This document shows positions 1 through 64,000 of a stretch of DNA of 64,000 nucleotides, one piece after another. The stretch is from an uncultured bacterium (GTDB lineage Bacteria; Patescibacteriota; Minisyncoccia; Phycocordibacterales; Phycocordibacteraceae), in contig CAIJZI010000005.1 in the NCBI GenBank assembly GCA_903825105.1, positions 18,821-82,820 of the forward strand. Direction: 5' to 3'. The notes beneath the pieces are model-generated. The model worked only from the letters and a program-made list of their open reading frames with translations. It was not told where the DNA came from and did no database searches. Position 1 is the stretch's first letter. Every line of letters starts with the position of its first letter. Both the position numbers and the translations under genes were made by a program.

Positions 1-123
1 TTACCCTCGGGGTTAAAACGGCTATAAAAGAAAAAGAAAACATTGTTTCCGATCATTTGTCAGAACAGTTGTGGCTCCGTAATCATTAATTACGCTATGA
101 ATACACCAAAATCTTTTCCTATT

Positions 124-555
124 ATGATCAAGCGAGATGGTGGATTTACACTAATAATTGCACTCTTTTCCCTTGCTCTTTTTTTTACTCTTGCTACTGC
201 TTATTTAAACACTGTCATCGGCTCTGCACAGACTGGTCGGCACAATATAGAAAATGCACAGGCATTCGCTCTCGCAGAAGGAGGGGTCGATAAGGCGATT
301 TCTCAATTGGACCAAAATGATGATTACCGCGGCGAAGAAAACACGAGACTCTCACCCGGAGCATTCACTATCACAATTTCCGTTATCGATAGTTCTTCAA
401 GAGAGGTAACAGTAACTGGATTCGTACCAAACAACATAAACTCAACAGCGACGAGAACAGTCAAGGTTCTGGTAAAACAGATTTCTGAAAAAAAGAAGAC
501 TGACCCTACTACTTATTGGATGTTTGTTCCCGGAAGTTATGTGATACTGCGCTAA
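124..555 (+). CDS. prepilin-type N-terminal domain protein, PilX-like minor pilin (no Glu at +5)
   Basis: ORF 43..555; N-terminus MIKRDGGFTLIIALFSLALFF resembles prepilin cleavage/methylation helix; AFALAEGGVDKAI resembles PilX N-domain; ATG at 124 (alt 97). Confidence 0.5.
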   Translation: MIKRDGGFTLIIALFSLALFFTLATAYLNTVIGSAQTGRHNIENAQAFALAEGGVDKAISQLDQNDDYRGEENTRLSPGAFTITISVIDSSSREVTVTGFVPNNINSTATRTVKVLVKQISEKKKTDPTTYWMFVPGSYVILR

Positions 556-578
556 TCTTATTTTGCTATACTGAAAGA

Positions 579-1322
579 ATGATTATTGTTGCCAATTGGA
601 AAGCTTATATAGATGATTTTGAAAAGGCAAAGAAGCTCTTCGCGATCAGTAAAAGGATTGCTCGTGCATCAAAAAATAAAATAATTCTGGCGATACCAGC
701 ACCTTTTATCGGCGCGTTCGCTGTTAAAAATAAAACAAAAGTCGCCTTTTCTGCACAAGATGTTTCTTTAACGACCGGAGGCGCCTCAACAGGGGAGATA
801 ACTGCCCAGGCGTATTCTGCTGTTGGAGCAACATACGCAATCATAGGACATTCTGAACGCCGCCGGGCGGGCGACGATTATTCTGTCGTCGCGAATAAAC
901 TCGCGCACGCTATTACACACGGACTCACGCCGATTCTTTGTGTTGGCGAACAAGAACGCGATAGTGAAGGAAAATATTTATCATCGGTGCGAGAACAGAT
1001 CGTTACCGCTCTTGAACCACTCACACAAAAAGAGCGAACAGAAATTATAGTCGCGTATGAGCCTATTTGGGCGATCGGCATAGACCCGACCGGCGTTATC
1101 GCCCCAAATGATCTCACTGAAATGGTTTTGTATATTAGAAAAGTGCTTGCGGAACTTCTGCCAGGGAAAAGTTCTGCCCATTCTCTCGTTCTCTACGGAG
1201 GTTCGGTAGAGCAGGGGGGCATTAGAGCTCTCGCGGCTAATTCTGGTGTGGACGGATTTCTCGTGGGGCGCAGTTCAGTCGACCCCCACACTTTTTCAGC
1301 ATTGGTAAAACAGCTCGACTAA
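579..1322 (+). CDS. tpiA: triosephosphate isomerase
   Basis: MIIVANWKAY...GHSERR...VAYEPIWAIG...YGGSV motifs typical of TIM; ATG at 579. Confidence 0.9.
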   Translation: MIIVANWKAYIDDFEKAKKLFAISKRIARASKNKIILAIPAPFIGAFAVKNKTKVAFSAQDVSLTTGGASTGEITAQAYSAVGATYAIIGHSERRRAGDDYSVVANKLAHAITHGLTPILCVGEQERDSEGKYLSSVREQIVTALEPLTQKERTEIIVAYEPIWAIGIDPTGVIAPNDLTEMVLYIRKVLAELLPGKSSAHSLVLYGGSVEQGGIRALAANSGVDGFLVGRSSVDPHTFSALVKQLD

Positions 1323-1323
1323 T

Positions 1324-2400
1324 ATGCGCAGTGTTCGCGACATAAAATTGTTTGAGAATATCCCGATACTCGTACGAGCACCTCTGAATGTGCCCGTAGA
1401 AAATGGCGTCGTTACTAATGATTATCGACTTCGTCGCGCATTACCGACCATCAAATTTCTTTCAGAAAAAGGCGCGCGCGTTATTCTTATAGGTCATATC
1501 GGAGAAAAAGGGACGGAGACTCTGGCTCCTGTCGCTGATGCTTTAAGTAAATTAATTTCTGGTGTTTCCTTTTTCCCAGAGACGATTGGCGAGCGAGCGC
1601 GTGCGGCGATACGCGATTTGGTACCGGGGAATATTCTCGTCCTCGAAAATTTGCGTCGAAATAGTGGCGAGAAAAATAATGATAAAAACTTTGCGAGAGA
1701 ATTGGCGGGGTTGGGAGATATTTTTGTTCAAGATTCTTTTGACACTTGCCACCGGACGCACGCATCGATTGTTGGTGTTCCAGAGATTTTACCTTCATAC
1801 GCTGGCCTTCTTCTCGAAGAAGAGGTGCGTGAATTAACGAGTGCGCTCAAGCCAAAATCTCCATCGCTCGCGGTTATCGGCGGTGCGAAATTTTCTACCA
1901 AAGAGCCGGTGCTGGAGAAATTATTAGAAATATATGACAAAGTCTTTGTCGGCGGCGCGCTCGCAAACGACTTTTTAAAAGCTCACGGGACTGATGTTAA
2001 AAAATCGCTCGTGTCTAATGCAGGCCAAGAAGCAATTAAAAAAATACTTTCGAATAAAAAACTGGTTTTGCCGATTGATTTTGTTATGAAAGATGAAATG
2101 ATTCTTGATTCTGGCGTAGGAACTTCTGCACTCTTAAATGATTTGGCGAAAAAAGCGAAGACGATTATCTGGAATGGCCCGCTCGGTAATTATGAAAATG
2201 GTTTTGTCGGCGCGACCAATGCATTCGCACAGTCAGTCGCGAATTCAAAAGCTCATTCGATTATCGGGGGAGGGGACACAATTGCGGCAATAGAACAATT
2301 GGGAATTATGTCTGACTTTTCATTCGTATCGACGGGTGGTGGCGCGATGCTCAACTTCCTCGCGCAGGGGACATTGCCCGGCATCAAAGCACTCAATTAA
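1324..2400 (+). CDS. pgk: phosphoglycerate kinase
   Basis: 358 aa, N-terminal VRAPLNVP and C-terminal GGGAMLNFL/GxLPG typical PGK; starts 2 nt after tpiA stop. Confidence 0.9.
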   Translation: MRSVRDIKLFENIPILVRAPLNVPVENGVVTNDYRLRRALPTIKFLSEKGARVILIGHIGEKGTETLAPVADALSKLISGVSFFPETIGERARAAIRDLVPGNILVLENLRRNSGEKNNDKNFARELAGLGDIFVQDSFDTCHRTHASIVGVPEILPSYAGLLLEEEVRELTSALKPKSPSLAVIGGAKFSTKEPVLEKLLEIYDKVFVGGALANDFLKAHGTDVKKSLVSNAGQEAIKKILSNKKLVLPIDFVMKDEMILDSGVGTSALLNDLAKKAKTIIWNGPLGNYENGFVGATNAFAQSVANSKAHSIIGGGDTIAAIEQLGIMSDFSFVSTGGGAMLNFLAQGTLPGIKALN

Positions 2401-2457
2401 TTTAAGAATATAAAGATTTAAATATATAAATTAAATATAAAAATGAGTGGGTAAAAG

Positions 2458-2495
2458 CAAAACCCGCGGCGCGCATGCGCGCCGCGGGGTTGTTG
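2458..2495. terminator. GC-rich hairpin (cccgcggcgcgcatgcgcgccgcggg) between convergent pgk and membrane-protein gene
   Basis: perfect palindrome followed/preceded by A/T runs; bidirectional intrinsic terminator candidate. Confidence 0.6.
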
Positions 2496-2504
2496 ATTAA
2501 AAGA

Positions 2505-2966
2505 TCAGGTGGTTTTTGCTCGTGACAGTCGCCGTTTGGCGAGCTTTTGGTAGATCAGAATGACCCCACCGAAGACAACGCCGAGTCCGAGTGGCAAGTT
2601 GGCGAGGAAGTTGAGCAGCCAATTGCGCCACGGATTCGGCTCTTCGATTGAATCAAATGCCGACATCCCCACAACAACGAATGTGACTGCTATTAAACTG
2701 CCGGCAAGGACTCTTGCCATATCATGTGCACAAATCAGCGCAACCATTGCGAGCGCAGCGCTGAAACCACACAAGATTCTTTCAACCTTCTTGTTTTCAT
2801 CCCTTGTTAAAAGAGACGCACATACGCCGCCAAGCGCAGATATTACAATCGCGGTGATCATCGCAGCGTCCAAGTCTCTTAAAAAGAGATAGTACGCTAC
2901 TGCAATGACCACAATTTGGAAGAAGAAAATTCCGCACACCCACTTCCAGTTTCTCAATTCAATCAT
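2505..2966 (-). CDS. small polytopic membrane protein (paralog A of 38227..38673)
   Basis: ORF 2505..3101 trimmed to ATG at 2966 (MIELRNWKW) preceded by AGAAGGAG RBS; 3-4 predicted TM helices; shares N- and C-terminal motifs with 38227..38673. Confidence 0.6.
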   Translation of the reverse strand: MIELRNWKWVCGIFFFQIVVIAVAYYLFLRDLDAAMITAIVISALGGVCASLLTRDENKKVERILCGFSAALAMVALICAHDMARVLAGSLIAVTFVVVGMSAFDSIEEPNPWRNWLLNFLANLPLGLGVVFGGVILIYQKLAKRRLSRAKTT

Positions 2967-3025
2967 TTTGAACTCCTTCTTTGGTACAAACTTCCGATAG
3001 AATACTATGCCAATTCCTAAAAAAG

Positions 3026-3439
3026 TCAAACAATTTTCTCTCGAATCTTTTCTGCTATTTCTGAGGCAGAGGTTGGAGTAGGGCAGTCCGTCTCGGGCCA
3101 AAATTCGAATTCGTTTCGCGCGTGGCGTGGAATAATATGGAAGTGGAGGTGGTGAACGACTTGTCCGGCCGCCTCGCCGTGATTTGAGTTGATGTGAACG
3201 CCGTGCGCGCCAACAGCATCGCGTACTGCAGGAGAAATCTTTCGTACGGTTCTCATTATTGCCGAGAGCGTCTCGTCGTCTATGTCAAAAATATTTTCAA
3301 AAGGTTTTTTCGGTATGACGAGTGTGTGCCCGAGAGCTATTGGCTTAATATCAAGAAAAGCGAGCGTCTGAGCATCTTCATACACAATGTCAGCCGGTAT
3401 CTCGCGCTTAACAATCTTCATAAAAACGGTATCCTCCAT
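3026..3439 (-). CDS. HIT family (histidine triad) nucleotide hydrolase
   Basis: 137 aa with HHLHFHIIP histidine-triad motif and N-terminal IVKREIPADIVYED. Confidence 0.85.
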   Translation of the reverse strand: MEDTVFMKIVKREIPADIVYEDAQTLAFLDIKPIALGHTLVIPKKPFENIFDIDDETLSAIMRTVRKISPAVRDAVGAHGVHINSNHGEAAGQVVHHLHFHIIPRHARNEFEFWPETDCPTPTSASEIAEKIREKIV

Positions 3440-3483
3440 TGCATTTAATTCTACAACCTATAACCTACTCTCTACAAGCTCCT

Positions 3484-5202
3484 ATGTTTCCGCTTCACGA
3501 CTCACTTGATAAAAATCTTCGAGAAGAATTGTCAGCATATGACGACTTAACTTCTGCACTCCTCGCGAGGCGTGGCATTTTAAAAAAAGAAGAGGCAGAA
3601 AAATTTTTGAATCCTTCGTACGATCTGCATCTCCACGATCCTTTTTTAATGACAGACATGAGAAAAGCTGCAGAGAGATTCGCCGATGCGATTTTAAAAG
3701 GGGAGAGGATCGCCGTGTGGAGCGACTATGACTGCGACGGTGTCCCGGGCGCCGTTATCCTCCACGATTTTCTTAAAAAGGTTGACGCGAATTTTGAAAT
3801 ATATATTCCGCATCGCCACGATGAAGGGTATGGGATGAATGTTGAGGGGATAGAAAAGCTTGCTTCAAATAAGGTAAAACTTATTGTCACCGTCGATTCT
3901 GGGATCACCGATCACGAGCCCGTCTCGCGTGCAAAAGAATTAGGGATTGATGTGATTATTACCGACCATCATTTACCTAAAGAAACATTGCCTGATGCAT
4001 ATGCCATTGTGAATCCGAATGCCAGAGCAGATGAAAAATATCCCTTCCATGAACTCTGTGGTTCTGGCGTCGCGTGGAAATTGGTGTGTGCTGTTCTTTT
4101 TATTTCTCCAACACTCCGAGAAAAAGCTCCGCTTGGTTGGGAGAAATGGCTACTTGATATGGTCGGGCTCGCGACCATTGCCGACATGGTCTCACTCACA
4201 GGAGAAAATCGCGTGCTCGCTACATATGGATTAAAAGTGCTGCGGAAGTCGCCACGAATTGGATTCCAAAAATTGTGTAAAGTGATGCGTGTGAATCAGC
4301 GCCAAATTACCGAAGATGATGTCGGCTTTATGATCGCGCCGCGCGTGAATGCTGCGAGCCGTATGGGTGACGCGTTTGATGCTTTTAAAATGTTTATCAC
4401 TAACGATGAGGGAGAGGCTGAGCTACTCGCGAGTAAATTAGAAAAAATAAATAAACAAAGAAAGGTTGAAGCGGGCGTCATCACGCGCGCCGTGCATACA
4501 AAGTTAAAAGAAAAAAGTGAAATAAGAAATGTCATTGCACTCGGTGATCCGGAGTGGCGGCCAGCACTTCTCGGGCTCGTCGCGGGAACCATCGCAGACG
4601 AATATGAGCGGCCTGTATTTTTATGGGGAAGGGAAGGCAACAATACTTTTAAAGGGTCGGTGCGGAGCGGGAGTGTGCACGCACTCGAGCTGATGCAGGC
4701 AGCTGAAAAAACTTTTGTTGAATTCGGCGGTCACTCAGCAGCCGGCGGTTTCACTGTGCGAGATGACGCGATATTTTTTCTCGAAGATAAATTAGTTGAA
4801 GCATATGAGCGCCTTCCAAAAAAAGAAGAGGTGGATGATATTTCTAATTATGCTGATGCAGTGATCACTCCTGAAGAAGCGAATGAATCATTTTTAAAAA
4901 AGATTGAGAAGCTGTCTCCATTTGGTATGCAAAATGCGAAGCCCGTGTTCCTGCTCCGCGAGATTGTCGTGAGAGAGATTTCACGCTTTGGAAAAGGGAA
5001 GGAACATTTAAAATTAAAAATCAGTTCGCGAGATAAAAATAATAAAATTGATGCGGTCACCTTTTTTGTAAAAGGGAATATTGCGCGCACCATTGAGACT
5101 ATTCAACCAAACGGCGTCGCGACCATTCTCGCGCATCTCGAGCGCGACACCTTCAGCTATGGCAACCCCGTCCGCTTGCGCCTTTTGGATATCAAACTAT
5201 AG
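3484..5202 (+). CDS. recJ: single-stranded-DNA-specific exonuclease RecJ
   Basis: DHH motifs (DYDCDGV, VDSGITDH, ITDHH) and DHHA1-like C-terminus; track ORF begins at TTG 3439, first ATG at 3484. Confidence 0.85.
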   Translation: MFPLHDSLDKNLREELSAYDDLTSALLARRGILKKEEAEKFLNPSYDLHLHDPFLMTDMRKAAERFADAILKGERIAVWSDYDCDGVPGAVILHDFLKKVDANFEIYIPHRHDEGYGMNVEGIEKLASNKVKLIVTVDSGITDHEPVSRAKELGIDVIITDHHLPKETLPDAYAIVNPNARADEKYPFHELCGSGVAWKLVCAVLFISPTLREKAPLGWEKWLLDMVGLATIADMVSLTGENRVLATYGLKVLRKSPRIGFQKLCKVMRVNQRQITEDDVGFMIAPRVNAASRMGDAFDAFKMFITNDEGEAELLASKLEKINKQRKVEAGVITRAVHTKLKEKSEIRNVIALGDPEWRPALLGLVAGTIADEYERPVFLWGREGNNTFKGSVRSGSVHALELMQAAEKTFVEFGGHSAAGGFTVRDDAIFFLEDKLVEAYERLPKKEEVDDISNYADAVITPEEANESFLKKIEKLSPFGMQNAKPVFLLREIVVREISRFGKGKEHLKLKISSRDKNNKIDAVTFFVKGNIARTIETIQPNGVATILAHLERDTFSYGNPVRLRLLDIKL

Positions 5203-5209
5203 TTAATTT

Positions 5210-5632
5210 ATGAATTTTACTATCAATGCCGACGGGGGATCGAGAGGTAATCCGGGAGCTTCAGGAGTTGGCGCGACGATTCGCGATGAGTCAAATACCA
5301 TTGTCGCGACGGTCTCAAAATTTCTTGGCACGCACACCAACAATTTTGCTGAATATGAATCCGTCATTCTCGCTTTTGCAGAGCTCTCAAAAATTGTTCC
5401 GGTTGGGAAAAGAGGCGAGACAAAAGTGATAGTGAAGATGGACAGCGAACTTGTTGTGAAGCAAATGCGTGGCGAGTACAAAGTAAAAAATGCGGATTTA
5501 AAAGAGCAGTACGCACGACTTCTACAAAACATCGGCGCATTCGGGAATGTTTCATTCACTCATGTGCGACGCGAATTAAATAGCGACGCCGACGCGCTCG
5601 CAAACGAAGCGATGGATCGCGGCGCGCATTAG
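5210..5632 (+). CDS. rnhA: ribonuclease HI-like protein
   Basis: 140 aa; N-terminal INADGGSRGNPGASGVG and acidic catalytic residues layout of RNase H type 1. Confidence 0.8.
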   Translation: MNFTINADGGSRGNPGASGVGATIRDESNTIVATVSKFLGTHTNNFAEYESVILAFAELSKIVPVGKRGETKVIVKMDSELVVKQMRGEYKVKNADLKEQYARLLQNIGAFGNVSFTHVRRELNSDADALANEAMDRGAH

Positions 5633-5668
5633 TTTCACACGAAGGTACTTTAAATGATTCACAAAGAA

Positions 5669-5695
5669 AGCCACCACAATCCGTGGCGGCTTTTA
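5669..5695. terminator. hairpin gccaccacaatccgtggc + T-run between convergent rnhA and 5703..6020
   Basis: 5-6 bp GC stem followed by GGCTTTT. Confidence 0.5.
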
Positions 5696-5702
5696 AATCG
5701 GT

Positions 5703-6020
5703 TCAAGCGCATTCGCTGAGAGCTTCTTCTTTTTTTCGTTCTTCCTCAAGTCCCTCAACGATCTTGCGATCTTCTTCTTCACTCGGCGCGAAACAGTCCG
5801 GGAAATGCTTGAACTTCTCATAGAAATGTTTGTCGTTCACAAATATTTCGCGGACATATTCATCTCCCGAAGCGATCGAATCAATGCAGTAATCGCAGTG
5901 ATAGGTGCGTTGAGCGACAAACGATTTGGTGGTGCGCAAGAAACGCCAATACAATCTTCGCAGTTTCCTTCGCTTCTTTTCTTCCTCTTTTTTGAACTGC
6001 TGCAAATCAACAACAGCCAT
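5703..6020 (-). CDS. hypothetical charged small protein with CxxC pair
   Basis: 105 aa ORF, lysine/glutamate-rich, HCDYC motif; no recognisable family. Confidence 0.4.
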   Translation of the reverse strand: MAVVDLQQFKKEEEKKRRKLRRLYWRFLRTTKSFVAQRTYHCDYCIDSIASGDEYVREIFVNDKHFYEKFKHFPDCFAPSEEEDRKIVEGLEEERKKEEALSECA

Positions 6021-6070
6021 CGCAGACCTCCAAAAGATCCCTCAGATCGGGATAATAGCACAAAAGAATT

Positions 6071-7693
6071 TTGAGTTCTTGCTACCATAGTTTCATGAGG
6101 TTTTTGATTTCTGTCGTCCTTGGATTTGCGAGTGGAATATTTTTGCGCTCGATTTTTATTTTTTCTTGGCCGGTCATTTTGTTTTCACTTCTTCTCGCGA
6201 TTTTATTTTTAACAGCTGCGTTTTTAAAATCGCGCCTTGCGTACACGCTTGGCGCGGTTTTTTGTTTGTTCATAGTTTTCGGAATATTGCGCGCGCAGAC
6301 TGCCGACACGCCACTCCCAAAATCTTTTGCGAGCGAATTACATCATCGTGTTTCGTATGAAGGCGTTGTTGTTTCTGATCCTGACATTCGCGATGCGAAT
6401 CAACGCTTTGAAGTGTCTGTTACAAAAAATGATGCGACAACAAAAATTCTTATTTCTACTCTGCGCACAAAAACAATTTCTGTTGGCGATAAAGTAGAGG
6501 TATCTGGAGTTCTTTTGGTTCCACAAAATTTTTCAACTGATGGTGGCCCTCCTTCGCTTGGCTTCGGCGGGACAAGTAGAGTTTTTAATTATGAAAAATA
6601 TTTACAGCGTGACGGTGTGCGATTCATTATCAATTTTGCTTCAGTAAGTGTTTTACAAAAAGCGCCATGGTATTCAATCTCATCTGCGCTCGCAAAAATA
6701 AAACATTTATTTTTAAATGGACTTTCTGCAACACTGCCCGAGCCGTATGCATCGCTCGCTGGCGGTGTCGTGATAGGAGGGAAGACCGGCCTCGGCACTG
6801 ATTTACAAAATGCATTTATAAAAAGTGGGCTGGTGCAGATCGTTGTTCTCTCTGGATACAATGTGATGATTATAGCCGAGTGGGTGATGGCGCTCCTCGC
6901 ACACACGAAACTTTCTCGCCGGTGGAGCTCGGTCGCTGGCGTGCTCGCGATTATTATTTTTGTCGGCATCGCCGGAGCGTCAGCGACCGCGATTCGTGCG
7001 TCACTTATGGCATTCATCGCGCTCTACGCGCGAGCTACAGGGAAGTCATACGCAGCGGGCCGTGCGCTTCTTCTCGCAGTCTTTCTTATGCTTATTTGGA
7101 ATCCACTTTATCTAGCCTATGATCCAGGATTTGGATTATCGGTAGCGGCGACAGCAGGAATTATTTGGCTCGCACCAGTTATTGAATCGTGGCTCGGTGA
7201 GTGGAGAAAGATTTTTCAGAGTATGCCAAGTGCAGCGAAGCGAAACGCTCTGAAAAATTTTTATCCCGAACAAGAGCCTTCTTTTTGGATAAACACAATC
7301 GCGACAACAATCGCTGCACAAATCGCTGTTCTTCCACTTCTGCTTTATGACACCGGCAATCTTTCATTCGTCGCCATTCCAGCAAATGTGCTCACGATGC
7401 CAATGGTCCCACTTGCGATGGGTCTCTCCGCGCTCGCCGGTTTCGCGGGAATTATTTTTTCAAATATTGTTCCGCTTGTTGGAATTATTTTTGCATTCCC
7501 TGCGTATGTCGCGAATGCGTATCTTATTTTCATCGCAGAAAAATCTGCGTCCCTGCCATTCGCAGCATTCACCCTTCCTGCGTTTCCGTTTTGGCTTGTA
7601 CTCGTCGTTTATGCGGCACTTATTTTCATAGCGTCGTCAAAACGCTTTTCGACGACAGACCAGTCCAAGTTTTCAAAAAAGGCGTCAATATAA
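6071..7693 (+). CDS. comEC: ComEC/Rec2-family DNA internalisation membrane protein (membrane competence domain only)
   Basis: 540 aa polytopic membrane protein; N-terminal DUF4131-like OB region and LAGGVVIGGKTGL competence-domain signature; no C-terminal MBL domain in this ORF. Confidence 0.75.
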   Translation: MSSCYHSFMRFLISVVLGFASGIFLRSIFIFSWPVILFSLLLAILFLTAAFLKSRLAYTLGAVFCLFIVFGILRAQTADTPLPKSFASELHHRVSYEGVVVSDPDIRDANQRFEVSVTKNDATTKILISTLRTKTISVGDKVEVSGVLLVPQNFSTDGGPPSLGFGGTSRVFNYEKYLQRDGVRFIINFASVSVLQKAPWYSISSALAKIKHLFLNGLSATLPEPYASLAGGVVIGGKTGLGTDLQNAFIKSGLVQIVVLSGYNVMIIAEWVMALLAHTKLSRRWSSVAGVLAIIIFVGIAGASATAIRASLMAFIALYARATGKSYAAGRALLLAVFLMLIWNPLYLAYDPGFGLSVAATAGIIWLAPVIESWLGEWRKIFQSMPSAAKRNALKNFYPEQEPSFWINTIATTIAAQIAVLPLLLYDTGNLSFVAIPANVLTMPMVPLAMGLSALAGFAGIIFSNIVPLVGIIFAFPAYVANAYLIFIAEKSASLPFAAFTLPAFPFWLVLVVYAALIFIASSKRFSTTDQSKFSKKASI

Positions 7694-8145
7694 TTTTTCT
7701 TTTCTGCGGGAACATAATCAACCATATACGCATGCTCCCAAAGATCGAGGGCGAGGATAATCGGCAGTCCAGAAAGTTGACCGAGCTCGTGGTCATTCAC
7801 GAAAAGAGTATGCGTCGTATTCATCACTTTGTCATAATAGACAACAACCCAACCGGTGCCACGCGTACCAGCCACTTCTTTTATTTTTGTAATTAATTCT
7901 TGTCTCTCTGTTTTTGGGGCTACAGCCCCGCTCTCAAGCTCTTCAAAATAATATTCATGCATACGCATCCCGTCGAACTCAAAAGCAAATCGATTTGCAC
8001 TATTATTTTCTAACAATAAATTTATATTTTTTACATATCCTTCATAGAGCGCGAGATGCACCTTAATCTGTTCTTCTGAAATTCCTTTTAAAACCGGCAG
8101 ATTGAATGTTTTTGGTATGTAGGTCATAGGTTGTAAATTTACCAT
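7609..8145 (-). CDS. sod: Fe/Mn superoxide dismutase (short form)
   Basis: DLWEHAY motif plus conserved His/Asp ligand positions (IKVH, MRMHEYYF); C-terminal overlap of about 85 nt with convergent comEC ORF. Confidence 0.7.
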   Translation of the reverse strand: MVNLQPMTYIPKTFNLPVLKGISEEQIKVHLALYEGYVKNINLLLENNSANRFAFEFDGMRMHEYYFEELESGAVAPKTERQELITKIKEVAGTRGTGWVVVYYDKVMNTTHTLFVNDHELGQLSGLPIILALDLWEHAYMVDYVPAEKKNYIDAFFENLDWSVVEKRFDDAMKISAA

Positions 8146-8156
8146 ATAATTTATAG

Positions 8157-8666
8157 ATGCAGCGATTACCGAAAATTTTCTATACGGTCCTTATTTTAAT
8201 ACTCATCGCGGCAAACATTTGTGTCTACCAAACTATTTTTACTCCTCACACGCTTCAAATCTCTGTACTTAATGTTGGAAAGGGGAATTCAGTTCTTATT
8301 CGCACGCCAAATAAAAAGACTATCCTTATAGACACCGGCCCAGACGCGAGCATCTTACGCGCGCTTGGCACGACACTCCCCGAATGGCAGCGAACTATCG
8401 ACATTATTATTCTCACGGGAACCAAATCAAACTTCACGGGCGGTCTGCCCGAGGTTCAGAATAAATATCACACACCAACTCATATTTATTTTGGCACTCC
8501 AGCTTTCCCATATGGCTCACAAATTTCTCTTGATTCTGTTTCTATAAAAATAATTGCCCCCGCGACTCTCACCATCTCTTTCGGCTCTGCTTCACTCCAA
8601 ATCTCATCCTCCACACCAAAGGGCGTGTATGCACCAGACGGGAAGGGAATTATTAAAAAGAATTAG
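8157..8666 (+). CDS. membrane-anchored metallo-beta-lactamase-fold protein resembling the ComEC C-terminal domain, metal-binding motif degenerate
   Basis: LNVGKGNSVLIRTP..ILIDTGPD matches ComEC MBL start (LDVGQGDA); expected HxHxDH position reads LTGTKSNFTGG. Confidence 0.5.
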   Translation: MQRLPKIFYTVLILILIAANICVYQTIFTPHTLQISVLNVGKGNSVLIRTPNKKTILIDTGPDASILRALGTTLPEWQRTIDIIILTGTKSNFTGGLPEVQNKYHTPTHIYFGTPAFPYGSQISLDSVSIKIIAPATLTISFGSASLQISSSTPKGVYAPDGKGIIKKN

Positions 8667-8688
8667 GCGCTCCCTTACGGGAGCGCCT
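8665..8688. terminator. hairpin aggcgctccc-ttac-gggagcgcct between convergent genes
   Basis: 10-bp perfect stem, 4-nt loop. Confidence 0.6.
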
Positions 8689-8736
8689 ATGCTGCTATTT
8701 CCTTTTCTTACTTACCCAGTAGGTGATTGTGCTCAA

Positions 8737-8979
8737 TCAAATAACCTTCGCTTTTTTGAGTGCTGCAAATGCGCCGTTTTTCTTGATTGTTTTAAGCCCC
8801 TTCACCGAGACATTGAGGATGACGGTCTTGCCGATTTCTGCGACATAGACACGGCGTTTCTGGATATTCGCCTTTCTGCGGACCTTGCCGGTCGGGTTGA
8901 ATTGGGTCGCGCGGGTACGATTAGAATACCGCCCGCCGATTTGCGTGCTCTTTCCGGTTATTGCGCAGGTGCGTGCCAT
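8737..8979 (-). CDS. rpmB: 50S ribosomal protein L28
   Basis: MARTCAITGK...typical L28 N-terminus, 80 aa. Confidence 0.9.
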   Translation of the reverse strand: MARTCAITGKSTQIGGRYSNRTRATQFNPTGKVRRKANIQKRRVYVAEIGKTVILNVSVKGLKTIKKNGAFAALKKAKVI

Positions 8980-9017
8980 AGTTGCCCTATGGTAGCATAC
9001 GATACGATAGACGCAAT

Positions 9018-9668
9018 ATGACCACCGCCATTACCCTCATTATCCTTATTCTTTCCGTCATTATGCACGAAGTGGCGCACGGCTATGCCGCGAATTCGCT
9101 TGGCGACCCAACAGCCCGTCTCGCTGGCCGTTTGACTCTCAATCCGATCCCACACATTGATCTCATGGGCTCTATTATTATTCCTGGCCTCCTTGTTTTA
9201 ACGGGCTCGCCAATGCTCTTCGGCTGGGCGAAGCCGGTGCAGTATAATCCATACAATCTTCGCAATCATCGCTGGGGAGAATTTTTTGTTGCTGTCGCTG
9301 GAGCGTGTACAAATATCTCTCTTGCTATTATTTTTGGACTTATTGTTCGTTTTGGCTCGACTGCACTCGCCACAGGTGGCTCTACTATATTCTCGCCAAC
9401 GGCTATTTCTCTCGCTGCGACAATTGCCTTTATAAATCTTTTCCTCGGCATATTTAATCTCATCCCTTTTCCACCGCTCGACGGCTTCACCGCGCTTCGC
9501 TCGGCACTCCCGTGGCGCTTTTCTATCAGTTTTGCTAAATTCGAACACTCTATTCGTAGTATGGGCGTTATTTCTCTTATTCTTTTCTTATTCATCTTCT
9601 CATTTATCTTATCTGGGCCATTCTTCGCTTTTGTTTCTTGGATATTCAGATTTATAACTGGTGTATAG
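9018..9668 (+). CDS. site-2 protease family zinc metalloprotease (peptidase M50)
   Basis: HEVAHG (HExxH) in first TM segment and NLIPFPPLDG motif; ORF trimmed to ATG 9018. Confidence 0.75.
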   Translation: MTTAITLIILILSVIMHEVAHGYAANSLGDPTARLAGRLTLNPIPHIDLMGSIIIPGLLVLTGSPMLFGWAKPVQYNPYNLRNHRWGEFFVAVAGACTNISLAIIFGLIVRFGSTALATGGSTIFSPTAISLAATIAFINLFLGIFNLIPFPPLDGFTALRSALPWRFSISFAKFEHSIRSMGVISLILFLFIFSFILSGPFFAFVSWIFRFITGV

Positions 9669-9737
9669 ATACACCGGATTGCAATTTTAAGAAAATATTA
9701 TATTGTCTATATTAGATACTTGATTGGAGGTGGCCCG

Positions 9738-9911
9738 ATGCGCTTGTGCAAGATGTGTGGAAGGCACATTTTTATCGAAATAGTAGAAAAAAGTGGTAAA
9801 AAGCATTTGCTCAAAGAAGAAAATGGGCACGATCTCTGTAAAAGATGTTGGCGCGCGCTAAGAAACAAAACACGAGATAAGCCAGAAGAAACCAGACTAG
9901 AAAACCCTTGA
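9738..9911 (+). CDS. small zinc-ribbon protein (CxxC...CxxC)
   Basis: 57 aa from ATG 9738 preceded by GGAGGTG RBS; CKMCGRH...CKRCWR; followed by strong terminator. Confidence 0.4.
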   Translation: MRLCKMCGRHIFIEIVEKSGKKHLLKEENGHDLCKRCWRALRNKTRDKPEETRLENP

Positions 9912-9958
9912 GAAGCCGCACTTACTATCGCGGGCACTTCTCAAGGGTTTTTATTTTT
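9903..9958 (+). terminator. intrinsic terminator (aacccttgagaag...cttctcaagggtt + TTTTTATTTTT)
   Basis: 13-bp stem with T-rich tail. Confidence 0.7.
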
Positions 9959-10038
9959 AATAAAAATATCACGCATATTTTGTTACTGCGTACACACATA
10001 CTCGACAGCACGACGAGGCGTCGACTGCTATACTATAA

Positions 10039-10458
10039 GTGATGGAGTATCAGGTACCTCAATTTATTGAAGTTGAAAACAAAATTGTCGGGCCATTGAC
10101 CTTGAGACAATTTATTTACCTAGCTGGTGGGGCAGGGCTGTGTGTTCTGTTCTTTGTTTATTTACCGATAATTTTTGCCCTTTTGTTTTCGGCGCTCGCT
10201 GTTGCCTTTGCGGTCGCACTCTCTTTTTATAAGGTAAATGGAAAGCCTTTTATCGAAGTGCTCGAAGCTGGATTCAACTATTACACTGGCGCAAAACTCT
10301 TTCTCTGGAAAAGAAGAGATCCCGAGGCACAAAAAAATACACTGGCAAAAGTAGAGCCAGAAGTACAGAAAACAGAGAGAATAACCCGAGGGAAGCTCTC
10401 TGAGCTCGCGTGGTCTCTCGATGTCTCTTCTGGTGGCAAGCAGGAAGACCAAAAATAA
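10039..10458 (+). CDS. PrgI/VirB3-like small membrane protein of T4SS-like operon
   Basis: N-terminal PQFIEVENKIVGPLTLRQFIYL followed by two TM helices, as in PrgI-family proteins that precede VirB4 ATPases. Confidence 0.5.
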   Translation: MMEYQVPQFIEVENKIVGPLTLRQFIYLAGGAGLCVLFFVYLPIIFALLFSALAVAFAVALSFYKVNGKPFIEVLEAGFNYYTGAKLFLWKRRDPEAQKNTLAKVEPEVQKTERITRGKLSELAWSLDVSSGGKQEDQK

Positions 10459-10459
10459 T

Positions 10460-11095
10460 ATGCCTACACCAAAATCAAATGCGACACAGCAGTTCGTCCC
10501 CGTTAAAGAGATAAAAAACGGCGTCATTATTCTTAAAGATGGTACTTACCGAGGAGTGCTTATCTGTTCAGCGATCAACTTCGGACTTAAGTCTGCGGAC
10601 GAACAGCACGCTATAGTTCTTGGTTTTCAGAATTTTTTAAATATGCTCGATTTTTCTATACAGATAGTGGTGAACTCACGGAAAATGGATTTGCGACCCT
10701 ATCTCGCTCTTCTAGCAGGGAAGGCAGTAGATCAGAAGACGGAGCTTATGCGCATTCAACTCAGAGAATATACCGAGTTCATTCGCTCATTCGCGGAGCA
10801 GTCAAACATAATGACAAAATCGTTTTACATCATCGTACCGTATTCTCCACACGCCTCTACCGCACACACTATGAACTTTCTTAAACGAGAGAGTGATGCT
10901 GTTAAAAATGCTGAGGCAACTACCTCTTTCGGAGAAAGTCGCGCACAACTCGAACAACGAATGTCTCTTATTTCTGGAGGGCTATCAAGAACGGGGGTTC
11001 GCGCGGTGCCGCTTAATACAGAAGAAGTGGTCGAGCTTCTATACCGGTCATTTAATCCAGGAGAATTGGAGAATCCTATTAGACTAGATGTATGA
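10460..11095 (+). CDS. VirB4 N-terminal-domain-like protein (separate ORF)
   Basis: FVPVKEIKNGVIILKDGTYRGVLICSAINFGLKSADEQ resembles CagE/TrbE/VirB4 N-terminal domain of Gram-positive-type VirB4s; ATG 10460 immediately after upstream stop. Confidence 0.4.
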   Translation: MPTPKSNATQQFVPVKEIKNGVIILKDGTYRGVLICSAINFGLKSADEQHAIVLGFQNFLNMLDFSIQIVVNSRKMDLRPYLALLAGKAVDQKTELMRIQLREYTEFIRSFAEQSNIMTKSFYIIVPYSPHASTAHTMNFLKRESDAVKNAEATTSFGESRAQLEQRMSLISGGLSRTGVRAVPLNTEEVVELLYRSFNPGELENPIRLDV

Positions 11096-11125
11096 GATTT
11101 ACACTTTTAAATATTTAAATATCTT

Positions 11126-12943
11126 ATGGCATTACTCGATTTCCTAAATAATAAAAAAGAAAAAGAACGGGAAATAATTCCTGTGCTTCCAAAAGATATT
11201 TATAAGCAGGGAACACTAGACTTGGTAGACACTATAGCGCCAACAGCGCTTCTCGTTGGCTCGCGCGAATTACAACTGGGAGAAAAGTTTGTGCGCGCTT
11301 TTTATACCATTTCATATCCACGATTTCTTTCTGATAGTTGGTTCTCGCCGATTATAAATCTCGACAAGGTTCTCGACGCGTCTATATTCATTCACCCCGT
11401 AGAGACAGAGCAGGCGCTTCGTGGATTCCAGAAAAAAGTCGCCGAAGTACAAAGTCAAATCAGCGAGCGTGAATCAAAAGGCCTTGTGCGCGACCCAATG
11501 CTCGACACAGCATACCAAGATCTCGAGAATTTAAGAAACGACCTCCAACAGGCTCAAGAAAAGCTCTTTGATGTCGGACTCTATTTGTCACTTTATGGTG
11601 ATACGAAAGAAGAGATTGATAAAACAGAAGGGGACATACGCGGCATTCTCGACGCAAAATTGGTGTATACGAAGCCAGCACTCTTCCAACAAGAGCAGGG
11701 ATTCCGTTCCTGCCTCCCGCTCGGAACCGATGAACTTTTGGTCAATTCTAAACTAAATTCGTCGCCACTCTCTTCACTTTTCCCCTTCGTCTCTTTCGAT
11801 CTCACGAGCGACCGTGGCATTTTGTATGGTATAAACAGACACAACTCTTCGCTTGTTCTCTTCGATCGTTTCTCGCTCGAAAATTATAATTCAGTCATAT
11901 TCGCCAAATCAGGTTCTGGTAAGTCGTATGCGACGAAGCTCGAAATCTTGCGTTCGCTTATGTTTGGTACCGATGTTATTGTCATCGACCCAGAACGAGA
12001 ATATGACCAGCTCGCTGAATCGACAGGGGGTCGCTCATTTCACATCTCTCTTTCTTCAGAACATCACATCAATCCGTTTGACCTGCCTCCAGTAAAAGAG
12101 GATGAAGACCCGAAAGATATTCTGCGTTCAAACATCATCGCTCTCGTAGGGCTCTTCCGTATTATGCTTGGCGGTCTCACACCAGAAGAAGATTCTATTA
12201 TCGATCGTGCGATTAGCGAGACCTACGCACTGAAAGACATCACTGGAGACGCTGACTTTACTGGTGCCGAATCGCCGCTACTTTCAGATTTTGAACAAGT
12301 TCTTTCGGGCATGGAAGGGAGCGAGTCGCTCGTCGAGAGACTTTCGAAGTATACGCGCGGGAGCTGGTCAGGCTTTATGAATCAGCCCACCAATATCGAC
12401 CTCAAACAACAATTCGAAATTTTCTCGGTACGCGATATGGAGGATGAGCTTAAGCCAGTGGCGATGTATATCATCACACACTTCATCTGGAATGCGATAC
12501 GCAGAGAGGTTAAGAAGCGCCTGCTGGTTATCGACGAGGCGTGGTGGATGATGAAGAGCGAGGATACCGCGAGCTTCTTGTATTCACTCGCGAAGCGTGG
12601 GCGTAAATATTACATTGGGGTCTGCACCATAACACAAGAAGTTGAAGATTTCGTTAATTCACAATATGGGAGAGCGATATTGAATAATTCATCACTCCAA
12701 CTCCTATTGAAACAGTCTCCGACTTCTATTGATGCACTCCAAAATACTTTTAAATTAACCGATGAGGAAAAATATCTCTTGCTCGAAGCTGGAGTAGGGG
12801 AGGGGCTCTTCTTCGCCGGACTAAAACATGTCGCTATTAAAATCGTCGCCAGTTACACCGAAGATCAGATTATTACTTCAGACCCGTCGCAGCTTCTCGC
12901 GATAAAGGAAGAGAAGGATCGCCATGCAGCAGAACAAAAGTAG
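11126..12943 (+). CDS. VirB4/TraC-family conjugal-transfer-type ATPase (ATPase domain)
   Basis: Walker A AKSGSGKSY (~11911), Walker B LLVIDEAWWMM with VirB4-hallmark DEAW (12532..12543); 605 aa. Confidence 0.75.
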   Translation: MALLDFLNNKKEKEREIIPVLPKDIYKQGTLDLVDTIAPTALLVGSRELQLGEKFVRAFYTISYPRFLSDSWFSPIINLDKVLDASIFIHPVETEQALRGFQKKVAEVQSQISERESKGLVRDPMLDTAYQDLENLRNDLQQAQEKLFDVGLYLSLYGDTKEEIDKTEGDIRGILDAKLVYTKPALFQQEQGFRSCLPLGTDELLVNSKLNSSPLSSLFPFVSFDLTSDRGILYGINRHNSSLVLFDRFSLENYNSVIFAKSGSGKSYATKLEILRSLMFGTDVIVIDPEREYDQLAESTGGRSFHISLSSEHHINPFDLPPVKEDEDPKDILRSNIIALVGLFRIMLGGLTPEEDSIIDRAISETYALKDITGDADFTGAESPLLSDFEQVLSGMEGSESLVERLSKYTRGSWSGFMNQPTNIDLKQQFEIFSVRDMEDELKPVAMYIITHFIWNAIRREVKKRLLVIDEAWWMMKSEDTASFLYSLAKRGRKYYIGVCTITQEVEDFVNSQYGRAILNNSSLQLLLKQSPTSIDALQNTFKLTDEEKYLLLEAGVGEGLFFAGLKHVAIKIVASYTEDQIITSDPSQLLAIKEEKDRHAAEQK

Positions 12944-13589
12944 CCCCAAGTTACCGCAAAACAGAAATCGCGGCACGGTACCCAGAAGGAATAGTGGTTC
13001 TAGCCCTCCACCGACGATGACTTGGGGTAAAGCGTCGCCGGTTTTGGTAGTGGCAGTTATCTTTGATTTGGCACGAAACTTTTTCGAATGGTTTTGGCTT
13101 TTTGGGCCGGCGCTCTTCGCTGTCGGGTGTACCGCAGGGATGAATAGTTATATAGGAACGACCATCACACAGCTTTCTGGTAAGGCTGTCGCGGTAGGCT
13201 GTATGGCTCTCGCTGGAGTGGCTGGATATTTTGGCGTTGAAGTTACCGAGGGATTTGGCATTATGATGGCGGCATTTGTTGGGTTCACTGGTTTTTTAAC
13301 TTTGCTTCTTTTGATTTCAATGACCAATTCTCGTTTGTTTAAAGTAAATCCGCGCGGGATGTTTTCTTTTGTGGGAAGTTTTGGCGTATGCGAAGTTCCT
13401 TTTGTTGGAGCAATCCCAGCTTTTTCGATCAGTCTTTATTTGTTGTACCGAAGACAGATAAAAATAGAAAAAGCAGCACTCAAAGCATGGAAGAAAGAAC
13501 AGGAAGAAAATAAACAGAATGAAAGAGCTGGTCAAATCACAGAGTTTATACAAATGCGCGATGCCCAACTAGCTTATGGCGAGATATAA
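12924..13589 (+). CDS. polytopic membrane protein of T4SS-like operon (possible VirB6-like component)
   Basis: 4-5 predicted TM helices; overlaps VirB4 stop by 20 nt. Confidence 0.35.
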   Translation: MQQNKSSPKLPQNRNRGTVPRRNSGSSPPPTMTWGKASPVLVVAVIFDLARNFFEWFWLFGPALFAVGCTAGMNSYIGTTITQLSGKAVAVGCMALAGVAGYFGVEVTEGFGIMMAAFVGFTGFLTLLLLISMTNSRLFKVNPRGMFSFVGSFGVCEVPFVGAIPAFSISLYLLYRRQIKIEKAALKAWKKEQEENKQNERAGQITEFIQMRDAQLAYGEI

Positions 13590-14601
13590 TGAATCTATGC
13601 GTTTTATTTTTCCACTCGCTTTAACTCTTCTCATTCTGCCTTCTGTAGCATTCGCTCAATTTTTAGGAGGAGATGCACTTGATGAGAGCACTGCCTTCTC
13701 TGCTTCGATAGACCCACAGTATCCAGCGCCGTATACCAATGCGACACTTTCTGTTCTTTCAGCATCTCTTGACCTCGCGAATGCGACAATGAAAGTTTCT
13801 GTAAATAAAAAACAAATCTATTCTGGAAGCGTCCAAGATCTTTCTATTCGTCTTGGCGGTGCAGGGAATATGACAAAAATAGATGTGACGATTTCATCTT
13901 CTGGGAAAAGCTATACCCAAAACCTCTCTGTTCAACCACAAGATGTGGTGCTCGTAGCCGAGCCACTATCTTCTGCTCCACCACTCTACCCAGGGAAGAC
14001 ACTGGTGCCTCTCGAAGGGAGTGTGCGTGTTGTCGCTATGGCAAATCTCCGAGATACAAAAGGGAAAGCCATCGATCCTGCGACCCTCTCATACTCTTGG
14101 ACGGTTGATGAAACGAGTCTCTCAAATGCATCTGGGATTGGGAAAAGTGCGATTATTGTAGATTCCCCATTTAAGTACCGCTCGACAGATGTATCCGTGT
14201 CGATAAAGAGCCAAGACGGCTCACTTGTTGGCGGAGACTCTTTGTCGCTCGTTGCCTCTGACCCAGTCATCCGTGTGTATGAAAACGATCCACTCCTCGG
14301 TATTGTCTTTAACCGCGCCATTTCAGGAAATTATAAAATCACTTCATCTGAAGATTCGCTCTATGCCGCTCCATTCTCTATGCCAACCTCTTCTGGACTA
14401 CCGGTTATTCAATGGTTTTTAAATGGTGACCTCGCACAAACCGGAAAGACAATAACACTGCGCCCAACAGGAAGCGGGCAGGGGAGCGCTTCTCTCTCGC
14501 TCATCGCGTCTTCAGGAGAATCAACACGAGCGACTCAAGAATTCTCGCTCTCTTTTGGCGCGATACAGAGTAGCGTGCTTAATAAATTATTTGGACTATG
14601 A
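13576..14601 (+). CDS. secreted protein with signal peptide, T4SS-like operon
   Basis: MRFIFPLALTLLILPSVAFA signal peptide (alt start 13597); Ser/Thr-rich beta-type sequence. Confidence 0.4.
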   Translation: MARYNESMRFIFPLALTLLILPSVAFAQFLGGDALDESTAFSASIDPQYPAPYTNATLSVLSASLDLANATMKVSVNKKQIYSGSVQDLSIRLGGAGNMTKIDVTISSSGKSYTQNLSVQPQDVVLVAEPLSSAPPLYPGKTLVPLEGSVRVVAMANLRDTKGKAIDPATLSYSWTVDETSLSNASGIGKSAIIVDSPFKYRSTDVSVSIKSQDGSLVGGDSLSLVASDPVIRVYENDPLLGIVFNRAISGNYKITSSEDSLYAAPFSMPTSSGLPVIQWFLNGDLAQTGKTITLRPTGSGQGSASLSLIASSGESTRATQEFSLSFGAIQSSVLNKLFGL

Positions 14602-15869
14602 AAAAAATTATTTTTCTATTCTTGATTCTTTCTTTATCTCTTTCTCTCCCGCATTTTGCATTTGCACAACAAGTTGGAGAAGTTGGGGATACTTGTAAAA
14701 CACCAAACGATTGTTCTGTGGATTATTGTGTTAACAATGTTTGTAGTGCCGGAGAAGCGGGAGATGTTTGCAATGGAAATGGTGATTGCTCTGGAGATCT
14801 AACTTGTAAAAATAAAGTCTGTGCTAGTACAAGTTCCTCAAATACGCAATCAACAACACAAGCGAAAACAAATGGATTCACCGCGCTCGCGCCAATACCA
14901 GGCCTCACAGATAAATCGAGTACCGCTTTGGTAAATTCAGACAGTCTCGCAAACTTCTTTAACAATCTTTATAAATATCTTATCGGCCTCGCCGCGATCT
15001 TGGCGATTATACAGATAATGTGGGCGGGCTTTGATATGGCTTGGGAACACAAGGATTCGGTGAGTGCGATAACTGATGATAAAGGGAGGATTAAAAACGC
15101 CATTTTTGGACTTGTTCTTATCCTCTCTCCGGCCGTTATCTTCTCTATCATTAATCCAAGTATTCTGAACTTATCTATCGGCCTCCAACCGCTTGATATG
15201 TCGAAGACTACTATGGATTCAAGTGGATCTGGAACAGGTAATGATCTTTTGACACAGGACGGCAAACCTCCAATTACACAAACTAAATCAACCTCAGGAT
15301 GCGCGACAGCTACAAATGGTCCTCTGAGTGGAACTTTTTATACAACATGTACAGCTACGGATGAAAAAACCGCATCTAGCGAAGCCGCATCCTATGTGGC
15401 AGCTAATTGTCCTACAAGCGGCACGAAAACTGGAGGGGCGTATGCTGCTGTTGGATCTGATGAGAAGACAACAATGGACTCAAATAATAATATTAAAAAA
15501 TATTATTCTACATATTCTGCAAAAGCTTGGTGTAGCCAAATTATTAAAATAACTGGCGTATACCAAAAAAGTTTGATGAATTCTGAAATTTCTAATCTAA
15601 TAGGTTATTTCAACGCATCAGATGCGATTGGAAATATAAATCCTGATAAAGTGTGTGGTAATTGGTCTTTATCTGGCAGTTTTAAGGTGGATAATTTTTC
15701 ATCATCAGCTGGATTGGATAATTCAGGCGGGTATGGTTCTGACAATCTTGGTCCATGTCCTAGTGACGATTCTTTCCAGAAATGGTTTCTTGCACTTAAA
15801 GGGAAAAATGATCTATATGTACCAACATGCGGGGACACAAGCTTCTATTGCGTAATGCCTATTAATTAA
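14598..15869 (+). CDS. Cys-rich secreted protein containing a VirB2/TrbC-like hydrophobic helical hairpin
   Basis: signal peptide, Cys-rich module (CKTPNDCSVDYCVNNVC...), then LIGLAAILAIIQIMWAGFDMAW...IFGLVLILSPAVIFSII two-helix hairpin; ATGA overlap with upstream gene. Confidence 0.4.
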   Translation: MKKIIFLFLILSLSLSLPHFAFAQQVGEVGDTCKTPNDCSVDYCVNNVCSAGEAGDVCNGNGDCSGDLTCKNKVCASTSSSNTQSTTQAKTNGFTALAPIPGLTDKSSTALVNSDSLANFFNNLYKYLIGLAAILAIIQIMWAGFDMAWEHKDSVSAITDDKGRIKNAIFGLVLILSPAVIFSIINPSILNLSIGLQPLDMSKTTMDSSGSGTGNDLLTQDGKPPITQTKSTSGCATATNGPLSGTFYTTCTATDEKTASSEAASYVAANCPTSGTKTGGAYAAVGSDEKTTMDSNNNIKKYYSTYSAKAWCSQIIKITGVYQKSLMNSEISNLIGYFNASDAIGNINPDKVCGNWSLSGSFKVDNFSSSAGLDNSGGYGSDNLGPCPSDDSFQKWFLALKGKNDLYVPTCGDTSFYCVMPIN

Positions 15870-15870
15870 C

Positions 15871-17103
15871 ATGAAACGCTTCCTTCTCATCCTCATAACA
15901 CTCATCATCCTCATCGGAGTTGGGGTATTTATTTATTTCTACTTCTTCGCCAATAAAGCGACGGTTGTCGTTGCTCCTCCTGGTACGACAACACTCCCGA
16001 TCTCTGGAAATAATGGAACGACACAATCTGGTGGTGGAAATAAAAACCCAAATTCATCAGCTTCGAGTATCCCAGTGTCAGTCGCGCCGAGACTCGTCGA
16101 GATAAATGCCGGGCCGGTCGTGAATGGGGAAGTGGTGCTCGATGTTTCTATTAAAAATGCCACAACCTCTGCCTCAACTACTCCCGTAATAAGCTCGGAT
16201 GTTATCGCTAAATATATCGAGCGCGAAAGTGGCAATGTTTTTTCCTATTCAGTAAAAGACAATAAGAATACGCGCGTGAGTAATAAGACACTCCCCGGGA
16301 TTCAGTCAGCGACTTGGCTGCCAAATGGATTAACTGCATTTGTTCGTTACCTATCAGGAAATGATTTTTCTACCATAAACACCTATGCTTTCATGGCAGA
16401 TGGTTCTAACGGATTCTTTTTACAACAAAATCTCTCTAGTATCGATATCTCTTCGACGAGTGTCCTTATGCTCGCTTCTGGAGTAAATGGCTCATCAGCT
16501 TCTCTCGCGAACACCGACGGCACCAAAGCCTCAAATGTGTTCACAACACCGCTTTCACAGCTTCGTGTGTCATTCGCTGGTAAAAAATATCTCGCCTACA
16601 CCAAACCGTCTTCTGGGATAGATGGATATGCATTTATTGTTGATTCGACAGGCCACTTCTCGAGAATCGCTGGGCCCCGTAGCGGTCTTACCGCTCTCGC
16701 GAGCCCTTCTGGCGCGTGGGTACTCTTAAGTTACCCTCTCAACAACGACCTCCAAATGGAGCTCGTGAACACCTCAACAGGAGAGATTGTCTCTCTTCCG
16801 GTCGCGACTATCGCTGACAAGTGTGTATGGACGAATGATGAATCTTCTATTTATTGTGGCATCCCGACAAATGTTTCGAGTGATGCCTCGTATCCTGATG
16901 ATTGGTATCAAGGGGCGTTCCAATTTTCAGACCGAATCTGGAAGATAGATGTTTCTGGCAGATTTGCTCAACTCACACTCGACTTTTCAAGTGCGACAAA
17001 TGGAGTTTCTCTCGACGCTGTCGCTCTCTCGGTTGACCAAAATAATACCGAACTTGTTTTTATGAACAAAAACGACAACTCTCTTTGGGGCTATCAGCTC
17101 TAG
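15871..17103 (+). CDS. membrane-anchored extracytoplasmic protein, last gene of T4SS-like operon
   Basis: N-terminal TM anchor then 380 aa Ser/Thr-rich domain; no family recognised. Confidence 0.35.
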   Translation: MKRFLLILITLIILIGVGVFIYFYFFANKATVVVAPPGTTTLPISGNNGTTQSGGGNKNPNSSASSIPVSVAPRLVEINAGPVVNGEVVLDVSIKNATTSASTTPVISSDVIAKYIERESGNVFSYSVKDNKNTRVSNKTLPGIQSATWLPNGLTAFVRYLSGNDFSTINTYAFMADGSNGFFLQQNLSSIDISSTSVLMLASGVNGSSASLANTDGTKASNVFTTPLSQLRVSFAGKKYLAYTKPSSGIDGYAFIVDSTGHFSRIAGPRSGLTALASPSGAWVLLSYPLNNDLQMELVNTSTGEIVSLPVATIADKCVWTNDESSIYCGIPTNVSSDASYPDDWYQGAFQFSDRIWKIDVSGRFAQLTLDFSSATNGVSLDAVALSVDQNNTELVFMNKNDNSLWGYQL

Positions 17104-17106
17104 AGA

Positions 17107-17847
17107 TTACACCTTCTCACTTACACCTTCTTTTACTCCTCTCCTAACATAGAGCTCTTGTAGTGTGCCGACGATATTTGTTGTGATGAAGTAGAGCGCC
17201 ACCGCTCCTGAGGTTGTGTACGAAATAACAGCAATAAGAAAGGGGAAGACATACTTTAATTGCATTCCCATCATCTGTTGGAATCCTGCCTGCATTCCGC
17301 TTCCGTCTCCTGATGGCTTCATGGTCCCCGAGAGGGCGAAATGTGCTTGAAGGAATTGTGTTACGCCAGCCAAAATCGCCAACAAAATACTTTTCCCTGC
17401 GACAGAAATTATTCCTAAAAATTCTAGAGAAATGGTGTGTGGAATTGGTGTTATCGCGTACAATCTCGCTGTGTTTATAACAGAAAATGGTTCATAGCAA
17501 AAAACCCAATAGAGTGCGAGGAGGACTGGAATTTGAATAAACACCGTTAGAATACTCGCGAAGGGATTCACTTTTGCATCTTTATATAAAGCGAGTGTTT
17601 CTATAGCTTCTTTTTCTTTATCGCCCTTGTGCTTTTCTTTTAATTCTTTTAATTTAGGTTCCAGGACTTTCATCGCGCGCTGTGTTCTGACTGCCGACAA
17701 AGAGAAGGGGAGGAGAATCAAACGAATGATGATAGTGATGAGAATAACCGCGACACCCACATCGCCTTTTGGAATAAAAGCGACAAGCGCTACGAGAGCG
17801 TTATATATCGGATTATAAAAAACGGCGTGAAAAAAAGCTGAAATCAC
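17107..17847 (-). CDS. yidC: membrane protein insertase YidC (short form)
   Basis: 246 aa, YNPIYNALV...IRLILLPF...KVNPF motifs of YidC/Oxa1; in rpmH-rnpA-yidC cluster. Confidence 0.85.
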   Translation of the reverse strand: MISAFFHAVFYNPIYNALVALVAFIPKGDVGVAVILITIIIRLILLPFSLSAVRTQRAMKVLEPKLKELKEKHKGDKEKEAIETLALYKDAKVNPFASILTVFIQIPVLLALYWVFCYEPFSVINTARLYAITPIPHTISLEFLGIISVAGKSILLAILAGVTQFLQAHFALSGTMKPSGDGSGMQAGFQQMMGMQLKYVFPFLIAVISYTTSGAVALYFITTNIVGTLQELYVRRGVKEGVSEKV

Positions 17848-17865
17848 AGGTGGTTGGATTAATTT

Positions 17866-18168
17866 TTATATTTTAGAAATAAGATCTATGAGTTCTTTTT
17901 CTATATCCTGATAGTGTACACCCTCTAGTTTAGAACGCGAAAAAACAATAAGCGATGGTGGTAATTTCTGTTTTTTGAGAGCTCCGATGATGCGCCGCTT
18001 TATTTTATGCCTGTCGACAGAGAGCTTGGCTACCTTTTTGGGCACCACAACAGCATATCCTGCCACCTCTTTAGAAACAGTGGCGGTAAAGTGGGTAGAA
18101 GAGAATCTGCGCCCTTTTAGTACGAGAGGGAATGTTGCTCGCGTCAGCCTATAACTGCGCTTAAACAC
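17866..18168 (-). CDS. rnpA: ribonuclease P protein component
   Basis: 100 aa basic protein, position between rpmH and yidC, RnpA-like KLSVDRHKIKRR. Confidence 0.85.
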   Translation of the reverse strand: MFKRSYRLTRATFPLVLKGRRFSSTHFTATVSKEVAGYAVVVPKKVAKLSVDRHKIKRRIIGALKKQKLPPSLIVFSRSKLEGVHYQDIEKELIDLISKI

Positions 18169-18172
18169 GGGT

Positions 18173-18310
18173 TTAGACGGCTAAACTGGCCCTTCCTGCT
18201 CTTCGTCGCCCTTTTATAATCTTACGGCCAGAACTGGTTGCCTTTCGAGCAAGAAATCCATGCGTCGTTGCGCGCTTCTTTTTCTTTGGTTGGTAGGTTC
18301 TTTTTGGCAT
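18173..18310 (-). CDS. rpmH: 50S ribosomal protein L34
   Basis: [45 protein letters not shown]; track ORF trimmed to ATG at 18310. Confidence 0.85.
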
Positions 18311-18401
18311 ATTAAATAGGTGTTTATCCACACATAGTACCAGATTCTGCACAAAACACCATTTTGTCCTAGTTTTATGAAAAGAGTATACTCTGGGCAC
18401 G
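18311..18401. promoter_or_regulatory. oriC / divergent promoter region between rpmH and dnaA with perfect DnaA box TTATCCACA at 18324..18332
   Basis: consensus 9-mer read directly; classic rpmH|dnaA location. Confidence 0.6.
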
Positions 18402-19754
18402 ATGGACAAGAGAAATTTACAGGAACTTTGGGAACATGTTTTGACTCAAGTTGAACTTTCTATATCTCCTGCGAATTTTAATACTTGGTTTTGTAACAGT
18501 TTCATTGTGAAGGTTACTGAAGATGGGGTAGTCCACATTGGTGTTCCAAGTCAGTTCTTCAAGGATTGGTATATGAAAAAGTTTCATACGCTCTTATTGA
18601 AAATCCTCCGTGACATTTCTTATGAGTTCAGAAACATTGAATACGCAATAGTGAAAGATGAGCGGAGAAAAGTTTTAAAAGAAACAAAGAAAGTTTCTGG
18701 CGCGATGGAGCTTCCGTTAAATGAATTTTATATTAATAAGAGCGATAACCTAAATCCGCGCTATACCTTCGATACTTTTGTTGTTGGGTCTTTCAACGAG
18801 CTTGCCTATACCGCTGCTCAAGCCGCACTCAAACGCCCTGGCATAACCTATAACCCACTTTTTATTTATGGAGATACTGGGAGAGGGAAGACGCATTTAA
18901 TACAGGCGATTGGTAATCAATTTAAAAAACAGTTCAACAGCCAAAAAGTTTTTTATCTTACTTCTGAAAAGTTTGCTATTGATTATACGGACTCTGTTCA
19001 AGCCGGAACGGCGAATCGTTTTAAAGACAAATATCGTCAGTACGATCTTCTTATTATGGATGATGTGCAGTTTCTTTCTAAAAAAGAAAAGACCCAAGAG
19101 GAACTCTTTCATTTGTTCAATGCTTTATACGATACCAATAAGCAAATTATATTCTCATCTGATCGTTCTCCTGTCGCCATTCCAGATATCGCAGAGCGCT
19201 TAAAAGGGAGACTTGCTAGTGGAATGACAGTTGATATTAGTGAGCCAGACACTGAATCTCGTATGGCGATTATTCAAAAAAAGGCGGCATTACACGGGTT
19301 TATGCTCTCAAATGATGTTGTTGAGTATGTGGCGACCTCTATAACAGGATCTATTCGTGAACTTGAAGGGATGATAAATAATATTGTCTGCCACGCCCAA
19401 GCGAAAGGGTATGCGCCAGATATTGCTGAAGTGAGACAGTCGCTTCGATCCTTCACTCGTCCACAAAAAACAATTTCGATTAAAAATGTTGTGGATAAAG
19501 TTGCTGAATTTTATGGAATTGATGAAGAGAGTATTTATGAAAAGACGCGACGAAGGGAAGTGGTGCGTCCACGCCAGGTGATTATGTATCTTCTTCGAGA
19601 AGATTTTAATATTTCATATCCAACCATTGGTTCAAAACTTGGCGGACGCGATCATACAACCGTTATCCACTCTTGTGAAAAAATAAAGCGTGAAATAGTT
19701 GGGGATGCAGATCTATCTAAAGATATACAGAGTATAAGAGCCCTACTTGTATGA
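18402..19754 (+). CDS. dnaA: chromosomal replication initiator DnaA
   Basis: 450 aa, AAA+ Walker [12 protein letters not shown]-terminal DNA-binding domain. Confidence 0.9.
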
Positions 19755-19877
19755 TACCTTTCAACACACTATCAACAGGTTTAGGGTATAATGAAGAAAG
19801 AAAGAAGCTTGTATTTAATGGTTATTTTTTACTTCTCCACATATCAACACCCTTAATAGAAACATCATAAGAATTTT

Positions 19878-20978
19878 ATGAATATTTCAATAAATAAAAA
19901 ATTATTCTCAGAGGCTGTGCATATCGTCTCACGATTCTCTGATAAGAAAAATACAACACTTCCAGCACTCTCTTCTATTCTTATTATTGCGAGTGATGGG
20001 GAGATAAAAATGAGAGCTACAAACCTAGAAATAGGAGCGGATTTAAAAATTAATGGAAATATAAAAAGTGAAGGTGTTGTCGCTGTACCATCCTCGCTTT
20101 TACAACAAATAGCGAATTCTTTGTCAGGAGAAGGGGATATAACACTCGAACACACAGGAAATATTGTTTCGCTTACGAGCGGATCAGGAAAAAGTTCAAT
20201 AAAAACAACACTATATGAAGACTTCCCATCAATTCCTTTCCCAGAAAATACAAAAGGAAGAATGGTTATACAGGGTGTAATTCTAAAAAATATATTCACT
20301 TCAGTGGCGTCATGTGCCTCTTTGTCTACTATTCGTCCAGAACTCGCTAGTGTGTATATGACGATAGAAGGAGGTGCTTTAACAGCTGTTGCTACAGATT
20401 CTTTCAGACTTGTGGAGAAAAAAGTTCCTCTTGTTAACAAAGGTACTCAAGGAAAATTCCTTATTCCTGCAAAAAATGCTCTTGAAATAGCACAAATCCT
20501 ACCTGATGAAGAAATCATTGTGTCTTTTGACGAGCATCAATGCGCTTTTGTTAGTCCAAAAGGAATGTTCGTTTCGCGATTAACAAATGCAATCTATCCA
20601 GACTACAGACAAATCATTCCAAAAGAATCAGTGGCAGAAGCTGTGGTGTTACGAAAAGATTTTGAAACAGCTCTCAAACAAACAACCATCTTTTCTGACT
20701 CATTCCAAAAAATTCGTTTAGGTTTCGATCCAAAAAAGAATCAACTCTCTTTCTTTGCGAAGAATAATGATGTGGGAGAATCGTCCGAAACAATACAAGC
20801 GCGTATTTCTGGTGGTGCTATTGAATTATCTTTTAATCATAAATACCTAAACACCGCATTATCAATGTCATTAAATGATAGTATTTCTCTATCCTCAGCT
20901 GGAATTGGGCGACCACTTATAATCAAAGGGGTAGGGGACTCATCGTTGCTTTATCTCGTTTCCCCAATGAATCAGTAG
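19878..20978 (+). CDS. dnaN: DNA polymerase III beta sliding clamp
   Basis: 366 aa three-domain clamp, follows dnaA. Confidence 0.9.
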   Translation: MNISINKKLFSEAVHIVSRFSDKKNTTLPALSSILIIASDGEIKMRATNLEIGADLKINGNIKSEGVVAVPSSLLQQIANSLSGEGDITLEHTGNIVSLTSGSGKSSIKTTLYEDFPSIPFPENTKGRMVIQGVILKNIFTSVASCASLSTIRPELASVYMTIEGGALTAVATDSFRLVEKKVPLVNKGTQGKFLIPAKNALEIAQILPDEEIIVSFDEHQCAFVSPKGMFVSRLTNAIYPDYRQIIPKESVAEAVVLRKDFETALKQTTIFSDSFQKIRLGFDPKKNQLSFFAKNNDVGESSETIQARISGGAIELSFNHKYLNTALSMSLNDSISLSSAGIGRPLIIKGVGDSSLLYLVSPMNQ

Positions 20979-20982
20979 GTGA

Positions 20983-23133
20983 TTATTGGGTTGCTGCGGA
21001 AACAGGAACAGGAAGCATTACGCCACTAGTAAAAAGTTCTGGGTGTGAAGCATAATATGCTGACACACCGTACTCCCAATAAGCATATTGAGAATCTTGA
21101 TCAGGATTTGTTAATGGAGCGCCTTGTGGATTATTTTTGTCAGTCCAATACAATAAATCATGCGGAAAAATATTTCCATTTCTATCAGGAACTTGCCAAT
21201 TTCCCTGAAGCATCGGAGGTACTGAATTTGGAATAGTGTCTGCTTGTCCAAAATAAGTTTTTGGATATTTTGAAAGAGCATACACCATTGCTTCGTGCCA
21301 CATTGGAGCGGCGATGAAACCAGCAATTGATTTAACCATCGGCGTGTTGTCGTTATTCCCCGCCCATACGCCAAGAGCAATAGATGGTGTATAGCCAACA
21401 ACCCACGCATCTCGTGTGTCATCTGTCGTTCCAGTTTTTACCGCGACATCATATCCTGAAAAAGAGAGTGGGGAATTAAGAGGATATTCAGGAACACGCG
21501 CAGGAGCATCTGAAAGCATCCCTGAAACATCGCGCGCAATATTTGAAGACAGCACCGTAGATTGTTGTTGTACATATTTCTGAAGAATAGTGTTTTGAGA
21601 GTCATCAACTTCAAGTATTCCTGTTGGGGCGTTTTTTACTCCGTCATTTGCGAATACTGAATAAGCACCAACAAGATCAAGAAGACGGACTTCGCCACCT
21701 CCGAGGACAAGTGTGAGACCATACTGATTCGGATCTCCGAGAGTTGTGAGACCAAACGACTTTGCGAGATTTATGGCATTTTGTATACCGACAAGATATA
21801 AAACTTTAATAGCCGGGATGTTTATTGATTGTGCGAGTGCCGTCTCGAAGGTCATTGGACCACGGAATTTATTGTCGAAGTCACTTGGTGCATAACAAGG
21901 TGACTTATTATTTGTAACCGCTGATGGATTACATGCAGTTGAGAATTGAGTTGGGACATCAAAGACGACCGTGTCCCGCGTATAACCATTCATAAGAGCA
22001 AGAGAATACACAAAAGGCTTCATTGTTGATCCTGGTTGACGGAGAGAAAGTGCCGCATTGTATTGTCCATCGATATTTTTATCGAAGAAATCGCGAGAAC
22101 CAACCATTGCCAATATTTGTCCGGTTGTCGGATCTATCGCTACAAGAGAAGCGTTTGATGCTTTAAAATCCTTTTCATTTTGTAGCGCGTATTGATTTAC
22201 AATCGACTCAGCTTTTACCTCTAAATCAGCGTCAAGTGTGGTGGTAACTTTGAGTCCAGAAATAAGTGCCTGCTCCCCATATTTTTGTTCAAGCTGGTCA
22301 AGAATATAAAAAACAAAATGTGGTGCGATAATGCCGTTTTTACTCGATGGAGCAAAAGAAACATTTTCAGAAGTCGCAGAAGCATATTCGGTGTCATTTA
22401 TAAAGCCAAGGGTATGCATTCGTTCCAATACCAAATTTTTTCTCGCGTCCAACGCATCTCGGTGCGATCCATATGGGGAATAGTAGCTCGGTGCTTGAAT
22501 CATTGCGGCGAGATAAGCCGATTGTGCTAGAGAGAGATCTTTTGAAGAAATACCAAAATACGCTTCTGATGCAGCTTCTATCCCGTACAATGTCCCACCA
22601 AAAGGAATATTATTCAAATATGTTTCGAGGATCTGATCCTTTGAATAGACTTGTTCAAGCTTTATTGCCAAAATCCATTCGCGCACCTTTCTTGTTATGC
22701 TTTTTTCACTAGTGAGAAGGGTGTTTTTTACAACCTGCTGGGTGATCGTTGACCCTCCTTGAGAAGCAGAACCACCAAAAGCGTCGACGAATATCGCTCG
22801 AATAATGGAAGTTAGACGAATGCCACCATGTTGATAAAAACTAGAATCCTCGATAGCTATAGCTGCTTGTATAGCGTTTGGTGATATGTCGGATAGTTTA
22901 ACCACATCGCGGCGTGCGTCACGATTGTAGTCATAAAGAAGTACCTGACCGGTACGATCGTAAATCTTTGTAGACTGCGCCACTTGTCTATTAGTAAATG
23001 AGCTAATGTCTGGGGTAGGGGTAGTGGCAATAAAAATAATGCCAATTCCAGCAAAAAAGAATATAAGACCAAAAACAATAAGTCCGAATCGAATAAGGAT
23101 ATTTCTTTGTTTTAAACCACGACGAGAAACCAT
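20983..23133 (-). CDS. class A penicillin-binding protein (transglycosylase/transpeptidase)
   Basis: 716 aa; N-terminal TM, GT51 motifs (EDSSFYQHGG), transpeptidase STMKP/SxN/KTG. Confidence 0.85.
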   Translation of the reverse strand: MVSRRGLKQRNILIRFGLIVFGLIFFFAGIGIIFIATTPTPDISSFTNRQVAQSTKIYDRTGQVLLYDYNRDARRDVVKLSDISPNAIQAAIAIEDSSFYQHGGIRLTSIIRAIFVDAFGGSASQGGSTITQQVVKNTLLTSEKSITRKVREWILAIKLEQVYSKDQILETYLNNIPFGGTLYGIEAASEAYFGISSKDLSLAQSAYLAAMIQAPSYYSPYGSHRDALDARKNLVLERMHTLGFINDTEYASATSENVSFAPSSKNGIIAPHFVFYILDQLEQKYGEQALISGLKVTTTLDADLEVKAESIVNQYALQNEKDFKASNASLVAIDPTTGQILAMVGSRDFFDKNIDGQYNAALSLRQPGSTMKPFVYSLALMNGYTRDTVVFDVPTQFSTACNPSAVTNNKSPCYAPSDFDNKFRGPMTFETALAQSINIPAIKVLYLVGIQNAINLAKSFGLTTLGDPNQYGLTLVLGGGEVRLLDLVGAYSVFANDGVKNAPTGILEVDDSQNTILQKYVQQQSTVLSSNIARDVSGMLSDAPARVPEYPLNSPLSFSGYDVAVKTGTTDDTRDAWVVGYTPSIALGVWAGNNDNTPMVKSIAGFIAAPMWHEAMVYALSKYPKTYFGQADTIPNSVPPMLQGNWQVPDRNGNIFPHDLLYWTDKNNPQGAPLTNPDQDSQYAYWEYGVSAYYASHPELFTSGVMLPVPVSAATQ

Positions 23134-23145
23134 TCTTTAAATAAT

Positions 23146-23183
23146 AACACGAGCGCTCCTTTTTTTAACGGAGCGCTCGTGTT
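23146..23183. terminator. hairpin aacacgagcgctcc-TTTTTTT-aacggagcgctcgtgtt
   Basis: 14-bp stem flanking T-run. Confidence 0.5.
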
Positions 23184-23373
23184 ATATGAATTAATTAAAA
23201 CTCATCCTCATCCTCTAAACCTTCAATTCGTGGGCCATCCTCCTCCTCTTCAATTTCTTCACCATCTATCAATTCATCTTCATCATCAAAACTAGGCATA
23301 TGTGTATGTTATGGGTTAACCCCACACAGGGGCTGATACATTTAAGCAAAATAGATTTTTTCTGCAAGTGCCT

Positions 23374-23865
23374 TTATTTTTTACCTGTGGATTGTATTAA
23401 AAAACCTGTGGCGAGCGCGGTAATACCAATAGCGATGGCGTCGAGCTCATCATCAAGGCGTTTCTTTTTCGGTAAATTAAGAAGGAGGGGAACCATTCTC
23501 TCAATCGATTTTTTGTCTGCGCCGCCATGGCCGGTAACGGCTAATTTTATTTGTTGAGGTGAAAATTCAATAACCGGAATCGATTGTATACCCGCTGCGG
23601 CAAGGATCGCGCCGCGCGCCTCAGCGACTTTGAGCGCCGTCTTTTTATTAATACTAAAAAACAATGTTTCAATCGCCAATATATCAGGAGCGTATTTTTT
23701 AATCGCCGCAGAAACAGCTTGTGAGATTGTAGCGAGCCGTTCAGAGCTCACACCCTTGTCTGGCACTATACAATCGCTCCAAACAAGTGTCGGTCGTGAA
23801 GAATTACCTTCAACGATCGCAATGCCCATACGATCATACCCAGGGTCAATCGCCACTATTCTCAT
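23374..23865 (-). CDS. ruvC: crossover junction endodeoxyribonuclease RuvC
   Basis: MRIVAIDPG...catalytic acidic residues; ORF trimmed to ATG 23865. Confidence 0.85.
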   Translation of the reverse strand: MRIVAIDPGYDRMGIAIVEGNSSRPTLVWSDCIVPDKGVSSERLATISQAVSAAIKKYAPDILAIETLFFSINKKTALKVAEARGAILAAAGIQSIPVIEFSPQQIKLAVTGHGGADKKSIERMVPLLLNLPKKKRLDDELDAIAIGITALATGFLIQSTGKK

Positions 23866-24397
23866 AGCCTGTGGCATTGGTAAAAACTCCCTGCACATCT
23901 TCGTGCTCATCGAGCACTTCTATAAGAGCGACTAGTTTTTCTTCATCAGCACCTGATATCTCAAGAGTGGTGGTAGGAACATAAGAATCACCAGTTTTGG
24001 TAAATGCCCACTGTGCTGACCCTGGAGGAGCGATTTCAGTTCCGTGGGTAACCAGAAGATGTTTCAATTCTTGTGTGGTGCGATTTTTATTATCCGTCAT
24101 CGCATCGATAAGAATGGCGACACCGGCCGGGCCGTAGGTTTCATAAAGATTGTGAGCTAACTCACCAGAATCTTTTGAAACACCTTTCGCAACAGCGCGT
24201 TCGATATTGTCTTTTGGCATATTCGCCGCCTTCGCTTTATTTATCGCAGAAGCGAGAGACGGGTCAGAAACATTTCCTTGTGATCTTTTCGATTCAAAGG
24301 CAATCAGACGCGCGTGGCGCGCGAAGATTCTGCTTTTAGCAGCATCTGTCACCGACTTCTGATGTTTAATTTGTGACCATTTACTGTGTCCGGACAT
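23846..24397 (-). CDS. yebC: YebC/PmpR-family transcriptional regulator (shortened, 183 aa)
   Basis: MSGHSKWSQIKHQK... N-terminus and DVQ C-terminal motif; middle domain apparently absent. Confidence 0.75.
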   Translation of the reverse strand: MSGHSKWSQIKHQKSVTDAAKSRIFARHARLIAFESKRSQGNVSDPSLASAINKAKAANMPKDNIERAVAKGVSKDSGELAHNLYETYGPAGVAILIDAMTDNKNRTTQELKHLLVTHGTEIAPPGSAQWAFTKTGDSYVPTTTLEISGADEEKLVALIEVLDEHEDVQGVFTNATGYENSGD

Positions 24398-24399
24398 AA

Positions 24400-25395
24400 T
24401 TAAAATAAATTAGATTTTTCGCCAAGGTATTCGCGGCCTTTTTGGGTCAGTATGCGACCACGCGGTGAGCGTTCGATAAAGCCAAGGCGGAGTAAATACG
24501 GTTCGTAGACATATTCGACCGTGTCAGAATCTTCGTGAAGCCCCGCGGCGAGCGCGCGAACGCCAGCGGGGCCACCATGAAAACTCTTTTTGAGAGTTTC
24601 GAGATAGCGGCGATCATCTTTCGTCAGGCCAAACTCATCGATACCGAAAAGTTCACACGCTTCATCACAAAGTTCTGGAGAAATCTTTTGTTCTTTTACC
24701 TCAGAGAAGTCACGAATGCGCTTTAGAAGAGAATTGGCGACGCGCGGTGTCGCGCGGCTTCTCTTCGCTATACTTTTTATTACCCCATCAGACACCGAGA
24801 GTTTCAGTAGGTGAGCAGAGCGGCGAATAATATCCTGCAAATCTTCATCAGTATAAAAATCGAGTTGGAAGGTGCCGCCGCCAAAACGGGAGCGAAGAGG
24901 TCCAGAAAGTTCGGCAACGCGCGTGGTCGCGCCAACAAGAGTGAATGGTGGAAGAGCGAGCTCGACTGTGCGCGCCGACGGGCCTTTCCCAAGCACGATA
25001 TCGAGATGTCCCGATTCAAGCGCTGGATACAGCAATTCTTCTATTTTCCGAGACAACCGATGAATTTCATCAATAAAAAGAACGGTGTTCGGCTCGAGGT
25101 TGGTCAATATGGCGGCGAGATCTCCTGCGCGCTCAATAGCGACTCCGGAAGTGCTCTTAAGCGGCGATTCAAGCGTCGCAGCGACCAAATAGGCGAGCGT
25201 CGTCTTCCCGACGCCTGGCGGGCCGTAGAAAAGAATGTGTTCGGGCATCCCTCCACGCTTCTTCGCAGCATCAATCGAGATGCTCACATTCGCTTTAACC
25301 TGCTTTTGTCCGACATATTCGTCCCACCGGCTCGGGCGTAGCGCGGCGTCAAGAGAAGTAGACAAATCATCGGAGAGCTTCGGAGCTATTGACAT
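24400..25395 (-). CDS. ruvB: Holliday junction branch migration ATPase RuvB
   Basis: GPPGVGKTTLA Walker A, sensor motifs, 331 aa. Confidence 0.9.
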   Translation of the reverse strand: MSIAPKLSDDLSTSLDAALRPSRWDEYVGQKQVKANVSISIDAAKKRGGMPEHILFYGPPGVGKTTLAYLVAATLESPLKSTSGVAIERAGDLAAILTNLEPNTVLFIDEIHRLSRKIEELLYPALESGHLDIVLGKGPSARTVELALPPFTLVGATTRVAELSGPLRSRFGGGTFQLDFYTDEDLQDIIRRSAHLLKLSVSDGVIKSIAKRSRATPRVANSLLKRIRDFSEVKEQKISPELCDEACELFGIDEFGLTKDDRRYLETLKKSFHGGPAGVRALAAGLHEDSDTVEYVYEPYLLRLGFIERSPRGRILTQKGREYLGEKSNLF

Positions 25396-25637
25396 AAAAA
25401 TAATACGATGCTAACATTCTAGCATAGATTTTTGATCCTGTTCATACTCCTCTAGGCAAGGGCTTGACGGCTTTTGGCGTTTCCCCAAGGATTCTCTGGT
25501 CCGCTACTTCGGTAGTGATGCTGTGGATCTCCTCAGGTGCTACGCCTTCGCCCGCCATTGGCGGGATTTTGCCTTGAGGATTCTGGACGGGATTTGTTCT
25601 TTTGCAAAATCAATCACAAAAAGAAAGGAGAAGAAAA

Positions 25638-25844
25638 GTGGAGCAAACAGAACGGGAGAAAGAGATCGTCAAGAAACTCAGCGAGATGCACAAAAACCAC
25701 ACAACAGACCCTTGGATTTTGTGCGCGGTGGCATTCCATGAATTTGATCCTCAACATACGTACATTGCGGAGTACACCGTACTACAACTACAAGAAGAGC
25801 TGTTTGAGATATGCCACACCCGCGGGGACAAGTGGACGCGGTAA
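25638..25844 (+). CDS. hypothetical small protein (GTG start after AAAGGAG RBS)
   Basis: 68 aa; structured GC-rich leader upstream with terminator-like hairpin at 25550..25570. Confidence 0.35.
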   Translation: MEQTEREKEIVKKLSEMHKNHTTDPWILCAVAFHEFDPQHTYIAEYTVLQLQEELFEICHTRGDKWTR

Positions 25845-25852
25845 AACAGGTT

Positions 25853-25890
25853 AGGCTAGGAGATGATTTTGTCTCCTAGCCTTTCTTTTT
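25853..25890. terminator. hairpin aggctaggagat-gatttt-gtctcctagcct + T-run between convergent small ORF and pilB
   Basis: 12-bp stem. Confidence 0.6.
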
Positions 25891-27559
25891 ACCTTGGCAG
25901 ATCGACAGTACCAGCGACTTCGGAGAGGGAGGTGGCGCCGGCGAGGGCTTTGAGAATGCCGTCTTGTGCCATGGTGAGATAGCCTTGTTTTGTTACCAAT
26001 TTTGCAATTTCATTTTCTGGTGGATTGTCGCGGAGAAAGTTCGCGAGCTCGTCATCCATAAAAATAGCTTCATAGAGACCGACGCGACCTTTGTATCCCG
26101 TCTCATCTTCATTCGCTGGCGAAGGCTCCCAAACCGTTTCTATTTTTTCTGGAATCAAACTTTTATCAGTAATTGTTTCAAAGACTTTTCCAATCATTTT
26201 TTTCTCATCATCGGTGAGTGGGCGTTCTTTTTTCTTTTCTGGGTCGAGCTTTCTTAAAAGGCGTTGTGCCATCGAGACGGTTACCGAAGAACCAAATGAT
26301 TTTGGGTCTGCGCCGAGGTCGACGAGGCGCGGGAAGGTGCCAGCCGCATTGTTGGTGTGAAGGGTAGAGAAGACGAAGTGGCCTGTGAGCGCCGCTTGGA
26401 TAGCGATATTCGCCGTCTCTCCATCGCGGATTTCGCCAACCATGATGATGTCTGGGTCTTGGCGCACAATCGAGCGAAGCCCTTCGGCAAAAGTATATTT
26501 CCCATCAACCACTTGTGTCTGGACAATGCCGTCGAGGTGATATTCAACCGGGTCTTCAATAGTAATTATTTTTATTTCTGGCGTATGGATTTCGCGTAAG
26601 AAAGAATAAAGAGTGGTCGTTTTACCAGAGCCGGTTGGGCCGGTGGTGAGGAGCATGCCGTTTGGTCTTCTAATTTCTGCTTCGAGTCGCGCGAGCAGCT
26701 TCGGGTGAATGCCGAGCTCTTTATACGAAACTTTTGTCGCTTCAGGGTCGAGAATACGCATCACGATTGACTCGCCATAATTGCCAGGGATAAACGAAAC
26801 ACGAATTTCAATCTGATTATTTCCTCGTACAATACTAAAACGCCCGTCTTGTGCGCGATTCGTCACATTCAATTTCATTCCTGAGAGTAACTTGATGCGC
26901 GAATTGAGCTGATGGTAGGTCGCTGGGTCAAATAAATAAGTATCCGAGAGAATACCATCAACACGAAGTCGCAGAAGTGTTTTGTCCTCGCTTGGTTCGA
27001 AGTGAATGTCTGACGAACGAAGAGCGAACGCACCAGCGAAGATTGTTTCAAGTGTGTGAGAAATTCTATCGAGCGATTTTAATGCTGTTATTGAATCGAG
27101 ATCCTGTTTCAATGCACTTTTCGTTTTTATTTCGTCAGTGATTTTCTTAAGGGTTTCTGGTGCAAGGGTGAAGACACCCACTTTTGATTCTGTTGAAAAC
27201 AACAAGTCTTTATATCGAGCAAATGCTTTGTCTAAACTTTTTTTTGAAACAAGGAATTCATTTAGCGTAAATTCGCGTGCGACCAGACCATCTTTCAATT
27301 TTAATAGTGCTGGATTATTTGGATTATGAACGGCGAGAGAGATTGTCTTTGCATTTTTAGCAAAAGCGACCGCTTCAGCTGCGCGCGCCTCTTCTTCTGG
27401 AATAACACGTAGAGCTTCGTTGTCTATTTCTTGGGATGACAAATCAACATAGGCAATGCCATATTTTTGAGAAAGAATTTGTGCGACATCCTCCTCTTCG
27501 CGCTCACGGATAGAAGAAATCTCTTCTTCAGTATGTTTTGAATCAAAAAGTGCGTCCAT
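25889..27559 (-). CDS. pilB: type IV pilus assembly ATPase PilB (GspE family)
   Basis: TGPTGSGKTTTL Walker A, Asp/His boxes, N-terminal GSPII-type domain; 556 aa. Confidence 0.85.
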   Translation of the reverse strand: MDALFDSKHTEEEISSIREREEEDVAQILSQKYGIAYVDLSSQEIDNEALRVIPEEEARAAEAVAFAKNAKTISLAVHNPNNPALLKLKDGLVAREFTLNEFLVSKKSLDKAFARYKDLLFSTESKVGVFTLAPETLKKITDEIKTKSALKQDLDSITALKSLDRISHTLETIFAGAFALRSSDIHFEPSEDKTLLRLRVDGILSDTYLFDPATYHQLNSRIKLLSGMKLNVTNRAQDGRFSIVRGNNQIEIRVSFIPGNYGESIVMRILDPEATKVSYKELGIHPKLLARLEAEIRRPNGMLLTTGPTGSGKTTTLYSFLREIHTPEIKIITIEDPVEYHLDGIVQTQVVDGKYTFAEGLRSIVRQDPDIIMVGEIRDGETANIAIQAALTGHFVFSTLHTNNAAGTFPRLVDLGADPKSFGSSVTVSMAQRLLRKLDPEKKKERPLTDDEKKMIGKVFETITDKSLIPEKIETVWEPSPANEDETGYKGRVGLYEAIFMDDELANFLRDNPPENEIAKLVTKQGYLTMAQDGILKALAGATSLSEVAGTVDLPR

Positions 27560-27657
27560 ATCAATAATAATACACGGATACAGCGGCTCGATAAGTGCGA
27601 TTTGACAATAGTGTTGATTTAAGTATTATTAATTTTGGAAACAGAAGGGGTAATCTG

Positions 27658-27999
27658 ATGAAAATTGTAAAGATTCTCTGTGTTCTTTTCTTCTGTATTT
27701 GTGCGTTCGCCGCGAGCGCGTAGCAGTCGTGCATAACGATAAACGGCGTTCCGTACTGTCCGCAGCGGGCACAACAGGTACCCGCTATGCAACCGGTCGT
27801 TGTGCCTCAGCCAATATGTCCTCTTGGGACGCAGTCTGTAATGACTCAGTACGGGCTTGTGTGCGCCAATATGTACTCACTATACGGACCACAGTACTTT
27901 ATGCCTGTCGTCGTGGGGCGCCGTGCAGTTTTTGTATCGATACAGTTTGGCGGAGGGTATGGCCAGGTCTGTATAGGCAGAAGGTTTTGCATTCAGTAA
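27658..27999 (+). pseudogene. secreted Cys-rich small protein gene interrupted by one in-frame TAG (27721..27723)
   Basis: ATG 27658 after GAAGGGG RBS encodes MKIVKILCVLFFCICAFAASA then TAG; same frame continues as Cys-rich ORF 27724..27999 (track ORF 27787..27999). Confidence 0.4.
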
Positions 28000-28060
28000 T
28001 ACCGTGCGCCCTTCTTTCGTAGGAGGGCGCATTTCTCTTTTCGGCTGTACAATAAAGGGA

Positions 28061-28510
28061 ATGGAAACGAAGGTCCAAAATCTTGAAGAAATGCACGCAG
28101 AAGCAACGCGTTTTCTGGGCGGATTACATAAAAAAGAAGACGGTGCGATGCTGATAACTCTCTCTGGCGAACTCGGAGCGGGGAAGACCGCTTTTGTAAA
28201 AATGATCGCGCAGGAGCTCGGCGTCGATGACTTGGTAACCAGCCCAACGTTCGTTCTCGAGAAGATTTATTCACTTGGAGGTCCGACCTCCAAGTTCGCG
28301 CAGTTCGCGCGTCTTATTCACATAGATGCGTATCGTCTCGAAGATGGAAAAGATTTGTCAGCTATAGGCTTTGATGAAATTTTACAAGATCCAGATAATC
28401 TTATTTTTCTCGAATGGCCAGAAAAAGTTGAGAATAATCTGCCCAAAACCGCCCACAAGATTTCTATAAAAGTTCTTTCTGACGATTCTCGTCTCATTTC
28501 TTATGACTAA
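28061..28510 (+). CDS. tsaE: tRNA threonylcarbamoyladenosine biosynthesis ATPase TsaE
   Basis: LSGELGAGKTAFVK P-loop and TSPTF motif; ATG 28061 after AAAGGGA. Confidence 0.8.
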   Translation: METKVQNLEEMHAEATRFLGGLHKKEDGAMLITLSGELGAGKTAFVKMIAQELGVDDLVTSPTFVLEKIYSLGGPTSKFAQFARLIHIDAYRLEDGKDLSAIGFDEILQDPDNLIFLEWPEKVENNLPKTAHKISIKVLSDDSRLISYD

Positions 28511-30872
28511 AGAATTACAAAAGAAAATAGTGCTCCTTGATACGCATGCGATAATCCATCGCGCTTATCACGCCTTACCGCAGGATTTTACGGGCCCAAA
28601 TGGTGCCCCAACCGGCGCTTTGTACGGTCTTGTTTCGATGCTTTTAAAAATAATCACCGATCTCTCTCCTGATTATATCGTCGCGTGCTACGACCTGCCG
28701 AAGCCAACCATCCGTCACGAAGCGTATGCTGACTATAAGGGTACACGCACAAAAACAGATGATGCGTTGTCACTCCAGATTCAAGAATCGCGCAAAATCT
28801 TTGAAGTTTTTTCGATTCCACTGTATGAAAAAGAAGGTTTTGAGGCAGACGATCTGCTTGGCACCATTGCTTTTAAATTAAAAGAAGATAAAAATACACA
28901 AGTCATTATTGCTTCGGGCGATATGGATACGCTCCAGCTCGTCGAAGGTAAAAAAGTGTGTGTTTACACGCTAAAAAAGGGCATACACGACACTATTTTG
29001 TATGATGAAAAAGCGGTAGAAGCGCGATTTAATTTCTCACCGACGCTTATTCCTGATTGGAAAGGCCTCCGTGGTGACCCCTCTGACAACATAAAAGGTA
29101 TCCCCGGCATTGGAGAAAAGACGGCCACTGAACTCATAACCAATTTCGGTTCAATTGAGAAAATATATACTGTCCTTAAAAAAGGAGATGATGCATTTAT
29201 AAAAAAAGGAATTAAAACGCGTATCATCACTCTCTTAAAAGAACACGAAGAAGATGCGCGATTTTCAAAATCGCTCGCGACGATTCGGCTCGACGCGCCG
29301 ATCGCATTTCATTTGCCCGAACACTCGTGGCGCGAGTCGGTTCATATAGAAAAAGTTTTTAACATTTTTGATGAATTTGGATTTAGATCGCTTCGAGAGC
29401 GAGCGCGCACAACGCTTGGTGTTCGTGAGCGAGAAGATTTTGTCGAGCCAGAACCAGAAATGGTAGACGCTACTCATTTTTCTGAAGCGCAGATTATGCT
29501 CTGGCTTATTTCTTCAGAATTTACGAACCCTTCGCTTGATGACATTCTCGCTTTTACCAAAGAGCGCACCTTTGATCCAGCTTATAAAGAACTTTTTAAA
29601 CAAATATCAGAAGAAGGGGAGATGCTCGAGGTATACGAAAAAATAGAAAAGCCGCTCATACCGATCGTGCGAGCGATGACCATTTGTGGCATTTCTGTCG
29701 ATCCGGAAGTTTTAAAAGATTTGTCAAAAAAATATGGCGCAGAACTCGAGCGCCTCGAAAAAGAAATTTATAAAATCGCTGGTCACGAATTTAATATTAA
29801 TTCGCCACAACAACTCGGCGTGGTGCTCTTCGATGAATTAAAAATAATTCCCGAACGGCAGAAAAAGACGGCGGGTGGTGCGCGCTCAACGCGCGAGAGC
29901 GAGCTCGAAAAAATTCGTGAAGCAAACCCTATTGTCCCAGCAATTCTTGATTACCGAGAATTGAAGAAACTCCTCTCCACCTATATTGAAAATCTCCAAC
30001 ATTTACTTGATGAAAATGGTCGTCTCCACGCAGAATTTATACAGACCGGTACAACAACAGGGCGCCTCACTTCACAAAATCCAAACCTTCAAAACATCCC
30101 GATCCAATCAGAGCGCGGGCAGGCAATACGACACGCTTTTGTCGCATCTGAAGGATATAAACTCGTATCGCTAGATTATTCACAAATAGAACTACGAATC
30201 GCAGCGATTCTTTCGGGTGATGAAAACTTGTGCGAAATATTTCGTGCCAGTCGCGATGTTCACACTGAAGTTGCTGCACGCGTATTTCATGTGTCGTCAG
30301 AACAAGTAGATGCTGAGATGCGTCGAAGAGCCAAGGTAATTAACTTCGGTATTCTTTATGGAATGGGCATAAACGCACTTCGCGCGCAGTTAAAGACTAC
30401 TACTGCAGAGGCGCATACCTTCTATGAAGAATACTTTGAACAATTTAAAACGCTGTCAGACTATCTCGAGAGCACTAAAGGCTTTGCGCGTAAAAATGGC
30501 TATACCGAAACGCTTTTTGGTCGTCGTCGCCAATTCCCGGAGATGAAATCAACTCTTCCTTATGTGCGCGCTCAAGCAGAGCGAATGGCGATTAATGCGC
30601 CGATACAAGGAACCCAAGCAGACATCATTAAGCTCGCGATGGTACGCGTACACGAAATGCTGGAGAAAAAATATAAAAAGAGCGACGCGAATCTTCTCCT
30701 TACTGTGCACGACGAATTGGTATATGAAGTCCGCGACGCGCTTGTAGAAGAAATCAGTGATGAAATTAAAAAAATTATGGAATCCATTTTACCTCTTGAA
30801 GAAACGCGTGGCGTCCCGCTTATCACAACGATGAAAAAGGGCCCGAACTGGGGCTCAATGGAAACAGTATGA
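28503..30872 (+). CDS. polA: DNA polymerase I
   Basis: 789 aa; 5'-3' exonuclease N-domain and family A polymerase motifs (DYSQIELR, RRxxKxxNFGxxYG, HDE). Confidence 0.9.
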   Translation: MTKELQKKIVLLDTHAIIHRAYHALPQDFTGPNGAPTGALYGLVSMLLKIITDLSPDYIVACYDLPKPTIRHEAYADYKGTRTKTDDALSLQIQESRKIFEVFSIPLYEKEGFEADDLLGTIAFKLKEDKNTQVIIASGDMDTLQLVEGKKVCVYTLKKGIHDTILYDEKAVEARFNFSPTLIPDWKGLRGDPSDNIKGIPGIGEKTATELITNFGSIEKIYTVLKKGDDAFIKKGIKTRIITLLKEHEEDARFSKSLATIRLDAPIAFHLPEHSWRESVHIEKVFNIFDEFGFRSLRERARTTLGVREREDFVEPEPEMVDATHFSEAQIMLWLISSEFTNPSLDDILAFTKERTFDPAYKELFKQISEEGEMLEVYEKIEKPLIPIVRAMTICGISVDPEVLKDLSKKYGAELERLEKEIYKIAGHEFNINSPQQLGVVLFDELKIIPERQKKTAGGARSTRESELEKIREANPIVPAILDYRELKKLLSTYIENLQHLLDENGRLHAEFIQTGTTTGRLTSQNPNLQNIPIQSERGQAIRHAFVASEGYKLVSLDYSQIELRIAAILSGDENLCEIFRASRDVHTEVAARVFHVSSEQVDAEMRRRAKVINFGILYGMGINALRAQLKTTTAEAHTFYEEYFEQFKTLSDYLESTKGFARKNGYTETLFGRRRQFPEMKSTLPYVRAQAERMAINAPIQGTQADIIKLAMVRVHEMLEKKYKKSDANLLLTVHDELVYEVRDALVEEISDEIKKIMESILPLEETRGVPLITTMKKGPNWGSMETV

Positions 30873-31528
30873 TCTATTTATTTTACGGAACCGACACAGA
30901 AAAAGTTCGAAAAAATGCTTTTGAATGGATTGCTGCCGCGCGCGCGAAAGAGCCGAACCTCGCATACGCGCACATTTCTGGCGCTGAATTAACCTCCAAC
31001 ACAATCGAAGACGCGGCTTCTTCTGGAGGGCTTTTTGTGAAGCGGCTTCTTATATTAATCGACGATCCTTTTCAAGAAGAAGATTCGGCAGAAATTATTG
31101 AGAAAAATATGAATGCGCTCGCTGATTCAGATAATGCGATTATTATTCTCGCGCCGAAACTCACTGCAGCAAAAGCGAAAAAAATTAGTGCGAAAGCGAA
31201 GAAGGTGTATGTGCATGATATAAAAACTGCTACTGGGAAAAACGAGCGCGGATTTAATTCAAATCTCGTGAACGCGCTCGCTGCGAGGAATCGCGAAAAG
31301 CTCTGGCTCGAGATTAACCGCGCGCTTCGAGAAGGTGATGCGGCTGAGATGCTGCATGGGCTGCTCCATTGGAAAGCACGCGATTTGATGGAGAAGGGGA
31401 GTCGAGCATGGACTCAAAATGAATCGCGCCAGTTATCACTTGATCTCATCGCCCTTTTGCAAAAGTCGCGTAGTAGCGACGGGCTCGAATTAGCCGAATC
31501 GCTCGAAAAATTCGCACTATCGATTTGA
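30869..31528 (+). CDS. holA: DNA polymerase III delta subunit-like protein
   Basis: N-terminal IYLFYGTD pattern typical of HolA; overlaps polA stop. Confidence 0.5.
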   Translation: MIYLFYGTDTEKVRKNAFEWIAAARAKEPNLAYAHISGAELTSNTIEDAASSGGLFVKRLLILIDDPFQEEDSAEIIEKNMNALADSDNAIIILAPKLTAAKAKKISAKAKKVYVHDIKTATGKNERGFNSNLVNALAARNREKLWLEINRALREGDAAEMLHGLLHWKARDLMEKGSRAWTQNESRQLSLDLIALLQKSRSSDGLELAESLEKFALSI

Positions 31529-31546
31529 GGTATATAATTCAAAAAC

Positions 31547-31936
31547 ATGAAAAAATACGAGCAAGAGATAAGGAAATATCTAAAAGAACGGAAATGGGAT
31601 AATTTGCGTCCAGCAGATCTCGCAAAATCTATATCGATAGAATCAGCTGAATTGCTCGAACTTTTCCAGTGGGAGAATAAAAGTCTTGAAGAAATTAAAA
31701 AAGATAAAGAAAAAGTTGAGGCAATTAAGAAAGAATTAGCAGACGTGCTTCTTTATTGTTTTGACATGAGTGTTCTTTTGAAACTTGATACCGGAAAAAT
31801 TATTTTAGAAAAACTTAAAAAAGTAAAAGAAAAATACCCAGCACATTTATTCAAAAATAGAGACAAAAATGTTGATGCAGGTTCAGAAGAAATTTATTGG
31901 AAAATCAAAAAAGAACACAGAATGAAAGGTAAATAA
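31547..31936 (+). CDS. MazG-like nucleotide pyrophosphohydrolase
   Basis: 129 aa; ESAELLELFQW and ELADVLLYCFDM helices typical of the all-alpha NTP-PPase (MazG) fold. Confidence 0.65.
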   Translation: MKKYEQEIRKYLKERKWDNLRPADLAKSISIESAELLELFQWENKSLEEIKKDKEKVEAIKKELADVLLYCFDMSVLLKLDTGKIILEKLKKVKEKYPAHLFKNRDKNVDAGSEEIYWKIKKEHRMKGK

Positions 31937-31940
31937 TTTG

Positions 31941-32013
31941 TGCGCCCAGGTGGACTCGAACCACCGACCAACGGCTTAAAAGACCGCTGCTCTACCAGCT
32001 GAGCTATGGGCGC
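31941..32013 (-). tRNA. tRNA-Lys (anticodon TTT)
   Basis: cloverleaf folds: acceptor gcgccca/tgggcgc, anticodon loop cTTTTaa, T-loop ttcgagt. Confidence 0.85.
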
Positions 32014-32047
32014 GTATTCGTAATTTACCTCTTATTTATGATTTTTT

Positions 32048-32974
32048 CTAGTAGCTAAATGCATCTACCGTTTTTCCACTCGCGTCGAGCAGTTTTACCA
32101 ATTCATTTTTTGTTCGCCATATCGAGTTGGTATGGCCTAAATAAACTCGCCAGACAGTACCTTCAAAATCAGCATCTTTTTGGTGTGTGGTTAAACAGCC
32201 GTTGTAGTTCAAATAATTTGCCACAAAACTTTGGCAGGCGCTCGTGATGCCGACCGGCGGAGTGAGAGCGGTCTGGCATCTATTTAATTTATTAACATAC
32301 TCAATACAGACACTGTCGCGAATATAATAATTGCCATAGTTCGCGAGAAGTTCGTCTGATGGAGAAGGGCACACTTGTGGCAGCACCGGATAAAAATTCT
32401 GGAATGAGCTAAAGTAGCCGATGCACTTATTCTCTTTAAACGAGGCGCCGATGGGCGATCGCCCAGAAATAAGAATGGCCTTTTCTCCGGGAGTTAACAC
32501 AATGTCCTGTGCCTCATTTATCACTCCAGAAGTTGGTGTCTCTGTTCCTTTTGGGATAACTGCTCCATTTCCCGTAGCGCCGCTGGTAATCGTCCAGCCA
32601 GTAATATCTACTGGAACATTCGCTGTGTCTGAAACAGATAATTCAACATATTCATTTGAAGGTTCTGAAGACCCCGCGCCAGAAACAGATTCGCTCATCA
32701 TCACGATCCCACGATAAATCGAAGGAGACCCGTAAAGTGCGCCGCCGACAAGAGACGGGACATTTGTGCTAGAACCATTTTGGACACTCCAACTACTCCC
32801 GCCGATACTAAATGGGGCAATAGGGAAACTTAAGTAAGTGCCGGTCCCAAGAGATTTTGGCAACGATAATGTCGGGCCCGTAAAAGCGATTGGATGTTTC
32901 GGACCGCCGATAATAACCCATATAACAAATATGAATGCGAATATGCCGATAAAAAACCACGCATCGTGCTCCAT
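32048..32974 (-). CDS. membrane-anchored protein with lamin-tail-like domain
   Basis: N-terminal TM; NEYVELSVSDTANVPVDITGWTI resembles LTD core (EYVEL..GW). Confidence 0.45.
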   Translation of the reverse strand: MEHDAWFFIGIFAFIFVIWVIIGGPKHPIAFTGPTLSLPKSLGTGTYLSFPIAPFSIGGSSWSVQNGSSTNVPSLVGGALYGSPSIYRGIVMMSESVSGAGSSEPSNEYVELSVSDTANVPVDITGWTITSGATGNGAVIPKGTETPTSGVINEAQDIVLTPGEKAILISGRSPIGASFKENKCIGYFSSFQNFYPVLPQVCPSPSDELLANYGNYYIRDSVCIEYVNKLNRCQTALTPPVGITSACQSFVANYLNYNGCLTTHQKDADFEGTVWRVYLGHTNSIWRTKNELVKLLDASGKTVDAFSY

Positions 32975-33067
32975 ACAGGTATAGTAGCAGAGAGAAAGGT
33001 CTTTACAATAAAAAGTGAGCAGGGTAGCTTAACTACGGAAGTGATCTTTTAACGGGGAGGGGAATAA

Positions 33068-33793
33068 ATGAGAAATGGAAGAGCCTATCCGAAAGGATAT
33101 CGGTACATTCCGATCGAAAGCCAAATAAGCACACTCTCTAATCTGTTTGGCGTAGACGATCGACCTGCACTCGGTTATTCAAAAAACACGGGGCGCCCCC
33201 CGTCGGATGGATTGTTTGCTGTGTTGAGGAGTGGAGCGTTTTCTCCTTCCTCTCATCATTTTGCAGAAATTTATCAAAACGTTTGCAAGTCTGTCGCAAG
33301 AGAGATAGGAGTCAAGGTTTTAGGAACGAGCATCTCATCTTTTATCAGATTTGCACACACAAGAAACACGCTCGAAGAAATCGCTGAGATTCAGAATGGC
33401 AGCGACATTCTGATAATCAGTGCCCAACTTGGTCTCGAGCGCTGTGGCCAGTCGGTGGATTACGCCAGGAAAGATTGCTCGATAAGCCGGCGCGGCGAAT
33501 TCTGTCTCGGCACCTTGGAACTACTCTCGATCGCCATAACTCATCCGCATCGCTTTTCAGATAACGAAGGGCTTGGTGTTGATTGTGCTGGCGATTCAGC
33601 AGACAAGCACGGATTCCCAGCATCTCCGGTATTAAGACCTTTAGGGAACGGAGATCTTGTATTGTCGTCATGCTTTTCAGATGGGACGAGTGATATTTAC
33701 GGGGTTCCAACTGGTTTTTTCTCTCCGGCGGCACAACGCTCGGTTGAACTTAAAAGGAAAGGCAGGTTACCAAAACTCGCCTTCGCTGTATGA
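33068..33793 (+). CDS. hypothetical protein, tandem paralog 1 (THPxRF / CAG[DE] motifs)
   Basis: 241 aa; GGGGAGGGG RBS; aligns with the downstream ORF over several motifs; locally GC-rich. Confidence 0.5.
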   Translation: MRNGRAYPKGYRYIPIESQISTLSNLFGVDDRPALGYSKNTGRPPSDGLFAVLRSGAFSPSSHHFAEIYQNVCKSVAREIGVKVLGTSISSFIRFAHTRNTLEEIAEIQNGSDILIISAQLGLERCGQSVDYARKDCSISRRGEFCLGTLELLSIAITHPHRFSDNEGLGVDCAGDSADKHGFPASPVLRPLGNGDLVLSSCFSDGTSDIYGVPTGFFSPAAQRSVELKRKGRLPKLAFAV

Positions 33794-33921
33794 ACAAGAA
33801 TTTATAGGCAGTCACTTTATGTGGCTGCCTATTTTCTTATTTTCCGCAACAATAGTGTGTCTTGATAATTGTCATCTTGTACGTTAATTTGCAGGAGGAC
33901 AGAAGCTCTTTAGGAGGCGAA

Positions 33922-34686
33922 ATGAATACTATCAGAACGCAGATCAAAAATCTCGCAGAGATTTTTGACTTAGATCCGCGTCCGGCACGTGCTTTCGCGA
34001 TGGAGTTGCCGGATATTCCAGATGGCGCAGAGGCGTGGGTCGCGCGTCCAGCGATTGAGGCGTTGCAGAGGAACTACTTTCCTCAAATAAACGACCCGGA
34101 CAAAATGCACTGTCGGGGCATCGAGCTTGTATTGTCGAAGATCCAGGAACACCGGGAGCTTCATAATCAATTCCACTCTCGACTCGAGAGAGTAATAAAA
34201 CCGAACCAGTTGCGAATTCATTCGCGCACGGTGCCATTTTTGGATCAAATCGCACAGGCTCAAAAAGGTGACATCCAAATCATCGCGGTTCAACTCGGGC
34301 GACTCTATTGTGAAGAATCCGTTTCAGATGCTCGGTTGAGTTTTTTCGAAAACGAATTCGGTCTGGACAGCATAACAGTGGGTTCTGTCATACTGACTCA
34401 TCCTAGGAGATTCATTAACATGGATGATCGGTATGTTTTCTGCGCCGGAGAAGAGTGCTGTGGTGAGCATATAGAATTCAAAAATTGCCCGTCGTTTGAC
34501 CAGTTTCTTTCCCGTAGTGGGGGGGGGATCAGCTGTATCAGTTACGGTTATGGCGGCATCCACTACAAAAGTTCTTTCTATGGGGCGGCCTCGGGATTTG
34601 TCCCGGAATTGCGCGCGACAAAAGGTAAGCGCGTAAGATCTTGGAAGATTCCTATCCCTATGCGTACACAACCCGTTTTCGCTTAA
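33922..34686 (+). CDS. hypothetical protein, tandem paralog 2
   Basis: ATG 33922 after AGGAGG; shares LxxxFxxDxRPA, QxGxDIxIIAxQLG, ILTHPxRF, CAG motifs with 33068..33793. Confidence 0.5.
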   Translation: MNTIRTQIKNLAEIFDLDPRPARAFAMELPDIPDGAEAWVARPAIEALQRNYFPQINDPDKMHCRGIELVLSKIQEHRELHNQFHSRLERVIKPNQLRIHSRTVPFLDQIAQAQKGDIQIIAVQLGRLYCEESVSDARLSFFENEFGLDSITVGSVILTHPRRFINMDDRYVFCAGEECCGEHIEFKNCPSFDQFLSRSGGGISCISYGYGGIHYKSSFYGAASGFVPELRATKGKRVRSWKIPIPMRTQPVFA

Positions 34687-34703
34687 AAACAGGGCTATCT
34701 AAA

Positions 34704-35987
34704 TCAGATAGCCCTGTTGTTTTTTAATTTTTCTAATTCTTCCCGTACGACAGTTGCATCGCTCCAGGGAGTTTTAGAACCATGAGAACCCATTATAAAA
34801 GGGTCAGTGCCTTTGCCAGAAATCAAAACAGCGTCGCCAGAGCGCGCCGCGCGAAGCGCGGCGTGTATCGCTTCTCTTCTATCCATAATAATTTCTGGCA
34901 CGCGAGACATTCCGCCCGCTATATCATTAATAATTTTTTCTGGATCTTCGTCATATGGATCTTCATTGGTGAGAATAACTTTTCCGCAACACTCGTCCGC
35001 AATTTTGCCCATCTCTGGCCTTTTCCAAGAATCGCGTCCTCCGCCGGTGCTGCCAAGCACACAGATCTTTTTGTGATTTGCGAACGCGCCATACAGAGCC
35101 TGAAGTGAATCGGGTGTGTGTGCATAATCAACAACGGCGATAAAATCTTGACCCATATCAATTCGCTCCACACGACCACGCACCACAGGAAGATTTTTTA
35201 ATGCCGCTGACGCTGCCGAGAGAGAAATACCAAATGCCTCGCAGAGTTTTATTGTCGCGAGCGCATTCATCGCATTAAAAACGCCTGGGATCGGCAGTGA
35301 GAAATGAGTATCGGCATAATCAAATGCAATACTGCTATCATCGCTCGAAACATTTTTAAGTTCCTGCTTGCTAAACCCGATTGCTTTTGAAACTTTTGAA
35401 GAAAGAAATTCGCGGCTTTCGAGGGCATCTTCATTCGCGACGAGAATTTTAGAATGTTTTGGAGAGTTCGCGAGTGTTTCAACTATTTTTCTTTTTGCGG
35501 CAACATACTTTTCAAATGAGCCGTGGCTCTCAATGTGCTCACGCTGGATGTTTGTCACAATAAGTCCATCAAGATACAAAAATAAATTGCGATATTGCAA
35601 GACACTTTCAGAAGTCACTTCAATCACCATGTGCGTACAGCCAGCCTTCAAAGCGCGACGCATAAATGCTTGTGCGAAGCCGCGCCCTTGGAGCGTCATT
35701 TTGTACAAATTTTGTTCAGAATTATCTTCAATAGCGAAGCGAATGGTAGAAATAAGCGCTGTTTTGTATCCCGCTTTTCGCAATACGGCAAAAAGCATTT
35801 CAGCCGTTGTCGATTTTCCTTTTGTTCCTGTAACACCGATAACGGTGAGCTTTTTAGCAGGGAAGCCATAAGCGAATGCCATAACATAAGCGAGAACGCA
35901 GTGGTACGCTGGCAAAAGTGGACGAACGATGCTTTTTGGGAGAATCTTTTTTAAAATCTTGACGACAATATTTATAAATTTGTACAT
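34704..35987 (-). CDS. Mur ligase family protein (MurE/MurF-like) with N-terminal membrane extension
   Basis: GVTGTKGKSTT P-loop, Mur ligase middle and C-terminal domains. Confidence 0.7.
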   Translation of the reverse strand: MYKFINIVVKILKKILPKSIVRPLLPAYHCVLAYVMAFAYGFPAKKLTVIGVTGTKGKSTTAEMLFAVLRKAGYKTALISTIRFAIEDNSEQNLYKMTLQGRGFAQAFMRRALKAGCTHMVIEVTSESVLQYRNLFLYLDGLIVTNIQREHIESHGSFEKYVAAKRKIVETLANSPKHSKILVANEDALESREFLSSKVSKAIGFSKQELKNVSSDDSSIAFDYADTHFSLPIPGVFNAMNALATIKLCEAFGISLSAASAALKNLPVVRGRVERIDMGQDFIAVVDYAHTPDSLQALYGAFANHKKICVLGSTGGGRDSWKRPEMGKIADECCGKVILTNEDPYDEDPEKIINDIAGGMSRVPEIIMDRREAIHAALRAARSGDAVLISGKGTDPFIMGSHGSKTPWSDATVVREELEKLKNNRAI

Positions 35988-35996
35988 AAATAATTT

Positions 35997-36542
35997 TTAA
36001 TTACCTGAAGAAAGTGCTGCTTTGAGGCGTTTATCTTTACCGACCTGATCATCGGGGATCGCTTGGAGCGCTTTACGCGCTTCGCGCTCGGTGTAACCAA
36101 GCGCGACAAGCGTGTCGAACACTTCATTGTCCGCAGAGTCGTGTGCGTGCGCGCCAACCTTCTCTGCGAGCTCTATCAGCATTTTTTCTGCACTCTTTTT
36201 CCCGAGCCCAACTACCTTTGTTAAGTACTGGAGATCTCTTTTACCAATCGCTCCCTCAAGCGCTTCGCGCGGGGAGCGGCGCATAATACTAAGCGCAGTC
36301 TTAGGTCCAATGCCAGAAACAGAAATAATAAGTTCGAAGAAGTCGCGCTCGTTGGCGTCGATGAATCCATAAAGATCAACACCGTCCTGCTTCACAGCCA
36401 GATGCGTCGCGAGAGTCGCTTCTGTACCCACTTCAATTTTTTGTGGATTCGCGAGATAGACCTCGATACCGAAGCCGGCGACTTCAACAATAGCGCTTGT
36501 TATCTCGGCTGAGAGTACCTTGCCGCGTATTTGCCTGATCAT
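35997..36542 (-). CDS. ruvA: Holliday junction DNA helicase subunit RuvA
   Basis: MIRQIRGKV... OB domain, two HhH motifs (GIGPKTA). Confidence 0.85.
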   Translation of the reverse strand: MIRQIRGKVLSAEITSAIVEVAGFGIEVYLANPQKIEVGTEATLATHLAVKQDGVDLYGFIDANERDFFELIISVSGIGPKTALSIMRRSPREALEGAIGKRDLQYLTKVVGLGKKSAEKMLIELAEKVGAHAHDSADNEVFDTLVALGYTEREARKALQAIPDDQVGKDKRLKAALSSGN

Positions 36543-36608
36543 CCATCTATCATACCGCCATTTGCATTTTTTGCGTAAAACTTGTACGATGCATCCATCA
36601 ACTAATTT

Positions 36609-36875
36609 ATGGCAATAACCAAATCGGCAAAAAGAGCAATTCGATCTTCTGACAAGAAGCGTGTTTTTAATCTCCGACGCAAGAATGCGCTTACGGACAC
36701 TACAAAAGCAATCACCAAGGCGCTCACAACGAAAGATGTTAAGGGGGCAGAGAAGCTTCTCTCAGGAGCCTATAAAGCAATCGACAAAGCCTGCAAAAAC
36801 GGCGTTATTAAGAAAAATACAGCAAGTCGCAAAAAGTCGCGCCTCGCCCTCGCGATTAAAAAGGCAAAAGGTTAA
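36609..36875 (+). CDS. rpsT: 30S ribosomal protein S20
   Basis: MAITKSAKRAIRSSDKKR... 88 aa. Confidence 0.9.
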   Translation: MAITKSAKRAIRSSDKKRVFNLRRKNALTDTTKAITKALTTKDVKGAEKLLSGAYKAIDKACKNGVIKKNTASRKKSRLALAIKKAKG

Positions 36876-36877
36876 TT

Positions 36878-36951
36878 GGTGCTCCTGCCAGGAATCGAAC
36901 CTGGATTTCTTCCTTCGCAGGGAAGTGTCCTATCCGTTGAACGACAGGAGC
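36878..36951 (-). tRNA. tRNA-Arg (anticodon reads GCG) with encoded CCA
   Basis: acceptor gctcctg/caggagc, anticodon stem cttcc/ggaag with loop cTGCGaa, T-loop ttcgatt, CCA end. Confidence 0.65.
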
Positions 36952-37045
36952 GTAGTGAGGAAATGCGACTGCACGTCCTTGTGTAGGCGGATTCTCCGAA
37001 CGAGCTCATGTATGCCTACATACAGGAGCAATAAATAAAGGTATA

Positions 37046-37519
37046 TCAGAAACCGAGCCAAGCCGCCACTAGATCAGAGAAGGTGTGCGGATGTTCCTTC
37101 TCGTCAACACTCTTAAGAAAGTGGAGATACACCACATCCGCATCAACACCCTCAAGCGGGATTATTAGGTGTGGCGAGAGCCAAGTATTATTTTTAATAG
37201 AAAGAAGAGGAGGGAATTCACCCTCGATATCTTCGAGAACAGAAAAAGAAATCATCTTTTCAAAAGGGTGCAATTCTTCGCCAATCATAATTCCTTTATC
37301 TATCAACTTGAAACGGTGGAGTGGAGGGTGTTTGGCAGCGTGAATGGCGATAACTAGAGCGGCGACAACCACAAGAACGGCAGGCAGATATTGGGCAAAA
37401 AGAACGAGTGCTATGGTAATCGCTATAGCGATAATCCATAAAGCGACATACCAATCGGTGCTTTTTGGGTTGTGATCATATTCTCGTCCCTCCCATTCAA
37501 CAATTTCATCTCGTGGCAT
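37046..37519 (-). CDS. hypothetical membrane protein
   Basis: 157 aa, two adjacent TM helices; no family recognised. Confidence 0.4.
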   Translation of the reverse strand: MPRDEIVEWEGREYDHNPKSTDWYVALWIIAIAITIALVLFAQYLPAVLVVVAALVIAIHAAKHPPLHRFKLIDKGIMIGEELHPFEKMISFSVLEDIEGEFPPLLSIKNNTWLSPHLIIPLEGVDADVVYLHFLKSVDEKEHPHTFSDLVAAWLGF

Positions 37520-37600
37520 ACCACAAGTATATCACTCAACTCTATTGCGAAGCGGGGCATATGGATATATAAGTGACTTATTGTACATAATTAAAATAAA

Positions 37601-38143
37601 ATGATTCCCACAAAAGTATTTTTAACAAAAGGAGTTGGCGTTCATAAAGATAAGCTCGCGAGTTTCGAATTCGCCCTACGGAATGCGGGTATAGAGAAAT
37701 GTAATCTCGTGTATGTTTCAAGTATCTTTCCACCAAAAGCGAAGATTATTTCAAAAGAGAAGGGCATTCAAGAATTGAATGCGGGGCAGATCACTTTTTG
37801 TGTAATGTCGCGAAATGAGACGAATGAGCCGAGTCGTAGAGTCTCATCTTCAGTTGGGCTCGCTATGCCGAGCGACAATACGCACTATGGCTACCTATCT
37901 GAGCACCACTCTTTTGGTGAAAAGGGAGAAGTCGCTGGAGAATATGCAGAAGACCTCGCGGCGACGATGCTCGCGACGACGCTGGGCGTAGAGTTTAACG
38001 CTGACTCGGCGTGGAGCGAACGCGAACAAGTCTATAAACAATCTGGGCATATCTTCAAGACGACCAACATCACTGCCTCTGCAGAAGGGGATAAGGACGG
38101 CCACTGGACAACCGTCATTTCTGCCGCGGTTCTCTTGCCATAA
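37601..38143 (+). CDS. pdaD: pyruvoyl-dependent arginine decarboxylase (PdaD family)
   Basis: FLTKGVG...[11 protein letters not shown] matches PdaD self-cleavage region (Ser-Ser), 180 aa. Confidence 0.7.
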
Positions 38144-38158
38144 GTTATTCGGCATAAA

Positions 38159-38193
38159 GCTTGACATAAGCGATTATTCGCGTATATTTATGC
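38159..38193 (+). promoter_or_regulatory. sigma70-like promoter TTGACA-N16-TATATT upstream of 38227 gene
   Basis: consensus -35 and near-consensus -10 read directly. Confidence 0.4.
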
Positions 38194-38226
38194 TTGGAAA
38201 CAGGGTCTTTTTGAAAGGGGCATGAA

Positions 38227-38673
38227 ATGGTCGAATTAAGGAATTGGAAATTCGCGAGCCTAGTTTTCTTTGGGCAGGTTGGCGTGTTTGTTGCTGCATA
38301 CTCTGTCTACCAAAATGTTTTGTGTGCTCTTACTGACACATTTCTCTTTGCGGCGTTCATTACTATTTGGATGAAAGTCCGCAGGCCGAGAGAAGTACAG
38401 AAGCGTATGTGTTCAAGCTGTGCCGCTTTTGCCGTATTTCCTGCGCTTGTGCACTTGCGATTCCAGCAAGAAACAGAAAGCGTCATACCACTCCTGCTCT
38501 TATTTCTGCTTCCAGCTATAGGGGCCGCAGGAGTTTCAGCCGGCAGTTTTCGGAATTCTCCCAGAAAGTGGTTGTTGAACTTTCTCGCTGATCTCCCGCT
38601 TGGCATCGGCTTCATCGCCGGCGGGGTGATTCTCTCCTGTCAGAAATGGCAGAAGAGAGCAGCAGCAGTCTGA
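38227..38673 (+). CDS. small polytopic membrane protein (paralog B of 2505..2966)
   Basis: MVELRNWKF N-terminus and WLLNFLADLPLGIGFIAGGVIL C-terminus mirror paralog A. Confidence 0.6.
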   Translation: MVELRNWKFASLVFFGQVGVFVAAYSVYQNVLCALTDTFLFAAFITIWMKVRRPREVQKRMCSSCAAFAVFPALVHLRFQQETESVIPLLLLFLLPAIGAAGVSAGSFRNSPRKWLLNFLADLPLGIGFIAGGVILSCQKWQKRAAAV

Positions 38674-38694
38674 TCTTTCTTAAAAAAAATAGCA

Positions 38695-38728
38695 AAAGCG
38701 CGTCTCGCAAGAGACGCGCTTTCTTTTT
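38695..38728 (+). terminator. intrinsic terminator aaagcgcgtctc-gcaa-gagacgcgcttt + TTCTTTTT
   Basis: 12-bp stem with T tail. Confidence 0.65.
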
Positions 38729-38738
38729 AAATATACTG

Positions 38739-38822
38739 CGGAAGGGGTGGGACTCGAACCCACAAGGGCTTTTGGCCCGCCAGTTTTCAAGACTGGTTCC
38801 TTACCATTCGGAGCACCCTTCC
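38739..38822 (-). tRNA. tRNA-Ser (anticodon TGA), long variable arm
   Basis: acceptor ggaaggg/cccttcc, anticodon stem ccagt/actgg loop cTTGAaa, variable arm gggcc/ggccc, T-loop ttcgagt. Confidence 0.85.
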
Positions 38823-38826
38823 ATTT

Positions 38827-39303
38827 CTACTTTTGCAGTGTAGCGCTAAGCCAACTTTTTTCCAAATAATGCTTTTCTGCATGGCAATTTGGGCAAAGTA
38901 ATTCCAAATTGCTTAATTCATTGTGATTTCTGTTTTTATCTTTGTGATGAACATTCAGAATTTCTTTTTTGTTATAGCCACACATCTCACATTTTTCTCC
39001 CCGTAAAGCAAAAAGTCGTAACTTAAGCGAACGCTGATCCTTAACTTTATCTTTCGGGCGCCCAATTTTATAACGAATTCCTGCTCGATGTATATTTGCA
39101 CAACGCCTGCTACACGTTTTTGCATTCATTCTTGCGAGAATCGGCGTCCCACAGACAGCACACGGCGTCTCTTTTCTATTGGCAATTCCATAGCATTCCT
39201 TACCACAAAAAACTCGACCACGCTTTATTTCAGTTGGGCGTCTATAAATTGGCTTAGCACAAACTCCGCACTTAACATTTGGATTTCTTTTATAATTATC
39301 CAC
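38827..39303 (-). CDS. HNH endonuclease with N-terminal zinc-ribbon repeats
   Basis: three CxxC...C repeats then HHKDKNRNHNELSNLELLCPNCH HNH motif; stop 4 nt from tRNA-Ser 5' end. Confidence 0.8.
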   Translation of the reverse strand: MDNYKRNPNVKCGVCAKPIYRRPTEIKRGRVFCGKECYGIANRKETPCAVCGTPILARMNAKTCSRRCANIHRAGIRYKIGRPKDKVKDQRSLKLRLFALRGEKCEMCGYNKKEILNVHHKDKNRNHNELSNLELLCPNCHAEKHYLEKSWLSATLQK

Positions 39304-39336
39304 TCACATATTATACCACTAACACAATAACCTTAA

Positions 39337-39612
39337 TTACACCGATTCTGATGAATGGTGAATATGTGTGTGCTCTGAGTGATTTTTAGAAATATCTTTT
39401 CTGAACCAGATGAGATAGACGATCTCGAGAATGCCGAGCGTGTTGGCGATAAGGAGGAAGAAGAACCACCATTTCTGATTCCCGCGCGCAGCGTGCCAGA
39501 GTGCGAAGCCTTTTAAAACAAGCGTCCATACTATTGCTGCTAAAAATAATGGAGCAAAAACAGCAATTATCGCAGGGGTAAGTGGAGAATAAAAAGGAAG
39601 AAATGTGTGCAT
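39337..39612 (-). CDS. hypothetical small membrane protein with His-rich tail
   Basis: 91 aa, three TM helices. Confidence 0.4.
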   Translation of the reverse strand: MHTFLPFYSPLTPAIIAVFAPLFLAAIVWTLVLKGFALWHAARGNQKWWFFFLLIANTLGILEIVYLIWFRKDISKNHSEHTHIHHSSESV

Positions 39613-39641
39613 ATAAGCGAATTATAGCATAAACTGGGCGT

Positions 39642-40049
39642 ATGCGGTACTTAGGAGTTGATTATGGGAGTAAAAGAGTCGGGATCGCCTTGTCTGGCGA
39701 AGCGGGGAGTATGGGATTCCCTCACTCGATTATCGAGAACACCAAACACCTTGTTGATGAGGTGTGTGCTCTTATTGAAAAAGAAAAAGTCGACGCGATA
39801 GTTATTGGAGATTCAGAAAATTTTTCCGGAGGAAGAAATGCGATTGCTGAAAATGCAAAAAAATTTGGCGATGCCGTGAGTGAGAAAACAGGGAAGCCCG
39901 TATTTTTTGAATCAGAGATTTTTACCACCGCTCTCGCGCGTCGGGTGCCAGAAAAAGAACTGAAATCGCGTTCGCCCAAACAACATAAAAAAGTGGATGC
40001 GTCAGCCGCGGCGCTTATTCTTACCAGTTATCTTTCAAAATATGAATAA
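39642..40049 (+). CDS. ruvX: putative pre-16S rRNA nuclease / Holliday junction resolvase-like YqgF (RuvX)
   Basis: MRYLGVDYGSKRVGIALS N-terminus of YqgF family. Confidence 0.8.
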   Translation: MRYLGVDYGSKRVGIALSGEAGSMGFPHSIIENTKHLVDEVCALIEKEKVDAIVIGDSENFSGGRNAIAENAKKFGDAVSEKTGKPVFFESEIFTTALARRVPEKELKSRSPKQHKKVDASAAALILTSYLSKYE

Positions 40050-40380
40050 AGAAAAAATTTCAATAGAAGACTTTTCAAAAATAGAAGTAAAAGTCGGCAC
40101 GGTAAAAACAGCTGAAAAGATTCCAGAAACAGAAAAACTCTTGCGGCTCACTGTTGATTTTGGCGAAGAAAGTGTACGACAAATTGTTTCTGGTATCGCT
40201 GGATATGTCTCTGAACCAGAATCTTTGATTGGGAGACAGCTCGCTTTTGTTACAAATCTCGAGCCGAGAACGATCCGCGGTTTTGAATCAAACGGTATGC
40301 TCTTCGCGGTTGGCGAAGGAGAATCATTTGCATTTGTTACTCCCGATCGAGAAGTTCCGCCGGGGACCAGTGCACACTAA
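40042..40380 (+). CDS. tRNA-binding protein (CsaA/Myf-type OB domain)
   Basis: IEDFSKIEVKVGTV...TVDFGEE..RQIVSGI...GMLFA matches EMAP/Myf tRNA-binding domain; 8-nt overlap with ruvX. Confidence 0.7.
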   Translation: MNKEKISIEDFSKIEVKVGTVKTAEKIPETEKLLRLTVDFGEESVRQIVSGIAGYVSEPESLIGRQLAFVTNLEPRTIRGFESNGMLFAVGEGESFAFVTPDREVPPGTSAH

Positions 40381-40407
40381 TCACAAATTAATAATCTTTT
40401 TTATGGT

Positions 40408-41517
40408 TTGGCGTTATACTGTTTAGTAATGCATTCAGTTTTTCTTGAACGAGTCAGATCTCAGTTTACGCCACCGCGTTATTTGACTTTTCCTTTTTCA
40501 GGAATTGAACTTTCGGCGAGTGGTGTGAAAGCTGTTCGTCTTGAAGAAACCCCGCATGGTTTTGTGCTCGCAAAATTTGTAGAAGAGCGGTTCCCGTCTG
40601 GAACTTTTGTTGAGGGAGAGGCGGTTGATGGCGATTTGATTATTGAAAAAATAATTACTGCAGCAAAAGCTACTGGCATCTCTTCGGCGAATATAGCATT
40701 GCCAGAATCGAAGTCATTTATTTTTGAAACAACGACGCAAGGAGTTTCTGATGATGAATTGCGTATCGGAGTAGAACAACATCTCGATGAGTTGATACCT
40801 TTACCACCCGCTGAAACAGCCTTTGATATATTAAAGATCGGTAATGACGACCGTGGAAATGTTCGTGTGGCTGGAATCGGCGTAGCAGAGAGGGTTGTAG
40901 ATGACACTCTTCTCTTGTTCGACAGTGCGCGTATAGGTGTACAAGCAATCGAAGAAGAAACATTTGCGATGGCTCGCGCCCTTCTCCCAAATGGCGACCA
41001 GTCAGTTTCCCTGATTATTGATATAGGCAAAACAACAACAAAAATCGTAATTGTGGATAAACGAATCCCGCGGTTCTCCAAAACAATCAATGTTGGTGGG
41101 CATTCATTTACGCTCGCCATTCAAAAATATTTTGGTGTTACAGAAGAAGAAGCGCGAAAGGTGAAGGCAGAACACGGCATTGTTTCGACAGAAGGGAATG
41201 AAGAATACCTATCAGCGATGCTTTCAACTGCGTCTGCGATTCGAGATGAGATTTCTAACTGTATAGAGTATTGGCAAGGGAAAACACGGAATGACCAATC
41301 TTGTGAACCTATAGCGCGAGCCATTCTTTCCGGGGGAAACGCTTCGGTAAAAGGGTTGCCAGAATATTTTAGCGGCACACTTAAAATGCCGGTGGTTTCT
41401 GGAAATGTTTTTACTAATTTTGCATCCAGCGATACATGGATTCCACAACTTACTTACGAAGAATCACTTTCTTACACAACAGCAATCGGATTGGCATTGT
41501 ATGACAGCTCCAAATAA
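40408..41517 (+). CDS. pilM: type IV pilus assembly protein PilM (actin-like ATPase)
   Basis: 369 aa; FSGIELSASGVKAVRL start and actin-fold glycine motifs; followed by pilN/pilO-like genes. Confidence 0.75.
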   Translation: MALYCLVMHSVFLERVRSQFTPPRYLTFPFSGIELSASGVKAVRLEETPHGFVLAKFVEERFPSGTFVEGEAVDGDLIIEKIITAAKATGISSANIALPESKSFIFETTTQGVSDDELRIGVEQHLDELIPLPPAETAFDILKIGNDDRGNVRVAGIGVAERVVDDTLLLFDSARIGVQAIEEETFAMARALLPNGDQSVSLIIDIGKTTTKIVIVDKRIPRFSKTINVGGHSFTLAIQKYFGVTEEEARKVKAEHGIVSTEGNEEYLSAMLSTASAIRDEISNCIEYWQGKTRNDQSCEPIARAILSGGNASVKGLPEYFSGTLKMPVVSGNVFTNFASSDTWIPQLTYEESLSYTTAIGLALYDSSK

Positions 41518-41520
41518 AAT

Positions 41521-42117
41521 ATGAAGAATAATAGAACAAACTTGCTTCCAGAAGAACGACAAAAAACGCTACGCCGAGAATATTTTCTGCGTCTCGGAAC
41601 AGTCGCGATGGTATTTTTAATAGCGCTTGTGTCGTTTGCGGCGATTCTCATTTCTCCGACCTATGTATTTCTTCTTCGTAATGCGCACGCAAAAAATGTG
41701 CAACTTATGAATATTGTGTTAAATGCATCTTCCACAAATAATTCACTATTATTTACGCAAATCGGTGCTCTGTCTGACAGCGCGAAGACTCTGGAAGGTC
41801 TTTCTGATGTTCCTTCAGTTAGCGAGACATTCCGAGCGGTTCTAGCAGTGCCACATCCAGGTATTACGCTGTCAGGTTTTTCTTACACAGTGACGAGTAA
41901 CAAAAAAGCGAACAAATTAGCCATTTCTGGAGTATCGGCGACCCGCGATGCCCTGCGAAATTATCAAATGGCGCTTCAATCAATGTCATTTACTGATTCG
42001 GCGGATCTCCCCGTTTCTGTATATGCAAAAGATTCTAATATTAATTTCACCATCACGGTTGCTCTCGCCCCAACTGATGATTGGCGCTCGTCAATGGGTA
42101 CAAAAACAACACAATGA
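41521..42117 (+). CDS. pilN: PilN-like pilus assembly protein
   Basis: NLLPEERQ N-terminus, single TM, follows pilM. Confidence 0.6.
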   Translation: MKNNRTNLLPEERQKTLRREYFLRLGTVAMVFLIALVSFAAILISPTYVFLLRNAHAKNVQLMNIVLNASSTNNSLLFTQIGALSDSAKTLEGLSDVPSVSETFRAVLAVPHPGITLSGFSYTVTSNKKANKLAISGVSATRDALRNYQMALQSMSFTDSADLPVSVYAKDSNINFTITVALAPTDDWRSSMGTKTTQ

Positions 42118-42641
42118 AATCACCTGCAGCACATTTTTTTATAACAGTAATTGCGTGTGTGTTAGCGCTTTTTGCCTGTCGGTGGTGGTACACAGATGTT
42201 GAAACAAAAAGTGTCGATGTCGCAAATTTACAACAGCAAATTTATTCAGAAACACAGACCGCCGGAATTGTTGGGGCAGCGCGCGCAGAAATCGCGAGAA
42301 TTTCTAGTGATGAGGTTACATTGCAAAATTATTTCGTCCCACAAACAGGCGTTGTCTCATTTATAAATTTTCTTGAAGGAGAAGGCCGGTCACAAGGGTC
42401 ATCGGTAAAAATCCTATCGGTTTCTCCTGGCACAGGGACGCCGCCGACTCTTGTATTGAAATTTACGATAGGCGGAACATTTGATGCGGTGATGCGAACA
42501 GTCGGTACGATAGAATATTCACAGTACGATTTGTATGTTTCGCAATTCTCCGTTACGCAAGATGGAACCAATAGCTGGAATGCAAATGTGGGGCTCGTGG
42601 TCGGATCTATAAATTTACAAACAGCAACAAGTACACCATGA
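42114..42641 (+). CDS. PilO-like pilus assembly protein
   Basis: single N-terminal TM, ATGA overlap with pilN, position in pilMNO order. Confidence 0.45.
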   Translation: MKSPAAHFFITVIACVLALFACRWWYTDVETKSVDVANLQQQIYSETQTAGIVGAARAEIARISSDEVTLQNYFVPQTGVVSFINFLEGEGRSQGSSVKILSVSPGTGTPPTLVLKFTIGGTFDAVMRTVGTIEYSQYDLYVSQFSVTQDGTNSWNANVGLVVGSINLQTATSTP

Positions 42642-42943
42642 GTATTTCAAAAATTAAAAATTCTTTTATAAAACATTTTCACTATGGTGAAATTAATCCG
42701 ATGCGTGATTGGCTCGTGTTGATTACACTGTTTATCATTGCCCTCGCTGGCGTCGTCGTTTGGGATATATGGTCATTCGGGGTAGTGACAAACGGGGGTA
42801 CAATCGGGGGCACCAAAACGGTTTCGACGCAGACACTCGATCAGTCTTCGCTTAACAAAATAAATATTATTTTTTCGAGTCGAGCGGCTGAAGAAAATAA
42901 ATATAAGACTGGCGTGTATCGCTACGCCGACCCTTCGCAATGA
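42638..42943 (+). CDS. hypothetical membrane protein (possible pilus-assembly accessory)
   Basis: 101 aa, one TM, coupled to pilO-like gene. Confidence 0.3.
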   Translation: MSISKIKNSFIKHFHYGEINPMRDWLVLITLFIIALAGVVVWDIWSFGVVTNGGTIGGTKTVSTQTLDQSSLNKINIIFSSRAAEENKYKTGVYRYADPSQ

Positions 42944-42977
42944 TAAATAAAAGATTAGAATATGGTATTATAACCCT

Positions 42978-43289
42978 ATGCCATATAAAAATAGATCCGA
43001 CCTATATGCTGCACAAAAAAGGCATCGTGTGAAAATTCGGCAAAAACTGTTAGAGTATTTATCGGTGAGAGAGTGTGTTGATTGTCGCGAGAAAGACCCG
43101 ATAGTTCTAGAATTCGATCACCGCGATAGAAAGGACAAGTTTAAAATCGTAGTTAAAATGTTGTCCGGGCATTATTCGTGGGAGTCTGTTCTAAAAGAAA
43201 TCAAAAAATGTGATGTGCGTTGTGCAAATTGCCATAGACGAAAAACATATAAGGAACAAAATTGTTGGGGTAAAACTACGCCCTCGTAG
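42978..43289 (+). CDS. HNH endonuclease (small)
   Basis: CVDCREKDPIVLEFDHRD...CANCHRRKT HNH motif; last 10 nt overlap tRNA-Arg. Confidence 0.75.
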   Translation: MPYKNRSDLYAAQKRHRVKIRQKLLEYLSVRECVDCREKDPIVLEFDHRDRKDKFKIVVKMLSGHYSWESVLKEIKKCDVRCANCHRRKTYKEQNCWGKTTPS

Positions 43290-43354
43290 TTAAATGGATA
43301 TAACCGCGGACTTCTAAGCCGCTATTCGAGGTTCGATTCCTCGCGAGGGCACCA
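43280..43354 (+). tRNA. tRNA-Arg (anticodon TCT), CCA encoded
   Basis: acceptor gccctcg/cgagggc, anticodon loop cTTCTaa, T-loop ttcgatt. Confidence 0.8.
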
Positions 43355-43383
43355 ATAAGTAATAAAATTCTCCCATTTTTTAG

Positions 43384-43465
43384 TGCCGTGGGGGAGATTC
43401 GAACTCCCGACTCTTGCGAGATACGCTTCTGAGGCGTACGCGTATACCAGTTCCGCCACCACGGC
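43384..43465 (-). tRNA. tRNA-Leu (anticodon CAG), long variable arm
   Basis: acceptor gccgtgg/ccacggc, anticodon stem tacgc/gcgta loop cTCAGaa, T-loop ttcgaat. Confidence 0.85.
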
Positions 43466-43564
43466 TTAATTTTTAAACTATAGCAACTTTAATGATTATC
43501 ATCACGCAGCACTTGACAAAATATTTTGCTTGATTATATTAGATGAGGGTTTGGAGGAGAAAAT

Positions 43565-43804
43565 ATGGGAAAGAATTTATTTTCAAAAAGAGTTTTCCTG
43601 CCGTGGGTAATTATAACGCTCCTCATCTTCGGTATTCTCGAAGTAATCGAGCGTTTGAACCAGAGTGAATGGGTGATTCTAAGCAAGGAAGAGTTTGAAG
43701 TCCTTGCGGTAGCGTCGCTCGTTGTAGTGGTATATTTTCTCGTTTCGGGGAAGTGGTTCGAGCCTGACTGGGGCCTGCACCGCGAGTTGAAGAACAAAAG
43801 CTAA
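43565..43804 (+). CDS. hypothetical small membrane protein
   Basis: 79 aa, two TM helices; terminator follows. Confidence 0.35.
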   Translation: MGKNLFSKRVFLPWVIITLLIFGILEVIERLNQSEWVILSKEEFEVLAVASLVVVVYFLVSGKWFEPDWGLHRELKNKS

Positions 43805-43808
43805 AAAC

Positions 43809-43845
43809 ACGGCGCGCGGGAGTTTCTACCCGCGCGCCGTTTCGA
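43809..43845 (+). terminator. hairpin acggcgcgcggg-agtttcta-cccgcgcgccgt + TTTCG
   Basis: 12-bp GC stem. Confidence 0.6.
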
Positions 43846-43870
43846 TTATCTGGTAAACTGGTGAATGTTC

Positions 43871-43943
43871 GGGCGATTAGCTCAGTTGGTAGAGCAACGC
43901 ATTTACACTGCGAAGGTCACAGGTTCGAGTCCTGTATCGCCCA
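43871..43943 (+). tRNA. tRNA-Val (anticodon TAC)
   Basis: acceptor gggcgat/atcgccc, anticodon loop tTTACac, T-loop ttcgagt. Confidence 0.85.
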
Positions 43944-43949
43944 CATAAT

Positions 43950-44642
43950 ATGGATCTTCCGATTCTCTATGAAGACTCTGATATCGTCGCTATAAACAAG
44001 CCGGCGGGGCTTATTACTCATAAGGATGGCCGAACAGAAGAAAAAAGTGCCGAAGATTGGTTCACTGAGAGGCGCAAGGTTCAAGGTATAAGTTTGTCTG
44101 ATAAATCAGGATATGTGCATCGCCTCGATAGAGATACTTCGGGCGTTTTACTTTTTGCAAAAAACGAAAAGGCGTATGAATTTATGCGTAAAGCATTTCA
44201 CGATAGGGAAGTGAAGAAGACCTATCTCGCTATCGTTTTTGGTGTGCTCAAAGAGAAGAAAGGAACAATAGATTTTGATATCGGCAGATCGCGAAAGGAT
44301 TTCAGAATGCGCAGCGCACAGCCGAAGGCGAAGGGGAAATTGCGCGAGGCGCTGACGCGCTATGAAGTCGTTGGAGAATATGAGAACTACGCTCTACTTA
44401 AAGTAAATCCAGAGACGGGTAGAACGCATCAGATTCGCGTGCATCTAAAAGCGATTCATCATCCGATTGTTGGTGATACGCTCTATGCGGCGGGGCATAA
44501 AAACACGCTCCCGATCTCGCGCCTTTGTCTCCACGCGGGCGAAATAGATGTGCCCCTTTTGTCGGGAGAAAGAGTCACTATCACCGCCCCAATTCCTGAA
44601 GAACTCGAGAGAACAGTTGCTCTATTTCAGAATGCGTGCTAA
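43950..44642 (+). CDS. RluA-family pseudouridine synthase
   Basis: HRLDRDTSGVLLFAK catalytic motif, 230 aa. Confidence 0.85.
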   Translation: MDLPILYEDSDIVAINKPAGLITHKDGRTEEKSAEDWFTERRKVQGISLSDKSGYVHRLDRDTSGVLLFAKNEKAYEFMRKAFHDREVKKTYLAIVFGVLKEKKGTIDFDIGRSRKDFRMRSAQPKAKGKLREALTRYEVVGEYENYALLKVNPETGRTHQIRVHLKAIHHPIVGDTLYAAGHKNTLPISRLCLHAGEIDVPLLSGERVTITAPIPEELERTVALFQNAC

Positions 44643-44654
44643 TCTGCGCTCCAC

Positions 44655-45143
44655 ATGGAGAAGGTAATTACAACAGTCAATGTTGACGGTCGCGCGCGCC
44701 TCGGGATTCGCGCGGGTGACACGGTGCGCGTGATGCAGAATATCGTCGAGCTTAAGAAGAAGCGCGGCACCGATAAGAAAGAAAAAATCGCGAAAAGCAC
44801 CCGTACCCAAGCCTTTGAAGGCCTCGTTATCGCGACCAAGCACGGCACCGAAGCGGGCGCATCCTTCACTGTTCGCGCGACACTCTCGGGAATTGGTGTC
44901 GAGAAGACCTTTCCACTTTATTCCCCAATGATCGCGTCAATCGAAATCATCAAGCACTCGCGTGTGCGCCGAGCGAAACTCTATTTCATCCGTGAGAAGG
45001 CAACAAAGGCTGTCCGTCGCCAGCTTCGCAATTCGCGCATGATGAATGTGAAGAGCGATGAGACAGTCCCCGTTGAAGTAACTGAAGAAGCTGGCCCAGA
45101 GATTGTAGAAGAAACAAAGCAGGAAGTTGTGTCTGTAGAATAA
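44655..45143 (+). CDS. rplS: 50S ribosomal protein L19 with C-terminal extension
   Basis: GDTVRV...FEGLVIA...KLYFIREK typical L19 core. Confidence 0.9.
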   Translation: MEKVITTVNVDGRARLGIRAGDTVRVMQNIVELKKKRGTDKKEKIAKSTRTQAFEGLVIATKHGTEAGASFTVRATLSGIGVEKTFPLYSPMIASIEIIKHSRVRRAKLYFIREKATKAVRRQLRNSRMMNVKSDETVPVEVTEEAGPEIVEETKQEVVSVE

Positions 45144-45220
45144 ATTTAAAAACAAAACGAAGCCGAGTTATCCACTCGGATTTTGTTCAAATATTATTGG
45201 TATACGCTTATACTTGAGGT

Positions 45221-45931
45221 ATGGGACTGCGTGGGCCGAAACCAAAGAGAAGGGAAGTAATCTGGTCGCCAGAGCTCGCGTATGCGATCGGGCTTATTGC
45301 CACGGACGGATGCCTGTCAAATGACGGCAGGCATCTCTTTTTTGTCTCAAAAGATATTCAACAAATAAAAAATATTAAAAAATGTCTCGGGCTCAAGGTA
45401 AAAATTGGCGTGCACAAGGCAGGAATAAGAATGAAGAATAGAAATTATCATCGAGTGCAGTGGGGCGATATATTTCTATACAATTTTTTGCTCAAAATCG
45501 GTCTCACACCAAACAAATCAAAAACAATTGGAGCACTTGTAGTTCCCGATAAATACTTTTTCGATTTTCTGCGCGGCAATTTTGATGGTGACGGTTCTTT
45601 TTATAGTTATTTTGATCCGCGCTGGGAATCGAGTTTTATGTATTACATCAGTTTTACTTCCGCGAGCGTCTTGTATGTTGAATGGTTACAAAAAACACTA
45701 AATAATTTATTGAAAGTGGATGGACACATAACGAAAGTTAGGATAAACGAAGAAAAATGCTCCCCCATATATAACCTTAGGTTCGCAAAGAGAGAATCGC
45801 TTATTGTTATGAACGCGATGTATTCGACCCGGTGTGAAGTCTGTCTTTCTCGAAAGAGATTGAAAATAGTGCGCGCATTGCGTATAGTGAATAAGTCGCT
45901 TCTTTCAAACAGAAAGAAGCTGACAAGATAA
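45221..45931 (+). CDS. free-standing LAGLIDADG homing endonuclease (two-motif, single chain)
   Basis: LAYAIGLIATDGCL and FLRGNFDGDGSF motifs; stop 1 nt before tRNA-Leu. Confidence 0.8.
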   Translation: MGLRGPKPKRREVIWSPELAYAIGLIATDGCLSNDGRHLFFVSKDIQQIKNIKKCLGLKVKIGVHKAGIRMKNRNYHRVQWGDIFLYNFLLKIGLTPNKSKTIGALVVPDKYFFDFLRGNFDGDGSFYSYFDPRWESSFMYYISFTSASVLYVEWLQKTLNNLLKVDGHITKVRINEEKCSPIYNLRFAKRESLIVMNAMYSTRCEVCLSRKRLKIVRALRIVNKSLLSNRKKLTR

Positions 45932-45932
45932 T

Positions 45933-46014
45933 GCCCAGGTGGCGTAATTGGTAAACGCGTAAGCTTGAGGTGCTTATGTCGCAAGACGTGGAGGTTCAAG
46001 TCCTCTCCTGGGCA
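45933..46014 (+). tRNA. tRNA-Leu (anticodon GAG), long variable arm
   Basis: acceptor gcccagg/cctgggc, anticodon stem taagc/gctta loop tTGAGgt, T-loop ttcaagt. Confidence 0.85.
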
Positions 46015-46022
46015 CAGGAAAT

Positions 46023-46853
46023 ATGGAGAATACACACCCTGTTATTCAGCATCTTTTAGCACGCACAAATAAGAAAGTTCCAATAGAAGATAATAGAAAA
46101 ATTGCACTAATACTTTTTGGTGGTGCGATCGCTGGTGTTAGAGGCGCTGCCGCAGAGCTTGTGCTTAATGACATTGGTTTATCAAATGCCTTCGATGAAA
46201 TATATTCTGCATCAGCAGGATTTTGTAATGCGTCATACCTGCTTTCTGATAATCCAAAAGAGGGAATAGCTATTTATTATGAAGATTTGTGCGGTGATAA
46301 GTTTATAAATTATTTAAAACCGTGGCGTATAGCAGATATCGAATATGTTGTAAATTGCGTTAAAAATTTAAAACCGTTGAAGGTAAGAAAAATTCTAGAA
46401 TCCGAAACAAAATTATTTGTGCGCGTAAAAGATGTAAAAGAAAAGAAAGAAGTTCTTTTAGAGGCGCATGAATTTCCGGATGAAAAGTACTTTCAACTTA
46501 TGCGTGCCGCAACAGCAGTCCCGTATTTAAGTCCTGGAGCTATTAAAGTCGGCGGCATTGAATATAAAGACATTATTACCGACGGTGGTTGGGCAAGTAT
46601 TGTGGGCGATATTTTAAAATCAGACATAACGGATCTGTTAATTATTTACAACACAAGAAGGCAATATGATTTGTTACATAATAAAATCGGACCCCTTCTG
46701 AATTCAGATCGAGTATTTGAAATAGTACCTGAAAAATCTTGGAAATTTTCAAAACTTGAAAGAGATGCAAAAAGCATCAAGAATGCGGCTGAACAAATGA
46801 TTGAATTAACAAAAAATATTTTCGGTGTCGAAAAAGAAATTTCTTTAAATTAG
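46023..46853 (+). CDS. patatin-like phospholipase
   Basis: GGAIAGVRG glycine-rich loop, SASAG nucleophile elbow, DGG catalytic Asp; AT-rich codon usage. Confidence 0.7.
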   Translation: MENTHPVIQHLLARTNKKVPIEDNRKIALILFGGAIAGVRGAAAELVLNDIGLSNAFDEIYSASAGFCNASYLLSDNPKEGIAIYYEDLCGDKFINYLKPWRIADIEYVVNCVKNLKPLKVRKILESETKLFVRVKDVKEKKEVLLEAHEFPDEKYFQLMRAATAVPYLSPGAIKVGGIEYKDIITDGGWASIVGDILKSDITDLLIIYNTRRQYDLLHNKIGPLLNSDRVFEIVPEKSWKFSKLERDAKSIKNAAEQMIELTKNIFGVEKEISLN

Positions 46854-46868
46854 ATATAATAAAAATAT

Positions 46869-47414
46869 ATGCTCTACACACGAAAAGGCGATGATGGGAA
46901 GACAAAATTGTTTTGCGATCAGCAGAAGATTTCGAAGTCGTCAGAAATTCCTGAAACGCTCGGCGCACTCGACGAATTAAATGCATTTCTTGGATTTGTA
47001 AAAATGCGTGCGGCGCATTCAGCGCGAATCGCGGGAGCGATTCGCGCTGCTCAAGAAAATCTTTTTATTATTCAAGCTGAAGTCGCGGGTGCGGATAAAA
47101 AAACAAAAAAGAACGCGGTAAAAAATATAGAGAAACTCATTAATGAAATAGAAAAAGAAATTCCAAAAATAACCGGTTTTTCTATTTCTGGCGGGACGGA
47201 GCTCTCCGCGCTCCTCGATGTCGCGCGCACCGTCGCGCGCCGAGCCGAGCGCCGTGTTGTCGCGGTTAGTGAAATGGACAAATCTGACTTGTCCAAAGGC
47301 AAACTCTCGAACGATACGCTCGTGTATCTGAATCGCTTATCCTCACTCCTCTTCGCGCTCGCGCGCCTCGCCAACCACGAAGCGGGCGTGAAAGAAGAAA
47401 ATCCGAAGTATTAA
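46869..47414 (+). CDS. ATP:cob(I)alamin adenosyltransferase, PduO type
   Basis: TRKGDDGKT...DELNAFLG and C-terminal helices of PduO/MMAB family. Confidence 0.8.
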   Translation: MLYTRKGDDGKTKLFCDQQKISKSSEIPETLGALDELNAFLGFVKMRAAHSARIAGAIRAAQENLFIIQAEVAGADKKTKKNAVKNIEKLINEIEKEIPKITGFSISGGTELSALLDVARTVARRAERRVVAVSEMDKSDLSKGKLSNDTLVYLNRLSSLLFALARLANHEAGVKEENPKY

Positions 47415-47491
47415 AAAGGGAAAGACAAAATATTTTATTTACCCACAACGGAGAGTGTTTCCGTTTCAATAAAAAGATCTATCATAAAGAG

Positions 47492-47986
47492 ATGGCACAA
47501 GCGATTTGTAAATTGTGCGGGAAATCTTTTTATGTAAAACCGCACTGGCTTAAGGTTGGTTATGGTAAATATTGTTCGGCAGATTGTCACCACGCAGGTA
47601 TGAAAAATGGGAAGGAAGTTCCTTGTGCAGTGTGCGGAAAATTATCTTATAAAACTCAAAAAGGTCTCAAGGGTTCAAAAAGTGGCAAGTATTTCTGCAC
47701 CAAAAGATGCCAAACACTCTGGCGTAATCAGCTTTATATTGGCTCGGCGCATAAAAATTTTAAGACAGGAGAATTTGTCTATCGGGCAGTGATGGAACGG
47801 AACAAGGTTCCAAAAATATGCAAATTGTGTAAAACTACAGATTACCGAGTCTTGGCGGCACATCACCTCGACAAGAACCGGAAAAACAACGCATTAGAAA
47901 ATCTCGTATGGCTTTGCCACAATTGCCATTTTCTTGTGCATCATTCTGAACCAGAACGAGAGAAACTGATAAAAGTGAAAAAATAA
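47492..47986 (+). CDS. HNH endonuclease with zinc-ribbon repeats (paralog of 38827..39303)
   Basis: repeated CxxCG...C modules then HHLDKNRKNNALENLVWLCHNCH; stop 1 nt before tRNA-His. Confidence 0.8.
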   Translation: MAQAICKLCGKSFYVKPHWLKVGYGKYCSADCHHAGMKNGKEVPCAVCGKLSYKTQKGLKGSKSGKYFCTKRCQTLWRNQLYIGSAHKNFKTGEFVYRAVMERNKVPKICKLCKTTDYRVLAAHHLDKNRKNNALENLVWLCHNCHFLVHHSEPEREKLIKVKK

Positions 47987-47987
47987 T

Positions 47988-48065
47988 GGTGGTCGTAGCT
48001 CAATTGGCTAGAGCATCTGCTTGTGGAGCAGAAGGTTGTGGGATCGTCCCCCATCGACCACCCCA
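47988..48065 (+). tRNA. tRNA-His (anticodon GTG) with G-1 and encoded CCA
   Basis: 8-bp acceptor ggtggtcg/cgaccacc, anticodon loop tTGTGga, T-loop atcgtcc. Confidence 0.85.
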
Positions 48066-48072
48066 AACACGA

Positions 48073-48105
48073 GTTGACAAATAAGTTGGTAGCTGTATTA
48101 TAAAT
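48073..48105 (+). promoter_or_regulatory. sigma70-like promoter TTGACA-N17-TATTAT upstream of 48148 gene
   Basis: consensus hexamers read directly after tRNA-His. Confidence 0.4.
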
Positions 48106-48147
48106 TTCGGATTGCACGACGATACCCTCTGAACTGAAAGGGAAGAG

Positions 48148-48615
48148 ATGAAGACTTTTGAGGAACAGCAACAAATGCTCGATGAGTTTTTTGAACAAAT
48201 CATCGCTCAAACAAAAGCGTTTGTTGAACAAAACGAACTCATTCCGCTTGGTCGCCGTTACGAATTTTCTGTCAGTGTGAGGCGTCGCAGGACGGGAATT
48301 AATCTCACCACTAAAAAGAAAATGAGCACAGTGCCGCGCTGGAAGATGACCAACGAACTTCCGTCCGATCAAGATTGGGAGCAAATCTTTGCTCTGCCCC
48401 AGCTGGATCCTGCAATCTATGGACCTGGCACAGGGCCAAGCTTTCTTAAAGAGACACTCGAAGAGGTCAAGAAAGCAAATTCTGGCAATGGGACTTACAT
48501 TCGTTACGGATCGGGCTATGTTTCAAAAATCAACAAAATCCTCGAAGAGGCCAACAGCGAATTCCGTTTGTTTTCTCGGGGTAGCGAACAGTACATCCTC
48601 AGAAGGATTCAGTAA
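48148..48615 (+). CDS. hypothetical cytoplasmic protein
   Basis: 155 aa; no family recognised. Confidence 0.35.
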   Translation: MKTFEEQQQMLDEFFEQIIAQTKAFVEQNELIPLGRRYEFSVSVRRRRTGINLTTKKKMSTVPRWKMTNELPSDQDWEQIFALPQLDPAIYGPGTGPSFLKETLEEVKKANSGNGTYIRYGSGYVSKINKILEEANSEFRLFSRGSEQYILRRIQ

Positions 48616-48701
48616 AACAAAACCTTCAACAGGCTCCGCGATTTTATGCGGGGCCTTTTTCATTCAAAAACAAAAATGCTGGGCGGTGGTATTATGAATA
48701 T

Positions 48702-49340
48702 ATGAAAGGATTTTTACTTGGCGTTTTGGCTACCGTGATTATTGTTGGGGCAGGGCTCTGGTATAGGAATGCTTCTGAGCATTCGTCACAGCCGATCGCT
48801 TGCCCGATGGACGCTCTTGTCTGCCCCGACGGCACTTCAGTAGGGCGCACAGGGCTCTCCTGCACCTTTCCTATATGCCCGCCACCAAATGTTTCTCTCC
48901 CCGATGTTGGGATTTCTTTTGCTATCCCCGAAGGATTTTCTACAACTGAAGTCTCTGACGATTCGAGTGTTGCGGCATATCAAATGAAAGAAGCATCATC
49001 CACTTCAAATATCATCATTCGCCAATATGCGATCACTGCATCATCGAGCGCTCTCGACACCATTAAACAAACAGCGATAAGTAGTGCTTCTGGTATGCCA
49101 GTCAGCGCGACTTTATTTTCTTCAAAAACGCTCGGCACGCACCGCTTCACCGTTGTTTCGATTGAACGATTCGAAGGTGTCGTCGACACGGCATATTATC
49201 TCGCTCGCGAGGCTGATGTTCTGCGTTTCGACGCGATTGACCAAGGCGTGACCAGTTGGACTGATCCAAAACTCGATACTTCAAAATTGCCGGCGAATGC
49301 GGCACTTCAAAAACTCCTCACGACTCTGCAGGGAAATTAA
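48702..49340 (+). CDS. hypothetical membrane-anchored secreted protein with Cys-rich N-region
   Basis: N-terminal TM then CPMDALVCPDG..CTFPICPP. Confidence 0.35.
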   Translation: MKGFLLGVLATVIIVGAGLWYRNASEHSSQPIACPMDALVCPDGTSVGRTGLSCTFPICPPPNVSLPDVGISFAIPEGFSTTEVSDDSSVAAYQMKEASSTSNIIIRQYAITASSSALDTIKQTAISSASGMPVSATLFSSKTLGTHRFTVVSIERFEGVVDTAYYLAREADVLRFDAIDQGVTSWTDPKLDTSKLPANAALQKLLTTLQGN

Positions 49341-49381
49341 ACAGGTGTACAATGTGAGTACTAATAACTAACTTTTTTCTT

Positions 49382-50191
49382 ATGAACGAAAACTGTATGT
49401 GCAAACTGTGTAAAGGTCACGGCATTCGTATCGCGGGTTTCGCGGTCTTGGTAGTCCTCGCTCTATTCTTGCTCGCTCAGACGATACTTGCTTTCGGGAA
49501 TTTTGGCCGCCCAAATAACCCAGCGACCGACACAATTACGGTGAGTGGCGATGGCCAAGCGACACTCCCACCCGATGTCGCTAAAGTTTCTTTCTCTGTT
49601 CAAAATACGACAGTGACTGTTTCTGACGCACAGGATAAAACAACCGTACAAACGAACTCCGCTCTCGCATTTGTAAAAGAGCAGGGAATCGCAGATAAGG
49701 ATGTAAAGACGGCTTCATATAACATCACGCCGCAGTATTCGTATCCAAACCCTTGTACGGGCGGAGTGATGTGCCCAGTGTATAGCGGCTCGCCAAAGGT
49801 CACAGGCTATGAGGTATCTGAAACGATTCAAGTGACTATTCACGATCTAACCGCTGTTGGTAAGCTCCTCTCGGGGCTCGGAAAATTGTCGGTACAGAAT
49901 ATCTCTGGTCCTAACTTCACGCTAAATGACACGAGTGCCGGCTACGACGCTGCGCGCGCTGACGCGATAAACAAAGCGAAGCTACAGGCAACACTGCTCG
50001 CGAAGCAGCTTGGTATTAAACTCGGCAAGATTGTTAATTTTTCTGAATCGTCTGGCGGGTATCAATATCCGATGTATGCGACCGGTATGGGTATGGGTGC
50101 TTCAGATATGAAAGCAGAGGCGACGCCGTCAGTCCCTGCGGGCGAAAACACCTATAACGCCTCGGTCTCGATAACCTACGAAATTAGATAA
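49382..50191 (+). CDS. SIMPL-domain (DUF541) protein
   Basis: TITVSGDGQATLPPDVAKVSFSV start of SIMPL fold, N-terminal TM. Confidence 0.6.
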   Translation: MNENCMCKLCKGHGIRIAGFAVLVVLALFLLAQTILAFGNFGRPNNPATDTITVSGDGQATLPPDVAKVSFSVQNTTVTVSDAQDKTTVQTNSALAFVKEQGIADKDVKTASYNITPQYSYPNPCTGGVMCPVYSGSPKVTGYEVSETIQVTIHDLTAVGKLLSGLGKLSVQNISGPNFTLNDTSAGYDAARADAINKAKLQATLLAKQLGIKLGKIVNFSESSGGYQYPMYATGMGMGASDMKAEATPSVPAGENTYNASVSITYEIR

Positions 50192-50192
50192 A

Positions 50193-50242
50193 AACAAGGT
50201 TCAACCTTAAATCCGAATTCTCAAGGTTGAACCTTGTTTTCC
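50193..50242 (+). terminator. intrinsic terminator aacaaggttcaacctt...aaggttgaaccttgtt + TTTT
   Basis: 16-bp stem, T tail. Confidence 0.7.
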
Positions 50243-50327
50243 ACAGCTCTTGACTCAAAGCATGCGTCATACTATGATGCTGGTATAAGAGCCCGCAGGG
50301 CTTTTTTAATTACCGAACATTTCTTCT

Positions 50328-50516
50328 ATGAATGCACTCATCTCATATCTGAAACATGTGCGCGAAGAATTCACTCATATCGTGTGGCCCTCGCGCCGCA
50401 CGGCGATTGCTCACACCTTCGTTGTTATCTTTATCGCCGCAGCGATAGCGATTCTCGTTGGCCTTCTCGACTACGGATTCGGCTTGGTCGTGAATCATAT
50501 TATTCTCGGCAACTAA
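50328..50516 (+). CDS. secE: preprotein translocase subunit SecE
   Basis: 62 aa, EFTHIVWPSRR then single TM; precedes nusG. Confidence 0.8.
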   Translation: MNALISYLKHVREEFTHIVWPSRRTAIAHTFVVIFIAAAIAILVGLLDYGFGLVVNHIILGN

Positions 50517-50525
50517 TATTTTCTT

Positions 50526-51071
50526 ATGGAAAACGCTGACAAAAAGAAAGAAGCGAAGTGGTACACAGTGCACGCGTATGCGGGATACGAAAACGCTGTT
50601 GAACGCAATTTAAAACAGCGCATCGAGTCGCTGGGGATGGAAGACAAAATTTTTGAAGTGGTTGTGCCAACAGAGAAAAAAATTCGCGTGAAGGGAGGGA
50701 AGCGTGTCGTCGAAGAAGAAAAAATTTATCCGGGATATATTCTCGTGCACATGATTGTTGATGACGATTCGTGGTTCGTGGTACGCAATACGCCACGCGT
50801 GACCGGCTTTGTCGGCAGTGGCACCACACCAGTCCCGATGGAAGATTCTGAAGTCTCTTCTCTTATGAAAAGAATGAATGCCGAGGCGCCGAAGCACCAC
50901 ATCGATCTTATGAAAGATGATCCGGTCGTCATCGCCGACGGCCCATTTAAAGACCTCGAGGGGAAGGTGAGTGACATTGATGAAGATAGAGGGAAGGTGA
51001 AGGTAATGGTCTCGATGTTCGGCCGCGAAACGCCCGTCGAGTTGGACTTTTTGCAAATCAGGAAATTATAA
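50526..51071 (+). CDS. nusG: transcription termination/antitermination factor NusG
   Basis: WYTVHAYAGYEN NGN domain and C-terminal KOW. Confidence 0.9.
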   Translation: MENADKKKEAKWYTVHAYAGYENAVERNLKQRIESLGMEDKIFEVVVPTEKKIRVKGGKRVVEEEKIYPGYILVHMIVDDDSWFVVRNTPRVTGFVGSGTTPVPMEDSEVSSLMKRMNAEAPKHHIDLMKDDPVVIADGPFKDLEGKVSDIDEDRGKVKVMVSMFGRETPVELDFLQIRKL

Positions 51072-51088
51072 GGTAAAGTCTGAATATT

Positions 51089-51508
51089 ATGGCTACCGTA
51101 GTTAAAAAGATTAAATTACAGATTCAAGGCGGCGCAGCGACTTCTGCTCCTCCTGTTGGCACCGCGCTCGGTCCTGCTGGCGTGAACATTGGTCAGTTCG
51201 TGTCTCAATTTAACGAGGCGACTAAGGACAAAAAGGGGATGGTGATCCCGATCGAGCTCTCGGTCTACGATGATCGCTCATTTACCTTCATAATGAAGAA
51301 CCCGCCAGCCTCACGATTGATTCTCAAGGCGCTTGGTCTCGAGAAGGGGGCGAATAAGCCACGAGAACAAAAAGTGGGCACGCTCACGAAGGCGCAGGTA
51401 GCGGAGATTGTGAAAGAAAAAATGCCCGATCTTAATGCGAGCAGCCCAGAAGCAGCCGCGAAGATTATCGAAGGGACAGCAAGATCGATGGGGATTGATG
51501 TGAAGTAA
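51089..51508 (+). CDS. rplK: 50S ribosomal protein L11
   Basis: [26 protein letters not shown]. Confidence 0.9.
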
Positions 51509-51522
51509 GAAACATTTAGAAA

Positions 51523-51562
51523 AAGCAAACGCGGCGGCCTCTGGCCGCCGCGTTTGCTTTTT
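51523..51562 (+). terminator. intrinsic terminator aagcaaacgcggcggcc-tctg-gccgccgcgtttgctt + TTT
   Basis: 17-bp stem; directly after rplK, no rplA follows. Confidence 0.7.
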
Positions 51563-51619
51563 GTCTCTCCAGCGCGTAGAGTCGATTTGGATAGTTCCAA
51601 AAATACAAAGGAGTTTATC

Positions 51620-53008
51620 ATGGCAGATGAAAGGATTTTAGGTTTGAATCATGCAGTGCGCGAGTTCCCAGGCGGATTCGTGCTTGTCCTCAACACCGGC
51701 GCAATTATCACACCCGAAGCAGAAGCGATGCTCCAGGCACTTCATTCGTGCTCGACAGGTGGTATCCGCGAGCATCTGAACACACTCGCGAACAAAGGCG
51801 CCGAGAAGTTCATGGAAAGCTTCTATGTCGGCTATGGGCACAAATCGATCGGCGATTGTGGCACGACCACAATCTTCATCGAGGGCGTGTCCATGCTGGT
51901 CGCTAAAGCGATTCAAGACTGGCTGCTCTATTCTGGTCAGGAAGCATCGACGCGATACATCGATTTCTCGAAACAGCGGTTCGTTGACCCAGTCGGTTCG
52001 GAGGAATCTAAACGGATTCTCGAAGAGTGGCGTACATTCTATCTCGCGTCTCAAGAACCGGTACGGGAGCATCTGCGCAAGCAGTTCCCGCGCAATGAAG
52101 GAGAAGACGAGGTAGTGTACGAGAAGGCAATCAAAGCGAGAAGTTTCGACATCTTGCGCGGATTTCTTCCGGCCGGCGCCTCGACCAATCTCGCGTGGCA
52201 CACTAACCTGCGCCAAGCAGCGGATCACCTGATGCTTCTTCGGCATCATCCGCTCGCTGAAGTTCGGATGGTCGCAGAAGCGATCGAGGAAGCGCTCAAA
52301 GAAGCACATCCAAGTTCATTCGTGCACAAGCGGCACGGAGAAACCGAGAGCTATAACAGCTTCTGGATGAACAACCTGTACTACTTCCTTGGCGATCCAG
52401 GAGATGAAAGTCCTCTGGTCGCCAACACTGCCGACAGTTTCTTTATGGCGTATAACTCAATCAATTCGCATTCTCTTGCAGAATACGAACTGATGATGAG
52501 AAACCGCCCACCAAAAACAGAACTGCCGAAACAGATCGCTGAAGCTGGCATGATGCAGTTCGAATTCCTCATCGACTTCGGCTCATTTCGCGATATTCAG
52601 CGTCAACGCTCAATCATTCAGCGGATGCCGCTGGTCACTGCAAGATTCGGCATGCATCCGTGGTATCTCGAATCTTTGCCGAGTTTAGAGAGAATCGACG
52701 CTGCGTTTCTTATTCAGGCGCAGATCGACGAGATCGCACAACTCGAAGCCTCTGCAGAAGTTCGGCAGTACTACTATCCGATGGGGATGTGTGTGCCGTG
52801 TCGGGTAACCGGGGATCTCGCAGCGCTTGTTTATGTGGTAGAGCTGCGGGCGCAAAAAGTTGTCCACCCAACACTTCACGAAGTGGCGCTGAAAATTGCA
52901 GACCATCTTTTGATCTGCTTCAAGAATCTCGGGCTCAAGTTATATATCGATCGCGAACAAGGGCGGTTTGATGTAAAGCGCGGGCTCCACGACATTGTTC
53001 AAAAATGA
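51620..53008 (+). CDS. thyX: ThyX-like FAD-dependent thymidylate synthase, unusually long (two ThyX-like halves)
   Basis: ARSFDILRGFLPAGASTNLAWHTNLRQAADHLMLLR and C-terminal GDLAALVYVVELRAQKVVHPTLHEVALKIADHL resemble ThyX core repeated; ATG 51620 after AAGGAG. Confidence 0.5.
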   Translation: MADERILGLNHAVREFPGGFVLVLNTGAIITPEAEAMLQALHSCSTGGIREHLNTLANKGAEKFMESFYVGYGHKSIGDCGTTTIFIEGVSMLVAKAIQDWLLYSGQEASTRYIDFSKQRFVDPVGSEESKRILEEWRTFYLASQEPVREHLRKQFPRNEGEDEVVYEKAIKARSFDILRGFLPAGASTNLAWHTNLRQAADHLMLLRHHPLAEVRMVAEAIEEALKEAHPSSFVHKRHGETESYNSFWMNNLYYFLGDPGDESPLVANTADSFFMAYNSINSHSLAEYELMMRNRPPKTELPKQIAEAGMMQFEFLIDFGSFRDIQRQRSIIQRMPLVTARFGMHPWYLESLPSLERIDAAFLIQAQIDEIAQLEASAEVRQYYYPMGMCVPCRVTGDLAALVYVVELRAQKVVHPTLHEVALKIADHLLICFKNLGLKLYIDREQGRFDVKRGLHDIVQK

Positions 53009-53097
53009 ACATTCAAGCGACGGTTTCGGCCGTCGCTTTTCTTTTGTCATTTTTATGTGTACACTCGACTTCGGATAGTTCTAAAAACGGAGGCTGT

Positions 53098-53736
53098 ATG
53101 GTGGCTGATTATGTGATTTTCGATGGAATGGATGGAAGCGGGAAGGGGACACAGATAGAACTTCTGAAGAAAAAATTCGGGGATTCAGTCGTGTTTACTC
53201 GTGAGCCGGGCGGTACGCCGTTTGCTGAGGATATACGAAAAGTTATCCTCGACAATCCGCTCGCTGGGGAATCGACTGCGCTCAACAACCTTTTGCTTTT
53301 CTTTGCAGCACGGGAGGAATTGCAAAAAAATCTTGTCGTTCCATCTCGTAAAGCGGGGAAGACCGTGTTTTCTGATCGCGGCGACTCATCAACATTTGCA
53401 TTTCAACTTTACGGAGAAATGCACACAGAATTCCTGAGCACATTTCGATTTTTAAGAAATGTGGTGTTTGGGAATTATTTCCCAAACTTGTACATCATCT
53501 TTGATTTGCCAGCCGAGACTGCTCGTAAACGAGTTATGAACGATGCGAATCGTGCGCCGAATCATTTTGATGTTCGTGGCTTGGATTACTATACGAGAGT
53601 CCGAGAAGGATTCCGTGCTTTTGAGAGATTCGCGCCGGTAGAATTCGTCAGTGCGACTCAGACAGCAGAAGAGGTACATGAGTCTGTGCTCGCGATTCTC
53701 GCAAGAAGACAGATCTTTCCAATCGGCGCGCCATAG
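53098..53736 (+). CDS. tmk: thymidylate kinase
   Basis: IFDGMDGSGKGTQ P-loop, TREPGGT, LID region; ATG 53098 after ACGGAGG. Confidence 0.85.
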   Translation: MVADYVIFDGMDGSGKGTQIELLKKKFGDSVVFTREPGGTPFAEDIRKVILDNPLAGESTALNNLLLFFAAREELQKNLVVPSRKAGKTVFSDRGDSSTFAFQLYGEMHTEFLSTFRFLRNVVFGNYFPNLYIIFDLPAETARKRVMNDANRAPNHFDVRGLDYYTRVREGFRAFERFAPVEFVSATQTAEEVHESVLAILARRQIFPIGAP

Positions 53737-53769
53737 GCGCGCCGATTTCTTTTTGCTACACTCTTAAGA

Positions 53770-55410
53770 ATGGAAGAGCGCATACGAAAAGCTATAGAAA
53801 AAGCCCTTGGGGGGCCTAGGTTTACCATTGAACGACCACCGAGTCAGGCTCAGGGTGACTATGCTGTTTTTATCGGAATGGATAAAGCAGAAAAAGTTGC
53901 TGAAGAAATTAAAAAAGAATGTGAAGACACTGTTGCGAAAGTTGAAGTGGTTAAGCCAGGATTTGTGAACATTACGCTCTCGCGCGAAGCAGTCACTTTT
54001 ATTATTGATGAAGCTGAAGTGCAGAGTAGAGGGTGGGGAATGAATACGGCGAACGCCGGTAAGAAAATAAGTGTTGAATACAGTAACCCGAATCCTTTTA
54101 AAGAAATGCACATTGGCCACCTGATGAGCAGTGTTATTGGCGAATCAGTGTCGCGTCTTGTCGAATCTTCTGGAGCGGCTGTCGCTCGCGATACCTTCGG
54201 TGGTGATGTGGGGCCGCATGTCGCTAAAGCGCTTTGGGCTCTGCGAAAAGAAGGTGTAACAGAAATAGAAAATGCGAGCCAAATTGGCGAAGCGTATCTA
54301 CGAGGCTCGACTGCGTATGAAGAAAGTGAAAAAATAAAAGAAGAAATCGACGAGTTGAATACAAAGATTTATGAATTGGTGAAAAAAAAAGAAAATACAA
54401 ATGCAGGCATCGAGGGAGAAGATCGCATTCTGCTTTCGCTCTGGCGACAGGGGCGCGAAATCTCAATGGAAGAATTTCGTCGCATCTTCGCGATTATCGG
54501 CACCAAGTTTGATTATGAATTTTTTGATAGCGATACGATCGAGCCAGGGCTCCGCGTCGTGCGCGATGGTGTAGAAAAGGGCATTTTTGAAGAGAGCGAA
54601 GGCGCGGTTATTTATCGTGGTGAAAAAATAGGTCTGCACACGCTCGTCTTTATCACGAGTCGTGGCACACCAACCTATGAGACCAAAGATGTTGGCCTCG
54701 CATTCTTAAAAGAAGAAAAAATATTGGCAGATGAAGTGATTATCGTGACCGGCTCTGAACAAAAAGGGCATTTTAAAGTGTTTATCGCGGCGCTCTCTGA
54801 GATCGCGCCACTCGTCGCAGCGAAGATGAAGCATGTCGCTCACGGGCTCCTTAGCCTAACGACCGGGAAGATGTCTTCGCGTGCGGGGAATGTAATCACT
54901 GCGACAAAGTTAATTCAAGAAATTATTGAAAAAGTGAGTGAAAAAAATGCGGACCCGCTTATCAGAGAACAGGTGGCTATCGGCGCGATTAAATATATGA
55001 TTCTGCGCCAGTCGCCAGGGTCGAATATTATTTTTGATCCAGAAAAATCATTGTCACTTGATGGCGACTCAGGGCCGTATCTTCAATACGCGCTTGTGCG
55101 CGCGCGAAAGATCCTCGCCTATGGCGACAACGGGGAAGGCGGTACGAATATCCCGCCAGAGCCGTACGCGATCGAGCGCGTCATTATTCATTTCCCAGAA
55201 ATAGTCGCGCGTGCTGCAAGAGAGCTCGCGCCAAACCTACTCGTGAATTATCTGACCGAGCTCGCTGCCGCTTGGAATTCTTTTTATGCGACCGAGCAGA
55301 TTCTTGGTAGCGCTGAAGAAGTGTATAAACAGCGCGTCGCGCGCGCCTTCGCGAACACGATGATCAACGGCCTCGCTCTTCTGGGCATTCCAGCTCCAGA
55401 AAGGATGTAG
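53770..55410 (+). CDS. argS: arginine--tRNA ligase
   Basis: SNPNPFKEMHIGHL HIGH region, DALR anticodon-binding C-terminus, 546 aa. Confidence 0.85.
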   Translation: MEERIRKAIEKALGGPRFTIERPPSQAQGDYAVFIGMDKAEKVAEEIKKECEDTVAKVEVVKPGFVNITLSREAVTFIIDEAEVQSRGWGMNTANAGKKISVEYSNPNPFKEMHIGHLMSSVIGESVSRLVESSGAAVARDTFGGDVGPHVAKALWALRKEGVTEIENASQIGEAYLRGSTAYEESEKIKEEIDELNTKIYELVKKKENTNAGIEGEDRILLSLWRQGREISMEEFRRIFAIIGTKFDYEFFDSDTIEPGLRVVRDGVEKGIFEESEGAVIYRGEKIGLHTLVFITSRGTPTYETKDVGLAFLKEEKILADEVIIVTGSEQKGHFKVFIAALSEIAPLVAAKMKHVAHGLLSLTTGKMSSRAGNVITATKLIQEIIEKVSEKNADPLIREQVAIGAIKYMILRQSPGSNIIFDPEKSLSLDGDSGPYLQYALVRARKILAYGDNGEGGTNIPPEPYAIERVIIHFPEIVARAARELAPNLLVNYLTELAAAWNSFYATEQILGSAEEVYKQRVARAFANTMINGLALLGIPAPERM

Positions 55411-55411
55411 T

Positions 55412-55591
55412 ATGAAAAACTTTTTAGAAAATAAATACAAAGATCTGCCGGGATCAAAGCCAGTGGAAAGAGCAGTAATAAAATCGAAACAAGATCCGGA
55501 ACGAAAATTCGCACCGCATTCGCGCGATGAACGAATTCAAGCCTATCTGAATCGTCTCGATAAAATAGTTGAGGACGAGCGCGGGTGGTAA
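55412..55591 (+). CDS. hypothetical small protein (59 aa)
   Basis: ATG 55412 after AAAGGA, 2 nt after argS stop; below 60 aa track cutoff. Confidence 0.3.
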   Translation: MKNFLENKYKDLPGSKPVERAVIKSKQDPERKFAPHSRDERIQAYLNRLDKIVEDERGW

Positions 55592-55609
55592 CTTCTGAAA
55601 AATAAAATT

Positions 55610-57346
55610 ATGAAAGAATTTGTCATCGATACTGACGACGAAGAAGCTTTAACAAAAATCGCGAATGGCTTGTACGAATCAGAAAAGAGAATTGCAATCG
55701 AACAAGGTCGTGGCGCAGAAGTAGAAAGAATCGGAGGTGGCGAAGGTGTTATTGAGAAATATAAAGAAGCAGTACATGAAAAGCGCGATATTCAAAAAAA
55801 GACACTCTCATCGTGGCTCGATTATTTAAAACAAAACGATGCCAACTATCCGACCTGGTTCCGCTATTTTGTTGTGCGCAATCTTGAGAAAATGGGCACG
55901 CTCGATAAAGAAAAAGGCGAATACACCAAGCGCAATGATTACACTGTCGCGCCATTCCCAGAAATTAATTCTGAAGCGCTCGGTTTCGTGTATCGAATGC
56001 TCACGACTGGTATCGGTCATCAAGAATTTGTTAACGAGCCAGAGAAACGCGAACAGTTGACACAACTTATCTCGAAAAAAGATTTTATTAAGCTCTACAC
56101 CTTCGCACAAATTGAAACCGCCGGCTCTTTGAATCGCGAATCAATGCAAGGCGAATGGGTAAAATATGATAAAGGTTCTGACTACCACATTCTCGAAAAT
56201 TCTCTTCGGGGGAAGGGTACTGGTTGGTGCACTGCCGAGGGAAGCGCCTCAAGTCATCTCCAAGGCGGCGACTTTTATGTTTATTATTCTCGTGGGAATT
56301 CAGGCACCTACAGCGAACCGCGTGTCGCGATTCGCATGGAAAATAATCAGGTTGCCGAGGTGCGCGGGGTGAATCATCGCCAAGAATTGGAACCAGCACT
56401 CGTCGATGTCGCCACAGAGAAATATCATTCCCTCCCCGGAGGAGAAAAGTTTGATAAAAAGTCTGCTGACATGAAAAAAGTAACAGAATTAGTAAAGAAA
56501 CAAGAAAAGGGCGAGCAGTTTAATAAAGATGATCTTGTTTTTCTTTATGAACTCAATGCGCTGATAGAATACTTCGGTTACGATAAAGACCCACGCATAA
56601 AAGAACTTCGCGATACGCGCGATACAAATGCTGACCTGCCAATTATCTTCGACTGCGCGCCAGAAGATGTCGCACATTCTGTTTCAGAAATTAGAGAAAC
56701 TACAAAAGCGTATGTTGGAAAACTTGAGTCGGGGATATTTGATGTGCTTCCGAGAGAGATTGAACATGTCTATACAAAATTCCCAGAAGAGCGAATGAAG
56801 TTTCATAACAATATCGAACTTGGCACAGGAATTAAAGATGGTAGTGAATTTCAAAAAACTATAGAAGAACAGGAGATGAGAGTTTCGACATACGCAGCGC
56901 AAATACTTAAAAGTCCGGATTTTAAAGTTCTGGCCGAAAATGAAAACATAGATCTCATTGAAGTATCGGTGCGTGCGCTCGGATTTGAAAAGTTGGCGAG
57001 ATATGAAGATATTTGTAAGAGAGCAAAAGAGCTCGGGCTTGAACTCTGCCCAGCTGAAGTAGGACCACAACTTCGTTTGCAGTATAAAGATCAACCGATG
57101 GGCGAATGGCTAATTGTAGCGATGAATGCAATTAGCGGCTCGGACGGTAACCCGAAGCTCTTCGATGTGGATCGGCTCGACGACGAGTTGTGGCTGAACG
57201 GCAACGATGGGAGGCCTGACAACGAGTGGAATCCCGAGAATCCTTTCGTATTTCTTCGTCCCCGCAATTCTCACCACACACTTTTAGCGAGACCGCCAAT
57301 GATTGGCGGTCTTGTTTTTTATGTTGACGCGCATTCTCGTAACTGA
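55610..57346 (+). CDS. large hypothetical cytoplasmic protein (578 aa)
   Basis: no TM, no family recognised; upstream of RelB/RelE pair. Confidence 0.4.
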   Translation: MKEFVIDTDDEEALTKIANGLYESEKRIAIEQGRGAEVERIGGGEGVIEKYKEAVHEKRDIQKKTLSSWLDYLKQNDANYPTWFRYFVVRNLEKMGTLDKEKGEYTKRNDYTVAPFPEINSEALGFVYRMLTTGIGHQEFVNEPEKREQLTQLISKKDFIKLYTFAQIETAGSLNRESMQGEWVKYDKGSDYHILENSLRGKGTGWCTAEGSASSHLQGGDFYVYYSRGNSGTYSEPRVAIRMENNQVAEVRGVNHRQELEPALVDVATEKYHSLPGGEKFDKKSADMKKVTELVKKQEKGEQFNKDDLVFLYELNALIEYFGYDKDPRIKELRDTRDTNADLPIIFDCAPEDVAHSVSEIRETTKAYVGKLESGIFDVLPREIEHVYTKFPEERMKFHNNIELGTGIKDGSEFQKTIEEQEMRVSTYAAQILKSPDFKVLAENENIDLIEVSVRALGFEKLARYEDICKRAKELGLELCPAEVGPQLRLQYKDQPMGEWLIVAMNAISGSDGNPKLFDVDRLDDELWLNGNDGRPDNEWNPENPFVFLRPRNSHHTLLARPPMIGGLVFYVDAHSRN

Positions 57347-57363
57347 TACACTTTTGGAACAGT

Positions 57364-57588
57364 ATGATTACACCAACAAAAAAGCGAATAAATATCAGTG
57401 TGTCAAAAGAAACCGATACAGCAATGATTGCTCTCGCGAAGCGTGATCGCGTCCCGCTCGCAACAAAAGCTTCTCACTTAATATCGCTCGCTCTTGAGAT
57501 TGAAGAGGATCAAGTGCTTGACGCTCTCGCATCGAAGCGCGACACACCACGAGCAAAGTTTGTTTCGCATACTCTCGCATGGCGCTAG
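57364..57588 (+). CDS. ribbon-helix-helix antitoxin (RelB/DinJ-like)
   Basis: 74 aa, INISVSKETDTAMIALAKR RHH-like N-terminus; 10-nt overlap with toxin gene. Confidence 0.55.
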   Translation: MITPTKKRINISVSKETDTAMIALAKRDRVPLATKASHLISLALEIEEDQVLDALASKRDTPRAKFVSHTLAWR

Positions 57589-57866
57589 AGTTTGAAATTG
57601 TTTATCTACAGATCGTTGTAGAGGAGGACATCCCGCATATTTCAAATGCGTGGAGAATTAAAATTAAATCAGCAATTGAAGAAAATCTTGTGATGCATCC
57701 TGATATCTACGGGAAGCCGCTCCGCAGGTCACTTCGCGGGTATAGGAAGTTGCGCGTAGGGGATTATCGAGTGGTGTTTCGTATTGATGGAGGGCGTGTA
57801 AAGATTTTTGCGATCGCGCATCGATCTGTGGTCTATAAAACACTAGAGCGAAGAATGCCAGGATAA
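57579..57866 (+). CDS. RelE/ParE-family toxin
   Basis: LRVGDYRVVFRIDGGRVKIFAIAHRSVVY signature of RelE/StbE superfamily. Confidence 0.7.
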   Translation: MALEFEIVYLQIVVEEDIPHISNAWRIKIKSAIEENLVMHPDIYGKPLRRSLRGYRKLRVGDYRVVFRIDGGRVKIFAIAHRSVVYKTLERRMPG

Positions 57867-57881
57867 TGTAATATATCTCTT

Positions 57882-60800
57882 ATGCCCGAGAAATCAGAAG
57901 TAGCAAAAAGAGAAGAAAAAATCCTAGAATTCTGGGAGCGCGAGCATATCTTCGAAAAGTCGATCGAGAAGAAATCACCCAAAGGAGAATTCGTTTTTTA
58001 TGAGGGGCCGCCAACGGCAAATGGGAAACCGGGTATTCATCACCTTGAAAGTCGCGCGTTTAAAGATGCGATTCCGCGATATAAAACAATGCGTGGCTAC
58101 CGTGTTGACCGCCGTGCGGGTTGGGACACACATGGACTACCAGTCGAATTGCAAGTTGAAAAAGAGCTCGGCTTTAATGGAAAACCCGACATAGAAAAGT
58201 ACGGCATCGCAGCATTTAATAAGAAATGTCGCGAAAGCGTTTTTGTTTATATCGATCAATGGGAAAAATTTACGAAACGCATGGGGTATTGGGTCGATGA
58301 GGATAAAGCATATTTCACTTTCGATAATTCATATATGGAAGTGCTCTGGCACCTCTTCGCGAAGACTTCAAAAGATGGCCGACTGTATAAAGATTATAAA
58401 GTAGTGCCATGGTGTCCACGCTGTGGAACAGCGCTTTCTTCACACGAACTCGCGCAGGGCTACGAAGATGTTAAAGATCTTACTATCACGGCCAAATTTG
58501 AATTAATTGATGAACCAGGGACATATCTCCTCGCATGGACGACAACGCCGTGGACTCTGCCGGGTAATATCGCGCTCGCGGTTGGCGAGAATATTGAGTA
58601 TGTAGAGATTCTTGTAGAAAATGAAAAATACATTCTCGCTAAAAATCGTCTCCCAATTATCACCACCCCATACACTATTCAGAAAGAGTTAAAAGGGAAA
58701 GATCTTGTTGGTAAAAAATATAAGCCACTCTACGATGTTGCAAAAAGTGTTGCGGCAGAAAGTGAAAAAGCAAAATTTGATAAAGCGTTTCAGGTTTATG
58801 CTGCAGACTTTGTAACGACTGAAGAGGGGACAGGGATCGTTCACACTGCAGTGATGTATGGGCAAGAAGATTTTGAATTGGGAAATAAAATTGGGTTACC
58901 TAAAGTACATTTGGTAAATCCAGAAGGAAAATTTATTGAAGGGGTGGGCGTTCTCGCCGGCTGCTCGGTTGTCGAAGAACAAACATCAGTTGAAATACTA
59001 AAAGATCTGTCCGAGCGAAATATCCTTTTCAAAAAAGAACCCTACACACACAGTTACCCATTTTGTTGGAGGTGTAAAACACGGCTTATCTATTATGCTC
59101 GTGATTCGTGGTATATACGTATGTTTGACCTGCGCGAAAAGCTTGTTGCAGAAAATAAAAAGATACACTGGGAGCCAGAGTATATTCGCGATGGTCGCAT
59201 GGGCGAGTGGCTCACCAACGCAAAAGATTGGGCTATTAGCCGCGAACGCTATTGGGGGACACCATTGCCGATTTGGCGCAGTGCGGATGGAAGTGAGCAA
59301 GTCGTCATCGATTCTGTCGATGATCTTAAGAAATACACCAAAAAATCGGGGAATAAATATTTCGGGATGCGCCACAGCGGGACTGAATATAATGCGAAGT
59401 ATATCGCGAGCGCGACAGCGACGGCCCCAGACCATGTCACCGAAGCAGGGAAGGATGGTATTCGCGCAGCAGCCGAAAAGCTCAAAGACAAAAAAATAAC
59501 AAAAATAATCTGCTCACCTTTTGTGAGAACAAAAGAAACGGCAGAAATCGTGGCGAAAGAAATCGGTTACCCGATTGATCAGATTGTTGTTGATGAGAGA
59601 ATTCGCGAATACAACTTCGGTGATTTTGATCAGAAATCACGCACTCTTTATGATGTGTGGCGAAAAGAGAATCCAGATTTATCTGTGGCGCCTCCACACG
59701 GAGAGTCATACGCTGATGCAAGACGGCGCGCAGCTGAATTTATGTATGACACGGAGCAAAAGTATCAGAATGAAAATATTCTCTTTGTCTCGCACGGCAT
59801 TGTATTTGAAGCACTCCCGTCCGTTCTCCGTGGTGATGATGCGAAAACAACCAATGAAAAATGGGGCGCAGATTTTTTACATTGGGCAGATGTGAAAGAA
59901 TATAATTTTGTTCCACTTCCGCACAATGATGACTATGAGCTCGATTTGCACCGGCCATATATCGACGAGGTCATTTTAATTTCAGAAAAGGGAACTGAAC
60001 TGCGAAGAGTGAAGGAGGTGATGGATGTGTGGTTTGACTCTGGTGCGATGCCCTTCGCACAATCAGCAAAAGAACGCGGAGATGAACCACTCGAGTCTTT
60101 CTTAAAAAAAGTTGAATACCCAGCTGACTTTATATCAGAAGCAATTGATCAAACGCGTGGCTGGTTCTACACCCTCCTTGCAGTCGGAACGCTCTTTGGG
60201 CGTGACGCCGCTTTTAAAAATGTTATTTCACTCGGACACCTTCTTGATGCAGAGGGCCAGAAAATGAGTAAATCAAAAGGAAATGTTGTCGATCCGTGGG
60301 CCGAGATGGATAAGTGGGGTGTTGATACTCTGCGCTTTTGGATGTACAGCGTCACTCAAGCTGGCGATTCTAAAAATTATGATCAAAAAACAGTCAAAGA
60401 AGCGGCGAGAGTGCTCACTTGGATAGAAAATAGTGTAAAGTTTTATGAATTATTTAAAACCGAAACAGCAAATGCTTCTGTCTCTACAAATGTGTTAGAT
60501 AAATGGATCGATGCGCGTACAGAAGAGACTGTTTCGATTGTTGAAAGTGCTATGGATGAATATCGTTTATTTGAAGCGACACGCGCGATTGCAGATCTCA
60601 CAGGTGATCTCTCTCAGTGGTATGTTAGACGCGTTCGTGACCGTGTGCGAGATGGAGACGCGACAGCAATCGAGACTCTTCGAAGAACCTTAAGAACTTT
60701 AGCTCTCATTTTGGCTCCGTTCGCTCCGTTTATCGCCGAAGAGGTGTTCCAAGAGGTGCGTGAAGAGGGCGATCCAGAGAGTGTGCACCTCGCTGGTTGG

Positions 60801-61259
60801 CCCTCCTCCGCCAAGGCTTCGAAGGGCACAGCCTGGTTTCCCAATATTTTCTCGAAAGAAACCAATGACAATTTAATTGCCGAAATGCAAAAAGTGCGTG
60901 CGCTCGCTTCAGAAGCATTACAGCTACGCCAAAAGTCAGGAATGAAAGTGCGTCAACCACTCGCTTCGCTCACGGTCCCTACGCAGCTCTCTGAAGAGTT
61001 GGCGGCAATTCTCGCTGATGAAGTAAATGTAAAAAAAATAATCGCAGGCACTGAATTGGCGTTAGACACTGCTCTTACCCCAGAACTTATTAAAGAAGGC
61101 GACGAGCGCGAGCTGTCGCGTGCGGTCGCTGAGGCGAGAAAGACAGAAGGGCTCTCCCCGCGTGATAAAGCGCATGCAGAAATGAGTGAGGAAGGGAAGT
61201 ATGAAGTGACACTATCTACCGGTGTCGCTCACTTCAATCTGGTCAGAGATGCGGCATAA
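57882..61259 (+). CDS. ileS: isoleucine--tRNA ligase (type 2) with inserted histidine-phosphatase-like domain
   Basis: [16 protein letters not shown] region, KMSKS, editing domain; about 170 extra aa (approx 59310..59945) with RHSG / [10 protein letters not shown] / VSHG motifs. Confidence 0.8.
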
Positions 61260-61788
61260 ATATGACACTTGTGGCATCGTCTTGGCTCGCACTGCAGTTG
61301 GCGAAGCGAATGACTCAATAGCGATTTTGACACAGGAGGTCGGCCTCGTGCGCGCTCGCGCTCAGGGGGTGCGAAAGTCTGGTGCGAAGCTCGCCCACGC
61401 ACTTACCACCTTCACAGAAAGCGAGGTCGTCTTGGTACAAGGGAAAGAATATTGGCGCATCGCGGGCGCCGTTTTAAAAGAAAATTGGTTTTTGCGTATG
61501 TCTCGCGCTGAGACGCGCACGCGCGCAGCGCGCGTAGCGAACTTACTTTTGCGCCTCGTCGCAGGCGAGACGCGCGACTCGGCGCTCTTTGAAATTATTA
61601 GAAACTTTTTTGAATCGCTCGTGACTCTCTCTGAAGAGAAGCACGAACAAGCTGAAATCCTCACCGTGCTCGGCATTCTCGCTGCACTCGGGCTCGATAC
61701 GGGAGAGATCCCAGAAGAAATAAAAGAAGGGAATTATACCAGCTACATACGCAGAATTAACCGAGGCATCGAAGCGTCAGGGCTGTAA
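61249..61788 (+). CDS. recO: DNA repair protein RecO
   Basis: [19 protein letters not shown]...[19 protein letters not shown] fold start of RecO. Confidence 0.7.
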
Positions 61789-61805
61789 TCTTGTATACTA
61801 AATAA

Positions 61806-63662
61806 ATGACCACACATCCGGAAGATGATATTGGTTTTCTCGAAGAAGCGAAGAAGCGCTTGTATGATCCGAATAATAAAATAGAAGATGTGCGTAAACC
61901 ATTTCCCGAACCAATGAAACAACAACCGCCACATTCTTGGGGAGACACTGCTCCTCTCGCTCGTCCAGCCACAAAAAAGAAAATGCATTTTGCAGGAATC
62001 TTTTTTACCCTCGCATTTCTCTTTTTTGTCGCATCGGTCGGCATCGCTGGGTACTTCCTTTATTTTGGCGGGAATGCGGTCTCGGTAAATAAAATCGCCA
62101 TCGATATTCAGGGCCCCACCACCATCGCGGGAGGCGACACGGTCCCACTCTCGCTCACTATCACGAATAAGAATTCTACAACAATACAAAACGCGACGGT
62201 TGAAATCACTTTCCCTGATGGCACCAGAGACGCTGCTGATGCGACGAAATCGTATCCGCGCTACACAGAAAATCTCGGGACAATAGCGAGTGGTGCGTCA
62301 GTAACGCGCTCGATAAAAGTGGTTATGTTCGGTGGCGAGGGCGCCCCTTTAAACCTGCCCGTCTCTTTTTCTTTTGAGACCGATAATTCAAATACCGTCT
62401 TTGTTAAAAAAACATCCTTCGCGCTCGCTGTGTCATCGACGCCTCTGTCTGTTTCTGTTGACGCGCCAACACAGATCGTCTCTGACGAACCTTTTATCCT
62501 CACGCTCATCGCGCGCTCGAATGCGACGACAAAAATGGATAATGTAGTGCTCACGACCGCACTCCCATTTGGATTCTCGGTCGCCTCATCATCACTACCA
62601 CTCGTAGATTCAAGTTTTCTTATTGGAACCCTTCAACCGGGGGCGAGTAAAAAAATAATTATCGCCGGGTCGCTTAAAGGGCAAGAAAACGAACAACAGG
62701 CATTTCATTTCACTATCGGGACAGGAAAGACAGAAAATGACCAAACGCTCGCTGTCTCGTATATGACGCAGGACACGCTCGTGACTATCGGCGCACCCTT
62801 TATAAGCACAACGATTTCAATCAATGGTAATCCAGCGTCAACGATAACTTCAGGAAGTGTCCAGAGTGTATCCGTTTCTTATGCGAATACGCTCTCGACG
62901 AGTGTGGCGAATACAGAAGTTGATGTCTCGATTTCTGGCGCAGCGGTCGATTATGACAGCATTAAGACTTCAAACGGCTTCTATCGTTCTGGGGATCACA
63001 CGATTGTCTTTAGTAAGGACACTGACCCTTCGCTCGCCAGTCTCGCTCCAGGCGCTTCGGGTATCGGCACCTTCACCTTCTCTACGCTCGCTCCTGAATC
63101 TGTCCCTGCCTCTTCTTCAATAACATTCTCGATTTCTGCTTCTGGCTCGGGAGTGCAGAGTGGTTCGACACATGCGAAGACTGAAACGGTAAAGGTAGCG
63201 ACAGTAGTCACATTCTCTTCGTCAGCGCTTCACTCGTCTGGCCAATTTGGCAATAGTGGGCCGATCCCGCCACACGCCGGGAGCCCAACAACCTACACGA
63301 TTGTCTGGAATGCCCAAAATAAAGGCAGTGCGATCGCCGGCGGGGCAGTGTCTGCAGTATTGCCGAGTTATGTCTCGTATACCGGCGTCGCGAGCGGTGG
63401 CTTCTCGTTTGATAAAGGTTCACGCACCGTGACCTGGAATGTGGGAGATATATCACAAAAATCTACCGCGCAAGGTTCATTCCAAGTTTCTATCACACCA
63501 TCAACTTCGCAGAAGGGCAGCGCGCCGAAGCTTGTCGGCCAAGCATCATTCTCGGGCTATGACCGCTTCGCAGGTGTGCAGATTTCTGCATTAGCAGATC
63601 CGGTCACTACCGAAACACCACAAGACCCGGGCTACACCAGCGCAAACGGAACGGTGCAATAA
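61806..63662 (+). CDS. membrane-anchored surface protein with repeated beta-sandwich-like modules
   Basis: N-terminal TM, 500 aa Ser/Thr/Val-rich with recurring motif periodicity. Confidence 0.4.
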   Translation: MTTHPEDDIGFLEEAKKRLYDPNNKIEDVRKPFPEPMKQQPPHSWGDTAPLARPATKKKMHFAGIFFTLAFLFFVASVGIAGYFLYFGGNAVSVNKIAIDIQGPTTIAGGDTVPLSLTITNKNSTTIQNATVEITFPDGTRDAADATKSYPRYTENLGTIASGASVTRSIKVVMFGGEGAPLNLPVSFSFETDNSNTVFVKKTSFALAVSSTPLSVSVDAPTQIVSDEPFILTLIARSNATTKMDNVVLTTALPFGFSVASSSLPLVDSSFLIGTLQPGASKKIIIAGSLKGQENEQQAFHFTIGTGKTENDQTLAVSYMTQDTLVTIGAPFISTTISINGNPASTITSGSVQSVSVSYANTLSTSVANTEVDVSISGAAVDYDSIKTSNGFYRSGDHTIVFSKDTDPSLASLAPGASGIGTFTFSTLAPESVPASSSITFSISASGSGVQSGSTHAKTETVKVATVVTFSSSALHSSGQFGNSGPIPPHAGSPTTYTIVWNAQNKGSAIAGGAVSAVLPSYVSYTGVASGGFSFDKGSRTVTWNVGDISQKSTAQGSFQVSITPSTSQKGSAPKLVGQASFSGYDRFAGVQISALADPVTTETPQDPGYTSANGTVQ

Positions 63663-63715
63663 AAAATAGAAAAATCTCATTTGTCCTTCCTCTCTCTTGG
63701 TAGTAATCTATACCA

Positions 63716-64000
63716 ATGGAAGACAAAAATGTTATGGAGAAGATTATCTCGCTCTGTAAGCGCCGCGGGTTCATTTTTCAAGGTTCCGAGATTTATGGCG
63801 GGCTCGCCGGCATCTATGACTACGGACCACGCGGGGTAGAACTCTTGAATAACATCAAGCGCGCGTGGTGGAGCGCCAATGTCTATGAAAAAGATAATTT
63901 CTATGGTCTCGACGCCGGGATGTTTAAAAACCCTCGTGTCTGGGAGGCGAGCGGGCACACGAGCGGATTCTCTGATCCACTCGCGGAGTGTAAGAAGTGT
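63716..64000 (+). CDS. glyQS: glycine--tRNA ligase (alpha2 type), 5' fragment running off window
   Basis: LCKRRGFIFQGSEIYGGLAGIYDYGPRG...WW typical GlyRS N-terminus; no stop in window. Confidence 0.7.
   Translation, partial: MEDKNVMEKIISLCKRRGFIFQGSEIYGGLAGIYDYGPRGVELLNNIKRAWWSANVYEKDNFYGLDAGMFKNPRVWEASGHTSGFSDPLAECKKC

Follow-up and report, generated by a model that had tools for sequence, protein, structure and literature searches.

A ComEC channel gene and a separately encoded, shortened and catalytically degenerate remnant of its nuclease domain in Kaiserbacteria-like Patescibacteria

Introduction

Where is the nuclease domain of ComEC when the comEC gene ends ahead of it? ComEC is the universal DNA-import channel in natural transformation and is presumed to serve as a lifeline for Patescibacteria, as these are unable to make nucleotides. 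The window analyzed here, a 64,000-nucleotide stretch of one contig, comes from an ultra-small Patescibacteria bacterium that is Kaiserbacteria-like. A preliminary description had noticed a comEC reading frame without the C-terminal nuclease domain, a second frame resembling a degenerate metallo-beta-lactamase (MBL) domain, and a superoxide dismutase gene (sod) on the opposite strand between them. Domain surveys based on Pfam, which treat single polypeptides, would score such a ComEC as nuclease-less or "MBL lost". No split ComEC or stand-alone ComEC nuclease was found described in the literature, though such absence is not proven thereby.

Gene order at the locus

The locus contains the following features.

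3439-5202, forward strand: recJ (Pfam); conserved upstream of comEC, synteny in about 28 loci
5210-5632, forward strand: RNase H gene (Pfam); conserved upstream of comEC, synteny in about 28 loci
6071..7693, forward strand: comEC-N, OB fold (DUF4131) and Competence channel domain (Pfam PF13567, PF03772)
7609..7693, both strands: 85-nt overlap of the comEC and sod 3' ends (ORF coordinates)
7609..8145, reverse strand: sod, Fe/Mn-type superoxide dismutase of 178 aa (Sod_Fe_C)
8145..8156, strandless: divergent junction of the sod and MBL-remnant starts (sequence reading)
8157..8666, forward strand: comEC-C remnant, MBL-like, 169 aa (profile, structure, dN/dS)
8172..8240, forward strand: N-terminal transmembrane (TM) anchor of the remnant, residues 6-28 (AF2 helix and alignment)
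8412..8444, forward strand: degenerate motif 2, LTGTKSNFTGG instead of T-H-x-[HD]-x-D-H-x-G-G, remnant residues 86-96 (alignments)
8601..8624, forward strand: ISSSTPKG motif of the remnant (family conservation and hhalign)
8664..8689, strandless: GC-rich hairpin of 11 bp where the MBL-remnant and rpmB genes converge, likely a bidirectional terminator
8737-8979, reverse strand: rpmB, L28 (Pfam); conserved downstream neighbor
8982-9668, forward strand: M50 site-2 protease gene (Pfam); conserved downstream neighbor

The gene order RecJ-RNaseH-ComEC-<SOD-MBL-<L28-M50 (< marks the reverse strand) recurs in about 30 independent assemblies. Different studies have produced about 27 further assemblies with the same layout, including the tail-to-tail overlap of comEC and sod (47-94 nt), which places the arrangement far beyond chance. 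A type IV secretion cluster lies close by (10039-17103), and the window ends within a ProRS gene (63719-64000).

The channel gene stops before the nuclease domain

Read from a TTG start, the comEC frame encodes 540 aa, but relatives begin at the equivalent of M9, which suggests the ATG at 6095 as the true start. Pfam identified the OB fold (DUF4131, PF13567; 55.3 bits, residues 32-193) and the Competence domain (PF03772; 142.7 bits, residues 234-522) and no Lactamase_B in the frame 6071-7693, and residues 93-196 form a beta-barrel in the AF2 model, for which Foldseek gave OB-fold matches. The full-length ComEC model TIGR00361 gave 46.1 bits and did not reach its cut-off of 190, the frame stopping at 7693. 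The nuclease domain noted earlier as absent from this polypeptide is indeed absent.

Truncation by assembly had been offered as an explanation that would undo this reading. Among the best 120 ComEC homologues, 119 are likewise about 500 aa long and without an MBL domain, so faulty assembly does not account for the short ComEC. The wider suspicion that split, truncation and overlap alike arose as assembly or frameshift artefacts in one MAG draws on the source of the sequence and on the fact that frameshifts can occur in single contigs. It is contradicted by the recurrence of the architecture in about 30 assemblies of unrelated projects, by the short homologues, and by a sod that is complete, conserved and on the opposite strand; the comparative data refute it, leaving a practically negligible chance, and it was rejected.

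The sod gene and its overlap with comEC

The position of sod on the opposite strand between both frames, and its overlap of about 85 nt with comEC, were confirmed from the ORF coordinates (7609-7693). Its product matches Sod_Fe_C (57.7 bits), with the N-terminal domain under Pfam detection, and carries all four ligands (His, His, Asp, His; 4/4) in alignments to 1coj and relatives; it is about 29 residues shorter than all of the 19 relatives aligned. Within the overlap, the ComEC tail VYAALIFIASSKRFSTTDQSKFSKKASI is antisense to the SOD C-terminus NYIDAFFENLDWSVVEKRFDDAMKISAA, and the third codon positions coincide. In relatives, the overlap measures 64-94 nt in the same phase (24 loci), and in basal lineages 47 nt in a different phase. 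The locus is a clean clade-wide case of conserved antisense overlap between two protein-coding 3' ends, of which "fossil" copies remain after sod loss.

At the other end of sod, its start codon and that of the remnant are 11 nt apart, so that both genes must share a control region. The hexamer TATAAT at 8145-8150 stands 6 nt ahead of the remnant ATG at 8157, and a leaderless start at 8157 is possible. A sigma-70 promoter scan showed no enrichment (9 sites versus 5.2 +/- 2.5 expected).

The downstream frame is a remnant of the ComEC nuclease domain

In Pfam the remnant reached 21.9 bits with Lactamase_B (PF00753), below the gathering threshold of 22.7 and over residues 40-87 only; it also aligns with the MBL portion of two ComEC models, TIGR00361 and PRK11539. 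The family profile aligned with nine intact stand-alone TM+MBL proteins at an hhalign probability of 99.9% (E 1e-31, 152 columns), and the profile of these nine in turn retrieved 9ic4 (E 7e-58) and residues 512-794 of 30bt (E 4e-57). Searched directly, the remnant family profile ranks ComEC chains first (E 2e-4). When the intact TM+MBL proteins were compared with the window by tblastn, the sole match was 8223-8588 (E 4e-20).

The AF2 model of the remnant (pLDDT 78) appears to have an MBL-type fold, its best Foldseek match being 9ic4 (E 7e-6), followed by other MBL folds; this speaks against the suspicion that no such fold would be predicted. The TM helix (residues 6-28 in the model) is preceded by the basic stretch MQRLPK. 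It aligns with the helix before the MBL domain in full-length ComEC (TIGR00361 424-468) and, through the profile of intact TM+MBL proteins, with 30bt from residue 512. On these alignments the homology of the remnant to genuine ComEC nuclease domains is firm, and the earlier reading of 8157-8666 as a degenerate remnant of that domain is upheld.

Loss of the catalytic residues

The segment LTGTKSNFTGG, pointed out before in place of the metal site, was confirmed at residues 86-96; its counterpart in the solved ComEC nuclease domains is the T-H-P-D-A-D-H-I-G-G motif, and G88, K90, N92 and F93 stand where the M. glycerini enzyme has H598, D600, D602 and H603. Across the family, the consensus LTGxKxxxxGG departs from H-x-[HD]-x-D-H, and no invariant His or Asp was found in the motif segments. 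By hhalign, motif 4 (FLFTGDA, with the bridging Asp equivalent to D700) is replaced by SSSTP. In the series alignment of the MBL proteins, the motif 5 segment (HHGS/H725) is deleted. ISSSTPKG is the most conserved C-terminal motif of the family, with S150, S151 and T153 invariant. Besides being mutated, the remnant is shortened, to 169 aa from about 290 aa. The loss of all metal ligands indicates that the product would be a pseudo-enzyme.

An intact ComEC-type MBL or an EndA-like nuclease elsewhere in the genome could supply the catalysis, with the remnant being a degenerate paralogue. Intact stand-alone TM+MBL genes can indeed lie apart from comEC, beside ndk (L034, L037); L037 has them arranged as ProRS-MBL-NDK, and a ProRS gene in the same orientation is where the window breaks off. 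However, the 64-kb window has no other frame with HxHxDH or HxDxDH, no further MBL or Endonuclease_NS Pfam match and no EndA-type gene, and likewise no such frame or match occurs within +/-7 kb of 32 related loci. The series from L042, where the MBL is intact and adjacent, through L032 and L044 to the window favors orthology, and a paralogous origin is rather unlikely.

Order of events

The order of events was drawn from a neighbor-joining (NJ) tree of ComEC and a series alignment of the MBL proteins. In about 30 loci the remnant adjoins comEC and is read in the same direction. Loci L042 and L043 hold a split ComEC and MBL pair with an intact nuclease and no sod, the stop of one gene overlapping the start of the next (TAATG), by which the intact MBL of L042 is translationally coupled to comEC. 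In L032 a degenerate MBL gene of 280 aa stands beside ComEC, also without sod, and stand-alone TM-anchored ComEC-type MBLs occur in other Patescibacteria-like lineages, e.g. P0389, P0347 and P0344. In the tree, built by plain NJ and carrying no support values, the clade with sod falls inside split, sod-less lineages. The sod-less split relatives and the nested sod clade place fission and catalytic decay before the insertion of sod. The proposal that sod split the gene was not borne out and was rejected, since split intact pairs and a degenerate MBL occur in relatives that have no sod there.

The sequence of events, as reconstructed from these comparisons, is fission, catalytic decay, sod insertion, and a stepwise cut of the MBL through lengths of about 285, 220 and 165 aa. 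Later, sod was lost several times, and the ComEC and remnant halves were re-fused once. In the sod-less loci L003 and L005, the comEC stop and the remnant start overlap by 4 nt, while a single natural in-frame fusion of ComEC and remnant (P0121 in L028) encodes 660 aa.

These cases bear on the idea that the remnant acquired a new role outside DNA uptake, e.g. as a membrane-anchored binding module, possibly co-regulated with the divergent sod, whose place beside comEC would be no more than a legacy of its origin. The 11-nt spacing of the two starts would fit such a role, as would the conservation of family-specific motifs (PYG, ISSSTPxGxY) missing from the intact nucleases. Yet the remnant persists after sod loss, its start then overlapping the comEC stop in L003 and L005, it is fused to ComEC in L028, and its TM anchor and N-terminal half are still near the intact ComEC partner proteins. 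A new role is unlikely.

Selection on the remnant

More than 185 sequence clusters make up the remnant family, all of about 165 aa, and 23 positions are invariant among 30 diverse members. The dN/dS of the remnant is 0.14-0.24 (about 0.2), compared with 0.08-0.17 for ComEC, which corresponds to roughly double the evolutionary rate of ComEC. Because of the uniform length of so many clusters and of this dN/dS, the remnant is regarded as a functional gene under purifying selection, and its reading as a pseudogene was rejected.

In the crown group, its length ranges from 150 to 206 aa and shrinkage continues across the clade, which could be slow decay. A functionless relic of the nuclease, still eroding and awaiting deletion, would agree with the loss of all catalytic residues, with the shrinking of the domain down to 150 aa in some lineages, with a dN/dS about twice that of ComEC and with Pfam scores under threshold. 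Such a fate is quite improbable, as the dN/dS shows clear purifying selection and the frame is intact and near-constant in length, with its invariant positions, throughout the family; moreover, it has been retained in streamlined genomes of about 1 Mb, also after sod loss, and was re-fused in frame once.

Proposed two-gene ComEC

A model is proposed, and considered somewhat better than evenly probable, in which ComEC is made from two genes and the remnant is a non-catalytic extracytoplasmic subunit of the channel. Gene 1 (6071/6095-7693) provides the channel in the membrane and the OB fold. Gene 2 (8157-8666) would be the positional orthologue of the stand-alone, membrane-anchored ComEC nuclease encoded directly downstream of comEC in related Patescibacteria; in the Kaiserbacteria-like clade it has lost all metal-binding residues and been shortened stepwise from about 290 to about 165 aa while being retained by purifying selection. 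For its product, an N-in/C-out orientation in the membrane is most likely, and it may help the OB fold to form or stabilize the DNA entrance. Degradation of the non-imported strand, if any, would fall to an enzyme whose gene lies at another place. As a later passenger, sod was inserted in opposite orientation at the junction of comEC and MBL, and the comEC frame now runs antisense into the 3' end of sod and stops there.

Physical association of the remnant with ComEC is suggested indirectly by the conserved synteny, the 4-nt overlap and the one natural fusion. In a single-chain AF2 model, for which the two window proteins were concatenated and unpaired rows of relatives added, pLDDT was 80 and pTM 0.67, with low confidence for the remnant TM helix. 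As a more tentative proposal, the remnant might be an obligatory structural subunit of the split ComEC, a gate or a strand-separating "pin" at the channel mouth.

Implications

A large clade encodes the ComEC nuclease domain as its own gene. The relatives form a natural dissection series, from intact and coupled, to dead but full length, to half size, with one re-fusion, and the series defines a minimal MBL fragment of about 140 residues. That selection retains the dead remnant speaks for the MBL having some non-catalytic task at the channel entrance, as recent ComEC structures had already led others to suggest. If the remnant is an obligatory subunit, the MBL module would have an essential function apart from its nuclease activity. 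A large Patescibacteria clade would then import DNA without ComEC-coupled strand degradation, or with another nuclease, and the neighboring type IV secretion and pilus machinery might participate, as in H. pylori.

Comparison with known systems

In the solved ComEC structures, the MBL domain is flexibly tethered, touches the OB fold and forms part of the channel entrance, with "pin" loops. With canonical three-domain ComEC (B. subtilis, Moorella/Neomoorella; 9ic4, 30bt/32ks, 9vc6), the locus shares a homologous OB fold, channel, TM helix and N-terminal half of the MBL fold. It differs in having two polypeptides, in missing the equivalents of H-x-D-x-D-H, D700 and H725, and in the deletion of about 120 MBL-fold residues from the remnant. 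Stand-alone MBLs of the P0389 type, which lie directly downstream of comEC in L042 and L043, share with the window protein the N-terminal anchor and the LIDxGPD...LP.W.R.ID core; they are about 290 aa long with THPxxDH, GDA and HHGS intact and a Lactamase_B score of 62 bits, whereas the window protein has none of these.

In S. pneumoniae, the MBL domain of ComEC is inactive and the membrane nuclease EndA acts in trans (Baker 2016, PMC5031224; Stedman 2025, PMC12455585). As there, the MBL module has been kept though its metal ligands are lost, so strand degradation must fall to something else; unlike the full-length, channel-fused pneumococcal domain, it is here a separate gene, half as large, whose product has a TM anchor of its own. 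An MBL domain is missing from H. pylori ComEC (PMC5031224; PMC12455585), and ComECs of the DC profile (DUF4131 and Competence, no Lactamase_B) are common: of 51 strains known to be competent, 14 had it (Pimentel & Zhang 2018, PMC6299819). Like these, the channel polypeptide of the window stops just ahead of the nuclease domain, and another parallel to H. pylori is the type IV secretion cluster in the vicinity. In contrast to the DC-profile ComECs, the lost domain persists next door as a remnant below the detection threshold.

Organization of the comEC locus

The window encodes a ComEC without its nuclease domain and, beyond a convergent sod gene, a small metallo-beta-lactamase (MBL) remnant. 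ORF analysis placed the three genes exactly where the preliminary description had put them.

Genes of the split locus
6071-7693, + strand: comEC, 540 aa counted from TTG
7609-8145, - strand: Fe/Mn superoxide dismutase gene (sod)
8157-8666, + strand: MBL-remnant ORF, 169 aa

Homologues start at the position equivalent to Met9, which favours the ATG at 6095 as the comEC start. By Pfam, recJ and an RNase H gene lie upstream of comEC, and rpmB (L28) and an M50 protease gene downstream of the remnant. Between the RNase H gene and comEC, the opposite strand carries a 105-aa Lys/Glu-rich ORF containing Cys and His (5703-6020, -), for which no family match was found; since RNaseH-comEC spacing among relatives ranges from 0 to ~1.5 kb, this slot also takes insertions.

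Window ComEC matched DUF4131 (OB fold) and the Competence channel domain in Pfam, the scan found no Lactamase_B in it, and it scored 46 bits against TIGR00361, the curated full-length ComEC model with a cut-off of 190; the claimed absence of the nuclease domain is thus borne out. Truncation of ComEC by assembly, raised earlier as an alternative, fails because 119 of the 120 best homologues are likewise ~500 aa long with DUF4131 and Competence only. Among 33 genomic loci compared, from species-representative genomes, the remnant family was present in 32, and tblastn with ORF analysis recovered the order RecJ-RNaseH-ComEC-<SOD-MBL-<L28-M50 in ~24. Given this recurrent layout and the short ComEC of the homologues, an artefact reading of the split locus was rejected.

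Descent of the remnant and loss of catalysis

The remnant scored 21.9 bits against Lactamase_B, just below the threshold of 22.7, and matched TIGR00361 and PRK11539 over the last transmembrane (TM) helix and the start of the nuclease domain. A profile of its family, run against 1.84 billion representative proteins, gave 7,986 matches, the best 150 of which are all stand-alone proteins of 80-320 aa. A sample of the matches forms a graded series.

Classes of the graded series
Class 1, ~290-300 aa: N-terminal TM helix; intact ILIDGGPD, LTHPHxDH, FLFTGDA and KVGHHGS
Class 2, ~280-298 aa: fold length as in the intact proteins, motifs replaced
Class 3, ~230 aa
Class 4, 165-170 aa: family including the window protein

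An alignment of nine intact stand-alone TM+MBL proteins of the ComEC nuclease type matched the beta-lactamase-like domains of solved ComEC structures (PDB 9ic4, E 7e-58; 30bt residues 512-794, preceding TM helix included, E 4e-57), and the window family aligned with it in turn (hhalign probability 99.9%, E 1e-31, 152 columns). In tblastn of two intact MBL proteins against the window, 8223-8588 was the sole matching region (E 4e-20 and 2e-18). In the AF2 model of the remnant (pLDDT 78, pTM 0.68), residues 6-28 form a TM helix and the domain after it is mostly beta; the model speaks against the doubt that structure prediction would yield an MBL fold, since its best PDB match in Foldseek is the ComEC nuclease domain of 9ic4 (E 7e-6) and the remaining matches are MBL folds only.

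The catalytic residues of the M. glycerini enzyme have been set experimentally as H598, D600, D602, H603, D700 and H725 (PMC12455585). In the window protein the first four correspond to G88, K90, N92 and F93, D700 to a Ser/Thr of ISSSTP, and the segment bearing H725 is deleted; ~120 residues of the canonical MBL fold are absent. With the hhalign match and these replaced or deleted positions, the ORF stands as the degenerate MBL domain it had been taken for. Judged from its sequence, the remnant is a truncated pseudo-enzyme derived from the ComEC nuclease domain and predicted to be catalytically dead. As to a replacement nuclease for the non-transported strand, no ORF with HxHxDH or HxDxDH was found in the 64-kb window, Pfam scans of ~70 window proteins revealed no further MBL or EndA-type nuclease, and none lies within +/-7 kb of the related Kaiserbacteria-like loci.

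Conservation of the remnant

Homologues of the 169-aa protein form >185 clusters at 90% identity, nearly all of 160-175 aa, and those with names belong to Kaiserbacteria, Paceibacteria or Minisyncoccota. Across 30 diverse family members 23 positions are invariant, with the consensus ...LIDTGPDASILRALGxALPxWQRxIDAVILTGxKxxxxGGLPEV...PYG...ISSSTPKGVY. Nei-Gojobori dN/dS of the remnant is 0.14-0.24 (0.21 for the locus pair L007/L018, 0.20 for L024/L026), and that of ComEC in the same locus pairs 0.08-0.17. On the cluster count, the invariant positions and dN/dS, a pseudogene was rejected.

The comEC/sod overlap

The 3' ends of comEC and sod share 85 nt (7609-7693), confirming the overlap of about that length reported earlier. 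There the strand opposite the ComEC tail ...SSKRFSTTDQSKFSKKASI encodes the conserved C-terminal helix of SOD, ...YIDAFFENLDWSVVEKRFDDAMKISAA, and the two reading frames have their third codon positions in common. Overlaps of 64-94 nt occur in ~24 loci, all in the relative phase of the window; in L036 and L044 the overlap is 47 nt and the phase differs. Within the overlap lies an imperfect palindrome, GTCGTCAAAACGCTTTTCGACGAC (7631-7656), by which K-R-F is encoded by both strands (ComEC SKRFS, SOD EKRFD); because both reading frames continue past it to their stop codons, it is no simple terminator of comEC or of sod.

Window SOD has 178 aa, against 196-227 aa in 19 aligned relatives, and lacks ~29 residues in two blocks present in 19/19 of them, one at the tip of the N-terminal helical hairpin and the other within the interdomain helix. 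All four metal-ligand positions and DLWEHAY are kept; the protein may be either a compact form of SOD or an enzyme at the start of its decay. The sod and remnant start codons stand back to back, 11 nt apart (8145-8156), and sod-remnant spacers in related loci are likewise very short (11-30 nt). A perfect TATAAT at 8145-8150, overlapping the start of sod, leaves 6 nt to the remnant ATG, a position that suggests a leaderless remnant transcript. Two closely related MAGs with the labels Adlerbacteria and Kaiserbacteria (L009, 2258-2798; L010, 21-278) yield split or shortened tblastn matches for the sod that lies between comEC and remnant, and in L009 the longest ORF is 131 aa; this sod may be a pseudogene in course of loss.

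History of the split

That sod caused the comEC split was not borne out, since L042/L043 have separate comEC and intact MBL genes and no sod. There, comEC (485-497 aa) carries no MBL, and an intact MBL gene of 293 aa comes immediately after it, with the comEC stop and the MBL ATG overlapping as TAATG. In L041 (1-4873) two unrelated opposite-strand genes separate comEC from an intact MBL gene, and in L034/L037 the intact gene lies away from comEC. The nucleoside diphosphate kinase gene ndk is near the intact stand-alone MBL gene in 4/4 contexts (L034, L037, L041, L042/L043), a linkage that hints at pairing of DNA-uptake and nucleotide-salvage genes in lineages with intact MBL.

Intermediate arrangements are found as well: L032 has comEC and then a degenerate 280-aa MBL gene (ITTDHAIGHIGG) without sod, L036 and L044 have comEC-<sod-MBL, where the MBL is degenerate though of full length (280-286 aa), and L038 has the same order with a 232-aa MBL. 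On a neighbour-joining ComEC tree without support values these states nest successively: intact MBL without sod; degenerate MBL without sod; sod present with MBL of 280-286 aa; MBL of 220-262 aa; and a crown group, window included, with MBLs of 150-206 aa. The sod-less L001, L003/L005 and L028 are nested in the crown and are thus secondary losses. In L003 and L005 the comEC stop overlaps the remnant start by 4 nt, and in L028 (5471-7456) comEC and remnant are fused in frame (P0121, 660 aa), with an antisense fossil of the SOD C-terminus still present in the linker. Repeated sod loss fits the patchy, oxygen-tracking distribution of sod in Patescibacteria (PMC8672522). In L020 (2436-7231) a 2.2-kb insertion lies between comEC and sod, with the overlap sequence copied on both, and in L025 ~2.7 kb is inserted between sod and remnant; together with L028 and L041, these mark the comEC|MBL junction as a recurrent rearrangement site.

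Proposed working of the two-gene ComEC

With a basic ComEC tail, and a remnant that starts MQRLPK before a 22-residue hydrophobic helix, the positive-inside rule would place the gene break on the cytoplasmic side, in the loop joining the last channel helix to the anchor helix. The anchor helix would then take the MBL module to the outside, as in fused ComEC. Structures of full-length ComEC show an MBL domain on a flexible tether, placed by a small interface with an OB-fold loop; it gives residues to the channel entrance and has loops proposed as strand-separating pins (PMC13539106, PMC12455585). Such tethering makes a separately encoded module structurally plausible, and the intact two-gene versions indicate that nature makes use of it. 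For window ComEC and remnant joined in a single chain, AF2 reached pLDDT 80 and pTM 0.67 (MBL part 81-95), scores that say nothing on docking.

The dead remnant appears tied to ComEC and not to sod, because it is under purifying selection, is constantly positioned beside comEC, is start/stop coupled to comEC when sod is absent, and has been naturally re-fused. The same features favour, with moderate confidence, a putative non-catalytic structural or DNA-guiding subunit of the channel.

Other genes of the window

A type IV secretion (T4SS)-like cluster (10039-17103, +) lies directly downstream of the comEC block.

Genes of the T4SS-like cluster
10039-10458, + strand: PrgI
11126-12943, + strand: VirB4/TraG-type ATPase
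14598-15869, + strand: TrbC/VirB2-type pilin domain

Almost every related locus keeps the first two genes of the cluster in synteny with the comEC block. As yidC, rnpA, dnaA and dnaN come next (17107-20978), the locus adjoins the replication origin; a T4SS near oriC has been published for Paceibacteria (PMC12102498). In its position beside a ComEC that lacks the nuclease, the T4SS is reminiscent of ComB plus ComEC in H. pylori. Type IV pilus genes for a PilB-type ATPase and PilM (25889-27559, -; 40408-41517, +, and following ORFs) indicate that the genome has the usual pilus part of the DNA-uptake machine; several small unannotated ORFs after PilM (41521-43289) could be PilN/O-like or pilins. 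Elsewhere are an unusually long ThyX (51554-53008, +; 484 aa, Thy1 domain at residues 57-254 only), a free-standing LAGLIDADG-like ORF after rplS (45221-45931, +), a small HNH endonuclease ORF (38827-39303, -) and a ParE-type toxin ORF (57579-57866, +).

Comparison with known systems

ComECs without Lactamase_B are common, corresponding to the 'DC profile' of Pimentel & Zhang (PMC6299819). H. pylori ComEC stops just before the MBL domain, and in S. pneumoniae EndA acts in trans beside an inactive MBL domain (PMC5031224, PMC12455585) that is full-length and fused, whereas that of the window is a separate gene of half the size. No description of a two-gene ComEC, a stand-alone TM-anchored ComEC nuclease or a truncated pseudo-nuclease partner was found in the literature, a weak negative given incomplete search coverage. 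For a non-catalytic role of the ComEC MBL module, which can be tested directly, the locus provides a clean natural experiment. In conclusion, the parts of the locus and the general theme of nuclease-domain loss are already known; distinctive here are the gene fission, the conserved half-size pseudo-enzyme and the clade-wide antisense overlap with an inserted sod.

Follow-up and report, generated by a model that had tools for sequence, protein, structure and literature searches.

Patescibacteria (CPR) are ultrasmall, host-cell-dependent organisms that account for much of the diversity of bacteria. Few machines have been shown to be essential for this host-dependent lifestyle; the T4SS is one of them, in Saccharibacteria. 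The published arrangement (PMC12102498, Quinonero-Coronel et al. 2025; PMC10633639, Wang et al. 2023; PMC12857230) comprises PrgI, a TrsD-like protein, VirB4 and pilin, without a relaxase, beside yidC-rnpA-rpmH-dnaA-dnaN. According to PMC12102498, VirB4, TrsD, PrgI and VirB2 occur near dnaA without a relaxase, VirD4-like genes usually lie far from virB4, and comF, recG and radA are found near the T4SS in the class ABY1. The Saccharibacteria counterpart, the T4SS cluster SEML1_0006-0019 of Southlakia epibionticum, is required for epibiotic growth, and Tn-seq identified the genes for PrgI, the 293-aa and 612-aa VirB4 proteins and the pilins as all essential (PMC10633639).

We analysed a window of 64,000 nucleotides from a Paceibacteria/Kaiserbacteria-like genome, in which a seven-gene, T4SS-like operon had been predicted. 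The locus is probably a chromosomal, non-conjugative Patescibacteria T4SS, a VirB4-driven pilus or channel at the host interface. Because its arrangement is already published, the system is counted as known, and the window reveals no new type of machine. What it provides is a clean, well-delimited example from Paceibacteria, showing a fixed, ancient two-gene VirB4, two uncharacterised, conserved extracytoplasmic partners and turnover of the exposed parts of the pilin, points that may guide target choice for structural work or host-range studies.

Seven tightly packed ORFs occupy the + strand from 10039 to 17103, with the overlaps and gaps of 0–30 nt that the original prediction had described (Table 1). 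Their spacing suggests co-transcription; a promoter scan gave a result no better than chance. The 5′ boundary of the operon is marked by a hairpin with a folding energy of −29.2 kcal/mol (z = −7.3), which none of 200 shuffled sequences equalled. Three starts were revised. ORF1 probably begins at the ATG at 10042, giving the 138 aa reported by gene callers. ORF4 probably begins at 13017 with a conserved MTW motif and is called as 190 aa, although 12924 may serve as an alternative start, and 13597 is the probable start of ORF5 because M8 and R9 are invariant.

Table 1 Features of the operon and its surroundings; coordinates of ORF1, ORF4 and ORF5 use the probable starts
Feature	Coordinates	Strand	First listed	Spacing	Description
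Hairpin then U-run	9900..9959	+			Intrinsic terminator of small upstream ORF 9720-9911
ORF1 PrgI/VirB3-like	10042..10458	+	10039-10458		Two-helix membrane hairpin (aa ~22-67), charged cytoplasmic tail (predicted by hydropathy)
ORF2 TrsD-like protein	10460..11095	+	10460-11095	1-nt gap after ORF1	211 aa, without transmembrane segment
Spacer between VirB4 parts	11096..11125	+			30 nt, AT-rich, holds in-frame TAA
ORF3 VirB4 ATPase	11126..12943	+	11126-12943	30-nt gap after ORF2	605 aa; rest of N-terminal domain and C-terminal motor domain
ORF4 polytopic membrane protein	13017..13589	+	12924-13589	20-nt overlap with ORF3 (as first listed)	3-5 predicted helices, charged C-terminal tail (hydropathy)
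ORF5 secreted protein	13597..14601	+	13576-14601	14-nt overlap with ORF4 (as first listed)	Signal peptide, three tandem Ig-like beta-sandwich domains, invariant C-terminal FGL
ORF6 VirB2/TrbC-like pilin	14598..15869	+	14598-15869	ATGA overlap with ORF5	423 aa; hairpin aa ~96-199
ORF7 beta-propeller protein	15871..17103	+	15871-17103	1-nt gap after ORF6	N-terminal transmembrane anchor, disordered linker, seven blades
yidC	17107-17847	-			
rnpA	17866-18168	-			
rpmH	within 18173-18409	-			
dnaA	18402-19754	+			
dnaN	19878-20978	+			

Directly 3′ of the operon lie yidC, rnpA, rpmH, dnaA and dnaN, identified from ORF translations and precomputed Pfam matches in the relative L004, which bears out the proposed position next to the origin locus. 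The order of these neighbours is the same in 58–66 related loci, and the longer order PrgI, VirB4 N-terminal part, VirB4 C-terminal part, (membrane protein), ORF5, pilin, ORF7, yidC, dnaA, dnaN is common to dozens of species. The GC content of the operon equals that of its flanks and no flanking tRNA was found at the operon. Domains of relaxases, coupling proteins (T4CP) and integrases were absent from all 37 ORFs scanned, the larger of those in the window, as the original prediction had noted. Its reading of the apparatus as non-conjugative follows from these missing genes and agrees with PMC12102498 and PMC10633639; a VirD4-like protein could be encoded outside the 64-kb window.

Profile searches supported a T4SS identity for four of the seven genes, with significant matches to PrgI, VirB4 and VirB2-type pilin models but none to VirB6. 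ORF1 matched Pfam PrgI (3.3e-10, 40.8 bits against a cut-off of 27), as anticipated, and a gene of this type lies 5′ of the VirB4 parts in 80/85 loci. ORF2 had been called VirB4 N-terminal-domain-like and is of a type already named TrsD-like; it aligned to positions 1–167 of 752 of the NCBIfam VirB4 model conju_CD1110 (3.5e-8), to VirB4_plasma (1e-10) and TrsD/TraD (1e-3) in profile searches, and by a precomputed Pfam match to PF26593 TraC-like, and its profile aligned to pGO1 TrsD over 166 columns (hhalign, E = 9e-5). By these matches, ORF2 is the detached first ~170–200 residues of the VirB4 N-terminal domain. ORF3, with Walker A (GSGKS) and the DEAW Walker B motif as originally reported, covered positions 179–733 of the same 752-position model (1e-112, 377.7 bits against a cut-off of 325) and matched the VirB4 C-terminal domain structure PDB 4ag5 (3.7e-45) and TrwK (5.6e-8). 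A complete VirB4, with N-terminal domain and RecA-like ATPase carrying Walker A/B, is reached only by the two together: joined in silico, they aligned in one stretch to CD1110 positions 2–733 of 752 (405 bits) and to TIGR00929 positions 3–725 of 792. On this profile evidence, ORF2 and ORF3 are one collinear VirB4 made as two polypeptides, and a two-gene VirB4 has already been described in this clade.

At the junction, TGA (11093–11095) and TAA (11108–11110) precede the ATG at 11126, and both parts are in the same frame, exactly as first described. An assembly or sequencing artefact interrupting a gene that is really continuous was raised at the outset and would fit this shared frame and the mere 30 nt between the parts, yet continuity would require the removal of two stops and an AT-rich spacer. 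In two independent ENA assemblies (L001, L002) the 211-aa protein recurs unchanged with a separate ORF after it, the junction sequence of L001 being the same as that of the window, and VirB4 is split in 82/82 related loci into separate adjacent ORFs, a stop followed by ATG. These comparisons refute the artefact, to which we assign next to no probability, and establish the two ORFs as real. The 82 loci divide 29/30/23 among the three relative frames, which makes the shared frame here a coincidence without significance. The spacer holds a putative promoter-like TTTACA-16-TATCTT. Relatives have a median gap of 3 nt, and spacers like this one were seen only in L004/L005, L008 and L015.

The two in-frame stops, together with the absence of relaxase, T4CP, VirB1, VirB6 and VirB8, could also be taken as marks of a decaying integrated conjugative element whose VirB4 was broken by nonsense mutations and whose relaxase and coupling protein were lost. 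However, ORF2 and ORF3 retain 45–79% and 72–90% identity, respectively, across 80 other Patescibacteria species, pointing to strong purifying selection, and at this same position each relative carries a proper stop and an ATG, with all three relative frames represented. There are thousands of standalone TrsD-like proteins; of 3685 ORF2 homologues, the top 120 all have ~211 aa, with 75–83% identity. The housekeeping synteny is fixed, integrase and flanking tRNA are lacking, GC content matches the flanks, and the homologues are essential in Southlakia (PMC10633639). Decay is thus highly improbable, being effectively refuted by these data. Only one of the best 150 cluster representatives is fused; this form, a 797-aa VirB4 in three Colwellbacteria MAGs, indicates a functional link between the two halves. 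From these comparisons we regard the split as ancient, conserved and functional, neither artefact nor pseudogene.

ORF4 occupies the place expected for a VirB6/TrsF-type channel protein, and its predicted helices agree with the polytopic membrane protein originally proposed. It evolves fast (mean column identity 39%, alignment A4), and its slot is empty in about 10/76 loci. None of the 45 proteins compared from this slot, ORF4 plus 44 positional homologues, matched VirB6/TrbL, and hhalign against TrsF, TrsL and PrgH returned probabilities <1%; with no detectable similarity, a VirB6 identity for ORF4 cannot be demonstrated. No homologues of VirB6, VirB8 or VirB1 were identified in the operon by HMM searches of ORF1–7 and hhalign for ORF4, and ORF1–7 contain no cell-wall hydrolase domain.

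The Cys-rich protein ORF6, the window's one pilin-like ORF, does carry the proposed VirB2/TrbC-like hairpin, residues 103–186 matching T4SS_pilin (6e-9) and TrbC (4e-8) above the Pfam cut-offs. It has the signal peptide and two-helix hairpin that are the norm for VirB2/TrbC, but at 423 aa rather than about 100 aa. Between the signal peptide and the hairpin lies a knot-like domain with eight Cys (aa 25–95); C-terminal to the hairpin, 224 aa form another 8-Cys domain. The hairpin is conserved in 59 loci (53–70% identity), whereas neither Cys-rich domain had homologues in any of 80 related species, matches coming only from the same organism, and the corresponding slot holds proteins of 140 to 474 aa. 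Between related species the pilin's exposed parts thus appear to turn over completely, the hairpin alone being conserved.

Both ORF5 and ORF7 had been described as secreted. This holds for ORF5, which has a signal peptide, but ORF7 is better called membrane-anchored because of its N-terminal transmembrane helix. ORF5, found in the same position in 78/85 loci, was assigned to no Pfam or NCBIfam family; its AlphaFold model (pLDDT 76.6) retrieved only generic Ig/FnIII tandems in Foldseek. In ORF7, the disordered linker (aa ~27–73) is rich in Ser/Thr/Gly/Asn, and a Cys318/Cys329 pair and a YPDDWYQG loop are conserved. The VirB8-type NTF2-like fold is present in neither the Ig-like ORF5 nor the propeller ORF7, and both folds are generic, offering no proof of a T4SS role. 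Conserved synteny is what ties the two proteins to the T4SS and suggests that they are its conserved partners in this clade. Descriptions of such Ig-like and beta-propeller partners were not found in the consulted sections of PMC12102498 and PMC10633639, making them a small addition from the present work, next to the lineage-specific outer domains of the pilin and the lack of detectable VirB6 similarity in ORF4.

The locus shares with the T4SS of the Patescibacteria clade, as PMC12102498 presents it, an MPF_FATA-related VirB4, recognised here by both score and identity, an adjoining TrsD-like protein, PrgI/VirB3 and a VirB2-like pilin in one cluster, the lack of a relaxase or T4CP nearby and the dnaA-side location reported for Paceibacteria. 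The same triplet of PrgI, a ~290-aa protein and a ~610-aa VirB4 occurs in Southlakia. In contrast to the published systems, there is here one pilin gene with large lineage-specific ectodomains rather than an array of short divergent pilins, and the operon has no VirB1-like hydrolase or recognisable VirB6.

The system derives from the conjugation apparatus of monoderm bacteria (MPF_FATA class), and the closest order, TrsC-TrsD-TrsE-TrsF, is of the pGO1 type. The trs (tra) operon of pGO1/pSK41 from Staphylococcus runs pilin-like TrsB, VirB3-like TrsC, TrsD (227 aa), VirB4-like TrsE (672 aa) and membrane protein TrsF, and the alignment of TrsD to the ORF2 profile implies that VirB4 is two polypeptides in pGO1 too. 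However, sequence identity is very low, ORF4 is unlike TrsF or TrsL, and pGO1 is a conjugative plasmid with a relaxase, VirD4-like TrsK, CHAP hydrolase TrsG, TrbL/VirB6-like TrsL, a topoisomerase and an SSB, none of which is in this operon. Plasmid VirB4 proteins reach at most 35% identity to ORF3. The closest relatives of ORF2 and ORF3 in the plasmid collection (28–34% identity) are on the Bacillota megaplasmids of Pontibacillus (NZ_CP062975) and B. thuringiensis Bt407 (NC_018878), both typed non-mobilizable, where the order PrgI, N-domain protein, VirB4 is as here, VirB4 (621 or 661 aa) being directly preceded by an N-domain protein encoded on its own (274 or 328 aa); a pilin-like gene is also present in the Pontibacillus cluster. 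These clusters differ in being plasmid-borne, with large peptidoglycan hydrolases and very large membrane proteins adjoining VirB4, and have no annotated ORF5- or ORF7-like genes. In the Prg/Pcf system of pCF10 (Enterococcus faecalis), PrgI is likewise followed by a CD1110-family VirB4 (PrgJ, 27% identity to ORF3 over PrgJ residues 242–772), but PrgJ is a single 796-aa chain and pCF10, unlike this operon, has no VirB2-like pilin. It encodes PrgH (VirB6-like), PrgK hydrolase, PrgL (VirB8-like), PcfC coupling protein, PcfG relaxase and LPXTG adhesins. The relaxase and VirD4-type coupling protein that both pGO1 and pCF10 possess are missing from the 37 scanned ORFs, as are a VirB1-like hydrolase and VirB6-like (PrgH/TrsL) and VirB8-like (PrgL) proteins from the operon.

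Judged from its genes, the locus most likely serves to build a pilus or channel where the cell meets its host. Extrapolating from knowledge of VirB3, VirB4 and VirB2, PrgI/VirB3 (ORF1) would tether the VirB4 motor to the membrane, and the two-polypeptide motor of TrsD-like ORF2 and ATPase ORF3 would act as one VirB4, pulling the VirB2-like pilin (ORF6) out of the membrane and polymerising it, possibly assisted by the divergent, polytopic ORF4. The surface of the resulting pilus or conduit would display the fast-changing Cys-rich ectodomains, with Ig-like ORF5 and the membrane-tethered propeller ORF7 as conserved envelope or surface partners, and the structure would be used at host-cell contact for protein delivery or other exchange rather than relaxase-dependent DNA transfer. 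It is possible, though we hold this only tentatively, that a lineage-specific outer module (ORF5, ORF7 and a single giant pilin) took the place of the channel, hydrolase and adhesin components of the ancestral monoderm T4SS in Paceibacteria, with entire pilin ectodomains exchanged between species that share up to about 90% VirB4 identity. In that case, the surface of the pilus itself would determine host recognition and thereby set host range, and the obligate two-chain VirB4 would be the motor that builds that pilus.

Helicobacter ComB and archaeal Ced are also VirB4-based machines without a relaxase, and the locus might likewise be a DNA-uptake machine, taking in external or host DNA that ComEC would carry across the membrane. 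The absence of relaxase and T4CP, as in ComB, would fit, as would ComEC (6071-7693) and RecJ (3439-5202), which lie 2–6 kb upstream in an order conserved in close relatives, the weak, partial matches of ORF3 to CedB/CedD (1.2e-9) and the genes near the T4SS in ABY1 (PMC12102498). However, more distant loci retain the T4SS next to yidC and dnaA but have lost the link to ComEC. The CedB/CedD matches fall far below the cut-off (37 bits against 700), the CedB match spanning the Walker B region only; ComB has outer-membrane core proteins ComB7-10 and Ced uses CedA with CedB, and HMM searches of ORF1–7 found no ComB6-10- or CedA-like proteins. In Southlakia, deletion of comEC ends competence but not viability (PMC12857230), while the T4SS is essential (PMC10633639), so the essential role of the T4SS is not ComEC-linked uptake. 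We therefore consider DNA uptake unlikely and favour a host-interface pilus or channel; competence in Southlakia relies on type IV pili, and the window has PilB and PilM genes of its own.

The T4SS-like cluster lies in ordinary chromosome, and its seven genes are packed as first described. It follows genes for TIM, PGK, RecJ, ComEC, SOD, L28 and an M50 peptidase and precedes yidC-rnpA-rpmH/dnaA-dnaN, PBP1, RuvC/RuvB, PilB, PolA, PilM, tRNAs and aminoacyl-tRNA synthetases, with a GC content (0.43-0.46) equal to that of its flanks. A hairpin terminates a small upstream ORF and sets the 5' border of the cluster; on the 3' side, the stops of ORF7 and yidC are so close that no terminator fits between these transcription units. 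Promoter and terminator consensus scans of 9600-18500 returned sites no more numerous than in shuffled sequence and did not find the operon promoter, and an Rfam scan of the window returned eight tRNAs and nothing else. As far as each contig reaches, 80 species-level genomes keep the order PrgI, VirB4 N-part, VirB4 C-part, (membrane protein), ORF5, pilin, ORF7, yidC (minus strand), dnaA, dnaN. Median identity to the window declines from cytoplasmic to exposed parts (VirB4 C-part 81%, N-part 60%, PrgI 51%, pilin 42%, ORF4 40%, ORF7 39%, ORF5 36%).

Positions of the T4SS-like cluster and other features in the window
Feature	Position	Strand	Details
ComEC	6071-7693		DUF4131 and Competence domains; 540 aa; no metallo-beta-lactamase (MBL) domain
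SOD-like gene	7609-8145	-	between ComEC and the 169-aa ORF
169-aa ORF	8157-8666		separate, after ComEC; weak MBL-like match just below Pfam cut-off
Hairpin with U-run	9900-9959		very stable; -29.2 kcal/mol, z = -7.3
T4SS-like cluster	10039-17103	+	seven consecutive ORFs, overlapping or 1-30 nt apart
ORF2 stop (TGA)	11093-11095	+	12 nt before the TAA
Spacer between VirB4 parts	11096-11125		30 nt, AT-rich; promoter-like TTTACA-16-TATCTT
In-frame TAA	11108-11110	+	15 nt before the ATG
ORF3 start (ATG)	11126	+	same frame as ORF2
ORF4 start (probable)	13017	+	conserved MTW
ORF7/yidC stops	17103-17107		convergent, 3 nt apart
PilB-type ATPase	25889-27559	-	type IV pilus
ORF with lamin-tail domain (weak match)	32048-32974	-	308 aa
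PilM, then two small unassigned ORFs	40408-42641	+	type IV pilus
ThyX-like	51554-53008	+	484 aa; Thy1 domain aa 57-254 only; long C-terminal part without family
578-aa ORF	55610-57346	+	no family match
Isoleucyl-tRNA-synthetase-like	57882-61259	+	1125 aa
618-aa ORF	61806-63662	+	DUF11 repeat, weak match

PrgI is the VirB3 equivalent of monoderm systems, and ORF1 matches its Pfam family above cut-off (3.3e-10). The predicted VirB4 ATPase, ORF3, carries both GSGKS (Walker A) and DEAW, matches the Pfam families TraG P-loop, AAA_10 and DUF87, and exceeds the cut-off of the NCBIfam equivalog 'VirB4-like conjugal transfer ATPase, CD1110 family' (377.7 bits against 325), covering positions 179-733 of the 752 in that profile; its residues 229-585 match the VirB4 C-terminal domain structure 4ag5 (3.7e-45). 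ORF2 had no match in the local Pfam copy or in a sequence search of the PDB; its entry in the public collection is PF26593 'TraC-like'. The ORF2 profile gave no significant match to full-length PrgJ of the conjugative system pCF10, although NCBIfam VirB4 profiles match ORF2, which aligns to CD1110 positions 1-167, a mycoplasma VirB4 model and the TrsD/TraD family, in agreement with its description as VirB4 N-terminal-domain-like. Joined in silico, ORF2 and ORF3 align as a single stretch to CD1110 positions 2-733 of 752 (405 bits) and to TIGR00929 VirB4_CagE positions 3-725 of 792, which makes them the two collinear parts of a single VirB4, divided within a linker. Across the T4SS family HMMs run, PrgI, VirB4 and pilin/TrbC models were matched above their cut-offs.

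The junction between the two VirB4 parts reads as originally reported, with TGA and TAA stops in one frame. Two independent ENA assemblies encode an identical protein of 211 aa with a separate ORF after it, and one of them has the same junction sequence as the window. In 82/82 related loci with both VirB4 parts visible, the N-part closes with a stop codon (TAA 59, TAG 12, TGA 11) and the C-part opens with an ATG at the equivalent residue, across a median gap of 3 nt and in relative frames 0/1/2 in 29/30/23 loci. This pattern, together with the identical independent assemblies, excludes the assembly artefact that the original prediction had allowed for. A remnant of an integrative conjugative element with a recently pseudogenised VirB4 is rejected because the split is uniform, and programmed readthrough or frameshifting because relatives use three relative frames and three stop codons; the shared frame of ORF2 and ORF3 in the window is chance. 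Detectable homologues of ORF2 number 3685, and the top 120, from Kaiserbacteria, Paceibacteria and related groups, are all ~211 aa and 75-83% identical; a search of 1.84 billion cluster representatives gave 2531 matches, with only one fused full-length VirB4 among the best 150. This fused form (797 aa; 43% identity to ORF2, 55% to ORF3) comes from three Candidatus Colwellbacteria MAGs and, as a Rosetta stone, indicates that both chains act as one protein. These comparisons show the split to be real, fixed and ancient. The spacer between the two parts could act as an internal promoter or be a small insertion; a few relatives (loci L004, L005, L008 and L015) have a similar one, and most have gaps of 1-6 nt. 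Four distant relatives (L054, L064, L083 and L084) have an insertion of 167-486 nt separating VirB4 from the TrsD-like gene, so the two can be physically apart.

Nor is the VirB4 split limited to these bacteria. In the trs operon of the Staphylococcus conjugative plasmid pGO1, TrsD (227 aa) immediately precedes the VirB4-like TrsE (672 aa), as ORF2 does ORF3, with pilin-like and VirB3-like genes upstream and the membrane protein TrsF downstream; the ORF2 profile aligns with TrsD over 166 columns (E = 9e-5). Among plasmids, the nearest relatives of ORF2 and ORF3 (28-34% identity) lie on Bacillota megaplasmids, where PrgI and VirB4 are likewise accompanied by a separate N-domain protein. The nearest relative in the plasmid collection is a Pontibacillus plasmid locus (L086; NZ_CP062975, 351801-361354) on an 898-kb replicon typed non-mobilizable. 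Its genes code for a pilin-like protein, a protein of 779 aa, a TrsD-like protein, VirB4 and a large peptidoglycan peptidase, with chemotaxis and flagellar genes on its flanks, and it may be another non-conjugative use of T4SS machinery.

The Cys-rich protein ORF6 contains the predicted VirB2/TrbC-like hairpin, with Pfam T4SS_pilin (6e-9) and TrbC/VirB2 (4e-8) matches over cut-off at aa 103-186. At 423 aa it is much longer than canonical VirB2: its signal peptide is followed by a knot-like segment with eight Cys (aa 25-95), the hairpin of two helices (~aa 96-199) and a 224-aa C-terminal domain, also with eight Cys. The hairpin recurs in 59 related loci (53-70% identity); the domains on its N- and C-terminal sides have no match in the 80 other species, even where VirB4 is up to 90% identical. 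The proteins that occupy the pilin slot are 140-474 aa long, and no second pilin gene was found within the window. Since both termini face outward in VirB2-type pili (VirB2/TraA), the variable domains would coat the filament.

ORF4, a polytopic membrane protein of ~190 aa with 3-5 predicted helices and a charged tail, occupies the slot of pGO1 TrsF, a slot that is empty in ~10 loci. It was rejected as VirB6 on similarity: neither ORF4 nor 44 same-position proteins had a Pfam VirB6/TrbL match, and profile comparisons with pGO1 TrsF, pGO1 TrsL (TrbL family) and pCF10 PrgH gave probabilities <1%, leaving a VirB6 candidate by position only. ORF5 is predicted to fold as three Ig-like sandwiches behind a signal peptide (pLDDT 76.6), with invariant C-terminal residues FGL. 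Fold searches returned generic Ig/FnIII tandems for ORF5, generic beta-propellers for ORF7 and no T4SS component for either, and neither has a Pfam or NCBIfam family. What links both to the T4SS is conserved synteny (78/85 loci for ORF5, 67/85 for ORF7).

The system is already known, and every element of its first description is in print. In a survey of 3,035 Patescibacteria genomes, Quinonero-Coronel et al. 2025 (PMC12102498) describe Patescibacteria VirB4 as a monophyletic clade within the monoderm class MPF_FATA, a TrsD-like protein encoded beside it, PrgI/VirB3 and VirB2-like pilins near VirB4, scarce VirB6, VirB8 and VirB1, almost no relaxases, and T4SS near dnaA, dnaN, rnpA and rpmH in Paceibacteria and Microgenomatia. 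The Southlakia cluster of Wang et al. 2023 (PMC10633639) has genes for PrgI, a hypothetical protein of 293 aa, a VirB4 of 612 aa and pilins, is without relaxase or coupling protein, as its authors noted, and is essential for growth on the host by Tn-seq; a 2025 review (PMC12857230) sums up this essentiality. Our observations confirm the predicted operon and make modest additions: quantitative proof of a fixed and ancient split, complete turnover of pilin outer domains between species, two conserved putative extracytoplasmic partners and the negative VirB6 test at the ORF4 position.

Among the 37 larger ORFs of the window scanned, no relaxase, VirD4/TcpA-type coupling protein or integrase domain was detected, as originally stated; the lack of relaxase and coupling protein, paralleled in PMC12102498 and PMC10633639, supports a secretion or uptake apparatus rather than a conjugative element. 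By analogy with VirB3, VirB4 and VirB2, PrgI would tether the VirB4 assembly to the membrane, and the ATPase would extract and polymerise the pilin, possibly on ORF4; ORF5 and ORF7 would have a wall or surface role, and the structure would be used for exchange on contact with a host cell, not for DNA transfer driven by a relaxase. That the T4SS is instead a DNA-uptake machine, as the neighbouring ComEC and RecJ genes might suggest, is improbable: the ComEC linkage is lost in more distant relatives, and comEC deletion in Southlakia costs competence but not viability (PMC12857230).

At ComEC itself, the 169-aa ORF lies beyond the SOD-like gene in the window and directly after ComEC in the related locus L004 (6329-8322). 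The PilB and PilM genes indicate that the genome has a type IV pilus system separate from the T4SS. In the isoleucyl-tRNA-synthetase-like protein, an unusual insertion, a His_Phos_1 histidine-phosphatase domain (aa 496-651, 2.5e-27), separates the class I synthetase segment at aa 13-488 from that at aa 713-839. The ORFs of 578, 618 and 308 aa may be surface proteins.

Follow-up and report, generated by a model that had tools for sequence, protein, structure and literature searches.

A likely recent nonsense pseudogene of a small exported-protein gene between pilB and tsaE in an uncultured Patescibacterium

A locus lying between pilB and tsaE in the DNA of an uncultured Kaiserbacteria-like Patescibacterium is likely to be a recent nonsense pseudogene, derived from a small, lineage-restricted gene whose product is predicted to have been exported. 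The window, i.e. the whole stretch of 64,000 nucleotides that was analysed, carries at positions 27602-28042 one complete single-gene cassette, which extends from promoter and ribosome-binding site through the Sec signal peptide and the mature region to TAA stop and terminator, and the putative ancestral product would be a small exported protein. One base change, most simply from CAG (Gln) to TAG, would have put a stop at the first codon past the signal-peptidase site, so that ribosomes would release only a signal peptide of 21 residues, and the Cys-loop protein would be lost or made in traces. An actual but ordinary gene inactivation, rather than special decoding, is the most likely account of the locus.

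Organization of the interrupted gene

A sigma-70-like promoter was identified on the plus strand at 27602-27629, composed of TTGACA, a 16-nt spacer and TATTAT, with 11 of the 12 consensus positions matched, and this promoter block (TTGACAATAGTGTTGATT) did not differ between the window and the closest relative, L145. A Shine-Dalgarno-like box GAAGGGG, as read from the sequence, was located at 27644-27650 (+) and separated from ATG 27658 by 7 nt, and boxes of AAGGAGG type were found in the homologs where the window has GAAGGGG. The 21 codons of the signal-peptide part (27658-27720, +) were translated into MKIVKILCVLFFCICAFAASA, which aligned with the signal peptides of the relatives. They were followed by the premature TAG at 27721-27723 (+), the first codon past the predicted signal-peptidase site, with C as the next base. 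An ATG at 27658 preceded by a ribosome-binding site, a signal-peptide-like ORF of 21 aa and a TAG at 27721 had already been described in an earlier sequence-only reading of this DNA, and every coordinate was reproduced.

The former mature-protein region, supported by profile matches and by pairwise alignment with L145, occupied 91 codons at 27724-27996 (+), and the natural TAA stop of the broken gene was read at 27997-27999 (+). The translation of the frame after the TAG was QSCITINGVPYCPQRAQQVPAMQPVVVPQPICPLGTQSVMTQYGLVCANMYSLYGPQYFMPVVVGRRAVFVSIQFGGGYGQVCIGRRFCIQ. The six Cys counted there by the sequence-only reading were all present, meanwhile its count of 92 codons included the TAA and should be 91 sense codons. 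In the mature region, the Cys loop CITINGVPYC is joined by a Pro-rich linker to a second one, CPLGT...LVC, behind which come a stretch rich in Tyr, Pro and Gly and the basic C-terminal end GRRFCIQ. Behind the TAA, an intrinsic terminator was found by terminator scan at 28004-28042 (+), composed of a GC-rich hairpin of 12 pairs (28004-28032) and a T run, with a fold of -25.3 kcal/mol (z = -3.3), and hairpin and T run were also present in L010, L110, L127, L130 and L145. The divergent left neighbour was pilB, encoding a type II/IV secretion ATPase (25889-27559, minus strand; Pfam T2SSE, E = 1e-102, plus MshEN), and the right neighbour was tsaE (28061-28510, +; Pfam TsaE, E = 3e-30), for which an identical protein, P0016, was on record.

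The leader was predicted to be a Sec-type signal, with a basic start MK..K, a core of 12 hydrophobic residues (ILCVLFFCICAF) and then A-S-A, and thus, as read from its residues, it had the basic N-terminus, the core of 10-15 residues and the small residues at -3 and -1 by which substrates of Sec and signal peptidase I are recognized. In basic start, 12-residue core and A-S-A it was like the Sec precursors cleaved by signal peptidase I; unlike them, it met a stop at mature position +1, which left only the signal peptide encoded, and export is a prediction. A class III signal peptide of type IV pilin kind (G, then F/M-T-L-x-E), considered because of the pilB neighbour, was absent from the window leader, and so was a lipobox [LVI]-[ASTVI]-[GAS]-C, the window and its closest relatives having AxA sites. 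The C-terminus of the family (NP-x-D, hydrophobic stretch, basic tail) recalls a sorting signal, an idea that was considered as well and rejected, since no sorting-signal model matched and the C-terminus of the window protein is different.

When 27724-27996 was shuffled, the frame remained open in 1.8% of the shuffles. This argument would be weak alone because long off-frame open stretches, of 60-250 codons, were common in the window. The codon-usage score of the frame after the TAG was 0.02 bits per codon, the best of the three frames, while typical genes scored 0.33, and this score does not help to discriminate either way. The longest ORF of the region, 27699-28022 (+; 107 aa, TTG start, Arg-rich), lies in a frame different from that of the real gene; it had no relatives in the fetched loci, was rejected as a real gene and is likely a false gene call. 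No copy of the sequence surrounding the TAG was found elsewhere in the window, so a template/variable repeat pair of a diversity-generating system was not indicated.

Homologs with an uninterrupted gene

The fused sequence of 112 aa gave no match among 5.8 billion proteins, and a metagenome scan with the mature region of 91 aa returned no relatives. Since the direct protein search was empty, the pilB-tsaE gaps of related loci were inspected, and the family was thus brought to light by synteny first and by profile searches afterwards. A small ORF with a signal peptide, one per gap, was present in many of these gaps. The alignment of L010 with the window ran across the TAG (tblastn E = 4e-4, blastp E = 2e-5), then L110, L127 and L130 were recruited after iteration, and P0003-P0015 were added by profile searches in two collections of 5.8 billion and 1.84 billion proteins. 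The closest relative, L145, was reached via a TsaE neighbour and was 44% identical over 54 aa spanning the stop (E = 5e-9). A total of 19 relatives were recovered, those named being L010 (P0001), L110, L127 (P0002), L130, L145 and P0003-P0015.

All 19 relatives had a single ORF, starting with a Sec-type signal peptide that ended in an AxA-type site (AFA, AYA, MHA and similar). In 17 of them the signal peptide was separated by 1-4 residues, mostly D, E or Q, from the loop C-[IV]-x-x-[ND]-G-x-x-[YF]-C, and this first Cys loop was missing only in L130 and P0003. The remaining plan of the family comprised a linker rich in Pro, frequently a second loop C-P-x-G-T...C, then a stretch rich in Tyr, Pro and Gly and finally a basic tail. 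HMMs were built from 8 and from 17 homologs with the window left out, and each had 27724-27996 (+) as the sole match among 2375 six-frame segments, with E = 2e-6 for 8 sequences and 1.1e-5 for 17 sequences. The match started where the profile has its first Cys, directly past the signal peptide, so the part of the profile that covers the signal peptide is placed before the TAG, at the site of the window's own signal peptide of 21 residues. Every relative with readable surroundings had its gene in the slot between pilB and tsaE, and the gene order of the checked relatives was ruvB, pilB (minus strand), small gene, tsaE and polA.

These comparisons indicate that the two halves were formerly one gene and that the split is the derived state, and homology is here the decisive sequence evidence that the arrangement of two ORFs exceeds chance. 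A recently inactivated gene for a secreted peptide had been the first option of the sequence-only reading, and it gained support from the 19 single-ORF relatives with signal peptides. The comparison of pilB-tsaE loci that it had recommended was carried out, and one uninterrupted signal-peptide ORF was found in the relatives; the opposite outcome, homologs without the signal peptide and conservation of only the ORF from ATG 27787, was not observed.

ATG 27787 is the first in-frame ATG downstream of the TAG, and it could in principle start a second functional product, a cytoplasmic protein of 70 residues, beside a hydrophobic micropeptide of 21 residues encoded at 27658-27723. Small hydrophobic peptides can be functional, and promoter and ribosome-binding site of the upstream ORF are good. 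Against such a pair of products, the 21 residues aligned with the usual signal peptides of the family, the homologs had neither Met nor ribosome-binding site at the place of ATG 27787, and the truncated arrangement was conserved in no relative. In addition, a protein started at 27787 would be without the first Cys loop and the export signal. Two functional products are therefore very unlikely, and loss of a single exported-protein gene is the preferred reading.

Origin of the stop codon

The junction of L145 was M-H-A / Q-Q-P-Q-C (CAA CAG CCA CAA TGC), and that of the window was A-S-A / TAG-Q-S-C (TAG CAG TCG TGC). The TAG was thus opposite a Gln codon (CAA) of L145, and the next codon, CAG, was opposite CAG, so a single C-to-T transition (CAG to TAG) would account for the stop. 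Direction and identity of this mutation are inferred from one close relative. D or E was present at the corresponding place in other relatives, from which GAG to TAG would likewise be one change. None of the 19 homologs had a stop at the position of the window TAG.

The promoter, the Shine-Dalgarno box, the terminator, the reading frame and all four Cys conserved in the family were intact in the window, and this undecayed state of the rest of the cassette suggests that the inactivation would be recent. An intact frame after the TAG is also expected if the gene is still expressed by readthrough, which counts against the pseudogene reading.

A consensus error of sequencing or assembly, or a minority allele, with a real gene that has a sense codon at 27721, could give the same picture, for the window belongs to a metagenome-assembled genome of an uncultured organism, the TAG is one base away from seven sense codons and the remainder of the gene is intact. 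A second scaffold, L143 (ENA metagenome assembly ERZ18625109), was reached via the window TsaE protein P0016; it carries no gene call in the gap. This separately assembled scaffold of 2161 bp was 100% identical to window positions 26487-28647, with zero differences and the TAG included, so a chance consensus error in one assembly is unlikely, and the sequencing error that had been the second option of the sequence-only reading lost ground. No other split genes were noticed among the conserved window genes examined. Sample or reads of L143 may be common with those of the window contig, and L143 leaves a shared artefact and other alleles unaddressed. The exact PilB protein was not on record, a metagenome scan with the PilB N-terminus returned only relatives with no more than 69% identity, and further members of the species besides L143 were not found in these searches. 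All considered, an artefact or minority allele is quite improbable, and a nonsense mutation present in the genome is favoured.

Decoding of the TAG

Programmed recoding of the TAG, by a suppressor tRNA, by pyrrolysine-type decoding or by a local readthrough signal, would make the full-length precursor the intended product, and was the third option of the sequence-only reading. The intact downstream frame and a TAG that falls precisely on the first mature residue speak for it, and nothing more. The case resembles programmed readthrough and reassignment (viral UAG, pyrrolysine, UGA as Gly in Gracilibacteria and Absconditabacteria) in having an open frame behind an in-frame stop; it differs in that the stop is not conserved, a stimulatory structure was lacking and TAG ends essential genes. 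The absence of any stop at this position in the 19 homologs argues against recoding, and so does the region downstream of the TAG, where no RNA structure was detected when the fold of 27721-27820 was compared with shuffles (z = -0.21) and the TAG region had no match in Rfam. The CUA anticodon was found in none of the 8 tRNAs within the window.

TAG was also in regular use as a terminator of other genes. The stops of the 70 long ORFs in the window were TAA in 36, TGA in 19 and TAG in 15, and recJ, dnaN, tmk and argS were terminated by TAG with the last Pfam domain running in full through the final positions of its profile, which bears out the earlier remark, made for recJ and tmk, that TAG is a normal stop here. 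Judged by these ORFs and domain ends, TAG is a genuine stop in this genome. The known reassignment in this radiation is UGA, not UAG (PMC8629427), and in a published screen all known bacterial stop-codon reassignments concern UGA (PMC8629427), which also counts against recoding. Recoding at this locus is therefore extremely unlikely. In the window as a whole, TAA was followed by A or T in 32 of its 36 cases.

Another possibility is a leaky stop, by which the gene would be weakened only, a low level of the normal precursor being made through unselected near-cognate insertion and exported. A TAG with C as the next base is a weak context for termination, for which reason the gene may be slightly leaky, and C followed only 4 of the 67 genuine stops in the window. 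Gln is the commonest residue inserted at UAG in suppressor-free E. coli, and with the TAG opposite Gln in L145, insertion of Gln would restore the ancestral residue. The whole cassette with its conserved Cys was intact, which is predicted equally by a very recent knockout, and the basal rate of readthrough in bacteria mostly lies far below 1%. A leaky stop is unlikely as the explanation of the locus. The narrower proposal, that the TAG-C lowers but does not abolish expression and that Gln insertion recreates the ancestral mature N-terminus, is likewise improbable. Any confident peptide from QSCITINGVPYCPQR or from the sequence beyond would support leaky expression.

In readthrough of Salmonella pseudogenes, UAG with adjacent C is the commonest context (PMC9122581). 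The window gene is like the 'pseudo-pseudogenes' of Salmonella enterica (PMC9122581) in having a lone in-frame stop in an otherwise intact gene, intact expression signals and UAG followed by C; it is unlike them in belonging to an uncultured Patescibacterium and to an uncharacterised family. If leaky expression were true, this Patescibacterium would have a 'pseudo-pseudogene' that acts, next to a pilus ATPase gene, as a quantitative switch on the expression of a fast-evolving surface protein. A recent nonsense pseudogene is the reading preferred here, and programmed readthrough found no support.

The pilB-tsaE slot and the protein family

The best PilB relatives were 79-87% identical, and the metagenome-assembled genomes that encode them all bear the label Candidatus Kaiserbacteria, Parcubacteria or Paceibacterota. 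The order ruvB, pilB, gap, tsaE and polA was widely conserved. The gap itself was examined in 106 syntenic loci (L001-L140), with a small exported ORF in 56, a gap of less than 200 bp without a gene in 42 and another content in 8. Since about 40% of the related genomes have no gene in the slot, the gene would be dispensable and its loss tolerated. By a crude pattern match, 38 of the 56 small slot ORFs had a lipobox and 18 an AxA-type site. A Cys pair, a stretch rich in Pro and Tyr and a basic C-terminus were nearly all that the slot proteins had in common, against 60-80% identity in the flanking PilB proteins. From these comparisons the slot is seen as the home of a hypervariable small protein with predicted export, which is turning over and is often absent.

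The slot lipoproteins and exported proteins of related Patescibacteria were like the window gene in position, orientation, length (60-180 aa), Cys pair, Pro/Tyr-rich region and basic C-terminus, and the family profile weakly matched the C-terminal part of four of them (L116, L134, L005 and L099). They were unlike it in that most had a lipobox (L-x-G-C) instead of the AxA site and almost no sequence in common with the window gene.

The family itself, as far as the searched collections reach, is tiny, uncharacterised and fast-evolving and is found only in Kaiserbacteria-like Patescibacteria. Only 14 representatives at E <= 1e-3 were found among 1.84 billion proteins, and neither the window protein nor its homologs, of which up to 10 were searched, matched anything in Pfam, NCBIfam or PDB. 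AlphaFold2 modelled the mature part poorly (pLDDT 62.8, pTM 0.26); values of 70-84 were reached only in the N-terminal hairpins, two beta-hairpins at the two Cys loops, which were predicted with moderate confidence. Signal peptide and Cys spacing suggest that the product was probably a small exported, disulfide-stabilised protein of the surface or envelope.

Other elements in the window

Between pilB and ruvB (25434-25593, minus strand) lies a conserved element of about 160 nt with RNA-like features. It was near-invariant across 54 fetched loci and located 115-260 nt upstream of the ruvB start in 51 of them, mostly at about 125 nt. Its ends would pair as a long helix around several hairpins, and 94.9% of cells were paired over 45 sequences. 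Compensatory changes were found in 13 pairs versus 7.0 +/- 1.4 in shuffles, none of 500 reaching the observed number, and the covariation score was 0.156 versus at most 0.053 with partners slid. No match to Rfam 15 was obtained for the element even at E <= 10, and by eye it resembled helix 8 of SRP RNA. In most of the 45 aligned loci, a conserved extended -10-like box TG-n-TAGAAT (in the window at 25415-25426, minus strand) preceded the ruvB ATG (25395) by about 20 nt, and there was no obvious Shine-Dalgarno sequence between this box and the ATG. Since this box separates it from the ruvB start, the element has the look of an RNA gene in its own right rather than a leader of ruvB.

The sequence TTTTCGGCTGTACAAT (28036-28051) overlaps the T run of the terminator behind the broken gene and is located about 10 nt upstream of the tsaE ATG. 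It was kept as TTTTC[AG]GC[GT]GTACAAT in L010, L110, L127 and L145, with a variant ending in GTACACC in L130, and is probably a -10 box which would give tsaE a very short leader or none. A perfect hairpin at 25842-25892, directly past the pilB stop, had weak matches to microRNA models on both strands, and is probably the terminator of pilB. Apart from this region, a protein of 605 aa encoded at 11126-12943 contained a TraG/VirD4-type P-loop domain (Pfam P-loop_TraG, E = 2e-27), which suggests a system of conjugation or DNA-uptake kind in this small genome.

Implications

In annotation, a single disrupted gene should be entered here in place of two small ORFs, and ORF 27699-28022 should not be called. 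The broken gene gives no reason to assume a deviant genetic code in this lineage. The slot protein was altered almost beyond recognition between genomes with PilB proteins of about 80% identity, and such turnover is what surface proteins typically show when selection on them is diversifying or relaxed. The slot could thus be of interest for the host or phage interaction of these small-genome bacteria, and the broken copy would be a snapshot of its turnover.

Follow-up and report, generated by a model that had tools for sequence, protein, structure and literature searches.

Two patescibacterial genes that look like orphaned, fixed members of an unannotated family of DGR target proteins

Genes A and B and their genomic setting

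The window, by which we mean the whole 64-kb stretch of DNA that was analyzed, holds two neighboring genes on one strand, here called A and B, which lie between a lamin-tail-domain (LTD) protein gene and a Mur ligase family gene (Table 1). A preliminary description had reported both open reading frames, strong AGGAGG-type ribosome-binding sites ahead of them, and a tRNA-Lys, an LTD protein, and a Mur ligase as their neighbors, and all of these proved to be present. Each of the two genes has its own ribosome-binding site and its own terminator, and the hairpin where B and the Mur ligase gene converge is likely a bidirectional terminator for both. The TTGATA-N17-TAATTT arrangement upstream of B is a putative promoter, judging from its letters; a consensus promoter scan left it unflagged. 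The G9 homopolymer of B accounts for part of a 2-aa insertion that B has and its orthologs lack, and three assemblies of the stretch that holds A and B are 100% identical.

Table 1. Features of the A/B locus, in positions of the window
Feature	Position	Strand	Remarks
tRNA-Lys	31940-32013		
LTD-domain protein gene	32048-32974	-	PF00932, E=2.7e-8
Shine-Dalgarno of gene A, GGGGAGGGG	33054-33062	+	ends 5 nt ahead of ATG; from sequence
Gene A ORF	33068-33793	+	241 aa; ORF call; divergent DGR-target family member
Variable-region equivalent, A	33599-33724	+	aa 178-219, after DCAGDS through TGFFS; family-profile mapping
Basic C-terminal tail, A (PAAQRSVELKRKGRLPKLAFAV)	33725-33790	+	
Terminator-like hairpin 3' of A	33804-33832	+	12-bp stem, then T run
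B upstream region	33860-33921	+	TTGATA-N17-TAATTT and AGGAGG (33912-33917); conserved with orthologous loci
Gene B ORF	33922-34686	+	254 aa; ORF call; DGR-target family member
Variable-region equivalent, B	34456-34605	+	aa 179-228, after CAGEE through SGFVP; family-profile mapping
G9 homopolymer	34519-34527	+	within B variable-region equivalent
Basic C-terminal tail, B (ELRATKGKRVRSWKIPIPMRTQPVFA)	34606-34683	+	
Hairpin, 13-bp stem	34688-34718	.	between convergent B and Mur ligase genes
Mur ligase family gene	34704-35987	-	PF08245 2.3e-29, PF02875 3.6e-25

The pair had been taken for a GC-rich island with markedly raised GC, which windowed GC does not bear out. The 1619-bp region has a GC of 0.476, within about 1 sd of the mean of same-sized windows (0.446, sd 0.029) and at their 85th percentile, and ruvA next door, at 0.509, stands above it. 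Ranked with all 67 ORFs in the window, A and B stand at the 79th and 81st percentiles for GC and at the 58th and 88th for GC3. Their codon usage, also proposed for checking, is only mildly atypical, with a fit to the window at the 7th (A) and 12th (B) percentiles. Because GC lies within about 1 sd, the argument from composition for horizontal transfer fails, and of the suggested horizontally acquired module only the insertion itself is upheld, by broken synteny.

At 46 of 49 related Patescibacteria loci, the Mur ligase gene and the LTD gene are immediate neighbors with a common orientation. In relatives, the LTD gene directly follows the Mur ligase gene; here A and B intervene, and the ruvA-Mur ligase-LTD string is broken by B, and by A in this genome only. 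A and B are an insertion into a conserved gene string. A survey of presence and absence in relatives, as had been suggested, found that B separates these two genes, on the strand opposite to theirs, in no loci but the window and two near relatives (L001 and L002). B was seen nowhere else except on one short contig (L003), and A is confined to the window and identical contigs (L004 and L005). The tRNA-Lys is about 1 kb off, on the far side of the conserved LTD gene, and the 64-kb window contains no direct repeat of at least 40 bp. No integrase or phage genes were found in the window when homologs of the phage and integrase proteins near relatives were sought there, and a phage or prophage context was rejected on that ground.

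By alignment, A and B are real but distant paralogs. BLASTP gives 28% identity over 179 aa (E=2e-13), and the paralogy survives shuffling, with a Smith-Waterman score of 133 against 31.4 +/- 4.9 in 1000 shuffles (z=20.9). The four collinear motifs noted earlier (DxRPA, QxGxDIxIIAxQLG, I(L/A)THPxRF, and CAG[DE]) occur in both ORFs. The idea that A is a recent duplicate of B fared worse: the best matches of A are mainstream family members (33%, 98 bits) over B (28%, 54 bits), and A does not group with B in a neighbor-joining tree. Upstream DNA of A compared with that of B gives z values of 0 to 2.5, versus 9 to 21 for B and its orthologs (local alignment against shuffles, z=21 and 9 for the L001 and L002 upstream regions). 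Because the upstream regions of A and B are unrelated, the idea of a recent tandem copy that took the promoter along was rejected.

The family of A and B and its DGR-linked members

Searches of A and B against Pfam, NCBIfam, PHROGs, and PADLOC returned no credible match, and the best matches in curated libraries were at chance level (MinD 0.24, WhiB-like 0.094, SIR2 0.058). A word-indexed homolog search found only 4 to 6 relatives, and a first GTDB scan with B-clade patterns found none. A family profile, however, collects 1279 cluster representatives at E<=1e-3 and 679 at <=1e-10, and its HMM scores B at 4.6e-78 and A at 2.7e-48. The earlier statement that the genes belong to no recognizable family is thus right for curated libraries and wrong in that a large family of DGR targets (the 1279 representatives) exists. 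Pfam searches with 60 family members at two cutoffs (E<=0.01 and E<=10) showed no recurrent family; tblastn against annotated phage and plasmid collections gave no match; and the 64-kb window holds no family member at a second locus beyond A and B. For a Bradyrhizobium member of the family, WP_157783768, no mention in the literature was found.

The AF2 model of B, built from 60 sequences, has a pLDDT of 89.8 and a pTM of 0.87 (with only 5 sequences, AlphaFold gave a pLDDT of 35). Profile and structure searches had been proposed as a way to place the two proteins, but they recovered no known fold or family: a PDB sequence search with three profiles, including full-length and C-terminal ones, gave no match, and Foldseek found no significant match of the model to PDB chains (best E 0.19, TM 0.13) or to viral models.

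Many relatives lie beside a retroelement. A reverse transcriptase (RT; PF00078 RVT_1, 7.9e-20) is encoded within four genes of the family gene at 21 of 67 metagenome loci, and a 117-aa helical protein, bAvd (PF22296, 6.9e-18), at 13. At 20 of the 21 RT loci the 3' end of the gene is repeated over about 124 to 137 nt with 81 to 90% identity; at the other, L121, the locus ends inside the gene and only a 35-nt match is seen. Mismatches between this template repeat (TR) and the variable region (VR) fall nearly all at TR adenines (e.g., 25/25, 21/21, 18/18, and 15/15), and TR codons with two adenines stand at profile columns 209, 214, 216, 219, 221, 225, 229, 231, and 233. Where each flank extends for 3 kb or more (25 loci), RT and TR are both present in 11 cases. 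Near-identical DGR-linked pairs agree at 195/196 positions outside the VR and at 1 to 3 of 10 hypervariable columns. DGR-linked genes end in ...CCGCAGTAA, with an IMH-like CCGCAG and then the stop at the VR end, where the TR has CCGAAGT. Since RT and bAvd lie beside the gene and the TR mismatches are nearly all at adenines, the family is a DGR target, that is, a variable protein.

A matches the proteins of L107, L108, and L173 with 33% identity over 244 aa (E=2.5e-26), and B those of L101 and L114 with 42 to 43% identity (E about 1e-54, best 5e-55); TR/VR pairs are present at L107, L108, L114, and L173. By these comparisons, A and B are members of an unnamed family of proteins targeted by patescibacterial DGRs. 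The direct pairwise matches also speak against the RT-linked homologs being a separate family.

The variable-region equivalents of A and B

In the 64-kb window, to which the search for DGR parts was confined, tblastn found no RT or Avd (best E 0.05) and relaxed blastn with A and B found nothing that resembles a TR (best E 0.12); DGR targets more than 100 kb from a DGR are documented (PMC5758913). The orthologous loci L001 and L002 have no RT. With no retroelement in the 64 kb searched, A and B look like orphaned, fixed copies.

The B orthologs at the same site in related genomes are 63 to 70% identical to B, and dN/dS of B across three species is 0.09 to 0.19. Identity between B and its orthologs is 60 to 63% in the VR equivalent and 68 to 77% before it, and in the B clade as a whole 60 to 86% in the VR equivalent and 68 to 84% elsewhere. 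Between L001 and L002, dN/dS is 0.17 in the VR equivalent and 0.12 before it. At the hypervariable columns, B-clade orthologs that are 68 to 84% identical elsewhere share 5 to 9 of 10 residues; diversified control pairs share 1 to 3 of 10 at an identity of at least 99% elsewhere. Hypervariability confined to the VR among close relatives was not found in the B clade. These comparisons indicate that the VR equivalent of B is frozen under purifying selection, its rate of evolution being no higher than elsewhere in the protein.

All 10 of the formerly hypervariable columns carry NNY codons in B, L001, and L002, against an NNY fraction of 0.53 across the whole of gene B, which we read as a fossil left by adenine mutagenesis. 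At 4 to 5 of the 10 columns B and its orthologs differ, each time from NNY to NNY. Such differences are also expected from past or rare DGR activity.

In A, only 4 of the 10 columns have NNY codons, and the VR equivalent keeps the scaffold residues F, P, G, and GF. Database matches to A consist only of A itself and the identical contigs, with no orthologs. Neither A nor B has the conserved VR 3' end (CCGCAG and stop) of the DGR-linked genes; they read 22 and 26 codons, respectively, beyond the VR-end position, a basic tail replacing the stop. The tail of B evolves faster than the rest of the protein (dN/dS about 0.47 to 0.49). Tails of more than 15 aa after the SGF motif occur in 9 of 153 family proteins, namely, A, B, their database copies P0005 and P0001, the B orthologs, P0006, and P0089, so A and B are each counted twice.

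Origin, possible role, and significance of the pair

We hold it to be very probable that A and B are orphaned, fixed copies in an unannotated family whose mainstream members are DGR targets in Patescibacteria and their phages. In the relatives, RT and bAvd copy the TR with errors at adenines, and the error-bearing copy overwrites the last 130 nt or so of the gene, the VR, which is predicted to span three beta-strands with every second residue varying and at whose end the gene stops. B would have entered between the Mur ligase gene and the LTD gene, in the orientation opposite to theirs, before a few related species split from their common ancestor, and purifying selection would since have kept it, its VR frozen; A would be a second, far more divergent copy, in this genome only; and in both the stop at the VR end would have been swapped for a short basic tail. 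By analogy with DGR variable proteins of solved structure, A and B are most likely fixed-specificity binding proteins descended from DGR targets, and on the same analogy they would act in the cytoplasm.

Among the closest known systems are the DGR targets of Patescibacteria/CPR, for which Roux et al. (2021) have the cellular "clade 2" and Wu et al. (2018) the classes UVR1-6. CPR DGR targets usually have no recognizable domains (Roux et al. 2021, PMC8144416), and CPR DGRs include "Unknown VR" classes (Wu et al. 2018, PMC5758913). Like these targets, A and B keep the VR scaffold residues, are homologous to proteins with a C-terminal VR of about 43 residues matched by an adenine-mismatched TR, and have no signal peptide, transmembrane segment, or known domain (PMC8144416). 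Unlike them, A and B have no RT, Avd, or TR within 64 kb, the VR equivalent of B appears frozen under purifying selection, and the stop at the VR end has given way to the basic tail; unlike many mainstream members of the family, they also have no N-terminal extension of about 60 to 100 aa. The family resembles the C-type-lectin-fold DGR proteins of solved structure (Mtd, TvpA, AvpA, and TaqVP) and the FGE-sulfatase and DUF1566 domains in that the C-terminal VR ends in an invariant, adenine-free ...G-F motif, and in hypervariable AAY codons so spaced that the variable side chains would share one face. By analogy with these proteins, the VR would be expected to serve as a binding surface (PMC8144416; PMC5006420, PMC6328139). 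Unlike proteins of that fold, 60 family members have no Pfam match to FGE-sulfatase, DUF1566, or Lectin_C at E<=10, full-length and C-terminal profiles have no PDB sequence match, and the model has no Foldseek match among PDB chains. It is conceivable, though we rate it as doubtful, that the family is a DGR VR scaffold with a new alpha/beta fold rather than a C-type-lectin one, and that A and B are a domesticated form of this scaffold, which would have lost its retroelement, kept its NNY codons as a fossil in a frozen VR, gained a new basic C-terminal tail, and become a fixed-specificity cytoplasmic protein under selection in a minimal patescibacterial genome. The hypervariable face under such a fold would lie on the last three beta-strands.

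One or both genes could instead still be active targets of a DGR elsewhere in the genome. Remote targets are documented for cellular DGRs (PMC5758913; PMC8144416), and A and B, like such targets and like DGR-less homologs, have no RT near them in the 64 kb searched. The L116/L118 pair varies only in a hypervariable VR with no RT within the 3 to 7 kb of flank sampled; the close relative L018 has a DGR four genes from the equivalent site; and the NNY codons of B, with their NNY-to-NNY differences, also fit. True remote targets, however, have a VR that still agrees with the TR everywhere but at adenines, and B shows no diversification between species: its orthologs share 5 to 9 of 10 hypervariable residues where diversified pairs share 1 to 3 at about 100% identity elsewhere, and dN/dS of the VR equivalent is 0.17. 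The replacement of the VR end and stop (CCGCAGTAA) by a coding tail of 22 to 26 aa in both genes, the identity of the three assemblies, and the 4 of 10 NNY codons in A likewise make continued diversification improbable.

There is a similarly small chance that the family consists of enzymes whose variable end binds the substrate, with A and B as isozymes. The part before the VR is extremely conserved, and its near-invariant polar residues (Gln, Ser, Arg, Glu, and the Cys of DCAGDE), which both A and B keep, could form an active site. Neither enzyme families nor solved structures gave a match, however, and conserved residues beside a VR are equally expected of a scaffold, as for DGR targets generally (PMC8144416). 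A papain-like Gln/Cys/His triad was given up, since the B orthologs have Asn in place of the His of LTHPER, and a Toprim-like E...DxD reading had no match in support.

Equally unlikely is that A, and perhaps B, is a decaying, functionless remnant. A occurs in this genome alone and is very divergent; its NNY signature is gone, several conserved residues are replaced (W63L, P67L, R102V, and G167C), and the tails evolve fast. Both ORFs are nonetheless intact, each with a Shine-Dalgarno sequence and its own terminator; dN/dS of B is low across three species; and of the 54 family columns conserved at >=85%, A keeps 38 and B 40. Patescibacterial genomes are compact and seldom keep dead genes, which also counts against decay.

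Least likely of all is a GC-rich, horizontally acquired island made by local tandem duplication of a gene of no known family: the paralogy, the broken gene string, the mildly atypical codon usage, the shared rare tail (which suggests that A and B are of one sublineage), and the recurrence of tandem pairs in the family (two full-length copies at L092, L132, L144, and L158, and a fusion of two copies in P0067) fit it, but GC is not raised, A is nearer to mainstream members and not sister to B, their upstream regions are unrelated, integrase, flanking repeats, and phage genes are absent from the window, and the family is identifiable through its DGR-linked members. At the other five loci with two hits, the second hit covers the template repeat in at least three (L114, L150, and L169).

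To our knowledge, DGRs are the sole natural means, apart from adaptive immunity, by which proteins are hypermutated in a targeted way. Patescibacteria are especially rich in them, and the DGR targets of these bacteria have no recognizable domains. The A/B locus gives a handle on two otherwise anonymous genes and defines a large family (more than 1,000 clusters) that is absent from Pfam and has a confident structural model. If the family truly has a fold other than that of C-type lectins, it would break the rule that all DGR VRs sit on that fold. The locus also offers a natural comparison between diversified copies and frozen copies under selection, the latter showing the fate of a DGR target once diversification stops, and since each frozen copy has one sequence, it is the easier kind to study and its ligand can be sought.

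Composition and homology of the two genes

Genes A and B (see table) were recovered where the preliminary description had placed them, and their shared motifs, their two Shine-Dalgarno sites and their neighbours, namely a tRNA-Lys, a lamin-tail-domain (LTD) protein and a Mur ligase, were as it had reported. The two proteins share 28% identity over 179 residues (BLASTP, E=2e-13), and their Smith-Waterman score of 133 stands against 31.4 +/- 4.9 for 1000 shuffled alignments (maximum, 64; z=20.9), so the proposed paralogy holds. Each gene has a separate ribosome-binding site and terminator hairpin.

A and B are thus a real pair of paralogs, and it is the label of a GC-rich island that is wrong. 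The GC content of the region is 0.476 versus a mean of 0.446 (standard deviation, 0.029) for windows of the same size, which places it at the 85th percentile. In a ranking of 67 ORFs in the window by GC, A and B come at the 79th and 81st percentiles (58th and 88th for GC3), and their fit to its codon usage is only mildly low (7th and 12th percentiles). A real compositional outlier lies beside them: a MazG-like gene (PF12643, E=4.9e-10) between holA and tRNA-Lys, with GC of 0.30 and GC3 of 0.24 versus 0.447 for the window; the syntenic locus L002 lacks this gene. Two short contigs from two ENA assemblies, L004 and L005, are 100% identical to the window across 2.3 to 2.5 kb and both start exactly at position 32877, inside the LTD gene, which suggests a recurrent assembly break there.

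Coordinates of features in the window and in related loci
Feature	Locus	Position	Strand	Remark
MazG-like gene	window	31547-31936	+	
tRNA-Lys	window	31940-32013		neighbour of the A/B region
Gene A	window	33068-33793		241 aa
Gene B	window	33922-34686		254 aa
G9 run	window	34519-34527		inside VR equivalent of B
Complete DGR	L018	4736-7165		between S20 and ruvA
Reverse transcriptase of DGR	L018	4736-5629	-	
bAvd-like gene of DGR	L018	5757-6107	+	
DGR cassette targeting the family	L131	5048-14635		phage/prophage module
DGR cassette targeting the family	L173	2399-19433		phage/prophage module
P0089 region	L008-L011	2700-4900		Ignavibacteriales, four contigs

A large family of DGR targets

The earlier statement that the proteins belong to no recognisable family stands for curated libraries, since neither A nor B matched Pfam, NCBIfam, PHROGs, or PADLOC, but it fails beyond them. 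A word-indexed homolog search returned only A itself for A and only three orthologs (63 to 70% identity) for B, while an exhaustive profile search collected 1279 cluster representatives at E<=1e-3, 679 of them at E<=1e-10, a large family that is explained as targets of diversity-generating retroelements (DGRs). Its motifs are YPxxYxGPxPIxxQ, GAEGWFAIP, QxGDILIIAAQLG, NEFGL, LTHPER, DCAGDE, and GSASGF; of the 54 columns conserved in at least 85% of the family, A retains 38 and B 40. All named members, including one from Bradyrhizobium and one from Ignavibacteriales, are annotated as hypothetical proteins, and no family profile matched any PDB sequence.

From the mainstream subfamily, 80 metagenome loci and two IMG/VR loci were fetched, and the gene was callable in 67. 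A protein of 297 to 371 aa, a reverse transcriptase (RT; PF00078, 7.9e-20), lies within four genes of the family gene in 21 of these, and a 117-aa bAvd-like protein (PF22296, 6.9e-18) lies two genes away in 13. Of the 21 RT loci, 20 have a nearby repeat that matches the final ~124 to 137 nt of the family gene at 81 to 90% identity; the exception, L121, ends within the gene and gives a match of just 35 nt. Mismatches fall nearly all at adenines of the repeat (25/25, 21/21, 18/18, 15/15, 22/24, etc.), a DGR signature, with the repeat acting as template repeat (TR) and the 3' end of the gene as variable region (VR). RT and TR are both present in 11 of the 25 loci that have at least 3 kb of flank on each side. 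The VR runs from directly after DCAGDE to GSASGFLP, and DGR-linked genes stop exactly at its end (VR CCGCAGTAA versus TR CCGAAGT). TR codons with two adenines occupy nine profile columns, mostly two apart, which map to the last three beta-strands predicted in the model. Near-identical pairs agree at 195 of 196 residues outside the VR and at 1 to 3 of 10 hypervariable columns.

Of the 67 loci, at least 9 have phage genes (large terminase, portal, major head protein, endolysin, integrase) beside the cassette. L131 and L173 carry it within Patescibacteria phage/prophage modules, next to large terminase (phrog_38, 9e-77), portal/adaptor, major head protein (7.8e-39), endolysin, and serine integrase. 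The family shows tandem pairs repeatedly: L132 has two paralogs that each match one TR, and the second copies of L092, L132, and L144 (at 5820, 1493, and 5583) form a separate subclade. Protein P0067 (478 aa) is a head-to-tail fusion of two family copies, and together with the tandem pairs it hints at a two-subunit arrangement. In the Ignavibacteriales contigs, P0089 (50-aa tail) lies downstream of a 46-aa ORF and a radical-SAM/SPASM gene with no RT nearby; this association may be coincidental.

Probable orphaned and frozen members at a conserved operon

The 64-kb window holds no RT or Avd, no direct repeat of at least 40 bp, no TR-like match to A or B (best E, 0.12), and no third family member, and the B-ortholog loci L001 and L002 likewise lack an RT. 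A and B can be understood as members of the DGR target family that are orphaned and frozen. The chief alternative is a remote DGR that would act on them from elsewhere in the genome, as the search for DGR parts covered these 64 kb and one family pair varies without a nearby RT. The family genes of L116 and L118 (at ~6764 and ~3252; replicate groundwater samples) are identical at 195 of 195 residues outside the VR and at 29 of 45 inside. The L116 gene has neither an RT nor a TR in its 6.7 kb of upstream and 3.3 kb of downstream flank, and L118 has no nearby RT within flanks of just 3.3 and 0.6 kb, which suggests that their DGR is located further off.

Conservation between species, however, argues against a remote DGR. 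B and its orthologs are pairwise 68 to 84% identical outside the VR equivalent and 60 to 86% inside, with 5 to 9 of 10 hypervariable columns in common. Their dN/dS is 0.09 to 0.19 overall and, between L001 and L002, 0.17 within the VR equivalent versus 0.12 upstream of it; the low dN/dS and the conserved VR indicate that B is under selection and that its diversification has ended. Codons ending in a pyrimidine (NNY) occupy all 10 formerly hypervariable columns in B and both orthologs, including every free-choice Leu, Ser, Arg, and Gly codon, as expected for AAY codons after adenine mutagenesis, and we read this as a fossil. With a gene-wide NNY fraction of 0.53 to 0.56, the chance of 10/10 is ~0.002 by a simple binomial, the three genes being non-independent samples. 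A has NNY at only 4 of 10 columns. A run of nine G residues in the VR equivalent of B, the same in three assemblies, encodes Gly-Gly-Gly in a 2-aa insertion relative to the orthologs and could be slippage-prone.

Loss of the stop at the VR end also speaks against a remote DGR. A basic tail of 21 to 27 residues follows the SGF motif in A, B, the B orthologs, and P0006, whereas 138 of 153 family proteins end within six residues of the motif. Tails longer than 15 residues occur in only nine of the 153, a count in which A and B are each entered twice through their database copies P0005 and P0001. The shared tail hints at a common tailed sublineage.

A and B sit as an insertion in a conserved operon. 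In 46 of 49 related, Kaiserbacteria-like Patescibacteria loci (Mur ligase, 47 to 75% identical), ruvA is followed by Mur ligase and LTD genes that adjoin on one strand, and in three other loci an Fpg-like gene separates these two. B occupies this site, on the opposite strand, only in the window, L001, L002, and the short contig L003, and A occurs only in the window genome and two identical short contigs. DNA upstream of B is conserved with its orthologs (z=9 to 21), whereas that upstream of A is unrelated to the B upstream DNA (z=0 to 2.5). A scores higher against mainstream members (98 bits) than against B (54 bits), and a neighbour-joining tree does not pair A with B; A may stem from an old duplication after which it diverged fast, or from a second acquisition. 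In a Kaiserbacteria MAG closely related to the window (L018; Mur ligase, 70% identical), a complete DGR with an adenine-rich TR-like stretch lies four genes from the position of B. Its 210-aa target, with a VR masked by N, belongs to a different family, and by eye its N terminus looks like the extension at the N terminus of mainstream A/B-family members.

With no signal peptide visible in their sequences, A and B would be cytoplasmic proteins whose formerly variable face may bind a fixed ligand; the tail may contribute a new interaction. [quoted passage not shown] 2021, PMC8144416); six classes of unknown VR were described among CPR DGRs (Wu et al. 2018, PMC5758913). The A/B family is likewise without known domains, as none of 60 members matched a Pfam family up to E<=10. 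Should its scaffold prove not to be a C-type lectin, the interest of the finding would rise from moderate to higher.
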